This document shows positions 1 to 64,000 of a stretch of DNA of 64,000 nt, one piece after another (positions within the stretch are counted from its first letter, which is position 1; each line of letters begins with the position of its first letter). Where the stretch lies: positions 69,626,001-69,690,000 of the forward strand of contig OZ320318.1 of NCBI GenBank assembly GCA_976226885.1, written 5' to 3'. The notes beneath the pieces were generated by a model, which was not told the origin of the DNA, searched no databases, and saw only the letters and a list, made by a program, of their open reading frames with translations. The translations under genes were made by a program, and so were the position numbers. This DNA is from Iphione sp. A-MEVVRFRX5 (Eukaryota).

Positions 1-3000
1 GGCCCCTCTTCTATGGGGAACCTGTTTTGGTTTACATTGTTACTTGGTCATCTTGGAGACTGTACTGGCTCATGTTACATTTTTGTGGATCTGTATTGGT
101 TCCAGTGTATGTCTAATGTCAGGTACGTGTACTGGTGTCTTGTCCCTCCCTAGTCAGTAAATATACATAAAAGTAAGAGTATGCAGAGTCTTACTCAGTT
201 GCATTCTTACCCTTCATGTAAATTGTTGCTTGGAGTCTGCCTCAACTATGTTAAGGTCTTGCCGTAACAATATATATGTTACTTCTTATGCATTTGAAGG
301 TTGTCTTTTAGGAGAATCTGTGAGCCACTCAATTGATGCCTATCCATCATTTAGCAGTTTCTGTCACCATTCAGGATCATTGGCATCACCGGAGAGCAGT
401 GCCCTCACACAGTGGAAATGCAAGTAGTGAATCCCAACGAAATAGGAATAGTGACTCGACATGTCTGCCCACATTTTTTCCCCTAATCATATTGTTCTCC
501 TTCATATTTCCTTTCTTCCTCTTGTCACACTCATGTTTTACCTCCTCTTGTATCAGTTCTTTCTCCTTCTGTCTCACTTCCCAGTCTCTTTTCTGCTTCC
601 TTCTTTTCTGCACTCTACTTCCTTCAATCCTTTTTATTGTCTCTTTCATTTCATATATGAATATGTGGAAATGGATAACAATGTCTGATCAAGTAGCATA
701 CTTCATGTTGAAAATGCTTTGGCCCTTCTAATCCTATATCGTTAATGCAGTAATCCCCATGTAGCAAGTCATCACTGTATATCACAATAGATCTTGATTA
801 CCTTAACATTCCACATGTATCTTTATGCATGTAAATGTATGGTGTTTGGGTAACATTATAAATCATTTATTTTAATTTTTCATATAATTTTTTGAACACA
901 TGCTGAAGGGGAAAATGAGAGATGCTGAGGATGTCCAGACCAATGCCAGGGATACATTATTAGTTGCTCAATATGATCAGCTCCACATAAAGGTAAGATT
1001 TATGTATATAACATAACACCATGTGTCTACTGCCACTACCAGTTGTGTGTAGTACCTCTGTAAATGACTTCTACCACATAAACATATATGTGATCCTGTC
1101 ACCTGTGTCTGTCTGCCTATTCCTATGTGTACACCATTCACTATAAACATATATAGAATCTAGGAGGCATATCCAATTTTCATTAAATTAGGGATATTCA
1201 TTTCATTAGGGATATCCAATTTTCATCCAGAAGTAAGTTTTCAATACAGCTCTTTATATTAAGGGGCCTAAGAACACCTGTCATATTGGAGGGCTTAGGG
1301 AAACATCTCTGTAATACAGATGGCCTACAATGTCTTGTAATATGTATTTGATCCTTTCTATATCCATGGTATGGATCTCACACATGCCTGTTTGACATGT
1401 GGCCAAAGGGAGCAGTTGGACGAGGACTCAGGCTGCAGTTGACAGGCCCCTGCCCCCAAGTGATGCTGGACCACACAGCGGGATTTGGCCCTCTGCAGGG
1501 GGAGGTGTAGGGCTCGATAGCCCAGTAGTTTCACGATTGGCAGCCTGAACTGGAACGACTATGACTGCAGGCCGCTTATGAACTGATTGATGAACTAGAC
1601 CGTGCCTGGACATTCATGACATTAGATCCAGTCTGTCCATCACATCATGAGATCGCCAGTTGTGAGAAATATTTACTTGCATTTTTATCTTGTGTTTTCT
1701 AGTGCTCCCCTTCTTCCCTAGTACAGGGGAAGTAGTTTAGACTGGTAAGAAGTTAGCTAGTTGGGATGTACTTCCCATCTTGTCATAGCCTGTGATTATT
1801 ATCTTATATGAAGACATGTAAGGAGATCTCTCAATTATCTAAATAAATGAGCCGGTGTTTACTCCCCTTTATTTCACTAAGTAAAAATGTCACGGTCAAG
1901 TAAGTAAGAAGGACACAAGTCAAATTTCTAAGTCAAGTTTATTAGCTCAGGGTCTGAGCAGTCTAGGAGGGGAGAAGTGTCACAGAGCAGCGTCGACTTG
2001 TTCCACACATGATGTACATTAATTTGGACCACACAATCTATTCTAAGTTGCTTCTCATGAGTGGTTCTAGTTAGTTGGCTCTGCATGTAACATTTGTTTA
2101 TAGAGTGGCCGTGCAGAGCTTGGTGTCATTTGAGGTTTACACTTTGTTGAATAAACTTCTTAAAACTTTACCTTCTGAGTGGACATCAGTATATTGAGAT
2201 CTGGTCATAACAGTATCATTAGTAATCAGGAATGGCCAATGGAGGAATATGTCAAACCATATATAGGGAGGAAGTATTGCATTGTTCCCAAGTGTCATAT
2301 AAGTCACCTTTATTGACTCAATTTGAATCATTATTATATAATAAACTTCATGTACTTCTAGATTTCACTGTATGAAAGTAAACAACTGCAAGAAAAACTA
2401 ATAAACTGACACCACATACAATAATTCCAGTTGTTATACATGAAAACTTCATCTGACCTGTACTGGTCAAATAGTACTTATGCTTATCTGAGATACTTGA
2501 CCTGTTGATGACTCAAGTATAATACACACTACATGGCTTGAGCTTGTCATGGATTCCAGTGGTAAATTTTACAAAACATTACTTAATATTTCCCTGTTAA
2601 TCAAAGAAGACTTTAAAAAGACTCAGAGGTAGACAGTATATTGTAACATGAGCTTGGTCTCCGACATGGAAGGCGACGAGAAATGATAACAACGATCATA
2701 AAATAAGGTTCACTTCAAATGCAGAAAACTAGCCTGCAAGAATGATGCTCTCTCAGAGTACAAGTGAGAGAACAAATCTGTTAATTACAGAAAAAAAAGT
2801 CTTATATACTCCTTCAGAAAGATCACATGATACTGTGATTATGCAACAATGTCTCAGAATAGTAGCGCTCCACACATGTCTGGCTTCTGTACTAAAAATA
2901 GACCCTGCCTAGACATTTTGTCTAGACTGATACTAAAAATAACCTCTGCAACCCTCTGATTGGTAGCTCCTGTAGTAGCTCCTGTAAAGTTACTGGAGTG

Positions 3001-3559
3001 GTTCCATAATCACCCTTTTGCAATATATGGACATCAGATTACGCAAGAACAATCAAACTCAATGTCTACTATACTCGTACCACATGGTAAGGAACCAGCA
3101 GATGACAAGCATGTCTCCACTACAATATCTTCAAATCTTTATTTTATTTTATCACATTGTATCTTTCATTTTAGAATCTTTATACAATCATACAAAGTAA
3201 TTTGTATGATAATGACAAGATCGACTCAAATACATGTAAACTGAGTGACCAACTCTGGTTTATGGTAACATGGCCACAGTAATTCAATGAATGGGATATA
3301 GCAGTTACAGGGAAATATGCACATTGCACATATCAAAATGCACCATAAACTGGGCAGACTATAGCACCTACTCTTTTGTACTCGTTTTTACTTTGTGTAA
3401 CATCAAATACAAGTCATGCAAAAATCTACAAACTAGAAAACAGTGAGGAAAAAAAGGGGACAAGGGGTAGATGAGCAGGGGACAGTCCAAATGGACCAAT
3501 CAGGGAGCAGGGTTCGGGAGCCAATCACTGAGCAGCACTCAAGCTGCTCTGGGTTCATA

Positions 3560-4730
3560 AGGGGCCCAGTGAGATGACCTCTTTGCTGTCAGATCTAGAG
3601 GGATCTCCAAAGAGCGGAATCCCTCATGCTGGATCATACCATAGAAGATGACCACATCAGCTGGGGGGCGGTTCCCACTGCCTACCCCACAAGCCACACA
3701 GGATCTCCAAAAAGCACCACCCACAAACAGGGACAAGGAGAGGAAGGGAGAGATTCCTGGTCACATGGTATTGGCACCATCCCACCCCAACCCAGCAGCA
3801 CCCGACCACCACCAAGGTGAATACTGCAACCCAGATGCCCCCTACCTTCCACCTCACTAGCCCATCTCAGACCAAGTGGACCTATAGAGAAGTCAACATC
3901 CACGATCTAGAGCAGAGCACAGGGACCACTCACATGGACAATGACACCAGTTCTTCACCACCATCGGCACCACTACCCATCCCTGGCACCTGAGTGCCCA
4001 TCGCACACGCAAGGGGACAGAAGTCCCACCCCTCTATAGGGGAGATCACCACCGGGCACAAACATGACACCTGGATAACACATGACGTCTTCCACCCCCA
4101 CTCCCCTTCAGGGTTCTCAGTGGGATACCTTGTAGATGAACTCCCCCCTCCTGAAGTGGTAGCCATTTCTAAATTTCTACCCCCCGTGACATGTTCCACT
4201 CCACATCCAACTCTAAGACCCCCCCCCCACCTCAGGGCTACCACAAGGATATGCTACTTTCAAACCTCTTCAAGGTCCCTAAGCTGAGCCACAAGGGCCT
4301 TATACCTCCCCTCCCCCACCTCTCCCTAGTGTCACCTCCTCTCACTACCACCACTCTGCAGAAAAACAGGCAATTTAATGCCATTAGCACCTACACCCCG
4401 GGCTTTACAGCCTTCAGGGACATACTCACCAAGAACTGACCTCTCCTGGCGCAGTCTCTCACCACGCTCCCTATCCACAACACAGCTGAGGTCACACTTC
4501 TACCACATCACCAATGGCAAAGGAGTGGTTTTGCCAAGGGTGAAGGGGTGATTTCATTCCATCACATTTCACCTCTGGACATCAAGGCATCCGGGACATA
4601 GAGATGCATATAGTGGACTTCATTCACAGTTATCCCAGCAGCAATCACGCCCTTCACCTCTGCCTCCTCATTGAGCATCACTGGATCCACTGTGTACAGA
4701 CTCAAGCACCCCTTGGTTTAAACACCATAT
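3560..4730 (+). mobile_element. Highly degenerate Penelope-like element fragment
   Basis: ISTYTPGFTAFRDILTKN, HFTSGHQGIRDIEMHIVDFIH and IEHHWIH..QTQAPLGLN resemble the linker and GIY-YIG C-terminus of the PLE at 62.5-64 kb. The 5' boundary is approximate. Confidence 0.7.
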
Positions 4731-4928
4731 CATCATAAAATGACCACCCATAGGTTCTATGCCCCTCTCACAGGGTCCTTGCCTCGTAAAAAAGTAAACA
4801 CAAGCAGCAGAGGCACTCAACTCAGGCTTACCCAGCCACTCGTATGGCTACAGCGGGGGACATGGGGGCAGCTCCCACAACAGCCACAGCAGCAGTGTAT
4901 AGATAGACAAATTGTAAGCAAAGCCTAT

Positions 4929-5370
4929 TGTGGAGTAACTTAGGTACCCAATGAAAAATTGTGTTTGTTCCATGAAGGAAATGACTCTAACATATTTCGC
5001 ACTTCTTCCCATCTGCACTGAATATAATCAGACCTGACGGTCGTCAAAAGATACTTTGTTTACATGGTGTCTTGATGCGAAAACAAGATAAACTGCAAGT
5101 GATACTCTGACACAACCCTGGACGTGGGGTGCTAGTGATGTCAAGGGTACTAAAGGACTTGCTCATTGTGTACTTGACATCTAAAGGACACTTGACGGCC
5201 GACCGTATCAGGTCAGTTGAGTATATAAGGTTGGCAGTCTGGTGGAGTAGTCAGACTCGCCCCGGTTGCTGTTGAAGATGCTGGTTGCTGTAATGATTTG
5301 ATGCTGACGAAGAATAAAGGCTGAATCGAACCTGACTTGTGGTGTTGGCTTTGTGCCACATCCTGTCACA
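4929..5370 (+). mobile_element. Probable solo LTR
   Basis: TG start, TATA-like gagtatataagg, aataaa at about 5313, ends tgtcaca. No TSD found. Confidence 0.4.
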
Positions 5371-5389
5371 ATCTTGTAGTGGTCTTCCA

Positions 5390-5770
5390 ACGCCAGGAGA
5401 GGCACAGAGAGGGAGGGAGAGAGAGTCAGAGGGAAGGAGAGATGGAGAGAGAGGGGACAGGGGGACAAAGAAGAGAAACAGGAGGGAGAGCAGGAATGGG
5501 AGGGAGAAGGAAAGTGTGAGGGAGGTAGAGAGAGTTAGAGGGAGAGGATGAGGGACAGGGAAGGAGAGAGACAGAGAGAGTTTGGGTGAGGAGGGAAAGA
5601 TTAGAGAATAAAGGATAAAGGGGGGGGGGATAGAGAGCAGTGAGAAGAAGGGGAGAAAGAGAAGGGTAAGCAGAGAGAGGCAGAGGGAAAAGACAGGAAG
5701 AAGGGAGGAGAGAATGAAGAGAGGGAGGGAAGCAGATAGAGAGGAGGAGAGGGAGGGAAGAAGGAGGGAT
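5390..5770. repeat. GA-rich polypurine low-complexity tract
   Basis: About 380 bp almost entirely of G and A. Confidence 0.95.
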
Positions 5771-5771
5771 A

Positions 5772-5819
5772 TACATATACATCATCATTACCGATAGCGG
5801 TAATGATGATGTATATGTA
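5772..5819. repeat. Perfect 22-bp-arm palindrome
   Basis: tacatatacatcatcattaccg-atag-cggtaatgatgatgtatatgta. Confidence 0.95.
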
Positions 5820-6624
5820 CAGTCTGAAATGAAGGAAAATAGGACATAGACATTAATAAATTATAACTACAGATATCAAGCAAAAGCTTCAATTAAGATC
5901 ACAAGCCTTTGATCTAGCAGCTTCTAGTAATAATAATATCTTTTATCAATATTATCTTCATTCTTGGTGTTACTATGGTGTAGACCCCCGCAACGGACAC
6001 CCGGGCACAGCAGACAACCCCTATAATGGACGCCTTGGAAACAGTCCCAAACAAAAACAAGCAAATAATACGTTTACAACAGGCCTGACACAGCGGACAA
6101 TCATGGACAGTGGGCACCCAGCTCTGGACAGTCCGAAACACTGATTTTACAGGATTTTCAGCAGATAGACAAAGACTTCAAATTCATTTTCAAAGGTAGA
6201 CATGAATAACCACTGTGGAGAAGGTGTTGTCACGCAGATTTGGGGCTTCAGAGAGACTTCTGAAGTCATTTTGAAAGGTAGACATGAATAACTCCTTTGG
6301 ATGAGGTGTATATGATAGAGAGAGAGTGAGAAGTGAATATCATGCCAGGTTTGAACCCCAGCTACCTTGCTTAAACTTCGTAGACAGAGAGAGAAAAGGG
6401 GTAGCTCTGACACAACGAATACCCACAAAAATGGATGCTTTAGCTATGTCCATGGTGGAGGGGTTCCACTGTACTGTGAAAGAGTAATCACTGTACTGTG
6501 AAGTAGTAATCAACAATATATTCCATGGAAAATGAGCCAATCAAAACATGTAATTTATCCATGCTTTAATATATAACATGATACATTATAATGTGACATT
6601 AGTTTGTAGGCAATTTATTCACAA

Positions 6625-9600
6625 CTATCTGTACAGTTTTTGAAATGACTGCAGGAAGACCACTGGCTTCTCATAATGAGAAGATGCCTTGGACAATTTA
6701 ATGAATTATGAGTATAAAGAATGATCTCAGAGACTTTCATATAACTGAAAGAAATATTTACTTTACTTTACTTACAGTTGCTTGTTTCCCCCTCCACCTT
6801 CGTCTCTCTCTCCCCTGGCCTCTGCCTCTGTCTTCCCTTCTCCACTGGCCTCTGCCTCTGTGACTTGGCCTCTGCCTCTGTGTTTGGTGACTCCAGCGGC
6901 CTCTTTCCGGGCGGAAGAAAGGCCGCTGGAGTTCAGTTGCTCCTTGTGCAGTCGACCTGGAGTGCTGATAATAACATATTTAGATTAGAGGGGTAAACGA
7001 AAGGGAAAAAGAAAGAATGGTAGTAAGCTACCCCAGGAGGATATGGAAGATCCCTGTCATATGATAGGTGAATATATTCCTGGTAAAAGATACAATGAAA
7101 TGAAAATGAAAGGAAAGATGGAAATGTTGACTGAGTGGGGCAGACAGGAAAGTAAGAAAGGAAGAGAGAAGGAGGAAGAGACAAAAAGAGGAATACTTAT
7201 ACATATGTGACTCTTTCTGCTTATCCCTCTATATATAGATAAATCCATCGATGTGATCGACAATATTTGTAAGATCCCTCAGATGTTAGGTTAGAAAAGG
7301 GCTGTGCCAGGTGACAAGACAGGAGGGGGCCACTATATAATCAGAACTGTTGTTCCAATAATCCAGGCACAATCCCCTGGGACGGAATTTTTTTTCAGAG
7401 TAACGTCTTTCAATGATAGAGAAGTTTAGACTAATATATGACCAAAAATGTCAATGTGACCACTTATGCTCAGAACATAGAGGAGCTTGCAAAACTACAT
7501 TTGACTGTATGTACATAGATTGGGAACATAATAAAAATACATGCCTCTGTTATATGGCTAGTAATAATACTAGCCATGCGGCCAATCGTGTCAGCAGTCG
7601 GGTGGACTCCCCGGTCATCTATAAATGACCGGGGGTCCACCATCAACCCTGTAGGGTCCATGAAGGCCCGGTGTAGCCTTACACAGGCTACACCGGGCAT
7701 GTCCTCGATTTTTCTGGAAAAAAGAGAGAGAAGGCGAGCATGTTTCAGATTTAAATACACTTTATTGGTTACATTAAAAGAATTATATTTTTAATATCCC
7801 ATCATTTCCCCTAGTTATTTTCTCTATATTGTAAATTGTAATCCCTCCCTCCAATAAACAATATGATGAAAATGATAATGATACATCCACTGATAAGATA
7901 CTGTTAATAAAAAATATCATGAATTTTTGCATGTTTACAGTTATACAGGAGACTCCCTCCCTGCGGACGCGTCTCCAATGCGGACGCGTCTCAAATCCGG
8001 ACGATTTGACGCAGAACGAACTGTTTTCCTATAGTTAACCATAATGAGCTAACGTCTCGAATGCGGACGGCAAAATTTAGGGGACGCCTCCCTCTGGACA
8101 CCTCCTAGACCCCTCTCAGAAGTCATTTTCAAAGGTTTTTGAGCGAATTTGGGGTGTTGTCGCGCGAATTTGGGGCCCTAGAGAGGCTCTCACACCCTGG
8201 AGAGGGAGGTGGGAGAGGTAGGGGGTGTCAACGGCGACCTCTCTGATGTCTCTCACACCCTGGAGAGGGAGGTACACATGTAGATATAAATAACAAATTC
8301 AGTACTTTTAGGACTTTTACTGGTCAAATTCAGTACTTTTAGGACTTTTACTGGTAAAATTCAATACTTTTAGGACTTTTACTGGTCAAATTCAGTACTT
8401 TTAGGACTTTTACTGGTCAAATTCAGCACTTATTGTTGTAGAGAGAGAAGGAGAAAGGGATTTCATTTTCTAGTTTGACCCCCGGTCTGTATGTACCCCA
8501 CGTCTCCAATGCGGCCACGCCTCAAATGCGGACGATTTGAGGCAGAACGAAGGGTGTCCGGAATCGAGGGAGTCTACTGTACTTGTAATACATGCTCAGT
8601 TGACTTTGCTATAGGCAACCACTACCAGGACTTATTTTGAGTTAACAACCATTTCATTGGGGAGAACTAAACAAGATACCAAATATGGACAGAAAAGACC
8701 AATGTTTCAATAGCTGCAAATCATGAATGTAATAACTCAGTACAATGAATTCAAGACTGACTCACTGACCTGTTAAATTATAAGAAAAATTATTACCTTT
8801 TCAACACCCTCAAAGCGAGGGGCTGTACATCGAGGCGGGGGCATACAGTGGCCACCGCCACCGTCATGCCCCTCTCTTTGGCCTATATATAATGAACAGG
8901 ATAAAAAAGAAATCAATGTAAAACAGCAATAAAATACAATATATGCTTAAAGAATGTGCAAAATTTGACATAAATAACAGAAAGTAAATTGATATTATAT
9001 TCAAACAGGAATGAAAAATTAATCTATTGATTCAATAAATTTCTCAAGATTATAGCAATACATGTATTGTATACTGAAGCTCTATTTAATAGAGAGCATT
9101 AATGGCTCAGACAAAAAAAAAAATAGGCCCCTGCCACTTTTACACTGTCTGGTGCCTGCATATAATGGAGGTCAAGGTCATCTGCTAGACACTGATTATA
9201 AACAGATTATCTCTCCAATGAAAACATATTTATGCATTAATTATCGTAGCTTTGCAGTGAGTAAGGGAATTTAAATACTTTACTCACCTCCTCTGCCAGA
9301 CGGTTAATGTTCTTAAACACTTCATCTGGGTGCTTGCCCTGGGCGAGGTCATTCCCACCCAGGGCTATTACTACATGTCTGTAGTAATTGAAGTTAATCT
9401 TCGCTTTCTTAGCTGTCAAGCCAGACTGGGAGAGGTTCGCGATGCGAACCCCTTCCAGTCTGGCTATGACTGAATCACCATACACAGCTGAGACCTGCAA
9501 AAAAAAAAAGAAACATGAAAGATTGACCTCATATATATACATGTGCAACTTCAACATATGAACGACAGCAGTTTTTGTACAATAGTAGCACTTTTGACAG

Positions 9601-12600
9601 ACTAATCTCAAAGATAATTTTTGCTTAAAGTTTGGTGGAAATACATCAAATGCAAGTAAACTTATTCAGTATAAACTCTTAGAATAAATAAAGGTACTAA
9701 TTGTATGTTGCAAAACCTAAGAGGTAAGATTAGTAAGGTTAATGCAGGAAGGGTATATGGAAAATTGAAATGAAGGAGAGGGATAGTGTTCTCTAATAAC
9801 TTAACTCTTATAACTTCACAGATTTATTCTATGTTCTCTAATAGCACGGTTTAAGTAGGGAGAAAGAAGGGAAATGGTGCTGTCACCTGGGGTGAAACAG
9901 TATTCAACTAAGTGCAGATGGAGAAAGAAGAAAGTACATAAAAGTAACAAAAATGCCATCAATTAAAGGGCAACTCCACATATAATTTTCAAATTAAAAC
10001 TATACCAATAGTACTATCACATTTTCATTTGGACTTCACAAATGTTTAGCAGAATTAAAAGGTAAACACAGTAAAAGTAAAATTTAGCAGTAGAAATTAT
10101 GCAATACTAATTATGAGTTCATAACAATATATGTTAGATCACTAGTGTATTACATGCACATATTAAAATGTTAACAATTGCTTGGTCACCAAGCCCTCCT
10201 TTAGCTACTCACTGGTGTGATGTTATATTCTATTCTCAAAAAAATTTTTCCCGTCAATTATTTACTTTTTATGTATTATATATATGCTTATTATGTATAA
10301 AAAGTTTATTGCTTGTTAACCCCACTTCATATGCATGTGATTTCATTAATAGATGATAAAAATATTTTATTACTAATAATGTGACATAAAAAAGGAATAC
10401 ATAAGACTACATAAGCCTAATGCAATATTAGTACTTATAATACTACAATGAAAACATATTATAACTACATTATACTAAATTCATCTAAAAACTTAATGCA
10501 AAAGGGAAAGAATGAAGAAAATCAGCAAGTCCAATCATATTTGAAGTATGGTCTGGTTCAGTAGAGGCGTCATCATTGAGGAAGAACTGAGGGACTGATG
10601 AAAATGAAAAATATAAAGAAAACAATCAGAACAATTCAAAATGATATGACAAATCAAAACAATTCAAAACAAATCTGAATAATCAGAGTACAGTGGAGCG
10701 CCTCTAATAGGGACACCCTCTGTTCTTCATCAAACGGTCCCTATTAGAGGCTCGTCCCTATTAGAGACATTGTGGCCTGAGGCCACTCTGTAAAAATTAT
10801 CATGTAGAATAGGGTGTAAGGCCATGTTTTACTTACACACAAAAAGGACAGGGAAGTCTGGGGGAAGTCCTTGATTGAAATCTTCATGCCTCTCTCTCAT
10901 ACCTCTGATCTGTCCCTCTATCTGACACCTATGGGTATTGTCCTCCTGGCAGCTCTTTACCTCTCCATGTAGCACCTATATCTCTCACCATTGTCCTCCT
11001 GGCAGTCCTCTACCTCTCGAGGTCGCGCTAATACCTCACACTTATAGGTATTATCCTCCTGGCAGCCCTCTACCCCTCCTGGTCGCGCTTATACCTCACA
11101 CCTATGGGTATTATCCTCCTGCAGTCTCCCTACCCTTTCGGGTCACAAATATCCCTGACACTTCTGAGCTGTCCCTATGGAGGCACTTCACCCTCCAGCC
11201 TGTCCCTATTGGAGACCTTAAACATTATTATATAGGAAATATTTTGGTTCTGGCTTGAACTGTTGCTATTAGAGGCGTGTCCCTATTGGGGACGTGTCTC
11301 TATGAAGGCTCTCAACTGTATTGTAATACAGTAATCAAACATCAATGAATTTCACATTAAAGTCAAGGTAAAGGTGTGAAAAGCATGTGTCTGATGGTGT
11401 CTTCACTGTGTAATACTGTTGGATTGGAATCCATTTGTCAGGCAGGGGATAACTATCAGAATGTGTTGGGTCCTACTTGTCTATTTCAGTACTAAATAAA
11501 TAGAATTAAATCCCCTGCATGCAATAAACTACACCTTAAGCATCCACCCTTCACCTTCTGTAGATGCTTGCAAATTACAACGATTGCTCGTTTCCCCATG
11601 ATCATACTTATTGGGTGTGTGTCCAATCTCATCTTTTTAGATGTAGGGATACCCTACACACATGCCAACCGTGTGAAACAGGCCTCTGTATAAATGTGAT
11701 AAACTAAGTGACATCCTGTGTAGTGCCCCACTAACTCAATTCAGTGCATAAGAAATATACATCAATATTCAACAAACCACACCATGTGCACTTATCTTAA
11801 CCTCCAACACTACCTACATGACAAGCTTTTCAATAGAGCATCATTGTGTAGGAGACATGCTAAGTGATAGTCTGTGTGAAGTCCTACTCATCTTCTACTA
11901 CTCAAAGTTGATACTTATGGCAGTGGAGAGGGTTATGGGGCTTCCAATATCATCTTCTGTAGAATAACTAAGTTTGTCTGGTTGGCATGGTTGAGATAGG
12001 AGGTGGCTAATGATCGTGAACCTGAATTTGGGCTGATCTATGCCTTGGTAATTAGCTTTCTTAAAGTTTCCGAATGTGGAAAATCTGCATGGTTTTATCA
12101 CCCAAGGCAAAGTATATCAATTGGTATGGGAAATACTTTTACTTACTATTGATGCCGAGTCCTGTGGTGGTGTTGGTGGTGGTGGTGGCAGGGTCGGAGT
12201 AGCTCCAGGGTTGCTGATCTCCTATATGACAACAATGAAGGCAAAATAGTTATTATTGTCATCTAGATTCCGTAGTGCAGATGCTTGCAAAGTACAATTC
12301 CTGACACCTTACCCACATTACTAATAATGTGACATAAAAGCAAGGAATACATAAGACTACATGAGCCTAATGTAAAATTAGTACTTATAATACTACAATG
12401 AAAACATATTGTTCACCTCGAATGAAGTGACATGACTCCTTGAGGTACAGTTTGACTGAAGTTTAGTCCTAGAAGGAACAGATAAGAATGGCAACAAACC
12501 CCACCAGCTCAGTCCCTTATATAGTCAGTGTTAACCTGGCTGGAGAGGCACACACTCTGGCAGACTCTGGCAACTCCGGGCCAACCACGGCCAACGACGG

Positions 12601-15600
12601 TGAAATGTATGACTCCACTGAACTCCAGCCGGAGTTAACACTAAACTTGGGCACAGGCCCAACACTGCCCCCCTCTAAGCTGGCTCAGTCCCTGAGTCCA
12701 ATTATGACAAAGAACATTACCAACCACATGTATTTTTTCAACTTGTCATTCAAAATGTCTAAGGCAACAAGGCCGGCACAGGCCAACAACTTCAACTGCT
12801 GGTAAGGGGGAACCAGTACAGGTTCTCAAACTTATAACAACCCCCAGGCCAGTACAGGCCTAACATGTACTTTATCCCTGAAAATACTGCAACGATAATC
12901 AGGTCAGAAGAGACCAACAGAGGTACATGTAACTGCAACAGTGGGACCAATACCAGTCCCCAACTGAACTTCTTAGTAACTGGGGGTCAGTACAGACCCC
13001 CAACACTTTCAGAGGGAGGGTCCAGTACAGGTCCCTGAGCAACCTCTACCTAGGTGTGTGGGGTGGGTGCCAATTTGATGATGTAGTCCGCCTCCCACCG
13101 CACAGTCGTCCGCATTTCATCAAGACGGGTAGCTGCAAACTGCCAGTAGCATCGCTTAAAAGCACTCCTTGTTCGTCTCTGCTGCTGTGAGGCCCAGCCT
13201 CTAGTCCTGCAGCATCCTGTGGTGTGGGGGGTCCGGAGCCACAGCTCGGCAGATTGCCCGTGCGTAACCCAGGCACCCCCCTCAATGGCCTCCACTTCAG
13301 TCCTCCCCTCGGCTGTGGCCAGGTGCCAACTGAGTGGGGGCTCTGCTGTTGACATTAACACCAGTCCTCCTGCCCACTGGCAGACCGCAGCAGGTACCTC
13401 CGGGTCAGCCCACCTCAGCTGACGTCTGGCAATCCTTGCCACCGGCATACGATTGCTCAAGGGGCGGTCCACTCGGCTCGCAGACGCCTGGGTCTGCCTC
13501 TGCTGTTCCGTCCCCATGGTTGCAGCTATGGTAGTCTTGGTGTTCCTAGCTGGAGTTAACGTTGCCAGCGGGGGTGTCATCCTGGTAATCACCATGACTG
13601 GTGTGGCGCCCAACTCAGGGGGCACCAACCGCTGTCCTAGGTCCACCTGGGGGGTCCTTGGCCTAACTGGTGCTGACATGGTGCCCGACCTGGTGGGGGT
13701 ACAGCCTGGGTAATCGCAGTGGTGGCAACAGGTGTGGCGCCCAACTCGACGGCGCCAACTGACGTCCCAGGTCCGCCTGGGAGGTTCCTTGGCCTTGCCA
13801 ACACCAGCTGGGTGCCATGGGCCAACAACTGTGGAGGAGGGGCAGCCTGAGCAGCTATGGCAGCAGTAACGGGTGTGGAGCCCGGCTTGTGGGGGGTTAA
13901 CCGTTGTCCCAGATCCACCTGCACAGTCCCTGGACTGGCCATCTCGGTTCCATCCTTCTGCATGGCCATGGCCTCATCCGTCGACTTCCCGCCGGTCTCC
14001 GCCCGGGTGGTTGGTGGAGGCAGGGTGGACCAGACGGTTCCTCCTCGTCCTCCGGCCGGACCATGGCCGGAGCAGCTGCTGGAGTCACAGCTGGACCCCA
14101 GGCGGAGTCCGCAGCTGTCTCCAGCCGGTCTCTGGCAGAGAGGGTTCCTCTTCCATCACTGTCTCCTTCTACCACCTCCGCGATGGTGGCCAGCAGGGCC
14201 ACCACCTCGGTCTCTAACGGTGTATCAAGCATGGGTGGAGCTCCACTGTCCTGACAGTCCTCGAAGTGGGGAGTGTTGAGGGACTGGGCATAACGGACGT
14301 TGCCCACCACGGTGCCCTGGTCTTCGCCCAGCCCTCGCTCTGACGGCAACACAGCTCTACCACCATTTCATTCTCTTGCTGTGCCCGCTTCAGGTCTTCT
14401 GCTGCCCCGGCCACTGTCCGGACGACGGCCACGGTCCCCTGCAGCACTTCCTCTTCTTCTGCCTCGGCTCCATCATGGCCACAGTGAGGGCAGACCTGGC
14501 GTGACAGCCCATCAACATTGCCGTGCTTCCTGCCTGGTTGGTAGACAATCCCCAAATTGTAGCAGTGAATTTCTTCCAACCATCTTGCCAGTTGTCCCTG
14601 GGGCTCACTGAAGTTGCACAGCCATCAAAGGAAGCTGTGGTCCGTCCTGATGATGATATGTGCACCCCCAACATAAGACCTGAAATTCCTTAGGCTGAAA
14701 ATGACTGCCAACAGCTCCTTGCAGGTCACACAGTAGTTCCATTCGGGTCGGGTAAGGCTGCGGCTGGCATACACCAGGACCCGCTCCTCCCCATCCTGCT
14801 CCTGAGACAAGACCGCTCCATTCTCTTGTGCTAAGGCTTCAGTGTCCAGGGTCATCTGTCCTTCTGCCCACGCGTAGGTTAAGATCAAGGCTGTAACCAA
14901 CTTCTCCTTGAGGGTCTGGAAAGCGTCCTCTCACTCTGACGTCCAATAGAAGGCCTCCCCCTTCTCCAGCAAATAATGTGGCGGGCTGGCAGCGTTGGAT
15001 GAAGCTGCGGTAGCATGAACACAGACCAATGAAGCCCATCAACTCCATGAGACACTGTGGTGCTGGCCAATCTTCTACCACTCGGACCTTGGACTGGGTC
15101 CAGATTGATCCCTGCTGCCGATACTCGGTGCCCCAGGTACACAACCTCAGTCTGGAACAGCTGGCATTCTCTGGTTTGATCTTCAGGCCTGCCTCCCTCA
15201 GCTGCTGGAATACTTCCGCCAGTTGGTCCATCATATCAGGGACCAAATAGAGTAGGGAGGGCCTTCCAAATAGACCAGACAAGTGGTCCCCACGAAACCC
15301 CAGAGCACCACCTCCATGAGCCGCTCAAACGTGGATGGGGCATCGCAAAGCCCCAACAGCATCACCTTGAATTGGTAGAGGCCTCCTGGAGTACACATTG
15401 CAGTCTTTTCTGGATTTGCATGGTGCATCTGGACCTGCCAGTATCCACTGGCCAAGTCCAGAGCTGAAAAGTACTTCGCCCCTTCAAGGGCATCCAGGGT
15501 GTCGCCGATCCTTGGAAGTGGGTATGCATCCTTCTTTGTGATTCTGTTCAGGGCCCAGTAGTCGATACAGAATCGCCACGACTGGTCCTTCTTCTTCACT

Positions 15601-18600
15601 AGGACGACAGGAGATGCCCAGGGGCTGGTCAACGGTTCCAGTACTCCCCAATCCAACATCTTCTGGACTTCCCGCTGCACAGCTGCATGCTTGGATGGGG
15701 GCAGTCGACGAACTCGATGCGTATTGGTGCATGCCCATGGACATCAACCCTGTGCTGCACCTCTCCGGTACTACCAAGTGGCTCTCCCTCCTCCTGAAAG
15801 CACATCCGATGCTCCTCCAACATCTGGCCCACCAGGCCATGCTCTTCTCCCGTCAAGATCCCCAGGAGACTTGCCAGCAAGCACTGCTCCAGACTCCGTG
15901 GTCTCCTTGACCTCCTGCGCCAACAGCACTTGACCACACTCTTCCGGAAGTTCCACCAACTGTGTTTGCCCCACTACAGTTCCTCACCACAGACAGCAAC
16001 CCAGGTATCAAGGGTTAGCCGACTCCACCACTCTGGTAGTTGCTCCCACGTCGTACAGCATCCTCGCCAGGTTCATTCGAGAATGGCCTGCCCACTCAGG
16101 GGCAGCCTCCAGCAGCACCACTCCTCTGATGCCCTTCAGTTCTGGCCATCTCACTCTGGCCTCATTGGTGCTCCTTCCTTCAAGCTGGCACCCAAACTCA
16201 GAGAGCTGCCCTCTCGGTGTCCACTTGTGCCTTCCACTGCCTCAGGGTGTCGAGGCCCAGGATCACTGGACAGTCGATGCTTGCAACCCACGCCTCCACC
16301 CAGAGCTCCACTTCTCTAGTCCCTTATATAGTCAGTGTTAACCTGGCTGGAGAGGCACAAACTCCAGCAGACTCTGGCAATTCTGGGCAAACCCCGGCGA
16401 AATGTATGACTCTGCTGAACTCCGGTCTGAGTTAACAATAAACTTGGGCACAGGCCAAACACTATGATAAAAATACTATTTTGTAAGAAAAAATAAGAAC
16501 AATACAAAAAAAAAATGTAGTTTTGCAACCCAGATAATGAAGGAAAACACGACATAGACGTGCAGTTCAAGAAAACTTGTTCCAACCTGTATGCTGCCAC
16601 TTTGTGGTGGTTTTGTCTAATTACAGGTGATAAACTAAGTGAAATCCTTTGTAGCGCTCAACTAATTCAATTCAGTGCATAAGGAAAGACGCAGCAGGTC
16701 CCCAGTACAGGGGCCAGAGAGTACAGCTAGCTTTACCAAATACTTGGGTGTCCCCAAGTGACACAATAAATCCCCAGTACAGGGGTCAGAGAGTACAGCT
16801 AACTTTACCAGATGTTTGGGTGTCCCCAAACGACACAGCAGGTCCCCAGTACAGGGGCCAGTGAGTACACTAACTACACTACCTACTACAATAGAACCTC
16901 ATTATATAGGTGACATGCTAAGTGATAGTCTGTGTGAAGTCCTACTTATCTTCTTCAGTACTTAAAAATCAAAATAAATGTAGATGCATCCATCCTATGG
17001 CTCAAAGTTAATGCTTGTGGTAGTGGGAAGGGTTATGGGGCTTCCAATATCATCTTCTGTAGAATCACTAAGTTTGGCTGGTTGGCATGGTTGAGATAGG
17101 AGGTGGCTAGTGATCGTGAACCTTAATTTGGGCTGACCTACGCGTTGGTTATTAGATTTCTTAAAATTTCCACATGTGGTAAATCTGCCTGGTTTAATCA
17201 CACAAGGCATAGTATATCAATTGGTATGGGAAATACTTTTACTTACTCTCAATCCCAAGACCTGGGGTGGTGGTGGTGTTGGCTCAGCCCCAGTGACTCC
17301 AAGGTTGCTGGGTATGTCCTGTATGACAACAATGCAGACAAAATAGTTATTATTATCATCTAGGTGCAGTTTTGCAGATGCTTGCAAAGTACAACTACTG
17401 ACACATTGCCCACATGCTAACCATGTCAAATGAACATCTTTATATAGTTGACACAGTAAGTGGTAGTCTATGTGAGGCCCTACTCATCCAATTCGGTACT
17501 CAAAAAAAAGAAAATAAATAAATGCCTTACATGAAGCAAAGTACACAAGATGCATCCACCCTAACCTCTCACCCCACTCACATCTCTTACTTGTCAACCA
17601 AAACTCATTATACAGGGCCAGTGCTAAGTGATAGTCTGTGTGGGACCATACTCTTCAGTACTAAATAGAAATAAATCCCCTGCATGTAACAAACTACACT
17701 TTATGCACTTGCCCTAGTCCCCCCTCCCACACACACACACTCATAGCACACCACTTACTATATATGCATAGAAATATATGGTTGTGTGGAGCAGTAATTT
17801 AGTCTGCACAAAATTACTCAGCATGCTGAGCATGTAAGTTTACTCCTCACATAAGCTCTGCACATGATGCTTGTGTGCATTTATACTCAGTTGCGTTGTT
17901 ACCACTCAGGAATAAACATTTAAACTTTACTTGGTAGTCTGATTCAACTATGTTAAGGTCTGGCCATAATAATAAGTACACACTGAGGTAGTAATACAGA
18001 TGTACTGGCACTGACTGCACCTACCCCTACCCGAACTGGCAAATGTACATCACATAATTTATATGCTGGGAAATATATAAACACACTGAGGTAGTAATAC
18101 AGATGTATTGGTAGTGACTTTACCTACCCCTAACCTGTCACACGCACAGCACATAATATGTATACAGAAAAATATATCTCCACACTGAGATAGTACAACA
18201 TACATGTACAGGTACTCTCACTGACCTCACCTACCCTTACCCTGAGCATCACATGCACAACACATAATTTATATGCAGAGAAATATATCTATACACTGAG
18301 GCGGTAATACAGATGTACAGCATAGACTTCACCTACCCCTACCATAACTGACATACATCCACCACATAATATGCATGCACAGAGAAATTTACACACTGAG
18401 ATAGTACAACATACATGTACAGGTACTCTCACTGACCTCACCTATCCCTACCCTGAGAATCACATGCACAAAACATAATTTATATGCTGGGAAATATATA
18501 AACACACTTAGGTAGTAATACAGATGTATTGGTAGTGACTTTACCTATACCTACCCTGACACATGCACACCACATAATATATATGTAGAAAAAAATATAT

Positions 18601-20477
18601 TTACACACTGAGATAGTACTACATACATGCACAGGTACTCTCACTGACTTCACCTACCCCTACCCTGAGCATTACATGCACAAAACATAATTTATATGTT
18701 GGGAAATATATAAACACACTGAGGTAGTAATACAGATGTATTGGTAGTGACTTTACCTACCCCTACCCTGACATATGCACACTGCATAATATATATGTAG
18801 AAAAAAATATATTTACACACTGAGATAGTACTACATACATGCACAGGTACTCTCACTGACTTCACCTTCCCCTGCCCTGAGCATCACATGCACAACACGT
18901 AATTTATATGCAGAGAACAATTACAAATATCGTTTGTTGCTAATTTTCTCTTCAAAGGAATAGTTTCATTTAGCCGTTCTGTGAACAACAATCTTTCTCA
19001 CTCTGTCAGCATTGGAATGCATTTTACAGCATAAAAATTGGATCATTATTGATGAAAGAGTAATGAAGATCTCCACTTCCTGTGTTGCCTGCCATTTCAA
19101 ACTAGAAGCAGGAAGATATAGGACAGAGTATGTCAATTGGTATGGGAAGTACTTTTACTTACCCTGGATGTGGAGGCATGAGGTGGTGGTGGTGGTGGAG
19201 TTGCATTTTCATTGGTCTTCTGCTCCTGTATGACAACAATGCAGGCAAAAAAGTTATTATCAACTTTATGTTCAGCAGTGCAGATGCTTGCGAAAAACAA
19301 CTACTGACAACCTAACCACATGCTAACCTTGTCAAATGAGCATCTTTATATAGTTGAGTAGCTAAGTGATAGTCTATGTGAGGCCCTACTCATCCACTGA
19401 CTTCACCTGCCCCTACCCTGACTATCAAATACACTCAATATATAATTTATATGCAGAGAAATATATCTACACACTGAGTTAATAATACTGATGTATTGGC
19501 AGTGACCTCACCTAAACTAACCCTTACTATCACATGCAGAACACATAATCTATATGCAGAAAAATATATCTCCACACTGAGGTAGTAATACAGATGTATT
19601 GGCAGTGACTTTACCTACCCCTACCTTGCCACATGCACAGCACATAATATGTATGCAGAAAAATATATCTCCACACTGAGGTATATATGCACAGGTACTG
19701 TCACTGACCTCACCTACCCCCACCCTGACCATCACATGCACAACACATAATTTATATGCAAAGAAATATATCCACACTCCGAGCTAGTAACAGAGATGTA
19801 TTGGCAGTGACTTTACCTACCCCTACCATAACTGACACACATCCACCACGTAATATGCATGCACAGAGAAATATACTTACACACTGAGATAGTACAACAT
19901 ACATGTACAGGTACTGTCACTGACCTCACCTACCCCTACCCTGAGCATCACTTGCACAACACATAATTTATATGCAGAGAAATATATCTACACACTGAGG
20001 TAGTAATACAGATGTACAGCACTGACTTCACCTAATCCTACCCTGTCAGATGCACACTGCATAATATATATGCAGAAAAATATATCTCCACACGGAGATA
20101 GTACTACATAGTTGACAAAATCACTGGTAATCGACTGTAATCCCCTACCCCTACCCTGTCTGTTACATGTACACATTACACAGATCTTTTGTTGCTAATT
20201 TTCTCCTAAAAGGAATAGTTTCATGTAGTCATTCTGTGAACAACAATCTTTCTCACTCTGTCAGCATTTGAATGCATTTTACAGCATAAAAATCGGATCA
20301 TTATTGATGAAATACTAATGAAGATCTCAACTTACAAACTAGAAGCGGGAAGATACAAGACAGAGTATGTCAATTGGTATGGGAAGTACTTTTACTTACC
20401 CTTGGTGAGGAGGCATGAGGTGGTGGTGGTGGTGATGTTGCGAGAGGCAAAGACTCACTTTCCATGGTCTTCTGCTC
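6625..20477 (-). CDS. Multi-exon gene, N-terminus not found: Pro-rich repeat exons + SGNH/GDSL hydrolase-fold domain + RG-rich tail (about 320 aa rebuilt)
   Basis: Minus-strand exons: 20477-20400, 19225-19163, 17318-17247, 12221-12147, 9494-9288, 8882-8797, 7713-7545, 6964-6776, 6648-6625. Phases are compatible and the frame is open to TAG at 6627-6625, with AATAAA at 6619-6614. All introns are GT-AG except one GC-AG (donor after 7545). Confidence 0.75.
6776..6964 (-). CDS. Arg/Gly-rich exon
   Basis: Boundaries ttattatcag|CAC ... ACT|gtaagt, 189 nt, phase 0/0. HSRSTAQGATELQRPFFRPERGRWSHQTQRQRPSHRGRGQWRREDRGRGQGRERRRWRGKQAT. Confidence 0.65.
7545..7713 (-). CDS. SGNH domain exon C (block V-like, DDRGVHP)
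   Basis: Acceptor ctctcttttttccag|A AAA ATC. KIEDMPGVACVRLHRAFMDPTGLMVDPRSFIDDRGVHPTADTIGRMASIITSHITE. The 3' end depends on a GC donor (AG|gcatgt). Confidence 0.75.
7946..8579. mobile_element. pogo/Tigger-type MITE
   Basis: TA|caggagactccctc ... gagggagtctactg|TA. Subterminal gcggacgcgtctc repeats and internal 31-bp tandem repeats. Confidence 0.85.
8797..8882 (-). CDS. SGNH domain exon B
   Basis: Boundaries tatatag|GCC ... AAA AG|gtaata. AKERGMTVAVATVCPRLDVQPLALRVLK. Phase 0 to 2 bridges exons A and C exactly. Confidence 0.8.
9288..9494 (-). CDS. SGNH domain exon A (blocks I-III)
   Basis: Boundaries ttttttgcag|GTC ... GAG|gtgagt, 207 nt. VSAVYGDSVIARLEGVRIANLSQSG...HVVIALGGNDL carries the GDS, SG and GGND motifs. 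Confidence 0.85.
10691..11318. mobile_element. Tc1/mariner-pogo-type MITE with internal ~60-bp repeats
   Basis: TA|cagtggagcgcctct ... ggctctcaactg|TA, with repeated ccctattagag motifs. Confidence 0.7.
12410..16461 (-). mobile_element. Degenerate Ty3/Gypsy LTR retrotransposon with internal deletions
   Basis: RT (WASPVVLVKKKD...RFCIDY..LN..TKKDAYPLPRI...ALDLASGYWQV, 15231-15680) and RNase H (14625-14900). 3' LTR about 12410-12664 (TG...CA) is preceded on the minus strand by the PPT agaggggggcag (12665-12676). Partial 5' LTR at 16318-16461. Many frameshifts; no recognisable integrase core, gag or PBS. Confidence 0.9.
16690..16870. repeat. Short tandem repeat, about 77 bp x 2.5
   Basis: tccccagtacagggg(c/t)cag(a/t)gagtaca occurs three times. 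Confidence 0.8.
17970..18915. repeat. Diverged ~105-bp satellite with ~211-bp dimeric higher-order structure (same family as 31650-32603)
   Basis: Alternating units gaggtagtaatacagatgtattgg and gagatagtac(a/t)acatacatg. Shared core ctttacctacccctaccctgac. Confidence 0.85.
19405..20165. repeat. Second diverged array of the same satellite
   Basis: Repeated acactgaggtagtaatacagatgta ... cctacccctaccctg units. Confidence 0.85.
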
Positions 20478-21597
20478 CTGTATGACAACAATGCAGGCAA
20501 AATAGTTATTATTATCTTTATGTTCAGCAGTATAGAGGTTTGCAAAGTACAACTTCTGACAACCTACAGACATGCTAACCTTGTCAAATGAGCATCTTAA
20601 TATATTAGAATAGCTAACTGATAGTCTATGTGAGGGCCTACTCATCCATTTTAGTTAAAAAAAAAAAAAACCTCACATGCAGCAAATCACACAAGATGCA
20701 TCCTCCCTAATCTATCACCTGTCTCACATCTCCTTATTGTCAATGTAGTCTTATTGTACAAGGCAACTGTTAAATGACAGTCTGTATGGGACCATACTCT
20801 TCACTACTAAATAAATAGAAATAAATACACTGCATGCATTAAACTACACCATATGCACCCACCTTAGCCCCCACATTATACCCAACATATACTTGTCAAC
20901 GGAGTCTCTTTATATAGTTGACATCATAATTGTCAGTCTCTGTGGGGCCCTACTCATCCATTTTAGTGATAAAAAAATAGAAATAAGTCCCCTGATTGCA
21001 CCAAAATACACTAGATGTGTCCATTCTAACCTTTGATCATACCCATATCCCAAACTTGTCTACCCACACTCATTAAATTGGTGACATGCTAAGTCAGTCT
21101 GTGTGGGTTCCTACTCATTCATTTTAGTGAATAAAAATATAGAAATAAATTCCTTACATGCAACATTCTACATCATAGGCACCTATTTTAACCCCATGCG
21201 CTACCCACATCCCAAATTTGTCAATCATGACAGCGAGGCTCTGCCCACATCTCTTTTTATACAGATAATGCAACCTTGGGCAGAGTCCCCAACTTTAACT
21301 CTGGTGAAATATCAACAGGCTCCGTCTAGGGCAGAGCCCGCAACAATACATATAGGCTTCAGTCTTAGTCCCAGGTGTAGGGTAGGACCTATTATATATG
21401 TAGTACAACCACATATAGATTACTACCTGCAGTTCTACCTGTAATGTTTCTGATGTATTCTGTAGTATAAATGTAGGATTCAGTCTCATATACATATACA
21501 ATACATAGTTTATCATATAAAGTAAAACTAAAGGTGACAATACATATGTGGTAGGCCTACTTATATAACAAGCTCTAACCTCGAACTACAATTAACA

Positions 21598-21823
21598 GGG
21601 GGGGGGGGGGTCAGGCCATACCTAATAATGCTTCACCAACAATTCTTCTCAGCCGTAATGCCTAAAGAAGGAGCAGATAACGCTTCACCAAGAATATATT
21701 CTATGAAAATGCTTCACTAGTGAATGCTGAATAACGTTTAGCCCTTAATTCAGAAGCCAAATAACACTTCACAAACAATTCAGATCACCCAATAACGTTT
21801 CACCAGAATAGTTGACCCCCCCC
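21598..21823. mobile_element. Small foldback-like element with (G)n-tca / tga-(C)n ends and internal aa(t/c)gcttcac repeats
   Basis: Inverted G-run and C-run termini with about six repeated motifs. No TSD confirmed. Confidence 0.4.
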
Positions 21824-23611
21824 TTAAATTAAAAATAAGGATGCAACAAACACCATTTAAAGCTATAAGAAATCAGAAAAACACTAGCCTCGTCGTAAAA
21901 AATTCATCCCCCATTCTCTTCTAAGAGCGGGGGATGAAACATATACAAAACACACCATTTTAAAGCTAATTATCCAAGGAAAATCCTCAGCCATGACAGA
22001 AATGTGTGAACACCTTAATTCAAAATGGAAAATATGCCACTGTATATTGCCATATATTAACATATACATCATTCTCTTTCTTGTATATAAGTTAAAGTAC
22101 TGGTACATGTACAGGACAGAAAAGGGACTAATATTTCATGTAACTGGATTGCATTTTTTTATTCTGTATCACAGATATAATAATATATATGGTACAACAT
22201 TACATTGCTCATAAATTCATTCATAAATACAAGAGACAGATTGTGCATAAATTAGAAACATCAGTCAGCATCATAATGACATATTTCTTGTGACCTGCTC
22301 TTTTTTTGTGCACAACGGAACCGTTGTGCACAAAAAATACACATGGATATGAAATCATTTCAAGAATTGGCAGTGCGATAGAAAATAATCGTAGGGATTA
22401 ACAAAAATATTCGGCGGCCGTTGTGCGTAAAAAAATTGTCAGTCAGCGTTGTGCGTAACAAGGTGGCCGCCGTTGTGCACAAAATAATACAAGTTGATGT
22501 GAAATCATTAAATAACAATGGGAAAGTGTTATAAATAAAATGTAGTTTTTACAAGTAGTGCGAGGTAGGGATCAGTTAAAAGTATGCGTCTGCGGGCCCA
22601 GTCGTCTGGATACCCTAGCCTGTATGATTTGGCGACGTTTCGCCCTCAAACCGTTTCGCCCTCGCCGTTTCGCCCTCAAACCAGTTCGCCCTCAAGACGT
22701 TTCGCCCTCAACCAGAAAAAAATCCTTTTCCATTATCAATGAAGTAATTATGCAGTGTAATTGTGATATGTAATGGCAAAGATTTACCACTGGCAAAGAT
22801 TTACTATTATGAGTGTGTTTTTCTTCCTAGACGAAATGATTGAGGTAGCTTAACAAAGGTGAAGGTCACTGACAGCAATACTGGCATGTGGTCTGTAGCC
22901 TTAGTAAAATTATCACTGTTTTCTTCATACTTGTCCGATTTGAATGCAACAAAATGCATTTGAAAGCCTAGAATCTAAGGAATACAATGATAGTGATTAT
23001 TTTCATATAGAGCCGTTATTTTGAGATAGAATTGACGAAAACGTAATCGCGATGTAGCGGCCGAGTTGTTGTCAGTGTTGGTTAGGGTTGGTGGTAGGGT
23101 ATGCAGTTCTAGAGAACAGGGCACCGTCGACTGTCCTAGGACAGTCGAAAACAAAAGAACAAGAAGTGGTAGTAGTTGACAGTCATTAGCCTACCAGTAC
23201 TCACAAACACGCAGAGTGGAGTATACACGATTTAGTCAATATTAACATACAATAATTAGACAAAGGTGAAGCGAGTAAAGGGTGCTAAAATGCATATAAG
23301 CGTCCAGCTTGAATGTCATGACTAGAGTTCTTGACTTGAATATGTGGGGTGGGTGCATGGTATCCATCCACAGGCAAGTGAAGGACTGGTTCTGCATTCA
23401 GAACAATCATTGCCAATGACTGTCGTCAGCAGCAGCGGCAAGGAGGCCAGGGAACTGCTGAGGGGTGTTAGGGTGAACTAGCAGTGTAATAAACGCCTCC
23501 ACTGGTAACCGATTGTTTGTTGTAATGATTACGACTTTAGTGGTTATGGTCAGCATTTATAGTCACAGACAATTCTCCTGGTTTACCATCTTTTAACTTA
23601 GTAAGTACTGA

Positions 23612-24183
23612 TGGATCATATCAACCAACAGGTTCGCTCATTTCAACCACAATGGATCATATTGACCAGTGGCTCATTTCGACCGTGGCTCATATCGACT
23701 ATACATCAGTGCAATGTATGTGAGAGGGGTGGCCGACTTGACTGACGGCGGAGTATGTCAGTGGCCCAGTCAGTCGGCGGCCGACAGTGTAGGTGGCCGA
23801 GTCAGTCAGCAGCCTAGTCATCCTATCACTGTGACGGCCACAGGGAGGGCCCAGGGTGATGTAGCGGTAGGAGAGGGGGAATGCCTATCAGTAGCCAACA
23901 GTCAGTAGCTGACAAATTTTCACAGCAACCAGTGTGACAGGCCCCCGGTGCAGACCTCAGGCACCTCGTTGGAGGTTCGCCCTAGCCTGTTCAAATCCCT
24001 GATGGCATTAGGTTCCAATGTGGTGGCCAAGTGGTGGGGGAAACAGCCCAATAAAAAATGCCCTGCTGATGTGGACAATACAATACAATGGAATCGTCAA
24101 GAGCTGGGACACTCTCAGAGGACCACAATGGACTGTCATTCCCCCAGGGTATGGTTGATATGAGCCATGGTCAATATGATCCA
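23612..24183. mobile_element. Nested non-autonomous element with tggatcata/ggctcata subterminal inverted repeats, inside the MULE
   Basis: Left tggatcatatcaacc..., right ...ggtcaatatgatcca. No TSD confirmed. Confidence 0.5.
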
Positions 24184-25995
24184 AGCAGTGTGTTGTGTTG
24201 CCACCTTCACACTCCTTGACATACCCTCTAATATAGGCCTACTCATAATTATGTCTCGAGATATATTATGTACTGTTATGCGCGCGTTCGCTACAAAGAC
24301 TCGTCACAACAGTTGCAATTCAGAGATGTTTATTCCATGAACGAACCCCAGCGACTGGCACCCCCCATCTCCAGCTCACTCCTTATATAATGGTTACTGT
24401 GGAGCATTCTCGCACACATTTACCCACACACCGCACCCCGCATGACTCATTTTCCCACACATCTATCTGCGCACGTATCACTACATCTCCTACACACCGC
24501 ACACTAATATCTGTACCTACACATACTACCCTGTGTCTCTACCAATATACAGCCTTACATACTCATCACTCACTACACCTGGCCCCTCCTATGCATACTC
24601 ACTGCTCATCTTCCACTACCCTGTATTACACATATATATGCACACATACACTACCCACTACCTTTCTCCTGTGACACACCAAGCACTGTATTGTGTTCCT
24701 GACTACACACTCTGAGCCACACACCCCACCCAATACCCTATCTCTACCTAGACCTTTCTGCGCTACCCAATCATCACTATAGTGTATACGTCATATACCA
24801 ATTGCACATCATGATATGTCCAGATATATTATGTAGTATACATGTCTTTATTGATTAGCCAGTCTCACTCTCAAGTGTAGGCTAGGGTCACATATATCTG
24901 TAGCACTACTACATATGTATTACTACCTGTAGTCGTGCCTATATCAATGTATGCAATATTAATGTGTCCTACCCAGTATAATATGGCAAGATATAGCATG
25001 TACATAGTACACATGTATTTGTCAGTCTCACACCCCAGTGAATATGTTCTCTCCCCATCTGTAGGCATAGACAGATATACATCCCTCAATACCTTGTTTC
25101 CCTACCTATATACTATTATTAAGATGTATATAGATATATTATGTACTGTCATGAGTTTAACACCAAAGTATTATCAGAAAAAAAATCTGTCCATAGGTAA
25201 ATCCCCTTTGCAGTTTTTATTCAATGAAGTCAGCAAGGTAACTGACAACAGACTTAAAAGACTTTGTTCTTTTCACTACTAGATGTGCCTATGCATTATC
25301 ATTACAATGAGGTAAGGTTTTCACAAAAGATACTGACATTTCTTTTCTACATATGGCTATATGGCATATATACATACATACATACATACATACTACTCAT
25401 TATTCACTACCTATGTATACAGTGTGTATAAAATCATGTAAACTCTACCATGAAATGCAATGTCTATGGTATCTCTTCACATTATCAGTGGAGGTCATAT
25501 CTGCTTATAGTGCTGTTATGTGAAAGTGGATGATATGACATTCATTTATTGCAAGGGGTAGTGTTTCTGACATGTTTAGATATATTGTGTAGTGTTGCAA
25601 GTCCTCCACCAAAGCATACTCAAAATAAAGAATGCTGACAAGTAAATCCAACTTGAAATGTTTATTCAGTGAAGTTGCAAAAGTTAAATGACCACAGGCA
25701 ACAAAAACAGCAGGTGTATATATACACTTTGTGCAGTGTCAGGTGATTACCACAGCACCTGAAGGATTATAGACCTTTGACATGGCCTTGAAAAAGGCTC
25801 TGCCCTTCCCTCTATACATAGCAATCACATCCCTTGCAATAGTAATATACATGTCTCAGTCCATCCTAATTCAGTGTAGTACAGGGTTAGTTAAAAGTAG
25901 TACTGCAAAATACATGTATGCATTACTGCTTGTAGCCCTACCCATTATTAGGATCATGTCTCAATGTAATATGTTTCCATCAGTCTCACTTCAGG

Positions 25996-26175
25996 TGACT
26001 AGCTCAGTACAACTGTGTCTCCACTGGCACGAACTGGGAGATTCATTCAGCCATCAGGATCCTGCTGCCCAGCGAACTTGTCAAGCATGTTGTCAGTGAG
26101 GGATGCAAGCTGTCACAAAGTATACCAGCTTCAAGTGGGCACACAGCTCACAATAAAATGGCCCTTTTCAGGGCC
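25996..26175 (+). pseudogene. Histone H2B C-terminal fragment with 3' UTR and histone stem-loop
   Basis: [35 protein letters not shown], frameshift, then AVTKYTSFK, aligns to H2B [47 protein letters not shown]. Perfect GGCCCT-TTTC-AGGGCC stem-loop at 26160-26175. Confidence 0.9.
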
Positions 26176-28922
26176 CCATTCTCGCTCGAGAGTTTGAGAT
26201 CAGAAAATGATGCTGATTTGCTGGTTTCTTTTATTTGCTTCTGATGGGCATTCTGGCAAAGGAAAGGGACACATACTTGCATGCATACAGTACATACACC
26301 CCTCCACTACTATCTGTGAACAACTATATACATACATGCTATCCACTACCACGCAATAACCACTACCCTCTGCCTCAACCTTACTACTCCCTATCCACTA
26401 CCTATGTATTCAATGTATAAAGTACTAACATGAAATGAATTGTTCCACACCAACTGCTATGTTGTATTGCTTCCTACTCACTCCAGAGATACACTTACGT
26501 ATAGGCCTACCCATAAAAATGTCTCCAGATATATTATATACTACAAGCGCCTTTTGCGAGAGTGAGAGAGAGACAGACAGAGAGAGACAGAGAGAGAGAG
26601 GGGGGAGAGAGGGTTGTAAAATAGTACATTGTACTTTGACCCCTCTTGCAAGTTAACAACCCTCGGTTCTGCTTGATTGAACAGAGGGGTAGGAATACAC
26701 CACTCTGTGTAGAAAGTAGGGCCACATATGTCATATGTTTTTTTTTGTAATTTAAGCATTTTACATACACAATAGATGAATAATCATCGTTCTTTTGTCC
26801 TACAATATCATAATGCATGAAGTACTAACAAAAATAATGTATTTTGGTATAATCACATCAGAATGACATGGCAGCCCCCATGGCCGAGACTACTTTTGGG
26901 CAACATTTCATATAGGTAGTGTAATTATGTATCAGTCATTCTCACTCCTTGATGTAGGATAGGGCCGGATATATTTGTTGTACTCACACATACATGCTGT
27001 TCCCTATCCACTAGCCCATGTCCCTACCTATACACATACACCTATACACCACTCAATAACCTTTGTCTGTATCATCCCTGACCCTACTACCCTCTCTTCC
27101 TATACACATCATCAGCTTTACATACCTGTGCATACATGGATAGAATGAATATTGCTGAGTAACTCTTTGCTATGATATGCATAGTTAAGGTGATAGCCAA
27201 TCAGATGTGCACAGCTCAATATCTATATATTATCCATATATAGTACATATACACATATATCTGTCTCTACCCACACATGTATAAAACAGTACTTAGTATG
27301 TTAAAAATGATACCGAGTGTTAAATAATTGCTCACTATGTACAGTAGTATAATTATAATTGCTCACTATGTACAGTAGTATAATTACAGGAACATATCAA
27401 AGAACACAAACAAATTGAGTTAATAGCAAAGAACTATTACTTTATTGACAACAAGTAGCACTATAATCATACAGTATTATAACTATTATATACAATTACT
27501 GGCCACTTATGCACAGGCCTAAGATAGTATTGCCAATGTGAGTCATCATTATACTAATACTCATAATTATATTTTTCATTAGTGGTAATATGAGGTGGTA
27601 TTGTAGCTGCCTGATGAGTACTGCTGATGCCAATGATGGATTTACTGTGCCGGAGGGGATCAATGTAGTTTGCAAGATGCTGGAGTGTCTATAAAACAGC
27701 AAAACACAATTCAAATAATCAGTGGTAACAAAAGCATGAGTACAATTACTGAAGCACTAACAGGCCGTATTCTTTTAGATCTATAAAACTATTGATCAAT
27801 TCATTAATATTCTCCTCCATGAGAATTAAAGTTTTTCAAAATTAAACAATCAGTGAAGCAAAAAATATATACAGTGCATTACAGATTAGGTAGAAAATGA
27901 GTACTTTGTGTATACATCACTGTAATTACAGTTATCACATTGATAAAATGATATTACATAAATATGAGAAACAGTCAAAATAGGACAGGAGAAACACATT
28001 TTATTATGGTGGGAACATCCATCCACCTGTATGATATACAGGTCATGCATAGTTAAGACAGGACACCATGTCACCATATACATATTTTATTATGGTGGGG
28101 AAAAACCATCCACCTGTTCAGTTTATACAAGTGTGGGTTAAAAACCAATGTAACAAGTGGTAACAAAAGCAATTACTGACTAGCACAACTAACTGACAGC
28201 CCCTCCTTCAAACCTCCCAAACTGTTCCAAGCTACTTCCCTTTCCTCTGGTGTGGCTGGAGGTACTGTCTGTTGTATACACTATATAATATTTGTTAAGG
28301 CCTGTAAACAGAGAGCCTGTTAGTGTCCACTGTAGATGAATGTCCGTAATATTTCCTGTCCATAGTAAGGGTTGTCCACTGTAGCTAGTTTTCTGTAGAG
28401 TGAGATTCCAGTGTATATGATACATAGAACAGGTAAGACAGGATACCATGGGAGAGGAAAAATATATTTTATTGTAGTGGGCAATTCCATCCATCCATAT
28501 GATACACAGGCAGAATAGGTACAACAGGACTCCATGGGACAAGACAAACATATTTTATTCTGGTGGGAAAAATTCATCCACCAGTTTATCATACACATGC
28601 AGTTACATAAATAGTCACAATCATGCTGCACTAAAGAAAATAGATCAATAAGCAAATAAATTTGTAAAAGATTTAAAGGAATTACCTGAAACCTGAAATA
28701 AGTGAAACATATATATTACCCATCACAGACACACCAGTTATAGAATATCACAATCATACTGTGGTAAATGAATTTGATAATTAAAATAAGTAAATGTAAG
28801 ATATAAGTAATTACCTGAAAGCTGAAATAAGATAATAAGTGAGACATTGCATAACAAAATACTTATCGTAGTCTGAAATCAGAAAAAATCCCTGAACAGT
28901 GATCTCAGTCTTGTCCGCTTGT

Positions 28923-31553
28923 TTAATTCACTGGTCCGTGGAGGATGCCAACTTCCTTTAAGAGTTCAAATGTTGTCATCTGGTTTTCTTTGTACTTGGC
29001 CCAGATGCTCTGGATTTTCCCTTCAAGTTTTTTGGTCTTTGAATTCTGGTGGCGCTTTAACTTCTTCTCAGATACCAAGGTCGTCTGTAAGCTCACGAGT
29101 TTAGCTTCTCCATGCAGCAATGGCACTAGCCAGTAGAGAGTCAAGTTGTTTCTTGGTGCCTTTCCATTGATGCGCCTATGCCATCCCTCCACATCGTTGT
29201 TGGTCCTGATGGAGTGCCCAAAGACACTCCATCCAGATGGTGGCCATACAGAGCTGTTGATCCAGGTGTTCTCCATGTAGTCCAAGAGCTGGTCAACTGC
29301 TTCAATTGTTGGGGCAAGTAGCCTCAACTCCCGAAAGGCCTCCTCAATATGGGTATCTGGCAGGAACGGCAGGGCCATTACTTGCCGGAGGTAGCGGTGT
29401 GTTGCCTTACGCGTCAGGTAGAGTTCTTGTAGACCCAAGGCTTGGATCTTCCTCCAAACTGCTTGTGTCCAATGGAACACACAGCCCTTGACTTCAGCGG
29501 TGGGCAGCACTTCACGGACAGCTCCCCAACAACTGGCTTCAAAGTCCATGACTACCCGCCTCACTGCTATGTGCTCTGTCGGCAGTTTCTTGATGATCTT
29601 CTTGAGGACCCGCTTGTAATCTTTTTTCTCCCGGCGCGACATAAGCACGAACGTCAACGGCACCTGTTTCAGATTGTCCCCTTCACGAAGAAATCCATGG
29701 ATGGACCACAGCTGGACAAATGGACGTTTGACGATCTTAAAGGTACCATCCACGTACCATGTCTTGCACTTGCTCAGCAGCTCCAGCTGCTGGCTCGTAG
29801 CAAATATCAGGTGCCTCTGCCCATCTTTCTTCAAGTCCTTCTGCAAAAATTCCTTGGGCAGGGCGTCCTTGGCCAGCTCAAAGTTGACGTCTTCCGGTTC
29901 GTCGGGCACCAGACCAGCACGTGCTCGGGTGCCTGCCCGTGCTAAGTTGGCTGGGTCAGGCCGGCTGCCAGGGGGGAGCTCGTTTACCCAAGTGGGATCC
30001 ATCACCTCATCGATTATGGCTGGGACAGGCTTTAGGACATCTGTCTTGCATCTCTCTTTCACCTCTTTGGTGATCTTGATCTTTTTTTCCACTCCAGCTG
30101 TGCCTTCATGCACATGGCCTTGGCTTCCTCGGACAAAGACTGCTCCTCTCTGTGTGACGGCTGCTGGGCATCTCATAAGCCTGCTCCTTATGCTGCAGGT
30201 CCAGTGTGTCCGGATGGCTGTCTTGGTTTTCTTGGTATACTTGTAGCCGAGTGAATCTACAAGTACATCACCTCCTCTCTTAGTTCCTCCTTTGATGACC
30301 TCGTATGTGATCTCGGTTGGTTCTGCTGGGGCCTCTAGATGATCATCGGCAGAAAATCTAACTCTGACATTTGACTCCTGCAGTTTTGATGGTTCCTGAA
30401 AAGAACGAGCAGAATGAAAATTTCTGGCAGCAACTTGTTCTGGAGCACTCTCTCCTGATGTGTGGTGTTCAACATCCACATCATCATCTCCTTCAACGTC
30501 CACATCTTCATCCATTGGCTCAACAGGATGACCAGCTTGGCTGTTTACTGGATGTAGAGGTGATTCGATCCCCACAACGACCTGAAGTAAGCCAAAAAAA
30601 ATCATTTCAATCATCATGCAGTGTGTTCAGTAATGCTATGAAAAGGGTTCTGAGTACATGATAGTTTATACTTTATACAAAGCATTAAAGTCTATACATA
30701 CAATGTAGAACTTTATACACACTATGTAAAACATTTTACATGAAGTTATGGTCTAGAACACACATCCTGCTCCTCTATGTCTAAAAGGTGTATGGGTTAA
30801 TACACTCCTCCATTTAATTATATACATACATTTGACAACAGATCACATCGTTTCAATATAGATAGTGTTCCACTATGTCATATATCAGATCACATTTATA
30901 TAAGGAATTTGTCTGACAAATTACCTCCATTACTGCCTCTGGTACACTTGGTGCTTGGCTGGCGTCATCACAGGGCACTATGTTGCTCACAAGGGCCTAC
31001 ATGAAATAGAAGCACATGATATGTCAACATATGATCCCACTTTTAGACAGCAAACTACAGTAGCCTCCACCTAAAGTGACCATCTAGGGGACCCAAAAGT
31101 GGGCACACTGGGTGACTGGTCACTGTGTGAGAGGCAATTGTATATTGGGGGATCTTATATTTGATATTGACTAGTACTGATACAACATTAGCGAGGCATG
31201 CTTTTAAATAAATGCATACAGTGTTCATGATTATTTACAAACTATACTTTATGTAAAAAAGGTGTATGCATTGTATGCAAATACATTACCTCTACCAATG
31301 TTCCTCGATCTTCCAGTGCTGTACTCTCAGCAACTGGGATGAAACTGTGGGCCCGTGTGAGACTGTAGTTGCCTTTACAGAAGTCACATTCCCAGTGGAA
31401 TGATTCTTCTGTAAGGAGTTCCTGGTAGCGTTCCTGGGACACTCCTGTCCCACACTCGCGATGTTGCCAGCGGTCACATCGGTCGCAGAGGAGAGCTTCG
31501 TGGTTAGACTCCACCACTTGGTCGCAGGTCGAACAGAGATCTGTGGAAGCCAT
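28923..31553 (-). CDS. PHD-FLYWCH-MULE DDE transposase, three exons, 664 aa
   Basis: Exons 31553-31290, 30996-30925 and 30581-28923, all phase 0 GT-AG. PHD C4HC3 (CSTC...CDRCDRWQHREC...WECDFC). FLYWCH (GYKY...WTCS...C...HVH). DDE motifs YVDGTF, VMDFE, CVFH, TNNDVEGWH. No stop codons. Confidence 0.92.
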
Positions 31554-31649
31554 GCTGAAAGCTAAACAAAAAAAAAAATTTATATGGTGGTGTGCATTAA
31601 GGTAGGCATAGTAATGAGAGTAATGACTAACACAAGTATACTACATAAT

Positions 31650-32603
31650 ACACCACATCATATATATGCCAGAAAATATATGTACACATTGAGGTAGTAA
31701 TGAATATGTAGTGGCACTGACTTTACCTACCCCTACCCTGACTCATACATGTACACCACATCATATATGTGCCAGAAAATATATGTACACATTGAGGTAG
31801 TAATGAATATGTAGTGGCACTGACTTTACCTACCCCTTCCCTGACTCATACATGTACACTACATCATATATGTGCCAGAAAATATATGTACACATTGAGG
31901 TAGTAATGAATATGTAGTGGCACTGACTTTACCTACCCCTACCCTGACTCATACATGTACACCACATCATATATATGCCAGAAAATATATGTACACATTG
32001 AGGTAGTAATGAATATGTAGTGGCACTGACTTTACCTACCCCTACCCTGACTCATACATGTACACCACATCATATATGTGCCAGAAAATATATGTACACA
32101 TTGAGGTAGTAATGAATATGTAGTGGCACTGACTTTACCTACCCCTACCCTGACTCATACATGTACACCACATCATATATGTGCCAGAAAATATATGTAC
32201 ACATTGAGGTAGTAATGAATATGTAGTGGCACTGACTTTACCTACCCCTACCCTGACTCATACATGTACACCACATCATATATATGCCAGAAAATATATG
32301 TACACATTGAGGTAGTAATGAATATGTAGTGGCACTGACTTTACCTACCCCTACCCTGACTCATACATGTACACCACATCATATATGTGCCAGAAAATAT
32401 ATGTACACATTGAGGTAGTAATGAATATGTAGTGGCACTGACTTTACCTACCCCTTCCCTGACTCATACATGTACACCACATCATATATATGCCAGAAAA
32501 TATATGTACACATTGAGGTAGTAATGAATATGTAGTGGCACTGACTTTACCTACCCCTACCCTGACTCATACATGTACACCACATCATATATATGCCAGA
32601 AAA
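31650..32603. repeat. Homogeneous 103-bp tandem satellite, about 9.3 copies
   Basis: tgtacacatt recurs at 31681, 31784 and 31990 (period 103). Copies differ at only about 2 positions. Confidence 0.95.
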
Positions 32604-33607
32604 TCATACAAGGACACCATGTAATATATATGGAGAAAAATACACACAAGACATTGAAGAAATATAAGTATAAATAATCTGACAAAAATGTTATATTTAA
32701 TCAAAGACTGGTGTAGAAAATACTTACATTATGTACTTTCGGAGAGACTGGCAGTTGTAGACACTTGAATAAGCCTTGGGAACTTGGAAAACCTGGAGAG
32801 GCTGTAGAGGTTAACTTCAGATGGACTGCGCTTGACAGAATACCTTAAGTGAACTGGCTGGACGTCAGGAGTGGACCTGTTTTTATCCCCTCCTGGGGCA
32901 GAATGCTCAACGTAAAAGCAACTCACTTCTACTCAAGAGATACTCATTATGTGCCCCACTGGTACACATGAACAACTCACCACATTCACACCACATTCTC
33001 TTTCATGTACCATGTTAGTTGCTAACACCCCTCTGAAGTTCCCCGGCCTCCCTGCCCGGCGACTGCACAGCCCGTGACCATTCGCGCTAACACCCCTCTG
33101 TAGTTCCCCGGCCACCCTGCCCGGCAGCGGCGTCACCCGGGCGAGTTATCCCGGCTACCGCCGCATGTATAGCGGCGTTGTGCGTAAATTACGCGATTTC
33201 CGTCGGCGGACTTTTCGCGATAAAGTAATATGCGTATGTACTATTTTCCAAGTTAATTGTATTCCTTGCATCATGAGCTTCAAAATGATAGCTGACACTT
33301 GTAAATCGGCCAGTTATTAGTGAAATTATGGTGGGACTACTTGCTAGTGTAGGCAGACAGCCATTGTGCGAAGGGGGCAAGGCAGGAGTCAGTAAACTTT
33401 GTCAACATGCTTCCAACCCTTTGGTTAGTCACAATTCGAGGATATATGACATGAATACTATGGATGCTTCACAGTAGGTAGGTTTTAACATCATTTGGCA
33501 TTACTTTTATTGGATGAGGGCGAAATGTCTTGAGGGCGAACTGGTTTGAGGACGAAACGGCGAGGGCGAAACGGTTTGAGGACGAAACATCGCTATTCGG
33601 CCTGTAT

Positions 33608-34540
33608 CACCACCCCAGCTGACTCGCGATGTACGTCGGGACCGTTTTTGGACATAAATGATGTAGATAGAGTAGAATGATGTAAACCATGTTATTCCTT
33701 GCATCCTTAGCTTTCATTTGGTGGTTGAATCGTAAAAATCGGACCAATATTAAGAAAGTTGGGTTACTTACAGTTCTGTCAGCCATTTCAAATCGAAGCG
33801 GGAAGAAACAGGAACAGGAATTAGTGGGTGAACTGGTACCCTTACCTCGATTTCGTCCGCCGATGTGAACTAGTGTCTACCGTGTCGCCGATTTTGGCGC
33901 TAATAACAGAGCTGGGCACCCTAGAAAAAGTTGTCGCATTTATTAAAGTCTCTGTCACAAATTAAAACAGTATCTCAGTACTAAATCAGGAGAAAAAGAA
34001 AGATGTCGCATTGTTTAATCCCTGTGTCGCACGTTTTTTGCGAAATGGGACAGGTTTCCCAGCCCTTTAATTGTGGCCGAGTCAGTTGTAAACAACCAGC
34101 GCGATACGAAAATACTGGTCAGCTACTAAACTATGTGTGTAAACATGCTAACTCTACTTCAGCCATATTGAATAAGTTATCTCCTCATACTCCCGGACAG
34201 CTGAGCATTCAGTTAAGTTTCTTGTACAATTTACATCGTGTCCAGACATGAACAAATGTCTGTATTGATCTTTCGATCAGAGTATGTCGCTATAGGTGTG
34301 GCACATTCCCTGTTCATTGTAATTCAAATATAGACGAAAGGACAAAGAGCTTGCCGTTGGCCGTAGTTAGCTGCCGATCGGCAGTAAGTTCGTGCCTGAT
34401 CATCACTCGTTTCACTGGAACGGCGGGCGTTTGTAACCTGCGCATGTGTTTACTTTCTGTCTTTACTTTTGGCCTAGGTCGTCAGCTTGTTTCTAGTAAT
34501 ATTTAGGTTGTAGTTCAGCTCGCTCTTTTGTTGAGAGTCG
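33608..34540. promoter_or_regulatory. CpG-rich, probably bidirectional promoter with a putative non-coding first exon on the minus strand (donor after 33846)
   Basis: CpG density is visibly above the flanks. The minus strand reads ...cggcggacgaaatcgag|gtaagg at 33846/33845. The zinc-finger ORF starts about 700 bp away on the + strand. Confidence 0.5.
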
Positions 34541-34542
34541 AC

Positions 34543-36354
34543 ATGACACCGCCAATTTTCAGCAGCGTCAAGGCGTGTTTATCAAAAGATTTCATGATTT
34601 ACATGCGCAGTACCAAAGGTGTTGGTTTTGAGTCGGACCTTCTCGTTGATATCAGAAAATTGGTGAAAGTAGTTAACATGGTGGATGGTGGTACTCTTGA
34701 AGTACAGGGCGAGTGGGATGCAGTCAGTAGTGTACATAGTTTTCTCGTAAAAACGTGTCATGGCAGATCGGAAAATAGAGGACGAACGAGCTTGAATCCT
34801 TCCAGACTTGGCGCCACTGACCGGGAACCCGACAGTATTTCAGATGTCTCCGTGTTCTCTGCATCTTCATCACCTAATAAATATAATGCTAGACGCTTGT
34901 CTGTAGATCCATCGATGGCATCGGTAAATCTAGCACATGGGTTTGCTGATAGTCCTGTAGTCTCTGATAATTCAGCTGTATCGAAAGAGTTTCAAAGTAG
35001 CAGTTTATTCACCGATATTTATCCTGGCCCTCTTCTGCCCCTGCAAGATGGCCAAGAAAGTCAAAAGTTGGCGGAGAAATCCGATCTCTTTGAAGAGTTG
35101 GAGTCAGTCTCTCAAACTGATAAATTATTTCGATGTGATCATTGCAGGTATGTTGCCGCTGGAAAGACTTCTCTTGGTGTTCATGTACGAAGGAAGCATG
35201 GCAGTGCGAAATTAATGTGTTCGGAATGCAACTCGTTATTTTCACTTCAGAAGGATTTGAATAAACATAATAAAACTGTTCATTCGACCAGTCTCTGCTT
35301 TGAATGTAACTTATGCACGTATAAAAGTAGAACAAAACAAGGATTGGAGGAACATGCTCTACGAAATCACAAAGATAGGAGACACCATTGTAAAATTTGT
35401 CAGAAATCTTTTGGTTTAAAACGAGACTTGAAGAAACACATGACTGTCCATGATAGTTTAGGATTTGAGTGCAGTGAATGTCATAAATCGTACTCAACGA
35501 AGTGGTTTTTAAAGGAACACCAGAAGTGCCATACAGAGGAGCATTCTAAGTTTGGTCACATCTGTGAGAAATGTGGTCGGGGGTTTTCGAGCAAGCAGTT
35601 GGTGTTGAGTCATGTAGCTTCAGTTCACGAAGATCGGCCTACAAAGTATAGTTGTAAAATTTGTGGGGCTAAGTTCAAACAAAAGAGAAACCTAAATGAC
35701 CATGAATTAGGCCATTCCAATATTAAACCTCATAAATGTGGTATATGCAGTAAAGAATTTCAACATAGTAGCAGCTTGGCCAAACATAAAGTAATACATA
35801 AGACCCCTGAAAAACCTAAGGTATGTTTGACCACTGGAAAAAATATGCCGTCACCATCTGAAGTTAAGAAATATTCATGTAGTGTATGTAGCAAAATATT
35901 TTCACAAAAGCAAGCGCTAGTACGTCATGAAAGAATACACACAGGTGCTAAGCCATTTACATGTACTACTTGTGGTAAAAACTTCGCTGACAGCTCAGTA
36001 TTAAGGCGCCATAATATTGCCAAGCATAAGGATATATATGTAGTTGATAAGCCTGGAAAAGCAAGCAGCCTAACCAATAAAAAAAATGCTTTGAAAGGAG
36101 AAGATGCCGTCATAACAGCTACTGTTGAAAGACACAATAAAAAGGTGAACAGTACAACATTGCAAAATATTGAAATAATCCGTAATGAAACATTCCTTCA
36201 TGGTCAATATCCCAGTAAGGAGAGGGAGATGGTTACAACCATTCATGACGTCAGTGTACAGTATTCTCCAACAAATCCCTCATTATCTGACTTGGGCTTA
36301 CGTCTGTCACATGTACCTCACATATGGACAGGGAATGCTCAACAAGCAGAATAA
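34543..36354 (+). CDS. C2H2 zinc-finger protein with 10 fingers and an N-terminal globular region
   Basis: Intact intronless ORF; first ATG at 34543 (the track starts at TTG 34528). Ten C-x2-C-x12-H-x3/4-H fingers, including an HTGAKPF linker. CpG-rich upstream region. Confidence 0.9.
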   Translation: MTPPIFSSVKACLSKDFMIYMRSTKGVGFESDLLVDIRKLVKVVNMVDGGTLEVQGEWDAVSSVHSFLVKTCHGRSENRGRTSLNPSRLGATDREPDSISDVSVFSASSSPNKYNARRLSVDPSMASVNLAHGFADSPVVSDNSAVSKEFQSSSLFTDIYPGPLLPLQDGQESQKLAEKSDLFEELESVSQTDKLFRCDHCRYVAAGKTSLGVHVRRKHGSAKLMCSECNSLFSLQKDLNKHNKTVHSTSLCFECNLCTYKSRTKQGLEEHALRNHKDRRHHCKICQKSFGLKRDLKKHMTVHDSLGFECSECHKSYSTKWFLKEHQKCHTEEHSKFGHICEKCGRGFSSKQLVLSHVASVHEDRPTKYSCKICGAKFKQKRNLNDHELGHSNIKPHKCGICSKEFQHSSSLAKHKVIHKTPEKPKVCLTTGKNMPSPSEVKKYSCSVCSKIFSQKQALVRHERIHTGAKPFTCTTCGKNFADSSVLRRHNIAKHKDIYVVDKPGKASSLTNKKNALKGEDAVITATVERHNKKVNSTTLQNIEIIRNETFLHGQYPSKEREMVTTIHDVSVQYSPTNPSLSDLGLRLSHVPHIWTGNAQQAE

Positions 36355-36539
36355 CTGTATTTCAGAGAAAAGACACTAGATGTGATGATGTCTATAGTTC
36401 CATTGCATCATAGCATGGCACCAGTTGACCTATTGCTGAAGTGCTGCTGGAAGTAGTAGTGTGGTCTGATTTTTTAACTTATTGTGACGTCATAATAGAG
36501 CATCCCAAGACAAGGCTGACAACTCCCGGTATTTAAAAC

Positions 36540-39420
36540 TATGAATAGCAATATTTCATGAATTCTTTAATGGATTTTCTTCTAATTTGGTCCCCCTATA
36601 GATACATGTTAGATTCATTTCAAAGTCAAACATCAAGAAAAATTCAAGCCACCATGCCATACATCCATGAAGGTCTCGTTTGCCATTCACGGCAAGCAGA
36701 GTTACATGGTCTGTGTATACTGCAAACCGCCTGTGTAAGATGTAGTGACAAAACTTCATTAACGCAGATTTAATGGCCAAGTTCTCTGTCAGTGGCAGAG
36801 TACCTAGTTTCTGCTGCAACCATCTTGCAACCTGCAAAGGCTATAGAATGAACATTTTCATGATCATGCTCTTGTGATATGCAAGCCTCTAATGCCATAT
36901 TTGAGGCATCAGTAGAGATGGTGAATGACTTGTCATAGTCTGGATACACCAGCAGGGCATCTTTCATAGTGGCTTTTTTGATGTGAAGATATGGCTCCTC
37001 ACAGTCATTTGTCCAGACAAACTTCCTGTTAGCCTTTGTAATTTCATACAGTGGCTGCATGATGTCACTTTACCTAGGGATGAACATGTGGTAGTAATTT
37101 GCTACACCATTGAAGACTAGCATCCCTTAGGTTTTTTGGTCTGCAGTAAAAGTGAATAACTTCTACCTTGTTAAGATTAGCTGAGATCCTCCAGCTGCTT
37201 TTCCTGGGTAAGAGATGCAGAAATCACATCATCCACATAGGGAAAAGCTGCTGGTACTGTCTGCAGTACCATTTCAATCACTGAATGAAATGCCTTGGGT
37301 GAGGTCTTGAGCCCCATAGGCATCACACGGTACTGTTATCTGCTGAATGGTGTTGAGAATGCCCATATGGGCCTGTCTTGTGTCTGGATCAGGATCTGAT
37401 AGAAAAGTACTTGCCTTGCAACTGCCTCACAGCCTCACTGGTGTCATCAGCCCTAGGAAAATTATGGGCCTGATCTTCAGTCTGGGTGTTGAAATACCTA
37501 TAATCAACAACCAATTTGTGTTTCACATTGCCTGACTTTCTGGAGCCTGGTTTCTCAACAAGAAAAGCAGATGGGGCAAATTCCCCAGATCCCTGGCACT
37601 TCCCAATGTTTTCCTGGCTGACCTGTTCTTGAAGCATGCATTTCATGGTACGTTACATCTGTGGGTTCATCCTATGTGGCTGTCTGTTCAAAGGAACATA
37701 GACTTCCTTTAAGTAGATAGGATGAGTATATATGTTTGTCTAGCCAATCTTCTTGTCAGGGCCTAGAAACACTTACTTCATTTTCTTGCAATCAATGCAA
37801 GAGTTAGCCTGTTTGCTTAGGTAACAAATCTGGATTTAGACTGTATGCCTTTCCAAATGGCAAGGTAGGGCCCTCCAGTGACTTTGTGTCAGAAGACAGC
37901 ACAGATCTAGGTGCTGTCTCTAGGAAATCACCTTGATCCCTTAGACAGTACAGCACAAAAATCACACCCTTTTGCAGTGTCTTTGAACATGGGGCTGAGT
38001 TGAACACTGTCACTGGAATCTAGTCCTGCTTAGGGCCAGTTTTTGCAGCCCTTTTTACCGAATATGGGGCAGGATGCTGTTTAAATAGATTTTCAATGAC
38101 CCCAACTGATCCAACAAGGTCAGTGTGTGACAAGACTACAACTGAGACTGTTGTCTCTGCCAATGGTGCTAGCACAGTCCCTGGGTACTCTGATAGTAAA
38201 TGCCTGTACACTAGAAATGCTAAATTCAATGTAGCAGCATGTTTCCATATGAAATCAACCCCAATAATACATGCTCAGTGCAGTTTTGGTATAATTAGAA
38301 ATTTCTGCCAGAAAATAAAATCTAAAATCCTTACTGGTAGGATGGCTGCTTTGTTAACATGATGCTTTGCACCATTTGCTGTAAAGATTTTGGTGCTGCA
38401 TTGCTGGACCTGTGAAACAGCCCTTTCCTTTTTGATTGCATGGAAAAAAGATATACAGGAGACAGTGGCACCAGTGTCAGCTAAAACTGGTATTGAATGT
38501 GAAAAGTTTTGTACATCAACCAGCCCACTAACCACTTTGGCCTGGAGAGCCCTCCTATCCTCTGGTATATCTGCATGCTGCAGACGTTTCTTTTTAATGG
38601 TGTTATCAGTGTCTTTGATGTCAGATGACACTGCATGAACGTCAGGTGGAATGTCCTTTGTGCATGTAGACAGCAGATGTGTCTACTTCTAGTCCCTGGA
38701 TAGTTTTCAAGGTATCAGGTTCCTTGTCCACTGATAGTGTGTGAGGATGGGCCTGAACCTCAGGATCTACCAGTTTAAAGCCTGATTGCTTCCCTCCTCA
38801 CCGGGGTAATGCTGGCTGCTTTAGTATTGTGTTGGTGACTCTCCTTGGTGATTGGTCACTACCATGCTGTCTGGTGGATACCCTGTCATCCCATTCCCTT
38901 CTGTTGCTCCACTAAAGAGGAGGTGGGTCTCTGTCAAAGGTATGGCCAGCCACATGGCCACTGGGGCTTCTGGGCCTACCATCACAAGAGGGGGTAATGA
39001 CCTTGTTTATATGGGAATTGTCCACGTCCATCAGCATATTCTCAATGATACTCAGCTGCAAAGCAAGCATCTTGAGACAACCCTCAAAAAACTCCATGCC
39101 TTGTAGTTTAGTGGTGCCACTTTGATGCCATTTGCAGCACTGACTTTTTTTGAATAGGAGTTGATTCTTTTTGTCGTTCACATTAAGTGTAGCCAACTTG
39201 TATAGAGTATCATTTTTAATCAAGCAATTCAGGTTTGATGAAAAGGTCTGTAAGATTTTCCAGTAAGATTAACAGGTCATTAGCTAGAATTGGTATCAGA
39301 GCTTCACCTGCTTGTGATAAAGGGAAACAAATCATCCTCTGTACTGCAATAAGAAACATATAGGAAGTCATACAAAAGGATTTGCTTGGCTCATATCCAT
39401 CCTTACTGTCCTCAAGTTCC
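36540..39420 (-). mobile_element. Degenerate Gypsy-like internal region (gag, protease, RT, RNase H remnants)
   Basis: Protease VLADTGATVSCIS (38275-38631). RT ...KLVVDYRYFN...FPRADD (37389-37646). RNase H FTISTDASN...AETRYSATDRE (36770-37060). Confidence 0.8.
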
Positions 39421-39429
39421 ATTTCACTG

Positions 39430-42400
39430 GCACCTCGGGACGCCCCTAAGCTATAATGCTATTGTCTTTACAATTGAATTGTATTATTACCTTAGCTTGC
39501 ACCAACAGGTGACTAAGACTCACCTGAGCCTGCTTTGGAGTCCAGGGGGAGCAGGTGATATAGTACTTCCTGTCTAGCTCACACATGGACATCAGTATTT
39601 AAGGATTACAGACATGAGCATAAATGCTAATTGAATGATTCAATGTACAACACGAACCATGGAGCAGGTTTGGTTAGTAAAAATCAGGGCAGGAAAGTTT
39701 TAGAGTGGGCACCTGCTCCCCCTGGACTCTAAAGAAGACTCGGCAGAGTCTTAGTCACCCATTGCTGCAAGCTAGGGTAACTATACAACTCTACCTTGCT
39801 GCTTCTATGCCAGGAAGCAGCAGGTGATATGTTTAGGGCTTAGTATCTCTGCAAGTGTATGTGTAGCCCTACTTGGTGTGAATGTTTGCTTCACGGATAG
39901 AACTGTCTGAAGGTGTTCTCATCTGACCACATGCCTCTCTTGAGAATTTCTTATATTGGTAGCCCTGATGTGAAAAGTTTTTATGCTTATCCTGCACAGG
40001 TGCTATGAGCAGTGAAAGTAGTTGTGTCGATGACAGATCTGAACATTATGTCCTTGACCTACCTTGCTAGTGTAGAGGGACTGACTGATTTGTATGGTAA
40101 CACGTAGCTAATAAAGAGTGCCTTGTCATAGTTTCTGATGTTATTTATTTAAGTTAAGTATGCTTGGATCTAAGTGATGACACAGAGTGAGGGCTCTTGT
40201 TCAAACGGTGTCAGGATTATCCTGCTTGGCTGTTTATTGGCCTTTTTGTGCTTGAGTTGGGTTCTGAAGTTGGATGTTATCCAAGTCGATGTTGTGGATA
40301 GTTTGCAGGCATCCATATGACACCAAGAGCAAAAGTAGGGTAGTTTTGAGTGTAAGGAGCTTTAGGGACTGTGTGTTGATTGGTGACCAATCCTGCAGGA
40401 AATTGAGGACTAGCTCCACATCCCAGGTGCACCTGTGGTGGTCTTAGGTTAAACATCTCTGCCATTACCTGGATGGTCAGCCAGTGTTGACTGAAGGGGA
40501 TCTTATGGAAACATTTAACAATTGCTGATAGGACGCTCCTGGCTGTATTCAAGGCACTGTAACTGAGGCATGCCTTGAACAGGTGGTGAAGGAATGAGAG
40601 CTTGTTCAAGTTCTGGTTTGAGGGGATCAATATTGTGTTAGACACAGAAAGTGTCCCATCTGTTTTGATAGGAGGCATATTTTATTCTTGTGGACTTGTG
40701 TCATTATGCATTATATATTTACTGAGTGGATTTTTGGATAGTGACTTGTCAATGTGTCATTGTAGAATAGTGCTACCAGAAGTGGGATTGAACTGATGTT
40801 GTGGGTATCTGTCGTGTTGTAAATGTTTAGCAGGTTTTCTTGACCTGCTGGGAATGGCATTATCTCCCTTGGTGGGTTCTGCCATATCTTTCTGTATGAT
40901 TGTTATGCCTGCCATTGTGGGACAACTACTATTGCCTTGGTCAGTTCTTGTAGTTTTTGCAGGACCCTGGAAATTAAAGAAGGTGGAAATGCATAAATGA
41001 ATTTGAAATGTGTCCAATCTAAAGTGAAACCATCTATTAAGGCTTCGTCAGAGTCTGGCTTCCAGCTAGCATACATTGTTATTTGATTTGTTGCTTTGGA
41101 TGTGTAGAGGTCCAATTCTGGGGTGCCCCAAGCATCTGTCAGGTTTTTGAATAATGTTGGATTGAGCTACCATTCTGTGTCCTCATTTAAGTGCCTTGAG
41201 AGGAAGTCGGCTTCAGTGTTTTCAGTGCCTGCGATATATAAGGCAATTGCCCAGGCTTGTCTGGTTTCGAAGAAAGCCCACATTTTTCTGGCTAAGGAGT
41301 CAGATATTTTGTGCCACCTTGTTTGTTGACATAGCCTATGGCCGTGGTGTTGTCTGATCTAATTCAGAGCTCAAATTTTTGTCTTTTTTGTTAGATCAAC
41401 GACTCCCTTAAAGATCGACTCCATCGCAAAAACTGGATCGACCATGCCCAAACCCTCCGGGCTAACTCGGCATACCCAGTATACTCATCCGGCCTTTTCC
41501 TATCTCGGGAACATCAACGGTCCTCTTTAAATGCATAGTCAGCAAGTTTCCAACATTTCATGACGCAATTCAAAGCAATCCAGGCAGGAATGAGCAATTC
41601 CCCTCTTTCGCAAGCCCACCTGAAGAGCAGTTACTAGATCAAAGAGAACTCACACCTTGCCATGACTCAGTCTGAGAGGGATCCGACAGGTGAGGAATAC
41701 TTCTCCCCTTTTTATGGCCCTGTTTACGGGTCTCAAGGCATACCTACCAAAATTCCCGCCTGTGTAACTCCGGTCCGAATTCCTCCCCGAATGAGCTGAG
41801 CTCGGACCCCGGCCCCCTCAAAGAGGCTGGGCCCTTTCTCATTATCCATCTAGTTAGTTTCCCTGCCCATAAACCAAGTGTTATGACCATCATGACAGTT
41901 TTGGGTCCCCTTTTAGCTTAAGCTGACGTTTATGACTCTCATCAATCTTCGTCAGAAGATTGTGCAATTCTTAGGGCCCTCATTTGTCTTTTCCTGGAAT
42001 CCCTTTGATCTTTTGGGACCTGCCGTGCAGTGCTTACTTATGTGAGCCAATGGGAAGAGTCCCCTCTTCCAATCCTCCAATCGGAATAGTCCCTTTTAGC
42101 CAATGGGAAGTAAGGACTTCGGAAAGAGTTCGTATATAAGAAAGAGCTCCACATTCCCAAAAAAGATTTGGAGAGTCCCATACTCTGAGGTCACCTCTCC
42201 TTCTGAGGTTTGAAGTTCTAGAAGCGGCTGAGACCAGACCAGAGTCCTGCTGGAGGAGTCGTCCACCCCGCGATCTTCACCAAGCGCCCGTTCACTAGGA
42301 AGGACTCCACCTCCAGAAGGACTCTAACACTCACCGTCTAGATGTTCGAACCCACAGGCTCTGGTCTGGCTCGCAAGCCCGCAATTCTCCCCGATATGTA

Positions 42401-45400
42401 AGCTCAGCTCTGCCACTGATCTGTCATCCATAAGCCGCTGTCAAGGGAGGAGAGTATCATCCCTCTGATGTGCTCGGAATAAAGCCCTCTGTAAAACGTA
42501 CTCTCGGTTTTAGTGTTCCTCGTATCCACCAGCATATCATCTCATTCGAAGAAACCGACTAAGTGCTCTCTGAGCGCTTAAGAATAAAGCAACACGGGAC
42601 GTGTAACCTGTTGAATAGCTTTATTAGTCCCTATTGAAGAAGGGAATCATCGGGTTGAAAACCCGAGACTGGAATCAGCACGGGCAGCAGACGAAGAAGA
42701 TCTTCACGGACTCGAGGACGCCCCGAGATAAGAGGTGCTTCATTCATACCCATACGATCCCCGAGGAAAGCGGAATCCTCACCTCTCATAACAACCAAAC
42801 GCCTAAGACACAGACGAGAAATAGCAATTTCGAGCCTGTGTAGCGAAAAGCAACCAAAACACGACACAAAGAAAGTTGCAAAACATCACACTGGGTGGTG
42901 GCTGGTGGTTGTAAGAAGTCAATAACATTACATTTTGAATAGAAAGTTTTGAGGCCTAATAAGATGGCCTTTAGTTCCATGGCATTAATATGCCAAGTCT
43001 GGTCTTCTGGAAGCCACTTCCCCCCTGCAGCCTCTGTTTGGGTAACAGTGACCCAGCCGAGCCCTGATGTGTCCTTGGTTAATGCTTCATTGGGTGCATG
43101 TACCCAAATTCGTCTGGATAAGGAGGTTGTGATGTATAACAACCAGTGTATGTCTTCTTGGTTATCTAGGGAGAGTGTCATTGGTGCTTCAAAATTCTTT
43201 CCATGGCAGATTAGGGCTCGGATCTTGTTCTTTTCCAAGCATTTATAGTGTCCTATGCAATATTGGGTCACCTTCGTGAGGTTGGCGAGTCTAATAGAAA
43301 ATTCTGAACCCAGTACATCTATGAGTGGGATGAGGTTGTAAATTTTCTTTTGAGTAGGGGTGATCGTCATGTCTACCAAGTTCAGGTTGTAGCCCAGGAA
43401 CACTATGTCACTGGGGTCAGAGAAGACTTGTTCCAATTTATTGCAAAAGCAAGTTCAAACATAAGGTTTGTAACTCTGTCAATTGAGGCTGAGCTTGCCA
43501 TTGGTGAAGATGCTACTACTAGTAGGTGATCTAGGTATGCTGTGACGTCGTTACCTTCTTCATGCAAAAGGGCCAGGGATGGCTTGAGCAGTTTGGTGAA
43601 CAATCTTGACACTGATGTAAGGCCAAAAGGCATATCTGTGTACTGAAAAGCTTGAGACCCCCAAGTAAAGGCTAGGTATTTCTGATACTTTGGGTGGACT
43701 GCTACCATGTGAGAAGTGCTCTGCAAGTCGACAGAGGCCATCCAGCAATGCCTGTATAGGGACTGGGTCACTGACTCTAAAGTGTCTACATGTATTTTAA
43801 AATAGACAAAAGGCAAGAAAGTGTTGAGGATCGAAAGATCTAGAATAATACAGAGCCGTCTGGTTTAGTTCAACAGAAAATTTTGAGACTGGAAAGGTGA
43901 TGGTGGGTGATCAGGGACAATGACCCCTTTTAGTAGGAGATCTTCCATTGCAGTATCAATTTGAAAGCTTTCACTTAGGGTGAAACAGTGGCTGAAGAAG
44001 AGGTCTAGTGGGTGGCTGTGACTGAAAAGTGAATGTGATACCCATTGGAATGTCCAAAATGATTTGGTCTGAAGTGATGTTATGCCATATCTGAATGTTG
44101 CGTTAGACATTCCCAGCCACGAAGCTATCGATGGCTGTTTCTTTGCTGATCCCACCTGAAAATCCAGCTGGTTTGGGTTGTTGGGTCAGCTTGTTGAAAC
44201 CATGTTGGTAGTCTCATCTATATAGGGGGTGATGGTATGGTTGCAACCGGCCTCGTTCTCATGCAGCTCTGCCTCCCTATTGTCTACTTCATTGTCTACT
44301 TTAGCTGATAATTTGTTAATGGCTTCCAGGGATTTGAGAGAGTTTTTGAGGTTATCCCCGAAAAGATGTTTATGTGATCATGGGTGGTCATCAGATGCCA
44401 TCCTGCAGTATTCTGGTTTCAGTGCAAACCTATGCTGGCAGCTCCCAGTGGGGCGATGGCATCCAATAGTGGTTTCGCTGCCTTCTTGATGTCTTCGTTC
44501 TTTTGTGCCTGTTCAAGGACGATTGCTGTTCCTTGGATAAGTGCTGCTTGTCCAATGCAGAAGATGCCTTGTGCCTTCTGTAGTGCCTTATCCCTGTATT
44601 TAAAGGGCTTGGAGAGTGTTGGGCCATATTTCCTAGTTTACCTTTGTAACCTGTAAACTTTCGCAGTTGGAGGTGGGTAGAGGCTTCACTTTGGTTGTAT
44701 TTCTTCATATTTCCATATCAGTTGGTGTTCGTGTATGAATTCGGCCACATCTATTTTAATCACAGGTCCTTTGCTTTTGGTGGAGTAGAAGTCTTATTTC
44801 TACTCCGTGAACATATTGTCGTCAGAGTCATGGGAGATGGAGTATTTGGTAGTGATGCTTTTGAAAAGTGTGTCCCTGAGTGCTCCTGATGTGTCTGTTT
44901 CATCCTGTGTAGTTTCAGTGGCATTAGTTGAGGCCAGCTCTTCTTTGTTGTGTTGATTGCATTTGTTAGCACATGAAAATAACCTTGAAAATCCTGATGG
45001 AATCCCCGCATGTGTTTTTAGAGGCCCAGCATTGTTTCATTGAGCAAGATAATTGCATCGAGGACTGCCGATGCACATTGGCTGGCGTGGGTCGTCCTTG
45101 TTCCCAGTTGTTTGCCCTTCTCTTCCTTTTTTTGGTGTTGGTTCTTCCATCTGGTCTTGGCATGGGTCGTCCTTGTGTTCCTGTTGTTTGCCCTTCTCTT
45201 CTTTTTTGGTGCAGGTTCTTCCATCTGGTCTTGTGAAGGTTGCATGGACGCCATTGTGAGGGAAAGGGAAAAAGTAGAGCAGTGACCAGACTAACCACCC
45301 CTGTCTGAGTTGTATATGAGGTCTTTGCAACAACTGACAGCTGGGAGATTCTGAGCACACTCTCACTTGCAACTAATCTAGGTCAGGGGTGCGTATGCTG

Positions 45401-45540
45401 GGTTCTGACCCATGGCTGTTGAAAGGCTGCAAACACTGGGTATTGTTGTGCTCTCCACACACAAGTACTCCTCTAGGTCAAATGTGTGGCAGTGACAGTA
45501 GCACTAAATAGTTGATATTAAGACTGTCACATCTGATTCA
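39430..45540 (-). mobile_element. Degenerate DIRS-type tyrosine-recombinase retrotransposon
   Basis: RT (ASVDL...MPFGL...AYLDHLLV, 43403-43816). RNase H (DTSGLGW, HINAMELKAI). Methyltransferase-like DLY...YAFPP (40903-41115). YR remnants (YSALNTARS; TAHST; WSDENTFRQFY). About 70-bp inverted repeat 39487-39557 vs 39710-39780, consistent with the ICR/ITR end. Confidence 0.85.
41340..42870 (-). mobile_element. Unidentified ~1.5-kb insertion splitting the DIRS RNase H, possibly the 5' part of an LTR retroelement
   Basis: DIRS RNase H motifs stop near 42870 and resume near 41330. The insert has an aataaa-containing LTR-like segment and decayed GC-rich coding-like sequence. Confidence 0.45.
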
Positions 45541-46374
45541 ATAATTTTGAAAAGTACAAGAAATTTCAGAATGTTATACCATTTTTTAAATTTTGAATTT
45601 AAATTTGAAAAATAGTTTAGCACAATTTGTCACATGACACACATATGAATTTTCAAAAGAGCAGCCAGCCATGTCTATTTCATTCAAATATCATTGGCTG
45701 TTGCTGAATCCAATTACTATTTTTCAGGAACGACTTGACACTATTTTTTGTTTGAATACTAATGCTCGCTGGTAATTAGTTCCACAATGTAATAAATTTG
45801 TAGACAAAGCTCTTCCTTTATAGTTGACTTGTTGGTTTCCTTGCCCTCAGTTGGGTTCCTGTCCCCATTCTTGTGACTGAGCATGGTTTTTTGCAACAAA
45901 ACTGCTGATCAGACATATCCGTAACAAGTAATAATGATAAATATATCAGTCTCCACTCTAAACTACATATACCATTTATACTCATCCAATTGCCCATCTA
46001 ATTGCCCGCCCGAAAAATGTCCTAATACACAACTCCTAATCTAAAATTTGTTTTAGCCTCACCCAGTCCCTTTTCCTAATACCGCAAAGGAATTGCAACC
46101 CATAGTCTACATGGGGTAAAGCAAAAGCAATAAGGAACTTCTTTCTCAATGGCATATCCAATGTATCTCTATGTAACACAGATGTTCGGAATGCAGATGT
46201 CCGGAGTGAGGACATCCGGATCTTGCAGACAATAAACTGTATACCTTGCGGATCTATGACAGACATATATTGTGAATACATAAAAGATACATTAAATGTA
46301 TGTTTCTTAACTGGTGTCTTTAATGTACAATGGTAAGCGTAAGGAAGAAAGTTCCTATGTACAGTGGTGTGTCA

Positions 46375-46834
46375 TGTTACGATGTGGTGCCTCTGATAGT
46401 CTGGACATCGACGTCCCGCACACCAGCAGACACTCATAAACAAACCATGTAAAAGCGACAGGTCAGTCTAAACAAAAGCTACATTGGAATGGGGATTTTG
46501 AGGCACTTCCAGGGAAGGTGTTGACAGTTTTCACATCCATCATTGAAGGTTGCTAGGGTGGGATACGGGGATAATGTGATTCTTGACTGGTTGTGACCCA
46601 GGGCATGTACCCTGGTCGGAGGTCAGGTAACCTATGACCTAAGGTTATGAACTATTGCAAAATATGACCAGAAGGGTACGAACCCCTGACAAAGGGTCCT
46701 GACCTAACGGTATATAATGTCTCTATCTCTTCACACTTTTCGGAGAGCTCTTGTGGCTATTCCCTGTACGGTCTACTCTGCTGGAATAAAGATCAACTAA
46801 CTTGGAAACCTGTGTCGTCTTGAGTTGTGTTACA
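46375..46834 (+). mobile_element. Probable solo LTR inserted in the LINE
   Basis: tgttac ... gttaca termini, with tatataat followed by aataaa. No TSD found. Confidence 0.5.
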
Positions 46835-47440
46835 TCTAATTCTGCCTAGAAGGGCACTAATGGTATGTAACTTCCTTATTTTCCCATTCACCATTGACTT
46901 AAAGGTAAGCCCAGAAGCCACCAAATAACTTGAAAATTTAAACTCTTCGATGCTTTCAAGAGGGACCCCCCTGGAGATGAATATTTATATTTTGTCCCCT
47001 GGCCTTACCAAAATTCATTACCTTGGGTTTTCCTTTATTTCTGATTAGACCATTTGAAGAGCACCAATCCCCTACAGCTTTGACTGTGTGTTGTAATTTC
47101 CCGTGTAGTCCCCATGCACTAGAGCCCTGGCTGATTATAGTAACATCATTAGCATAAGCTGGTATCTCTAATGGAAAAGCAACAGCAAATATATCATTCA
47201 CTGCTACAATAAAAAGCCAGGGCCGAGCATAGACCTTTGTTAAAATCAACTCTGGATCTGATAATAATTGCACCGTACCTGTTGCTTCCTACCAGATATA
47301 TATGAATTAAACCATTTAACTATAGCCCGCCCAAACCTATATCTAGTTGAGTTGGACAAAATTAATTTGTGATCTAGGAGATCAAAAGCCTTACTCATAT
47401 CAAGAAAACACACTGCAACACATTTTCCATCATTCACATA

Positions 47441-48049
47441 CAGTACACTACCTCCCTGTGGACATGTCTCGGAAGTGGAGGTGTCTACAATGCGGACGAT
47501 TTGAAGCAGAACAGAATCTATTCCCATGCATAACTATTATAAGAAGACGTCTCCAATCAGGACAGCTAATTTTACAGAGTGCCTCCCTGTGGACAGGGTG
47601 TTGTCGCGCTAATTTGGGGCTCCAGGGAGGCCTGAGAAGTCATTTTCAAAGGTAGAGATGAATCAACCCTGTGTACGGGGTGTTGTTGCGCTAATTTGGG
47701 GCTCCAGGGAGGCCTGAGAAGTCATTTTCTAAGGTAGACATGAATAACTCCCAAGCACTTTTAGGAGTCCTACTTGTAAAATTCAGCATATTTTGGACTC
47801 CTGCTCGTCAAATTCAGCACTTTTTGAACTCATACTCGTCAAATTCAACACTTTTTGGGCTCTTACTCGTCAAATTCAGCACTTTTTGGACTCCTACTCG
47901 TCAAATTCAACACTTTTTGGGCTCTTACTCATCAAATTCATCACTATTTCCAAGCTTGACCCCCTGGTCTGATCTCAAATGCGGACACGTCTCAAATGTG
48001 GACAGTTTGGGTCAGAACGAAGGGTGTCCGGAATGGAGAGAGTGGACTG
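47441..48049. mobile_element. pogo/Tigger-type MITE (same family as 7946-8579) inserted in the LINE
   Basis: TA|cagtacactacctcc ... gagagtggactg|TA. Shares gcggacgatttga.gcagaac and the 31-bp internal repeats. Confidence 0.8.
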
Positions 48050-48779
48050 TATTCATAAACCTTCTTTAAAAGAGTTACCTCCAGCCAATCTTGTTCCCTT
48101 TCTCTTCATAAAACCAAATTGGTTCCTATTAAATAAATCATCTGTTAACATATGCTTATTGACCTGGGCTAAGAATTTACTAGGTATTGGGACAAGTGAT
48201 ACTAGTCTATAATTTGACGGTGACACCGGGCTATCCTTCTTAAATAATGGTACTATCACCATTTGCTTCCAGTTCCCAGGGACGACACTGTCCCTCAGGG
48301 ACAAATTAATAATGGACGTAAAATAATACAAAGTGCATTTCAAGATGTCTACTAAGTACTTGGTTGATATTACTGGTACTCCGGAAGGTTTATTCATTTT
48401 GATTTAATGTATAAGCTTAGCAACCCTATCATATCCTACTTCCTCAAAACTTTTCATGCCGGACCCTGACATATTTTCCTCTTACAATTCATAACTAGAA
48501 GTGATGAGGTGAAACTATTGCTCATAAATACTCACCCAAATAGTTCAGGCTCATCTCGTCCAGCAAGTAATAAATTAATACTTTGCCACACAGATCACTG
48601 TATCAATATTTACATGAGATTATGAAAAGTGATTTAGCAAGGCTTGTTACGAAAATGAAGATCTGAAGTTCTGACACAAGCAAAGGATCACTCAGGACAG
48701 CCTCTGTCACAGCATGAGAGGATACACAAAGTAGCATATCTTACTTCTTTTTCAAAGTTTCATTCACAGATTGTATTAG

Positions 48780-49560
48780 ATATGGCCACATCTAAACAGC
48801 CCTTTCTGCAACTTGACTGTGTTGGGCCCATTGTGTTGCACAAAACTTGAGGGGGAAGGTGGTCGAGTTGATGCTTTCTTTGAATTTTGTTCAGCATGCA
48901 TATGTTTAGTTGAATAAGCACCAAAGGGACTTGAGTAGTTTTTTACAGTTTCGGATTCTGTTTGCTTCATGCCCTATAAAGAAGGAACATGATTAGTCAT
49001 TTGATATATGCATAAAAACATAAGATATCTCAGATAATATTAAGTTCAAGGTTCACACCATGAAAGATACATATATATTTCTTTTTAAACAGCATAAAAT
49101 GACACTATTAAGTACATAATTACAAAATTATTATATAAAGCACGAGACATACCTGTTTGGATACCTCCATGGACAATGTGGAGACTGTATGTCCCAATCA
49201 CTAACAGTTCTGGCATGTCTGGAACTTCAACAAGCCATTCTTCAGCTAAAAGTTTTACCATCATCTTGTTCATATTGCGTCCATCGATTCCAATGTCCAG
49301 AAATTTCTTGGGATCTAAGGAATTAATGTTATCCCTCATAGCCCTCATGAAGTCAGCAACAGTAGTGTGTCCCCAAAATATGGTCCCTAAGTATCTGCCA
49401 AGTTATGCCAATAATGACCAATCACATCCATCTGATCCATCCAAATGGTTTTGTTAAAGATTTTTCAAAGAGAATAGCATACTTTTCCTTCCCCCAGACC
49501 ATATCAATCAGTTCTCCTTGAACATTTCATCTAATCCAAAACAGAGCTAGTAGCCCTATT
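48780..49560 (-). pseudogene. DDE transposase remnant, probably hAT-related
   Basis: QMDVIGHYW...RYLGTIFWGHTT and IGIDGRNMN...IGTYSLHIVHG (decayed MDGPNVN and CxLH motifs). Confidence 0.55.
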
Positions 49561-51162
49561 TCAATCTGCCGCAGTTATAGTTTTGAGCAATATTGCAATC
49601 CCAAAATATAGATGGAATCCACATAATCATTGGATGAGAAATAATAGTAAATAAGCACAGATTTAAGTACCCAAATGATCTATGCTTTCCAGGTTTCTTT
49701 CTTTCTAAGTACTTGTCTCTTCTTCCTGATCCTCCAACTACAGTAGAACCTCGCTATTCCAAAACCTCACTATTCCTGTACCCTCACTATTCCAGACACA
49801 ACTGCCTGGAACAGAAGACTCCTCTATATTCCTATATGTAATTCGTTCATTATTCAAGACATAAAGCTAGGATGAAAGAGTGGTCCCTTACCTTGCAACA
49901 CCTGATTACAGTCCTTTCACCATCCTCCCTGATGTCATGATGCCTCTTCTTTCCCCAATACTATCTTCTTGTCATCTTCTCTAGTGTCCTGACACCTCTC
50001 TCTGGCCCATTACAGTCTCCTAACTATTCTTTCTGATCTCCTAATACCTCTGTCTGCATGATGCCCATGCACCCTGATGTCCTAACACCTCTCCCCACAC
50101 AAAAATGAGTAAAATACAAGAAATATGTAGCTGGCCCATTCTCAGTTAAGTTTGGCATCTCTTATATGATTTCTTTGAAAAATAGAGTTACCATTGAATC
50201 ATTTATGCTATGATTCCCTGCAACTACATTGTATAAGGGGAAAATATACCATAAATTTAGTAACTAAACTGTGATATTCACTTAGTATGACTTATGTATA
50301 TATTATGCTATTATTTCAGGAAAAATCTTTGTCATTTACGCCATGTCTTTTTTGTAGACTAAATGGCTGGTATTAATATTTCACCTAAAAATAATGTTTT
50401 TGAAGATTGTGTTCTTAAAATTGAGCTGTTCTACTACTGGAAAGTCATGTAATAACAGTTATCTTTGAAAAATATATTGATTCACCCAGTAAGTGAACAT
50501 ACTTCCAAGAAATGACTGCATTTTGAAAAACTTCATTCTATGTAATAGACATCACATTATTTTCTGCCGAAAATTAATGATAATGATTAGGAATTCTGTT
50601 TCAATAGAATATATTAAACAAAGGCATGTAGTCCAAGTGGACAATGCTTTTTAATGAATGAAAATAAGTAAGTCTGTATACATCTCACTCAATCTTAGCC
50701 ATGCAAGGATGGTGTAAATGACACAAGCATATTGAAAATAGAATTTCATCATATTTCAACCTGAAATCATATAAATGCTTGTAAACAACATCGAAAACCA
50801 CATCAATATTTATCCTTGTCTTGAAAGAGATTTAACACCTGAAATATACAATTCATAAACAACAATGGCGTAAATGACATACTGTGACATGCTTGTTGTA
50901 GAGTCAACCTGAAAAATCAGTGAATGAATCCTTTGGTAAGAAACATTAGTGTCATTTCATAGTATACATCTGGTACACTTCCAATCATTTTATAAAGAAA
51001 AAAAAAAGAAATACTCATATACATCTAAATGAAATATGGTGTACACCATAGTGTAAATGACAGCAAAGAGAAATCCAGTTGGTCTCCCCACGGACATCAC
51101 TCCACATCAGTAATGTCCCCCAATAGCACAGCCACTTTCTTCATGACCCTATTGGAGAAGGT

Positions 51163-54100
51163 TTAGTCTTCCTTGGATCCTAGTGCTGTTGGCTCAGAAA
51201 CATTACAGAAGATTTGACTCCTCCTCACCCACAGGATGTCCCTCCTCCTGGGACATCTGAGGATATCTGGTGATCCTTCCCTGGAAAGAAGGAATGTCAC
51301 CCTAACTTCTTCCTTTTTCTTCTGTTCTCTTCTTGATGGTCTCAACTTTGCCAAAGTAGGCACTACCAGAGCAGAGTGCTGCAACAAATGCCCCAGTCTT
51401 GGTGATGATGCTCTCCTGGTGTTTAGTAAGAGCCACAGTGGTCCATCCTGGGCAGGGATCTTCTCCTGAATGGCATCCTTGGCAGAAGCAGTTGGTGTCT
51501 CTGATTGCAATAACTCCAGGCTCCTTCTGCATCACTGCATGTACAGTCATGGCGCCCTTGGTTGTCTTCAGTGACACATCACTCAAGAGGTCTGCTGCCC
51601 TGTCAACATCCTCTTGTGTGAAGATGTGGCTGGTGATCTTTGTGGGATTTTCCTTGGTGAGCCACTCATGGAACTGGTCAACACTGGAAATTACTGCTTT
51701 ACCCTGTCTCACAGCATCATCAACCATTCTTTTTATGGTTCCTCTGATCCCATCACATGGCCCCTTACCATGTCCCACCTCATGGTAGGACCATGTGACG
51801 GACCAGCGGAACAGATGGGCGTTGTTAGCAATAAAGTAAAAAATCACCTTATTTCTATACTGACTGCTTGGGCCATCAGTCACATAGTGCACCACTTCCA
51901 CTGGTGCAGACAACTTGTACAACTCTTCATTTATGGATTTGAGGATGGCAGTCACTGTGGTTTGTCCATGAGAAGAAACATCACTGACATATACTCCACT
52001 CTTGTAAGTGATGGTGGAGCATTCCTTCCAGTAGATAACTACTGGATGTAATGTTACCTGCACTTGTCACCAGTAGGCAGACTGAACTTCTTCAACATTC
52101 TTACATGTATAATTTTCAGAGAAGTCCATGAACACTATGGTCTCTCTTGGCTGCAAGGACTCTTTCAACATCTTCAAGGCTTGGTACTGCACATGGATTC
52201 TCTCAACATGGCCCCTGAAGTGATGCAGGTCTGTCAGCAGCTGCTCCCTGAATTGATCTTGTGGTACTTGTTCCTCATGCACCAGACATAAGACCTATCT
52301 TCTGATGTCCTCTCCTTGTCCCAGTTGTAATAGGTGACAGTTTCTTTCAAGAAGCATGCTCCCACTATTTTACTGTCAGTCTTCTCTTTGATGAGGGCAT
52401 CAGGGTTGGTGTTGATTCCTCCTGCTTTGAGCTTTAGAACAATATTCTGATGATATATACATAAAGACAACTGGACCGGCTGGCAAAGGCTGTCAGTTTA
52501 ACATGGGCTGGCCACATTTTGCAGAACACAGGCTTCTCATGATGTTCAGCTGTAAACTTCCTCCACAAGTTGTGGAGGTAGTCTGTCAAGACTCTTGTCT
52601 GCACCCTCAATCCCTTTGACAGTCTGGTACTGTCCTTCTTTCCTGGCTTGATCCTGGAGTTACCATCCCTTTCAAGGAAGGCCACAACACAGTCTTGCAG
52701 CTGACTCCTCATGGCTGGCATACTTCTCTTGCTTGTTGTTCTTTTTCCGCTGAGGTGATTCCTGTTGACTCCTGTATGCAGCCCCACATACCTGAGGATA
52801 TGGTACTTTCTGGCTTGAAAGTACTCTGGTGATGGAATCCTACTTTGTTTTCCTCCTGTCAGCCCCAGCCTTGATTTGAGCCATCAGGACGTGGTGGATA
52901 GTTAGTTTCCTCAGGAGGCCTTGGTGGCTGATGGGGTCAAGGCCTGCCTTCATTGGGTCTTGAAGAGCACTCTCCTTGGTTTTTTTTTTCCTTCTCTCTG
53001 CTTGGATCTTCTTGAATTTTTGCTTCATCCTCTGAAGCCTCTTCTGGAGCTTCCAAACTTGCCTGGTTGACTTCTTGTTGGCATCTCGAAGTTTGGAGAT
53101 CCTCCTGTGGGCTTTAGCCACAGCCCTGCTGGTCCTTTTTCGTGAGTGATCATGTACACTCCTGCAGGTGACAAAGTTGAACTTGACTGCCAGGGTAGCT
53201 GGAGTACTGGTGCCACTTGAGGTTGAAGGAGTAAGATCAGCTGGAGGAGTAAGAGAAGTACTGGCAGAAGTAGGAGTAGACTGGAGAACCTGCTGCTCTT
53301 GCTACTTTTGGAGTTGCTCTGCCTCTTTCCTTGCCTTTAATTTTGCCCTCCTTCTCTCCTGAGCCAGTCTGTTCCTCTCTCTTCTCAGGAGGAGGTCAAC
53401 CGTACTGGCCATTTGTGAAGCTGGGATGTGGTACCTATCATGTAAAGTATGTCATACATCCTTTGATATTCGCTCAGCAAAACGGTCAAAATCGTCACCT
53501 CGAGGTGCTCAGACTAGCTCAAAGGCCCTGTCTGCGTCTGATCTACTCACACTTCGCTAATTGCAATTAGCACCCTGGGCTTTTGGCGGGCTGGCGCTGC
53601 ATACATAAAGGGGTGGTTAGGGGAAGGGAAAATCAGTTCATATCCTGACACGAACAAGACAACATGCCTGTGGCCACCAAGACAACCTCGAAGCGCAGAG
53701 ACCTTACTCTCAAGGAGAAGGTTGATATCATCAAGCATAGCCCCAATAGGAGTCTGCGACAGCTTGCTGAGCAATTTGGAGTGGGCAAAACTCAAGTTGG
53801 CGGAATTCTCAAGAGGAAAGCGGAAATTTTGAATGATTACCAGGGTTGTGCCGACCCTAATGCCAAACGGAGATGCCTATCTGCTGTTTCGTCCACGCTC
53901 GATGAAAAGGTCTTCGCTTGGTTCTCAAGAATCCGATCTATGAACGTCTCAGTTTCTGGGCCTATGTTATGTACGAGGGTGTTGGCAGTATCCAAGGAAC
54001 TCGGCATGGATGACTTCAAGGCGTCATCTGGATGGCTTACAAGATTCAAGAAGCGCCATTGCATTGGCACATTCAAAGTGGTTGGTGAACATGCTGGCGT

Positions 54101-55990
54101 GGACGAAGCAGCAGTGGAGACGTGGCTCGAAAAACTCCCCACCATACTGAAGGGATATTCACCAAGGGACATTTTCAACGTTGACGAATCCGGCCTCTTC
54201 TAGCGAGCATTACTAGATCGTACCCTTAGTGTTAGGGGGTCCGACGTCTCCGCCCACAAGAAATCAAAGGAACGCATCACAGCGATGTTCTGCGTCAACG
54301 CACTGGGCGAATTCCAGAAGACGCTGGTGATAGGCAAAGCAGCGAGGCCCAGGTGTTGGCGTAACGTCAAGGACCTAAATGCACTGCCTGTTGTGTGGCG
54401 AAGCAATAAGCGTGCATGGATGACGACTGTCCTATTCGAAGAATGGCTTCACTCTTTCAACCGAAAAATGCGTGCTCAGGGTCGTCAGGTCTGCTTGATA
54501 ATGGATAATGCCCCCTCTCACCCAGGAGGCTTGAAATTGTCCAATGTCAAGGTTGTCTTCCTCCCACCCAATGCCACTTCAGTCCTTCAGCCCTTGGACC
54601 AAGGAATAATCCAAGCGGTGAAACTCCAGTACAGGAAATCACTCCTGGAATATGTTGTCTCCAGGCTTGATGAGAATGACCCCAAGGCAGCAGTGGCATC
54701 GGTGGACATGCAGCTAGTGGTCAACTGGCTGAATGCTGCTGTGAAGTCAGTGAAGCCCACCACTGTGGAGGGCTGCTTCATCCGGTCAGGTATCAGGCCA
54801 GTGCCTGATGATGAAGAGAGGCTGACCTCCCCACCCCAGCTGGATGATGAACCACTGCTGACCCTGCTGCAGAAGATCCAAGAGGGCATCCCGGATGAGT
54901 CCAGGATGACACCAGATGAATACCAGGCCTTGGATGAGGATGTACCCACTGAGAGTCCTCAAGAAGAAGACTGGGCAGAGGATGAGGAGGAGGAGCAGGA
55001 AGAGGTGGAGGTGGAGGTGGAAGTGGAGAAGTCTGACATGACAGACTCTCAAGTCCAGGAAATGCTCCAGAAACTGAAAAAGCATTTCCTGGCAAAGGGA
55101 GACATTGACTGTGTGGATCTATTGGCTCCCTTGCAGCAATGCCATGCATCCAGATCAATTGCAAGGAAGGTTGTACAGCCCACCATTTCTAGCTTTTTTA
55201 AGAAGTAAATTGTCTCTTACCATGTTCATTATGTTTATTTATTGATGAATAAAATGTCTAAACTAATGGTATTGTCTTTGGTCTGTTCACCATTTGTAGA
55301 GAGAGAGAGAGAGAGAGGGGGAGTTCTGCAATGCGGACGCGTCTCCAATGCGGACGGTTTGGGGAAGAACGGAGGGTGTCCGGAATTGAGGGAGTCTACT
55401 GTATTTAATTTTGGGTGGATACATTTTTATACAATAATTATTTTATTTAATTTCATCTTACTCTTGTGTACAGTATGGATTTTTTTTGTGAATAACACTA
55501 TGAAGCACATACTTAGTGGATGCCTTAGCAGAGAGATACACCCCGACATATATATGCAGTGTATCCTCAGTATGCAGTGTATCCTCAGGCAGAGAGATAC
55601 ACCCCAACTCCAAGGAGTTAAAAATAGTAAATATTAAAATTCAATTTGTATTTTTCTTAAAAGTACTCCATGCATACATGTAAATACTTTATGATAACTT
55701 TTGGCGCTTTCTTCTTGCCAGGCTTTACATTCAGTGATTTTCCAAATTCCTAGGGATTTACATTCATCTATTCCTACAGATACAGACCAAAGTGTTGCAC
55801 ACATATTTCAATTCCTATTTCAATAAATATTTATAAGGTAATTATAAATGTTATCATTCAAATACTATTAAGAAAAATGTTCTTTTACTAACTTCATCAC
55901 TCTTTGTGACTCTTTACTCTTCCATTCTGCTGCATCTGAGCCTTTCTTCTTCATTGCCCTATAATCTTTGGAGATGTCAGCCATGGACTT
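51163..55990 (-). mobile_element. Fragmented DNA-transposon gene, Sola-like assignment tentative, interrupted by a Tigger-like element
   Basis: Motifs VFMDFSENY, QSAYW..QVTLHP, TDGPSSQYRNK and EVGHGKGPCDG..GTIKR (51302-52282). Basic coiled N-terminal pieces at 52840-53400 and 55880-55990. Confidence 0.65.
53664..55208 (+). pseudogene. pogo/Tigger (CENP-B-like HTH + DDE_1) transposase with one in-frame TAG
   Basis: ORFs 53664-54203 and 54285-55208 are in the same frame (DESGLF*RALLDRT). Catalytic D residues in DESG, MDNAPSH and PLDQGII. Acidic tail. Right TIR gagggagtctactg|TA ends at 55401. Confidence 0.92.
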
Positions 55991-56818
55991 TCTTCCCATT
56001 TTTTCTACAAAATAAATCATGTAAAGGGTTAATTGAGGATAAACCCATGTAAAACATTCATTTATTATTTTTTAAAAACAATTGAAAATTGCACAGTGTT
56101 CCTCTTTATGATATAACATGGATAATACTGATACTTCATTTATACCAGAATTTATGTCATTTACGCCATCATTACTGGCGTAGATCTGCTTATACAGTAA
56201 CAATCCAAGAAAATCATATATATTGATAACATATACATTACTACTTCACTATTATATTCTTTGTACAAAAAAATCATACTTTTCCATTATTTTTACCAGT
56301 TACCTTGGGCTAAGGAATTTAATGCATACGAGTTTATTTCAGACGACAACAGATCCGTCCTCGTACGTCTGGTTTTGATCTCAAGGTCAATTTAGTTCCA
56401 AAAAATAACACCAGGGGAAACTACAGTGCCATCTGCTGTAGTTCAAGTTAACACCAGTATTATTTTTTATGATATATTGAAGCTATTAGGAGAACTGTAG
56501 CGTAGAGAAATGTAATCATGCTTAACTTTATGAGCCTCCTTTTTAAAAAAAGAAACATGTAATACCAGTATCTTGGTTTGCGTTATATTGAACCATTTTA
56601 TTTTTTCAAAGAACCTCTGAATGGGAAAAAATAATCATTTTTTACAAATATTCTTAAAATTGAATTTTTAACATATACTGGCCGAAATGAAACCCCACTC
56701 ACTTTCTCTCCAACTGTTCAATGACGTTGGTGCTTGAGAAGAAATGTTCCTGGCATTAAGGAACAGTGCACCTCATCAAAAATACACACGCATCTAACAC
56801 ACAAAAGTTCCTCATTAC

Positions 56819-56870
56819 CCTTAGCCGATATTAAAAGCACTGACAAGGTGAATAGTCGAAGCCAGTCCAT
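56819..56870 (-). CDS. Possible signal-peptide first exon (MDWLRLFTLSVLLISAK-G, phase 1)
   Basis: aaaaATGG start, hydrophobic stretch, AAG G|gtaatg donor. No downstream exon identified. Confidence 0.3.
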
Positions 56871-57429
56871 TTTTTCCGGTCGCTGTTTGCTCATGACTAT
56901 AATTACTTTTGCGATCACCAGCACAGCGAGTCCACAAACGGCTATTAAACCAGCAATATAACTACAGCAGATGGCACTGTAGTTTCCCCCCATCAGATAA
57001 TAGATATTGTCATCCTCCTTCTTTTATCAAAGTTATTTTGTTATTGTCTGACGCGTATATATGCTAACTTTAGTCTACTTTGGTTGGTTTGGGACCATAA
57101 AAACCTCTTCCCGTACCATATTTCATTGTTATGAAACCTAATCGGTACCCATCTGGTTTAGTGTCTAAAAACCTGATAATCATTCACATTTCTGGTTTAG
57201 TTCGCTTGGGTACTAAACACAAAGTTTATCTCCTATTTGCAAGCAGAAATACATATAAAAATCTCACCAAGTCAAACAAGGTTTCCACTGACCAGAACTA
57301 TTTGGGGGCAAAGTTTATATATGTAGTGTAATAAGGTAGTGGAAATGTATGTCTGGTAGTCATACATTTATAGAATTTGTTTGCCTTGATGTAGTATTGA
57401 GTGTGGTCATGCACATGGAATTTACATGT

Positions 57430-58260
57430 TCTATACACCTTCAATTTGTAACATTGGATACCAGTTTATTCAACAGTGATTTGAACACCGCCTTCAAGGC
57501 CTCATCAGATAATGGTTTCTAGTATGGGAGAGATCTGTAGGTGAAAGCCACACCAAACTGCATCCCATTTGTCATGGTAACTAAGCATATGAGGCACAAC
57601 CTGCTGGAGTCAAAGACTCAGATTTTTGGCCACTCTTTGTAGTGCAACTTGACTGAAGTTTATTCCAAGAAGGAACAGACAAGAATGGCAAGAAACCCTC
57701 CCAGCTCAGTCCCTTATATAGTCAGTGTTAACCTGGCTGGAGAGGCACAAACTCCAGTAAGCTCTGGCAATGCCCAGCCAACTCCAGTGAAATTTATGAC
57801 TCCGCCGAACTCCGGCTGGAGTAAAGCTAATCTTTGGCACAGGCCCAACAGTATATAACCACAAGTTTTAGCATTCTTCAGAGCTTTGTAAGTGTTGGAG
57901 AAGGTGTACTATGACTTTGTGGTATGATTCCTGTCTGATAACTTCCTCAAGTCATCACCAAACTCAGTTCGAGCTCTTGACATAATAGTCCAGTTCCTGT
58001 AACATTTGTGCTGCTTTGGTTCTGTATTGTTGCAAGCAGCATTCTCACATGTAGCACACACTCTACTCTTGACACCATAGGTTATTATTTTGCCAGTGTT
58101 TCCCCTCACAACACCCAATGGCCAGTGTTTTAGTTGTAGCATCTACCAGTCTCTTTCTTGAAGTATCCTGCATCAAAACTGACAAACCATCAGATGCCTT
58201 CTGCTTCTCACGTTGCAGTTATTTCCTCTTTTAAAGATTCTTCAGGTCTCTTCAAGTCTT
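57430..58260 (-). pseudogene. Kolobok-type / 'Mutator-like' transposase remnant
   Basis: TGKIITYGVKSRVCATC...HKCYRNW (C2HC motif), interrupted by the LTR at 57649-57850. Confidence 0.55.
57649..57850 (-). mobile_element. Solo or partial LTR of the same Gypsy family
   Basis: Shares ccagctcagtcccttatatagtcagtgttaacctggctggagaggcac ... ggcacaggcccaaca with 12450-12664 and 16318-16461. Confidence 0.85.
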
Positions 58261-58945
58261 CAAGTTCAGTGACCTATTCAATAAAAAATGAATGAAATCA
58301 GCTTATCTCTTGTAGTTGTAGAGGAACTCAATTTTATTTTCTATATAACAATAAGCATTGACTATTGTAGCACCCATTTCTTAAATGAGACATGACTCCA
58401 GCTTAAAAGAGAGGAACTTTGTTACTGAAGAAGGTAAGTGAGGTAGATCTAGGTACAAAATGCAACAAGCCCTCTGGGGCAACTCCTTATATACCCCTAA
58501 GTCCCGCCCTGCTGACTTTTGCCGCATGCTGTACAATGATGGTGTGCTGCCTCCTGCACTCCAGCCTCTGTGCGCTGCACACCACTACATTACCCTCCCT
58601 CTAAACATGCTTGTCCCCAAGCATCCTGGCAACTTTTAAAGTCCAACAAAACAGGACATCCAATGACATTACAAGTCCAGGGGCAGTCCAATCTAGTCCA
58701 GGAAAATTGTCCATACTTCCAGTCCAGGGGCAGTCCGATCTAAATGAGGAAAATTGTCCAGACTTCCCATATGGTGACCTCAGTGCCACATGAGCCTGAG
58801 AGCCCATCATGCCATGTAGCCAGGCAGTGGACAGCTCAGCTTTGTGTCAACACCAACTTGTATCCTGTGTACCAGTGAGATAGGATACTACCAGGGTCCG
58901 GGGCCCCGTACCAGGGTTCGGGGCTTTTTATTCATAAAGTAATTA

Positions 58946-59124
58946 CAGTGGAGTCACTATTTCCGACCTCCTCGATCTCCGACCATTCTTGCTATTCCAA
59001 CCAGTTGAGGTGGGAACAAAAGCACTGTATTCTATAATTAACAATTACTGATTTTCAACCATTCTTGCTATTCCAACCATTTGAGCTGGGACCCAACCAC
59101 TGGTCGGAAATAGAGACTCCACTG
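58946..59124. mobile_element. 179-bp Tc1/mariner-pogo MITE
   Basis: TA TSD. 23-bp TIR cagtggagtc(a/t)ctatttccgacc (22/23 match). Confidence 0.9.
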
Positions 59125-59929
59125 TATACTTACACATTGGTCAGAATGACTTATCTCAAATAATGTCTTACAGTGGAAATTCTTCTTTGATTAACTGAGA
59201 GTTCTTGGGCTTATGACTAATGACACATGTAGGCAGTAATAAATATATGATAAATATATGAAATTTCAGTTACATTCTATAATGTTATGTATCACTTCAA
59301 TCACAGATGATATAATAGTTACCACCATTTCTTTGAAATGATTGATCAGGTAGTAAAACATTGCGTAGAATGACATCACAGGTAACTTCTTACATGACAA
59401 AATTTTGTTATTTAAACTCAGCTCTTTGTCTTATGACTGACAGTATAATGAAACATGCAGAGAGCAATAGATATATGATACATAGATAAGTTCTACATAA
59501 ATACATAAATTGTCAGTTTCATTCTAAGAATATGAATCTCTGTCCCTAGTTTTGCTGTCACAGCTGTTCCAGTAATAGGTAGTATCACACATTTCATCAT
59601 GAATATGATTACAAGAGTATATCAACATGACATTTATTTGGTGATCAATACCATCAATATCACAATGATATAGTGAATTCAAATATTTCAATTCAGACTT
59701 GTATAAGATATTTTCTGTGATTTTTCTTTACCACTGTGAGAAAACAAAGTATTTACACACTTGTGAATTTGGGGTGCAATCAGAACACAAGTGAATTCAA
59801 ACATGGGTCAGTTTCAGCATTTTACGGTTTTGTTTCATACCCTTTCCTTTGAAGCAACTGCTCTGTTTTTTCAGCGTATGATGAACCCATGCTCTATAGT
59901 ACAGCATCATCATGTATACTACTGATGGC

Positions 59930-60740
59930 TCACAAGTTGGGTGCCCATGTAAGTGCTTCACTCAGACGTTTACAATAGTCCTTGCAAAGAACATTTTTAG
60001 TGTGATAGACTAGCCTGGCCATCAGGCCAGGCCCATGAATGAGTTGTGGGAAGAAATGATTGAAAATTTCCTCCAAAATGATAATAAATGATGAAATACT
60101 ATGTGATGGGATAGTGAGGCCCCCTGTTTCAATATGGTCATATTGTTTTTTTAGGAGGAAAGCATAATCTTGTTTGTTGCTGACATTTCTCAATTGTGCT
60201 CTTCACATTTCCTGACACTTGAGACAGTTGCATTTCTCTGCTGCTTTCTTTGCTAGATAACTGCCTATGTAGACAGATACATTTTTTTCCACCTCAGACA
60301 ATACAATGGCAGTGGATGCATATGTCAGTGGCAAATCTGCCTTCATGCTATCACCTGAAGTACATGTCTCTTCTTTTTTTTGTCGCAACTTAACCCCCAT
60401 TAGCATGCTTTCCATGTCTCCTTCTCAGTTGGCAACTTTACTCAACATGAACAGAGAATCAACAGTGGACTGCTTGTATGCAGCCATGAATTGTACCATA
60501 TCTGGATTGTCCCGATGGCCACCCTTCCCTCTGATTGTACTAAAGAAGTTTTCCAAAGCAACTTGGGTAAGCTTACGTGTAAGTATAAGCTTCATCCCAT
60601 AGTGTACAGTACATGTCTCCCACAATTGTTGTAGAGCAGGTATGTTCTGGATTTCTGGATCCATCCATCCAAATATGGTGGGAATGTGTTTTTACCTGTT
60701 TTGAGGGTTTTCAGGCATTCTATCATATGATCCAGGTAGA
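59930..60740 (-). pseudogene. P-element/THAP9-like transposase C-terminal remnant
   Basis: LTRKLTQVALENFFSTIRGKGGHRDNP...QFMAAYK; YIGSYLAKK...C..C; GGLTIPS. Confidence 0.8.
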
Positions 60741-60744
60741 TTAA

Positions 60745-61810
60745 CCCTTTACAGACCGGCAAAAATTAGGTTTTTGGAATGGATGAGTGTAGTTTGATAT
60801 ATCTTGCTTAGCTGCAAGGTTGAATACTGGAAATGCTCTGTAATATCATATATTATGTGAAAGCCCTTGGATTCCATGTTGTTTTGAAAACATCATCATT
60901 TCACATTTTTGGTTGCCATGGCAACATGACAGGATTGAAAGCAGCAGGTAATTTAAAAAATGTAACTAAAATTTACGTTAATTTACATTACTTGCAGGCA
61001 AACCCTAAAAAATATTGCTCAGAGAAGAAAATTTTCAATTAAGAAAGTGTTCAGCAGGTGATTTCCAGTGTTTTGATACCTAATTTATATCTGTATGTGA
61101 TCTAGAACCCATTTTGTTATGACCTGGAGGTGTACATGTTTTGCATAAAAACAGCACATTACCATATGCATCAGCATCACTGATGCAAATCTGATGCATT
61201 ATGGGATATATAAAGAATAGACATAATCAAAATTGGTTGAAGAGTACTGGTCAAATATGACTCCCAGCAAAACAATCTATAAATTTCCTCCTCATTTTTA
61301 TGGCAGAAACTGATAAAAGACAGTATTTATTACATAAAAGACATATGTAATAATCAGAAAATATTGTGTAATAATAGCATGTCATTTAATGTCTAAATAT
61401 AAGAAGGTATAGAACATCATGTGGTATACTTTTAGTATTGTTTCCTCTAAAGATTCAATTAAAACTTTTAATGAGGTTAAGGGATAGACCCTCTAACATT
61501 TCACAGATATATTGTTAGAATATAACATTAATTAATCAGTTATTTTAAGTTTTAAGACTTATTTCTACTAATATATCTATAAACATATGTAAATATGCTG
61601 AATTTTGAGATTTTCACAGGTCATGTGACTGGTTTTCCATGGTTACTGAATGATATTTCCAAAATTTTATGTGACCATAAGTTAGACAGAGTAATCATTT
61701 ATATTTTCACTAAAAATGATTAAAATGGACAAAGGGGTTAATATCAGACTTCTTACTTGAATAGCATCGTGCAAAAATGCACGAAATCTCTATGGCTGGT
61801 CTGTAAAGGG
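60745..61810. mobile_element. Non-autonomous piggyBac-like element (1066 bp)
   Basis: TTAA|ccctttacagacc ... ggtctgtaaaggg|TTAA. Confidence 0.9.
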
Positions 61811-61915
61811 TTAAATGGCTTGAATCAGCTGTTATAGGGTATCGGAAAAGAACAGTCCCTCCAAATGAACTGCTATTTAAACAGGCTGTTTCAAACGTGG
61901 CAATCACGTGTAACG

Positions 61916-62148
61916 TCGGTGCTACCGTGTCTGTAATGTCTTTGAGGATGAAGACAGTTGGGATGGAACCCAGTTGGCAGGGAGAGGAGAAGTACAAGCA
62001 TGTGTCGTTCAGGTAACTGTTCCATGCCTATTGTGATGTCAGTGTAAACAAAATGTGGCTTTTATTTACTGATGACAATTATTGGGAATGATAAATGTAT
62101 CAAGTCCCCATTAAACGGTTTCGACAATGTAGTCTCATCAGGCACCAA
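61916..62148 (-). ncRNA. Type I hammerhead ribozyme with an extended loop III, in the 3' region of the PLE
   Basis: ttggtgc-CTGATGA-GAC(tacatt)GTC-GAAA-ccgt ... 186 nt ... acgg-T-A-gcaccga. Stem I 7 bp (one G-U), stem II 3 bp, stem III 5 bp, GUA cleavage triplet. Confidence 0.7.
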
Positions 62149-62508
62149 AAATAATAAAGATTAATTTGATGACAACCGGTCACGGTGTCAGCCATGATGG
62201 CTGATCTTGACAGGATGGCCTGTGACTGTCTGTAGGCCAGACGGTGTCCAGGTTGGGCTCCCATGGGGGCCTATCTCCATTACTGGTCCATGGTGGTCCA
62301 TTATTAGGGACAGTAGATGCCCATAATCTGTGAGTATGTCATACCAAGTGGCATTGTACATCCCATTTACCGGTTGTCTAACACCAATAGGGTGTTACTC
62401 CCTGGAGTGTGTGTAGGTAGGTCCAGTAGGGGCCGTCCACCGGGGGTAATAGGTCAATTTTTATGTACGTGGCTATGTCCGGTGGGGTCCCTGGTCTGGT
62501 TACACACT

Positions 62509-64000
62509 CTAGTATGAAGTGGCGTCCATGACATTCAGGCCCATGGGTGCCACCGTATGCAAGCGTCGTATCCAGTTTTGTTCAACTAGATCCCTCAATC
62601 GCTTTGCTTTCAAGCTATCTGGGCTAGCATGTATGAAATCCACCACATGTATCTCTACATCGGCGATACCCTGATGTCCGTCGGTGTTGTAGTGGTCACC
62701 GATAATGGAGTTTGGCGGGTTGCGTTTAATATTCCAGAAATGACCCTGGAATCGGTCCATCAATCTATTTTTCGTTTGGCTGACGTATTGCACGCCGCAC
62801 CTGGAACAGCTCATACAGTAGATGATGTTTGAGCTTTTGCAGCTCACTTTGATCTTGGTTGTGTAGCTGCGTCCACTGTAATTGCTGATGATGCTGCCCG
62901 ATTTGTTGATTTTCGGGCAATATCGGCAGGATCTGGTGTTGCATTGGTTGTTAGTGCTACTCCTATTTTTCTATTCCGGTAGGAGAGGTACCTTCGCTCT
63001 TACTAGTAAGTCACGGAGGTTCTTAGGTCGTCTGAGTCCACATGTGTAGCCAAGTTTGTGGGTCTCCCGTGTGGCACATGATTTGCCAAGGAGGTCCCAA
63101 TTTGTGGCTACGCTGTGTTTCAGGCCATTATAGGCGGGGTTGTATGTAGTCACCAAGATGGAGGTGTCTTCCTTCCCGTCTCTTTTCCTGATGGCTCCCT
63201 CCCTTGGTAGAAGGGACTGTTGGGTTAAGGCACTCACCTGGTGGTAAGCATTGGTGACTAGTTCGGGTGGGTAGCCCTTGCTGATGAAGGCCTTACCTAG
63301 TTTGATCGCTGAGTTCACGTAGTCAGCGTCCGTGCTGCTGATGCGTCTGGCGCGTAACAGTTGGCCATAAGGTATACCTCTTTTGCAGTGATTCGGATGA
63401 CATGATGAGTATGGCAAGTAGTTGAAACTGTCTGTTGGCTTGTGGTAGACCTTGGTGAATAGACTACGTTTAGATGAAACATAGACCATGGTGTCCAAGA
63501 AGTTGATTTCTTGTGTGAATTGTTCGAGGGTGAACTTGATGCTTTTATGACATGTGTTTAGATGTGTCACAAAGCGTTCTAGTTCGTCTTTGCCATGAGT
63601 CCAGACTGCAAAGACGTCGTATATGTACCTTAGCCATACTAGCGGTTGTAGTCGGTAGGTATAGACATGCCTCTCTTCTAGGTGTGACATAAAGAGGTTG
63701 GCGTACGTAGGGGCGACTCGTGTGCCCATCGCGGTACCTGAGACCTGTAAGTAATGGGTCCCATTGAATCTAAAGTTGTTGAGTCTTAGCACCATGCTCA
63801 ACAGTTGGCAGATGCTATCTGTGTTGGTGTTCCCCTTTAGTAGGCTCCGATTGGAGTCTATGAGGGTTCTGATCGCCGCTATACCGTCTCCATGGGGTAT
63901 GATCGTATATAGCGATGTCACATCTAGAGTGCATAAGATGGAGTCATGCGGGATGTAGGGGATACTGTAGATCTTCTTGAGAAAATCTGTGGTGTCCTTT
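62509..64000 (-). mobile_element. Penelope-like retroelement (RT + Zn-linker + GIY-YIG), inactive, runs off the window
   Basis: DVTSLYT, GTAMGTRVAPTYANLFM, RYIYD (decayed YIDD), C-x4-C-x2-C linker, IIYC...YVSQT (GIY-YIG). ORFs 62971-63921 and 62509-62847 are in one frame, split by a single TAG. Confidence 0.92.

Follow-up and report, generated by a model that had tools for sequence, protein, structure and literature searches.

Hydrolases of the TesA/TAP type are compact, single-domain SGNH/GDSL enzymes that carry blocks I (GDS), II (S-x-x-G) and III (GGND) together with a block V histidine. The LINE protein ZfL2-1 ORF1p pairs an SGNH esterase with an arginine-rich peptide thought to bind RNA, and in the OSK domain of Oskar the hydrolytic activity has been lost (PMC3905857). 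Here, we analyzed a 64,000-nucleotide stretch of Iphione sp. contig OZ320318.1 (the window) and describe a predicted minus-strand gene of about 27 kb. We lean towards reading it as one copy of a lineage-specific, multi-exon gene encoding a proline-rich head, an SGNH/GDSL core and an Arg/Gly-rich tail, and its product as a putative intracellular serine esterase or deacylase tethered to RNA or RNP.

The window core aligns with TesA/TAP-type enzymes residue for residue in blocks I to III and keeps the block V histidine. Unlike them, it comprises only 154 aa encoded by three exons of an animal genome, lies between low-complexity stretches rich in proline and in RG and, in the window subfamily, has an arginine at the block V aspartate position. 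Its likeness to ZfL2-1 ORF1p lies in the pairing of an SGNH esterase with an arginine-rich peptide, in a strongly basic character and in the lack of a structured RNA-binding domain (PMC3905857). However, the window gene has three conserved introns inside the domain rather than being intronless; no APE-RT ORF lies downstream, the sole nearby reverse transcriptase being a nested intronic LTR-type remnant; the basic peptide follows the esterase instead of preceding it; and the coiled coil is replaced by a 101-aa head (pI 4.9) whose 28% proline is incompatible with such a structure. The LINE SGNH ORFs of the same genome (NADAR-SGNH ORF1 and free-standing) belong to the same superfamily as the window family, but they are intronless, measure 220–1120 aa, adjoin APE-RT and read TDS or SDS in block I and DGxHL in block V, whereas the window family reads GDS. 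A family HMM gave no match at E ≤ 10 to seven LINE esterase ORFs and four long ORF1s of the genome, and hhalign profile-profile comparison of the family with the genome's LINE esterases returned a probability of 6%. LINE ORF1 identity was rejected on the grounds of introns, the missing APE-RT and the absence of detectable kinship with the LINE esterases sampled from the genome.

A resemblance to Oskar lies in the SGNH-like sequence and in the suspected association of the protein with RNA. The Pfam OSK profile (PF17182) matched weakly (E 0.05–0.1; 12–13 bits against a cut-off of 27), and, in contrast to OSK, the window core keeps both Ser and His and no LOTUS domain was seen; convergence on Oskar, or a role in RNP granules, is speculation. 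A Ngaro/DIRS hydrolase ORF was likewise rejected, as the window copy lacks an element-encoded reverse transcriptase/RNase H or tyrosine recombinase.

Gene structure

The original prediction had joined nine exons in frame, placing poly-Pro mini-exons upstream of an SGNH domain and an RGRG-rich C-terminus after it. Each of these elements, mini-exons and C-terminus included, was recovered at its minus-strand position (Table 1), and the TAG of exon E falls exactly where the predicted gene had ended. The nine segments carry canonical splice signals and join into one frame; with the candidate exon 1, the ten amount to 978 nt and 325 aa, with a single, terminal stop.

Table 1 Features of the window copy (C13), listed from the upstream end of the gene
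Feature	Position in window	Strand	Description
Putative CpG-rich promoter region and upstream end of duplicated unit	33608..33883	-	
Candidate first coding exon	33772..33786	-	ATG GCT GAC AGA ACT, then gtaagt; MADRT, phase 0 (inferred)
MULE DNA transposon, ~11 kb	22617..33607	.	Intron 1; window copy only
Proline mini-exon, type EQKT...PPPPP...	20400..20477	-	78 nt, phase 0-0
103/212-bp satellite	17948..20108	.	Introns between mini-exons; same place in C17, C10, C2 and C11
Proline-rich mini-exon	19163..19225	-	63 nt, phase 0-0
Proline mini-exon, type D/E..SNLG..PPPP..QVL..R	17247..17318	-	72 nt, phase 0-0
LTR-retrotransposon remnant, ~4.5 kb	12339..16888	-	Intron between two mini-exons
Proline mini-exon, type E..SNPGAT..PPPP..QDS.SI	12147..12221	-	75 nt, phase 0-0
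Exon A	9288..9494	-	69 codons; ttgcag acceptor, GAG then gtgagt donor; SGNH blocks I (GDS), II (SG) and III (GGND)
Exon B	8797..8882	-	86 nt, ends phase 2; atatag acceptor, AAG then gtaata donor
MITE, 633 bp, terminal inverted repeats	7947..8579	.	B/C intron; window copy only
Exon C	7545..7713	-	169 nt; ttccag acceptor; block V region DDRGVHP with catalytic His
Exon D	6776..6964	-	63 codons, phase 0-0; Arg/Gly/Gln/Trp-rich, two RGRG motifs
Exon E	6625..6648	-	SFQKLYR and stop (TAG)
AATAAA polyadenylation signal	6614..6619	-	Kept in six of six copies

Exons A, B and C together provide 154 codons in frame, and exon B bears a family-specific T(V/I)CPR motif that reads TVCPR in the window copy. 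To stay in the RG frame, exon C must end at GAG followed by GCATGT, i.e., at a GC rather than a GT donor; this position is CC in copy C2, and paralogues have AAG followed by gtatgt at the same phase. A second frame is likewise open in exon D. The exon E acceptor, ctgcag, is kept in all six copies of the subfamily described below. The only copy with splice-site losses is C11, which is dead; the intact copies retain all of theirs.

All four mini-exons of the window are flanked by a cag acceptor and a gtaagt donor, and all 13 proline mini-exons in the six copies are multiples of three and open in frame 0. The body of the most upstream one is hypervariable, with conserved flanks (cag before it and gtaagtaaaagta after it). 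Orthologues of the mini-exon nearest exon A differ in C17, C10 and C2 by in-frame indels, and in-frame mini-exon indels occur even outside the CCA repeat. Candidate exon 1 sits in the sole CpG-rich stretch near the gene (CpG observed/expected 0.9–1.2, against 0–0.4 at 20500–22100), and a 30-mer across its ATG and donor is identical in C13, C17 and C11, even though identity in the C11 flank is just 88%. Exon 1 and the use of the proline mini-exons in the transcript are what we infer from these sequence features.

The gene owes its ~27-kb span to the intronic MULE, LTR remnant, satellite and MITE. The MULE, whose ORF at 28926–30617 matches Pfam MULE and FLYWCH, is missing from C17, which bridges window positions 22600 and 33610 via ~184 bp. 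The LTR remnant (Pfam RVT_1, 2e-15; RT_RNaseH, 3e-21) is absent in C17, C10 and C2, which pass from window position 12338 straight to the next module. For the MITE, missing from C17, C10, C2 and C4, both the ends and the empty site were identified.

The SGNH core

The motifs expected of the SGNH domain (GDS, SG, GGND, TVCPR and DDRGVHP) were all verified in the joined exons A–C. Block I GDS is invariant in all eight aligned family members and aligns to the GDS of TesA, being lost only in dead C11, which reads GD-stop; S22, G25 and GGND are equally invariant across the eight and correspond in the alignment to blocks II and III of TesA. Pfam Lipase_GDSL_2 (PF13472) matched eight of eight members tested (best E 2.8e-4), with exon A alone scoring 19–20 bits against a cut-off of 32.9. 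In a PDB profile search the top 13 matches were all SGNH enzymes, protein-language-model neighbours fell without exception into GDSL/SGNH clusters, and the best matches outside the family were bacterial-type TesA/GDSL enzymes.

The D-x3-H spacing proposed for block V is right for the window subfamily, which reads D-D-R-G-V-H, with R at −3, the usual position of the catalytic Asp. Three of the four distant paralogues (pC2b, pC4b and pC13b) read D-G-V-H, and pC10b reads G-G-V-H. The block V His is retained in all intact copies and paralogues; the putative catalytic Ser and His are kept, as had been claimed, along with Gly and Asn. The core has a pI of 9.5 and the tail a pI of 12.0 with 27% arginine, and the predicted ~325-aa product has no signal peptide.

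Paralogues and selection

Genome-wide, exon A has at least 24 matching loci; 19 of the 24 are stop-free, and exon C matches lie about 1–1.6 kb downstream of exon A matches. Distant paralogues (39–51% identity) keep the three core exons with the same boundaries, intron positions and phases, the introns themselves being unalignable. At the place and phase 0 of exon D they have an RG-rich exon of 186–231 nt, followed by a short S-x-Q-K last exon and AATAAA (pC2b reads tag, then STQK..., a stop and AATAAA). These shared boundaries, phases, RG-rich exon and short terminal exon bear out the intron-containing architecture of the original prediction, and on sequence the multi-copy, intron-containing animal gene family looks real. 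Conservation of the RG tail across the family would fit a link to RNA or RNP. No homologue outside the genome was found among the 1.84 billion proteins searched, nor any processed gene copy within it.

The window subfamily comprises six copies on six chromosomes, 83–94% identical in DNA including introns and flanks. In four of the six, the nine exons downstream of exon 1 are all open; exon D of C10 contains a stop, and C11 has several stops and a lost acceptor. For the distant pair pC2b/pC4b dN/dS is 0.17. Among close copies dN/dS is 0.14–0.43, exons evolve no slower than introns, and non-CpG divergence is ~1.8x higher in exons. Variable sites in exon D lack a third-position bias, and indels in exon D of C17 are in-frame only.

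The family could be real, now or once, but the window copy, and perhaps the whole six-copy subfamily, could consist of decaying, unexpressed pseudogenes. The two broken copies point that way, as do exons no better conserved than introns, the GC donor of exon C (CC in C2), the replacement of the block V Asp by Arg, the insertion load of the window copy (11-kb MULE, 4.5-kb LTR remnant and MITE) and an exon A without an ATG where three of the four distant paralogues examined carry one. We nonetheless consider this unlikely, given the four copies with open exons and intact splice sites, dN/dS below 0.45, only in-frame indels in the 13 mini-exons and in exon D of C17, an exon-1 30-mer that is perfect even in C11, and stems that vary less than loops in the hairpins described below. 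The window copy itself may or may not be expressed.

The duplicated unit

The six copies sit inside large low-copy duplications. Homology to C17 (99%) and C11 (88%) ends at ~33881–33883, a common upstream edge, and the duplicated unit exceeds 17 kb, or 34 kb in the window with its private insertions. Its downstream extent varies among copies and is interrupted by large private insertions. ORF lists of the window's part of the unit contain no transposase, reverse transcriptase or recombinase of its own beyond those of nested elements, although a spliced gene would escape them. Many near-identical, dispersed copies had been put forward as the mark of transposon cargo rather than a host gene: the dispersal is there, in six copies with 83–94% identity on six chromosomes, but these are low-copy duplications without a transposase or reverse transcriptase of their own in the ORF lists.

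A related account would have the whole >17-kb unit move as a large mobile element at the DNA level, with the gene as its cargo or accessory gene and the SGNH-RG protein in its service. Beyond the dispersed copies and the shared upstream edge, the hairpin-dense exons recall cis-acting signals of mobile elements and viruses, and a tyrosine-recombinase-like insert of 2.3–2.9 kb lies in an intron 430 bp upstream of exon A in C17, C10 and C2, though not in the window copy. This insert is a separate intronic piece, absent near the distant paralogues, which share the exon structure; their flanks are unrelated and contain no recombinase over 10 kb. With the very low copy number, the unequal downstream extents and the ORF lists also weighing against it, a mobile-element origin appears decidedly unlikely.

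Hairpin-dense exons

Exons A–C are unusually dense in near-perfect hairpins and form far more stable folds than shuffled sequence does (z about −10). Exon A reaches −104.5 kcal/mol (z −11.3) and exon C a z of −9.9, and introns lie near z 0 in a sliding-window folding scan. The structure is retained in six of six copies, with stems varying less than unpaired positions (p = 7e-4). Among distant paralogues the exon A hairpins covary, with 13 pairs changed on both sides, a count that none of 500 shuffles reached; exon C hairpins are not conserved there. Stems are 9–22 bp long, which is short for canonical Dicer or Drosha substrates. The two strands of these exons differ little in folding, and the structure may thus have arisen at the DNA level, e.g., by quasi-palindrome correction.

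These folding scores, the retention of structure and the two-sided pair changes could mean that the hairpin-dense exons chiefly yield a structured RNA, for example a small-RNA source or a protein-binding platform, and that protein coding is secondary or vestigial in the subfamily. We hold this to be very unlikely, since in paralogues of 39–51% identity these exons still encode the SGNH catalytic motifs in an open frame, and the stem length, the near-equal folding of both strands and the unconserved exon C hairpins also speak against it.

Proposed function

Descent from a retroelement esterase (LINE ORF1 or Ngaro hydrolase ORF), captured by the host and given introns later, deserves very little credence, and the domesticated esterase of the original prediction is not supported: despite the parallel with esterase-class ORF1p (PMC3905857) and a genome rich in LINEs bearing SGNH ORFs, none of the LINE esterases sampled is picked up by the family profile, profile-profile comparison likewise fails, those ORFs differ in blocks I and V, the closest sequences outside the family are bacterial-type TesA/GDSL enzymes, and an intronless intermediate was not found.

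Under the reading that we favor, a lineage-specific SGNH-RG gene family, the core is predicted to act as an intracellular serine esterase or deacylase, the RG tail would tether the protein to RNA or RNP particles, and the poly-proline head may bind protein partners. Such a putative RNA-tethered esterase would resemble in design the esterase and arginine-rich peptide of esterase-class LINE ORF1p, but as a spliced gene spreading by DNA-level segmental duplication. A further idea, which we regard as doubtful, is that the family carries a second, structural code over its coding sequence, the enzyme exons being selected for near-perfect, covarying hairpin arrays. The protein might use these hairpins to recognize or package its own RNA, an ORF1-like cis-preference in a spliced gene. 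If this were true, the hypervariable proline cassettes and the exons that diverge faster than introns would indicate an arms race, for instance against retroelements.

Exon structure of the SGNH–RG gene

The window covers C13:69626001-69690000 in an animal assembly of 1.18 Gb. All nine exons of the original prediction were recovered, four poly-proline mini-exons followed by exons A–E, with splice signals and motifs at the predicted places. Exons A, B and C join in frame into 154 codons that make up the SGNH core. Together with a candidate first exon, the ten segments total 978 nt with a single terminal stop, and the predicted product of 325 aa has a pI of 10.5. Its parts are a head with 28% proline and a pI of 4.9, a core with a pI of 9.5, and a tail with 27% arginine and a pI of 12.0. 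No runs of N were met.

Features of the window copy and insertions in the duplicated unit (window positions; in splice signals a slash marks the exon–intron boundary)
Feature	Position	Strand	Remarks
Candidate first exon	33786-33772	-	ATG GCT GAC AGA ACT/gtaagt; only CpG-rich stretch near the gene
Proline mini-exons (n = 4)	20477-20400, 19225-19163, 17318-17247, 12221-12147	-	Encode poly-proline; pyrimidine tract and cag/ before, perfect /gtaagt after
Exon A	9494-9288	-	Acceptor ttgcag/, donor GAG/gtgagt; GDS, SG, GGND
Exon B	8882-8797	-	atatag/ ... AAG/gtaata; TVCPR
Exon C	7713-7545	-	Acceptor ttccag/; DDRGVHP
Exon D	6964-6776	-	63 codons; Arg/Gly/Gln/Trp-rich; RGRG motif twice
Exon E	6648-6625	-	Terminates with TAG at the originally predicted end
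AATAAA	6619-6614	-	After exon E
MULE	22617-33607		Absent from C17
LTR remnant	12339-16888
MITE	7947-8579		633 bp, window copy only; terminal inverted repeats (AG[G/T]AGACTCCCTC...) and internal 31-bp tandem repeat
Recombinase-like insert	9923/9925		2.3-2.9 kb; in C17, C10 and C2, not in window copy

A CpG-rich stretch (observed/expected ~1) at 33600-34600 lies between the candidate first exon on the minus strand and a C2H2 zinc-finger ORF on the plus strand (34528-36354), and may be a divergent promoter common to the two genes. The zinc-finger gene is outside the duplicated unit to which the SGNH–RG gene belongs.

Distant paralogues share the predicted exon architecture

The family was analyzed in six close copies of the gene unit, named by chromosome (C13, the window copy, and C17, C10, C4, C2 and C11), and four distant paralogues at 39–51% identity (pC2b at C2:72.8M, pC4b at C4:12.6M, pC13b at C13:97.8M and pC10b at C10:18.9M). 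All four paralogues carry exons A, B and C with identical boundaries and phases, and their introns are unalignable. In three of them (pC2b, pC4b and pC10b), exon C is followed 0.7–0.8 kb downstream by an RG/RGG-rich exon of 186–231 nt, in phase 0-0 and with canonical splice sites; the pC2b/pC4b pair also has a short last exon after it, starting with S-x-Q-K, and then AATAAA. Exon D is open in a second reading frame as well. Since the paralogues preserve the composition, position and phase of the RG-rich exon but not its sequence, they argue that the RG frame is the one in use and that the exon C donor lies at phase 0. This donor is GAG/GCATGT, a GC donor, in the window subfamily (CC in the C2 copy), and AAG/gtatgt in the paralogues.

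Each of the 13 mini-exon instances among the six close copies has a length divisible by three and is open in frame 0, which remains open despite indels of 2–5 codons outside the CCA repeat. Conservation of the mini-exon modules ends exactly at cag/ and restarts exactly at /gtaagtaaaagta. A dispersed SINE as the source of the mini-exons was rejected, the module being limited to copies of the unit plus three partial loci, and is also contradicted by a variable part exactly delimited by splice signals. The C13, C17 and C11 copies share the candidate exon-1 30-mer without a single difference, even though identity in the C11 flank is just 88%.

Exon A has at least 24 matches in the genome, and 19 of 24 were stop-free. 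A genome-wide search for a processed copy, using a 30-nt pattern across the exon A/B junction with up to three mismatches, returned no match. The comparison with paralogues supports the intron-containing architecture with SGNH core and RG tail that had been proposed, and the window gene probably belongs to a genuine family of spliced genes.

Sequence matches place the core among SGNH enzymes

Blocks I–III (GDS, SG and GGND) are invariant within the family, and the core retains Ser, Gly, Asn and His. When an exon A profile was compared with PDB, the best matches were SGNH enzymes in 13 of 13 cases (TesA, E 0.013) and aligned block for block. The language-model neighbours were all GDSL clusters. 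Pfam Lipase_GDSL_2 matched eight of eight family members, with scores under the cut-off because single exons were scanned one at a time; exons B and C alone had no Pfam match. Neither phmmer with exon A against 1.84 billion representative proteins nor a homologous-protein search with a 124-aa open frame (length range covered, 68–217 aa) returned any match. The unusual spacing first noticed in block V was confirmed, with Arg at the Asp position in the window subfamily (D-D-R-G-V-H); three paralogues have D-G-V-H.

Six DNA-level copies of a large unit

The core (8580-9923) occurs in exactly six copies at 83–94% identity, and homology among them extends through the introns and into over 12 kb of flanking sequence. 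The upstream edge of the duplicated unit lies at ~33883 in both C17 and C11, and the unit extends beyond the window start. Private insertions in individual copies indicate that the six units arose by duplication at the DNA level and diverged afterwards. One such insertion, recombinase-like (L016:500-3410 in the C17 copy), lies in sense orientation in the intron that precedes exon A in C17, C10 and C2, and is absent from C11. Its ORFs terminate in a tyrosine-recombinase-like H-x-x-R ... Y motif, and by sequence it may be a Crypton; a Pfam search of the recombinase-like ORFs in the C17 insert gave no match, and the insert has no clear target-site duplication.

Exons A–E are open in four of the six copies. 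The C10 copy has a stop in exon D, and the C11 copy is dead: it contains stops, lacks one acceptor and carries exon C in triplicate, as tandem repeats (G000:C11:15452447-15453575) with 84%, 73% and 75% identity.

A dispersed unit of this size could itself be a large mobile element. The window's ORF lists contain no transposase or reverse transcriptase of the unit itself, and we accordingly read the copies as low-copy dispersed segmental duplications and consider a mobile element improbable.

Other repeats were observed in and around the unit. A partial extra copy of its upstream part (G000:C17:18031881-18047265) matches mini-exon modules and the region 20700-21836 at 94% identity, but contains nothing that matches exons A or C. 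Within the gene introns, the 103/212-bp satellite (17948-20108) is ~72–76% similar to a satellite within the neighbouring MULE (31650-32600). Two short high-copy elements, at 33907-34066 (~160 bp) and 21604-21822 (~220 bp), are probably MITEs or SINEs; each occurs dozens of times, at 80–93% identity, with all chromosomes represented.

Exons A–D are arrays of hairpins

Exons A–D (6776-9494) consist of arrays of near-perfect hairpins, whereas the introns do not. Folding energies are -104.5 kcal/mol for exon A (z -11.3) and -92.6 kcal/mol for exon C (z -9.9). In a scan of 120-nt windows, z ranged from -5 to -12 with centres in exon A, B or C or in the first half of D, and from about +1 to -3.6 in introns; the mini-exons are unstructured. 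The folding of these exons is preserved throughout the six copies, and variable sites in exon A are depleted in stems (14 of 152 versus 16 of 55 unpaired sites, p = 7e-4). Two exon A hairpins persist and covary across the distant paralogues, the first located between blocks I and II and the second surrounding GGND. In these comparisons 13 base pairs were altered on both sides; none of 500 shuffles reached 13, and slid controls gave 2–5. The paralogue pC10b reached z -8.7 independently.

Exon C hairpins are specific to the window subfamily. One of them contains D-D-R-G-V-H, so the odd block V spacing may have come about as a side effect when the two hairpin arms became complementary. Both strands of the hairpin exons fold nearly equally, and selection at the RNA level and quasi-palindrome correction at the DNA level are therefore not separable here.

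Exons diverge faster than introns

Values of dN/dS were 0.14–0.43 among the close copies and 0.17 for pC2b/pC4b. Among recent duplicates (window 7000-9923 against C17, C10, C2 and C4), exon divergence was about twice intron divergence, and exons were likewise faster in the pC2b/pC4b pair (pS 0.195 versus 2–5% in introns). CpG sites make up ~10% of exon sites versus ~1% of intron sites, and this effect accounts for just part of the excess. The non-CpG rate was still ~1.8-fold higher in exons than in introns (p = 0.01–0.09 in nine of ten pairs, which are not independent). Such a pattern is not what simple purifying selection would leave, nor what a plain pseudogene would show; possible contributors are ectopic conversion between paralogues, diversifying selection and the process behind the hairpins.

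Relation to esterases linked to RNA biology

SGNH esterases recur beside RNA biology, in LINE ORF1 proteins, Oskar and viral esterases, and we know of none among these with an established substrate or role. That the gene is carried by a LINE was considered and rejected, given its introns, proline-rich head and absence of ORF2; carriage by a Ngaro element was rejected because the window copy has no reverse transcriptase/RNase H and tyrosine recombinase belonging to the same element. The LINE esterases of this genome are intronless ORFs, some NADAR-fused, that adjoin APE-RT. A family profile and profile–profile comparison detected no kinship between the sampled LINE esterases and the SGNH–RG family, leaving the retroelement origin put forward in the original prediction unsupported; an Oskar-like role is also unsupported. 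One LINE of this genome (L036:1362-7342) encodes NADAR and SGNH domains together in a 1120-aa first ORF, with an APE-RT ORF after it.

Among functional analogues, the nearest is the ORF1p of esterase-class LINEs, in which an SGNH esterase occurs together with an RNA-binding peptide rich in arginine (PMC3905857); the same introns, missing ORF2 and proline-rich head set the SGNH–RG gene apart from that class. From composition and this analogy, we tentatively propose that the protein would be an intracellular esterase, which the RG tail would tether to RNA. Taken as a whole, a spliced SGNH–RG gene encoding an RNA-tethered esterase is the explanation we favour, with moderate confidence.

Protein-coding exons rarely carry covarying hairpins of this exon-restricted kind. 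If they are under selection, the hairpins described here would clearly exemplify structural constraints on protein and on RNA (or DNA) that overlap; if they arose mutationally, by quasi-palindrome correction, they would show how this process can reshape an active-site motif such as D-x3-H. A spliced, multi-copy animal gene family in which a seemingly active SGNH domain is coupled to an RG tail would offer a way to test the role of such esterases on RNPs without a transposon life cycle.

Follow-up and report, generated by a model that had tools for sequence, protein, structure and literature searches.

A putative SGNH-like esterase gene of the annelid Iphione sp. with hairpins packed into its coding exons

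We analyzed a 64-kb stretch of Iphione sp. DNA (the window) and found on its minus strand four putative coding exons, which with their introns and predicted 3' untranslated region (UTR) are arranged as follows.

9288-9494, minus strand: exon A, 207 nt; encodes VSAVYGDS...GGND...AEE, the candidate SGNH blocks I to III; preceded by a T-rich tract and CAG acceptor and followed by the donor GTGAGT
8883-9287, minus strand: intron 1; fold control
8797-8882, minus strand: exon B, 86 nt; encodes AKERGMTVAVATVCPRLDVQPLALRVLK plus 2 nt; acceptor TATAG, donor GTAATA
7714-8796, minus strand: intron 2; contains 31-nt tandem repeats within a foldback or MITE-like insert and lacks tight hairpins of the exon type
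7541-7713, minus strand: exon C, 173 nt; encodes KIEDMPGVAC...DDRGVHPTADTIGRMASIITSHITEA, with a block V-like motif; acceptor TTCCAG, weak donor GTATTT
6957-7540, minus strand: intron 3; fold control
6772-6956, minus strand: putative last coding exon (RG exon), with an RG/EA-rich tail and the stop codon TAA at 6774-6772
from the TAA to the AATAAA at 6619-6614, minus strand: predicted 3' UTR

The four open segments have GT-AG borders and splice phases that fit one another, and the GC content is 50 to 62% in the exons versus 29 to 41% in the introns. The coding status of the RG exon is based only on its open frame and splice phase. The locus has GT-AG introns, and its neighbors are nuclear-type transposons. 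We rejected coding on the plus strand because its frames match no family. Upstream "poly-Pro" exons are doubtful, since the region from 11.5 to 17.7 kb is an LTR retrotransposon with a decayed gypsy-type pol. Judged from the sequence, the locus is probably a single-copy, lineage-restricted spliced gene for a protein with an SGNH-like esterase fold.

The predicted protein has VYGDSV, with the GDS nucleophile motif of block I, at the start of exon A, and its SQSG and LGGND segments align to blocks II and III of Escherichia coli thioesterase I. Exon C reads DDRGVHPT, in which the His is present and the nearest Asp lies four residues before it, not three (D-x-x-x-H versus the DxxH of block V). The succession of GDS, SQSG, GGND, and the block V-like GVHP, and the distances between them, are as expected for an SGNH protein. 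When the exons were searched separately, exon A alone matched the Pfam profile Lipase_GDSL_2 (E, 9e-4 to 2e-3; 19 to 20 bits, below the cutoff of 32.9), and exon C matched no Pfam profile. An alignment of exon A with bacterial thioesterase I spans 47 residues. The matches of exon A to solved structures are weak and of the TesA type (E, about 0.4), exon C had no meaningful match among solved structures, and there is a faint resemblance to the OSK domain (E, 0.06 to 0.1). We consider the SGNH assignment probable from these motifs, at a score below Pfam's threshold. The protein resembles SGNH/GDSL hydrolases, including the esterases of non-LTR retrotransposons (PMC3905857) and the OSK domain, in the order of GDS, the block II Gly, GGND, and a His-bearing block V-like motif. 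It differs from them in an exon A match under the Pfam gathering score and in an Asp-His spacing one residue longer than DxxH.

An exhaustive phmmer search with exon A against 1.84 billion representatives gave no matches at E values up to 1e-3, and a word-index protein search limited to candidates of 68 to 217 amino acids gave none. We found no relative among metagenome contigs or, with exons A and C as queries, among viral contigs. No relative above roughly 40% identity was present in the protein, metagenome, and viral collections searched.

These features raise the alternative that there is no working protein gene here, and that the open frames and SGNH-like motifs are remnants or chance features of a hairpin-rich noncoding or decaying locus. 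A Pfam score under threshold and confined to exon A, a block V-like motif one residue too long, a weak exon C donor, and the lack of a definite start codon are all consistent with this alternative, and the opposite strand also has open frames, as expected of palindromes. However, four open segments with compatible splice phases and GT-AG borders, four motifs in proper order and spacing, the 47-residue alignment of exon A with thioesterase I, and plus-strand frames without a family match argue against it, and we regard it as improbable.

All four putative coding exons carry tight stems, 11 in total, of 6 to 25 bp, with loops of 3 to 6 nt in all but one. The individual stem-loops have folding energies of about -7 to -43 kcal/mol each (dG below, in the same units).

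9415-9470, minus strand: hairpin A1, 25 pairs (24 Watson-Crick, 1 G·U), 3-nt loop, dG -42.6; encodes VIARLEGVRIANLSQSGLT, with the block II SQSG motif in its 3' arm
9367-9388, minus strand: hairpin A2, 9 bp, perfect, 4-nt loop; encodes NYYRHVVI
9336-9365, minus strand: hairpin A3, 12 pairs (2 G·U), 6-nt loop, dG -24.4; encodes ALGGNDLAQG, with the block III GGND motif in its 5' arm and loop
9297-9328, minus strand: hairpin A4, two stacked 6-bp helices, weak, dG -8.2
8838-8872, minus strand: hairpin B1, 15 pairs (2 G·U), 4-nt loop, dG -27.5
8802-8825, minus strand: hairpin B2, 9 pairs, 5-nt loop, dG -11.6
7666-7698, minus strand: hairpin C1, 14 bp, perfect, 5-nt loop, dG -30.2; encodes MPGVACVRLHRA
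7642-7661, minus strand: hairpin C2, small, 7 pairs
7601-7641, minus strand: hairpin C3, 18 pairs (1 G·U), one-base bulge, dG -34.3; the 5' arm encodes VDPRSF and the 3' arm the catalytic-type motif DDRGVH
7554-7577, minus strand: hairpin C4, 10 bp, perfect, 4-nt loop; encodes MASIITSH
6890-6932, minus strand: hairpin R1, 19 pairs including a perfect 13-bp core, 4-nt loop, dG -33.1

An earlier note on this DNA had described four hairpins, three in exon C and one in the RG exon. We found all four where they had been placed, with C1 (14 bp) and C4 (10 bp) perfect. The one-base bulge of C3 was also recovered, with 18 pairs including one G·U rather than the 17 bp described, and the perfect 13-bp stem of the RG exon extends to the 19 pairs of R1. 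Exon C had been given as 169 nt with three stems and about 100 nucleotides in hairpins; the three stems stand, and the splice sites and reading phase give 173 nt, with a fourth stem (7661-7642) and 118 of the 173 nt in hairpins. Hairpins also occur outside those two exons: exons A and B, which the note had missed, are equally packed. Both arms of the stems encode SGNH-like residues, with SQSG, GGND, and DDRGVH lying within stems. The window has 12 perfect stems of 10 bp or more, and five of them fall within these 650 nt. The stems have no similarity to each other or to the rest of the window, and we therefore rejected a repeated hairpin element.

We compared the folding of each exon with that of shuffled sequences and of control regions. 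Exons A and C gave z scores of -11.3 and -10.0, respectively, against dinucleotide shuffles, with folds 40 to 47 kcal/mol under those of the shuffles. Against synonymous-codon shuffles, which keep both the protein and the codon usage, the scores were -8.2 to -9.4 for exon A and -6.5 to -8.4 for exon C. Exon B showed a smaller effect (fold z, -4.3; codon-shuffle z, -2.5 to -4.3). Over its full length, the RG exon had a z score of only -2.3 and was not significant against codon shuffles; its signal is that of its one stem (z, -4.9 and -5.4 in 120-nt windows). Introns 1 and 3 fold like random sequence (z, -0.90 and -0.41), and the 43 windows wholly within introns had a mean z of -0.24. Five control coding regions of the window (a MULE, a C2H2, two pogo open reading frames, and a gypsy pol) had mean z scores of -0.5 to +0.2. 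Across the 64 kb, 10 of the 17 windows with a z score below -5 lie on these exons. We thus observed directly that the hairpin structure exists, that it is confined to exons, and that neither protein sequence nor codon usage accounts for it. These observations bear out the claim of the earlier note that such a density of hairpins is unexpected in an ordinary coding sequence, as it is far above chance and the control coding regions are ordinary. They also support its interpretation in part, in that the structure is nonrandom by both dinucleotide and codon shuffles, with stabilities outside the shuffle range for exons A and C.

All 11 stems lie wholly inside exons, and none straddles a splice site. 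We rejected the idea that the hairpins arise only after splicing, because adjacent exon ends show no significant pairing with each other. A different account of the exon restriction is that the coding sequence derives from a mobile or foreign source favoring structure, either a retroelement esterase open reading frame or a horizontal transfer, and that introns were gained later between the stems. The difference in GC content between exons and introns is in keeping with such a legacy, as are the TesA-type bacterial enzymes that make up the best weak matches. LINE esterases have a short spacing between GDS and block II, and the short spacing seen here may resemble theirs. However, the searched collections, retroelement and bacterial esterases included, held no detectable relative, and stems this perfect would soon decay without maintenance. 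In addition, three introns inserted at random would all miss the stems with a chance of about 4% (a rough estimate from a stem coverage of about 65%). We think that this origin is distinctly unlikely.

Two further palindromes lie in the flanks of the gene.

5770-5821, no strand assigned: near-perfect 24-bp palindrome, about 0.8 kb past the poly(A) signal and outside the gene model; z -16.7
10700-10751, no strand assigned: perfect 15-bp stem around a 22-nt loop, upstream of exon A at a distance of about 1.2 kb; all reading frames are interrupted in it

We rejected the palindrome at 5770-5821 as a fifth coding exon because the RG exon terminates at a TAA with an AATAAA about 150 nt beyond it, and the downstream frames consist only of CT-rich low-complexity sequence.

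To ask on which strand the signal lies is to ask whether RNA or DNA carries it. The sense strand folds 5 to 13 kcal/mol better than the antisense strand in four of four exons. A count of 13 G·U versus 1 A·C pairs took its helices from the sense strand and is therefore biased; a strand-neutral count gave 10 G·U pairs in the sense versus 4 in the antisense orientation, within 181 Watson-Crick pairs, a difference that is not significant (P = 0.18). The stems are almost pure Watson-Crick palindromes, with the 181 pairs shared by both strands making up 93%. Near-pure Watson-Crick pairing and very short loops favor template switching no less than selection on RNA.

The main rival of the reading we favor below is a process purely at the DNA level, an origin that was absent from the options of the earlier note. 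Quasi-palindromes would be neutral or selfish sequences, with template switching or arm-to-arm conversion both making them and keeping them perfect. They would survive in exons because deletion of a whole hairpin would destroy the protein, while the copies in introns would have been deleted or have decayed. The 93% Watson-Crick pairing and short loops fit this process, as do the lack of a significant strand bias and the comparable perfect palindromes in the noncoding flanks. The exon C region is equally exceptional when folded as DNA (z, -10.8), and both the argument and a precedent, in hairworm mitochondria, have been published (PMC6649704). However, the process would need to be specific to this gene, as the other coding regions of the window fold ordinarily, and no such stems occur in the 2 kb of introns at this locus. 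No stem straddles an exon edge, although one there would be equally protected from deletion. We judge a purely DNA-level process, and with it the deletion argument for exon survival, to be rather unlikely.

Our tentative best reading is that the hairpins arose by template switching and are kept through selection acting on the mature mRNA. During DNA replication, local inverted copying would have made and repaired perfect short-loop stems in contiguous DNA. The coding sequence would have been remodeled into a chain of hairpins ("coding palindromes") whose two arms would continue to encode protein, catalytic-type motifs included. We propose that the stems are retained because both arms lie within the mature mRNA, and selection on that mRNA would explain why they persist in this gene in exons only. 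About 11 stable stem-loops would make the mRNA compact and resistant to nucleases and to targeting by small RNAs, and its translation would be slow or helicase dependent. It is possible, and a point we would not press, that amino acid sequence and codon choice in a nuclear spliced gene were in this way jointly reshaped into a hairpin chain under mRNA selection, a natural "super-structured" mRNA with the first dense coding palindromes outside organelles.

Several observations count against template-switched hairpins kept by mRNA selection. RNA selection under coding constraint should leave many wobbles and mismatches, and the stems look more like DNA-homogenized sequence. Two similar palindromes occur in the noncoding flanks (5770-5821 and 10700-10751), the G·U strand count is not significant, and among the 11 exon stems there is no stable tetraloop motif and no common loop sequence.

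The absence of a common loop or stem motif also counts against the possibility that the stems are specific RNA signals. They might dock a double-strand RNA-binding protein for localization or decay, or the encoded protein's own RG-rich tail, or they might be substrates of Dicer/Argonaute or ADAR. Several stems of 18 to 25 bp have the size of short-hairpin RNAs, and the RG-rich tail and faint OSK-domain resemblance could be read in the same direction. However, the stems are short for ADAR or Drosha, and Rfam matches fall far under threshold. Among the covariance models of Rfam 15, the best were generic microRNA models, with 23 to 35 bits versus gathering scores of 66 to 96, which gives no support to the small-RNA precursor or structured-RNA relic that the earlier note had proposed. 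We consider specific RNA signals highly improbable.

Template-switch mutations are known to create or perfect hairpins (PMC8794818, PMC5453318) and to alter coding genes in yeast (PMC8604942). By analogy, the short loops and near-pure Watson-Crick stems fit the template switching of PMC8794818 and PMC8604942. The arms here are perfect or nearly so, contiguous, and separated by short spacers, with loops of 3 to 6 nt in all but one and no junction crossed. As in published template switches, perfect stems could form in one step in contiguous DNA, with several adjacent codons changed at once. Unlike here, the published cases are isolated, with one stem per gene, and none of those described in these papers comes near 11 stems over about 60 to 70% of a domain's coding sequence.

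The nearest precedent, again by analogy, is in the mitochondrial genes of hairworms (Nematomorpha), where near-perfect coding inverted repeats of up to 284 bp are scattered over many genes and where template switching or conversion has been proposed to maintain them (PMC6649704). The two systems have in common perfect or near-perfect repeats in coding sequence, both arms encoding conserved protein, codon degeneracy serving the pairing, and no assigned function; in Iphione sp. the 11 stems lie in open, phase-compatible exons, with both arms translated in the gene model. They differ in that the hairworm repeats are organellar, intron free, and spread over many genes, whereas those described here are 6 to 25 bp long and densely chained in one spliced nuclear-type annelid gene with stem-free introns. 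Rickettsia palindromic elements and the yeast mitochondrial "byp" elements, both in-frame palindromic insertions (summarized in PMC6649704), are likewise hairpin-forming DNA within genes. Those are repeated mobile families placed between conserved protein segments, whereas the stems here are not copies of one repeat and contain the conserved motifs.

Dense perfect intragenic inverted repeats have so far come mainly from hairworm mitochondria, and hairpin exons with plain introns in a nuclear gene are very unusual. The demands of protein coding normally conflict with strong secondary structure. If our reading is true, this gene would offer a natural system for studying how ribosomes, helicases, and the splicing machinery handle heavily structured coding RNA. 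It would test template switching as a rewriter of proteins by several codons per event and the natural use of extreme coding structure to tune mRNA life span or output, as in designed mRNAs. If a neutral DNA-level process is responsible instead, "parasitic" coding palindromes would extend to nuclear genomes.

Some details of the locus have alternative readings. Exon A may start, without splicing, at an in-frame ATG at 9557, and the exon C frame could be read through to a stop at 7470. The stem upstream of exon A may be part of a 5' UTR exon or may be unrelated to the gene.

The putative spliced SGNH-like esterase gene carries hairpin stems in four exons, which confirms and extends the earlier note's observation of four near-perfect hairpins in exon C and the RG exon. 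We placed the exons by GT-AG borders and reading phase on the minus strand, and from exon A onward they total 216 codons in mutually compatible phases.

Exons of the gene and their stem coverage
9494-9288, minus strand: exon A; 140 of 207 nt in stems
8882-8797, minus strand: exon B; 59 of 86 nt in stems
7713-7541, minus strand: exon C, 173 nt; 118 of 173 nt in stems
6956-6772, minus strand: putative last coding exon (RG exon); 43 of ~180 nt in stems; AATAAA downstream at 6619-6614

Candidate translation starts lie in an upstream exon or at the in-frame ATG at 9557. The exon C frame could instead continue to a stop at 7470, which would leave the RG exon non-coding.

All four stems that had been claimed are present. 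Those at 7666-7698 (14 bp) and 7554-7577 (10 bp) are perfect as described, the stem at 7601-7641 has its one bulge but 18 pairs rather than 17, and the perfect 13-bp core at 6890-6932 extends to 19 pairs. Exon C is longer than the 169 nt first assigned to it, and its hairpins exceed the estimate of about 100 nt, but such packing is not confined to exon C and the RG exon, as exons A and B are packed alike. Counted hairpin by hairpin, the four exons carry 11 stems of 6 to 25 pairs, with ΔG values of -7 to -43 kcal/mol, and loops are 3 to 6 nt in all except one. No exon stem crosses an exon-intron border, and pairing between the ends of neighboring exons, folded as two separate, unjoined strands, did not go beyond that of shuffles. 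The loops contained neither a stable tetraloop nor a common motif.

We compared fold energies with those of dinucleotide shuffles and of codon-preserving shuffles, in which the protein was held fixed and synonymous codons were permuted or resampled. Under this check, which the earlier note had proposed, exons A, B, and C fell below both shuffle types, and the RG exon as a whole was not exceptional.

Fold energy relative to shuffles (z)
Exon A: -11.3 dinucleotide; -8.2 to -9.4 codon preserving
Exon B: -4.3 dinucleotide; -2.5 to -4.3 codon preserving
Exon C: -10.0 dinucleotide; -6.5 to -8.4 codon preserving
RG exon, whole: -2.3 dinucleotide; codon preserving not significant

In exons A, B, and C, none of 300 codon-preserving shuffles folded as stably as the native sequence. 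Within the RG exon, the only exceptional part was its single stem (z of -4.9 and -5.4 in 120-nt windows). When the full 64 kb was scanned in 1,207 windows of 120 nt, 17 had z below -5; 14 of these came from the interval 5.7 to 10.8 kb and 10 from the exons of this gene. Of the 12 stems in the window that pair perfectly over 10 bp or more, 5 fall in ~650 nt of exon.

The coding controls were a MULE transposase, gypsy-type pol frames, two pogo-type transposase open reading frames (ORFs), and a C2H2 zinc-finger ORF, including the following:

34528-36351: C2H2 zinc-finger ORF, intronless, 608 aa
53664-55205: pogo/Tc5-type transposase, CENP-B/HTH plus DDE_1, split into two frames

Their mean z was -0.5 to +0.2. 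Introns 1 and 3 gave z of -0.90 and -0.41, and the 43 windows wholly inside introns averaged -0.24. The signal is therefore not general to coding sequence, GC content, or the genome region. Intron 2 holds a foldback or MITE-like insert (7950-8570) whose inverted arms (~7950-8030 and ~8500-8570) enclose four to five 31-nt tandem repeats (8295-8449).

The sense strand folded better than the antisense strand by 5 to 13 kcal/mol in all four exons and in 9 to 12 of 13 individual hairpins. In a strand-neutral count, 181 Watson-Crick pairs were common to both strands, with 10 G·U pairs on the sense strand and 4 on the antisense strand, a difference that is not significant (P = 0.18), so the stems are essentially DNA palindromes. 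With DNA folding parameters, the exon C region was as exceptional (z of -10.8) as with RNA parameters. That the stems are specific protein, Dicer, or ADAR signals is very improbable.

Comparable palindromes outside coding sequence numbered two, at 5770-5821 and 10700-10751. The former is a near-perfect 24-bp palindrome (z of -16.7) with CAT/ATG-rich arms and a CTAT loop, ~0.8 kb past the gene's poly(A) signal and adjoining a 400-nt CT-rich low-complexity tract. The latter, a perfect 15-bp stem with a 22-nt loop, belongs to a structured segment (10690-10790) ~1.2 kb upstream of exon A. Besides this stem, the segment contains a mini-hairpin of 6 bp (GTGGCC/GGCCAC), TCTAATAGGGAC as a direct repeat, and a closing helix (AGTGG/CCACT). 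A splice-acceptor-like TTTTTACAG precedes this segment, which has no open frame throughout.

Both arms of the exon stems are coding, and conserved motifs lie within them: SQSG in the 3' arm of hairpin A1 (9415-9470), GGND across the loop and 5' arm of hairpin A3 (9336-9365), and DDRGVH in the 3' arm of C3 (7601-7641), facing VDPRSF. The variable residues beside each motif are thus its reverse-complement reading, and pairing has shaped the protein sequence as well as the codons. All three pairing phases occur, with the in-frame antisense class commonest (78 of 174 pairs).

Profile searches were run exon by exon. Pfam Lipase_GDSL_2 matched exon A with E values of 9e-4 to 2e-3 (19 to 20 bits, under the curated 32.9), and Escherichia coli thioesterase I aligned over 47 residues around the GGND block. 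Exons B and C, searched singly, gave no match, and plus-strand frames gave no family match. The SGNH order (GDS, SQSG, GGND) is kept, a segment of exon B could plausibly form a strand, and exon C contributes a GVHP motif, with Asp-His spacing one residue more than DxxH. The product likely has an SGNH-like esterase fold; a non-coding or decaying locus is improbable.

A search of 1.84 billion representative proteins gave no match to exon A at E values of 1e-3 or below, so it has no relative there closer than roughly 40% identity. A word search for relatives and searches of metagenome and viral contigs found none, the 64-kb window holds no second gene copy, and Rfam gave only generic, subthreshold hairpin matches. 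We see only a small chance that the stems were inherited from a structured mobile or foreign source.

Stems whose Watson-Crick arms match perfectly, whose loops are very short, and which stay within contiguous DNA are typical products of template switching (PMC8794818, PMC5453318, PMC8604942). We infer that this process is the likely origin of the stems and likely also keeps them perfect. Their confinement to exons of one gene would require a second factor. In hairworm mitochondria, palindromes are modeled as neutral or selfish, perfected by conversion, and surviving only where deletion is lethal (PMC6649704). This main rival, under which such palindromes would survive here only in exons, is rather unlikely; the stems are specific to one gene and none sits at an exon edge. 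For the second factor we prefer, tentatively and at somewhat less than even chances, selection acting on the mature mRNA and favoring a coding region that is compact, stable, translated slowly, or hard to target. Coding palindromes are a known, rare phenomenon, of which these exon stems are a new form.

The upstream "poly-Pro" exons once assigned to the gene are doubtful because 11.5 to 17.7 kb is occupied by an LTR retrotransposon (11485-17700, minus strand), whose direct repeats of ~1.2 kb lie 5.1 kb apart and whose gypsy-type pol is split among several frames. A 60-nt unit in four tandem copies (10919-11162) reads on the plus strand as a Pro-rich repeat (PPGSPLPL), and 17948-20170 is a satellite-like array with units of ~105 and 212 nt and 63 to 93% identity among copies.
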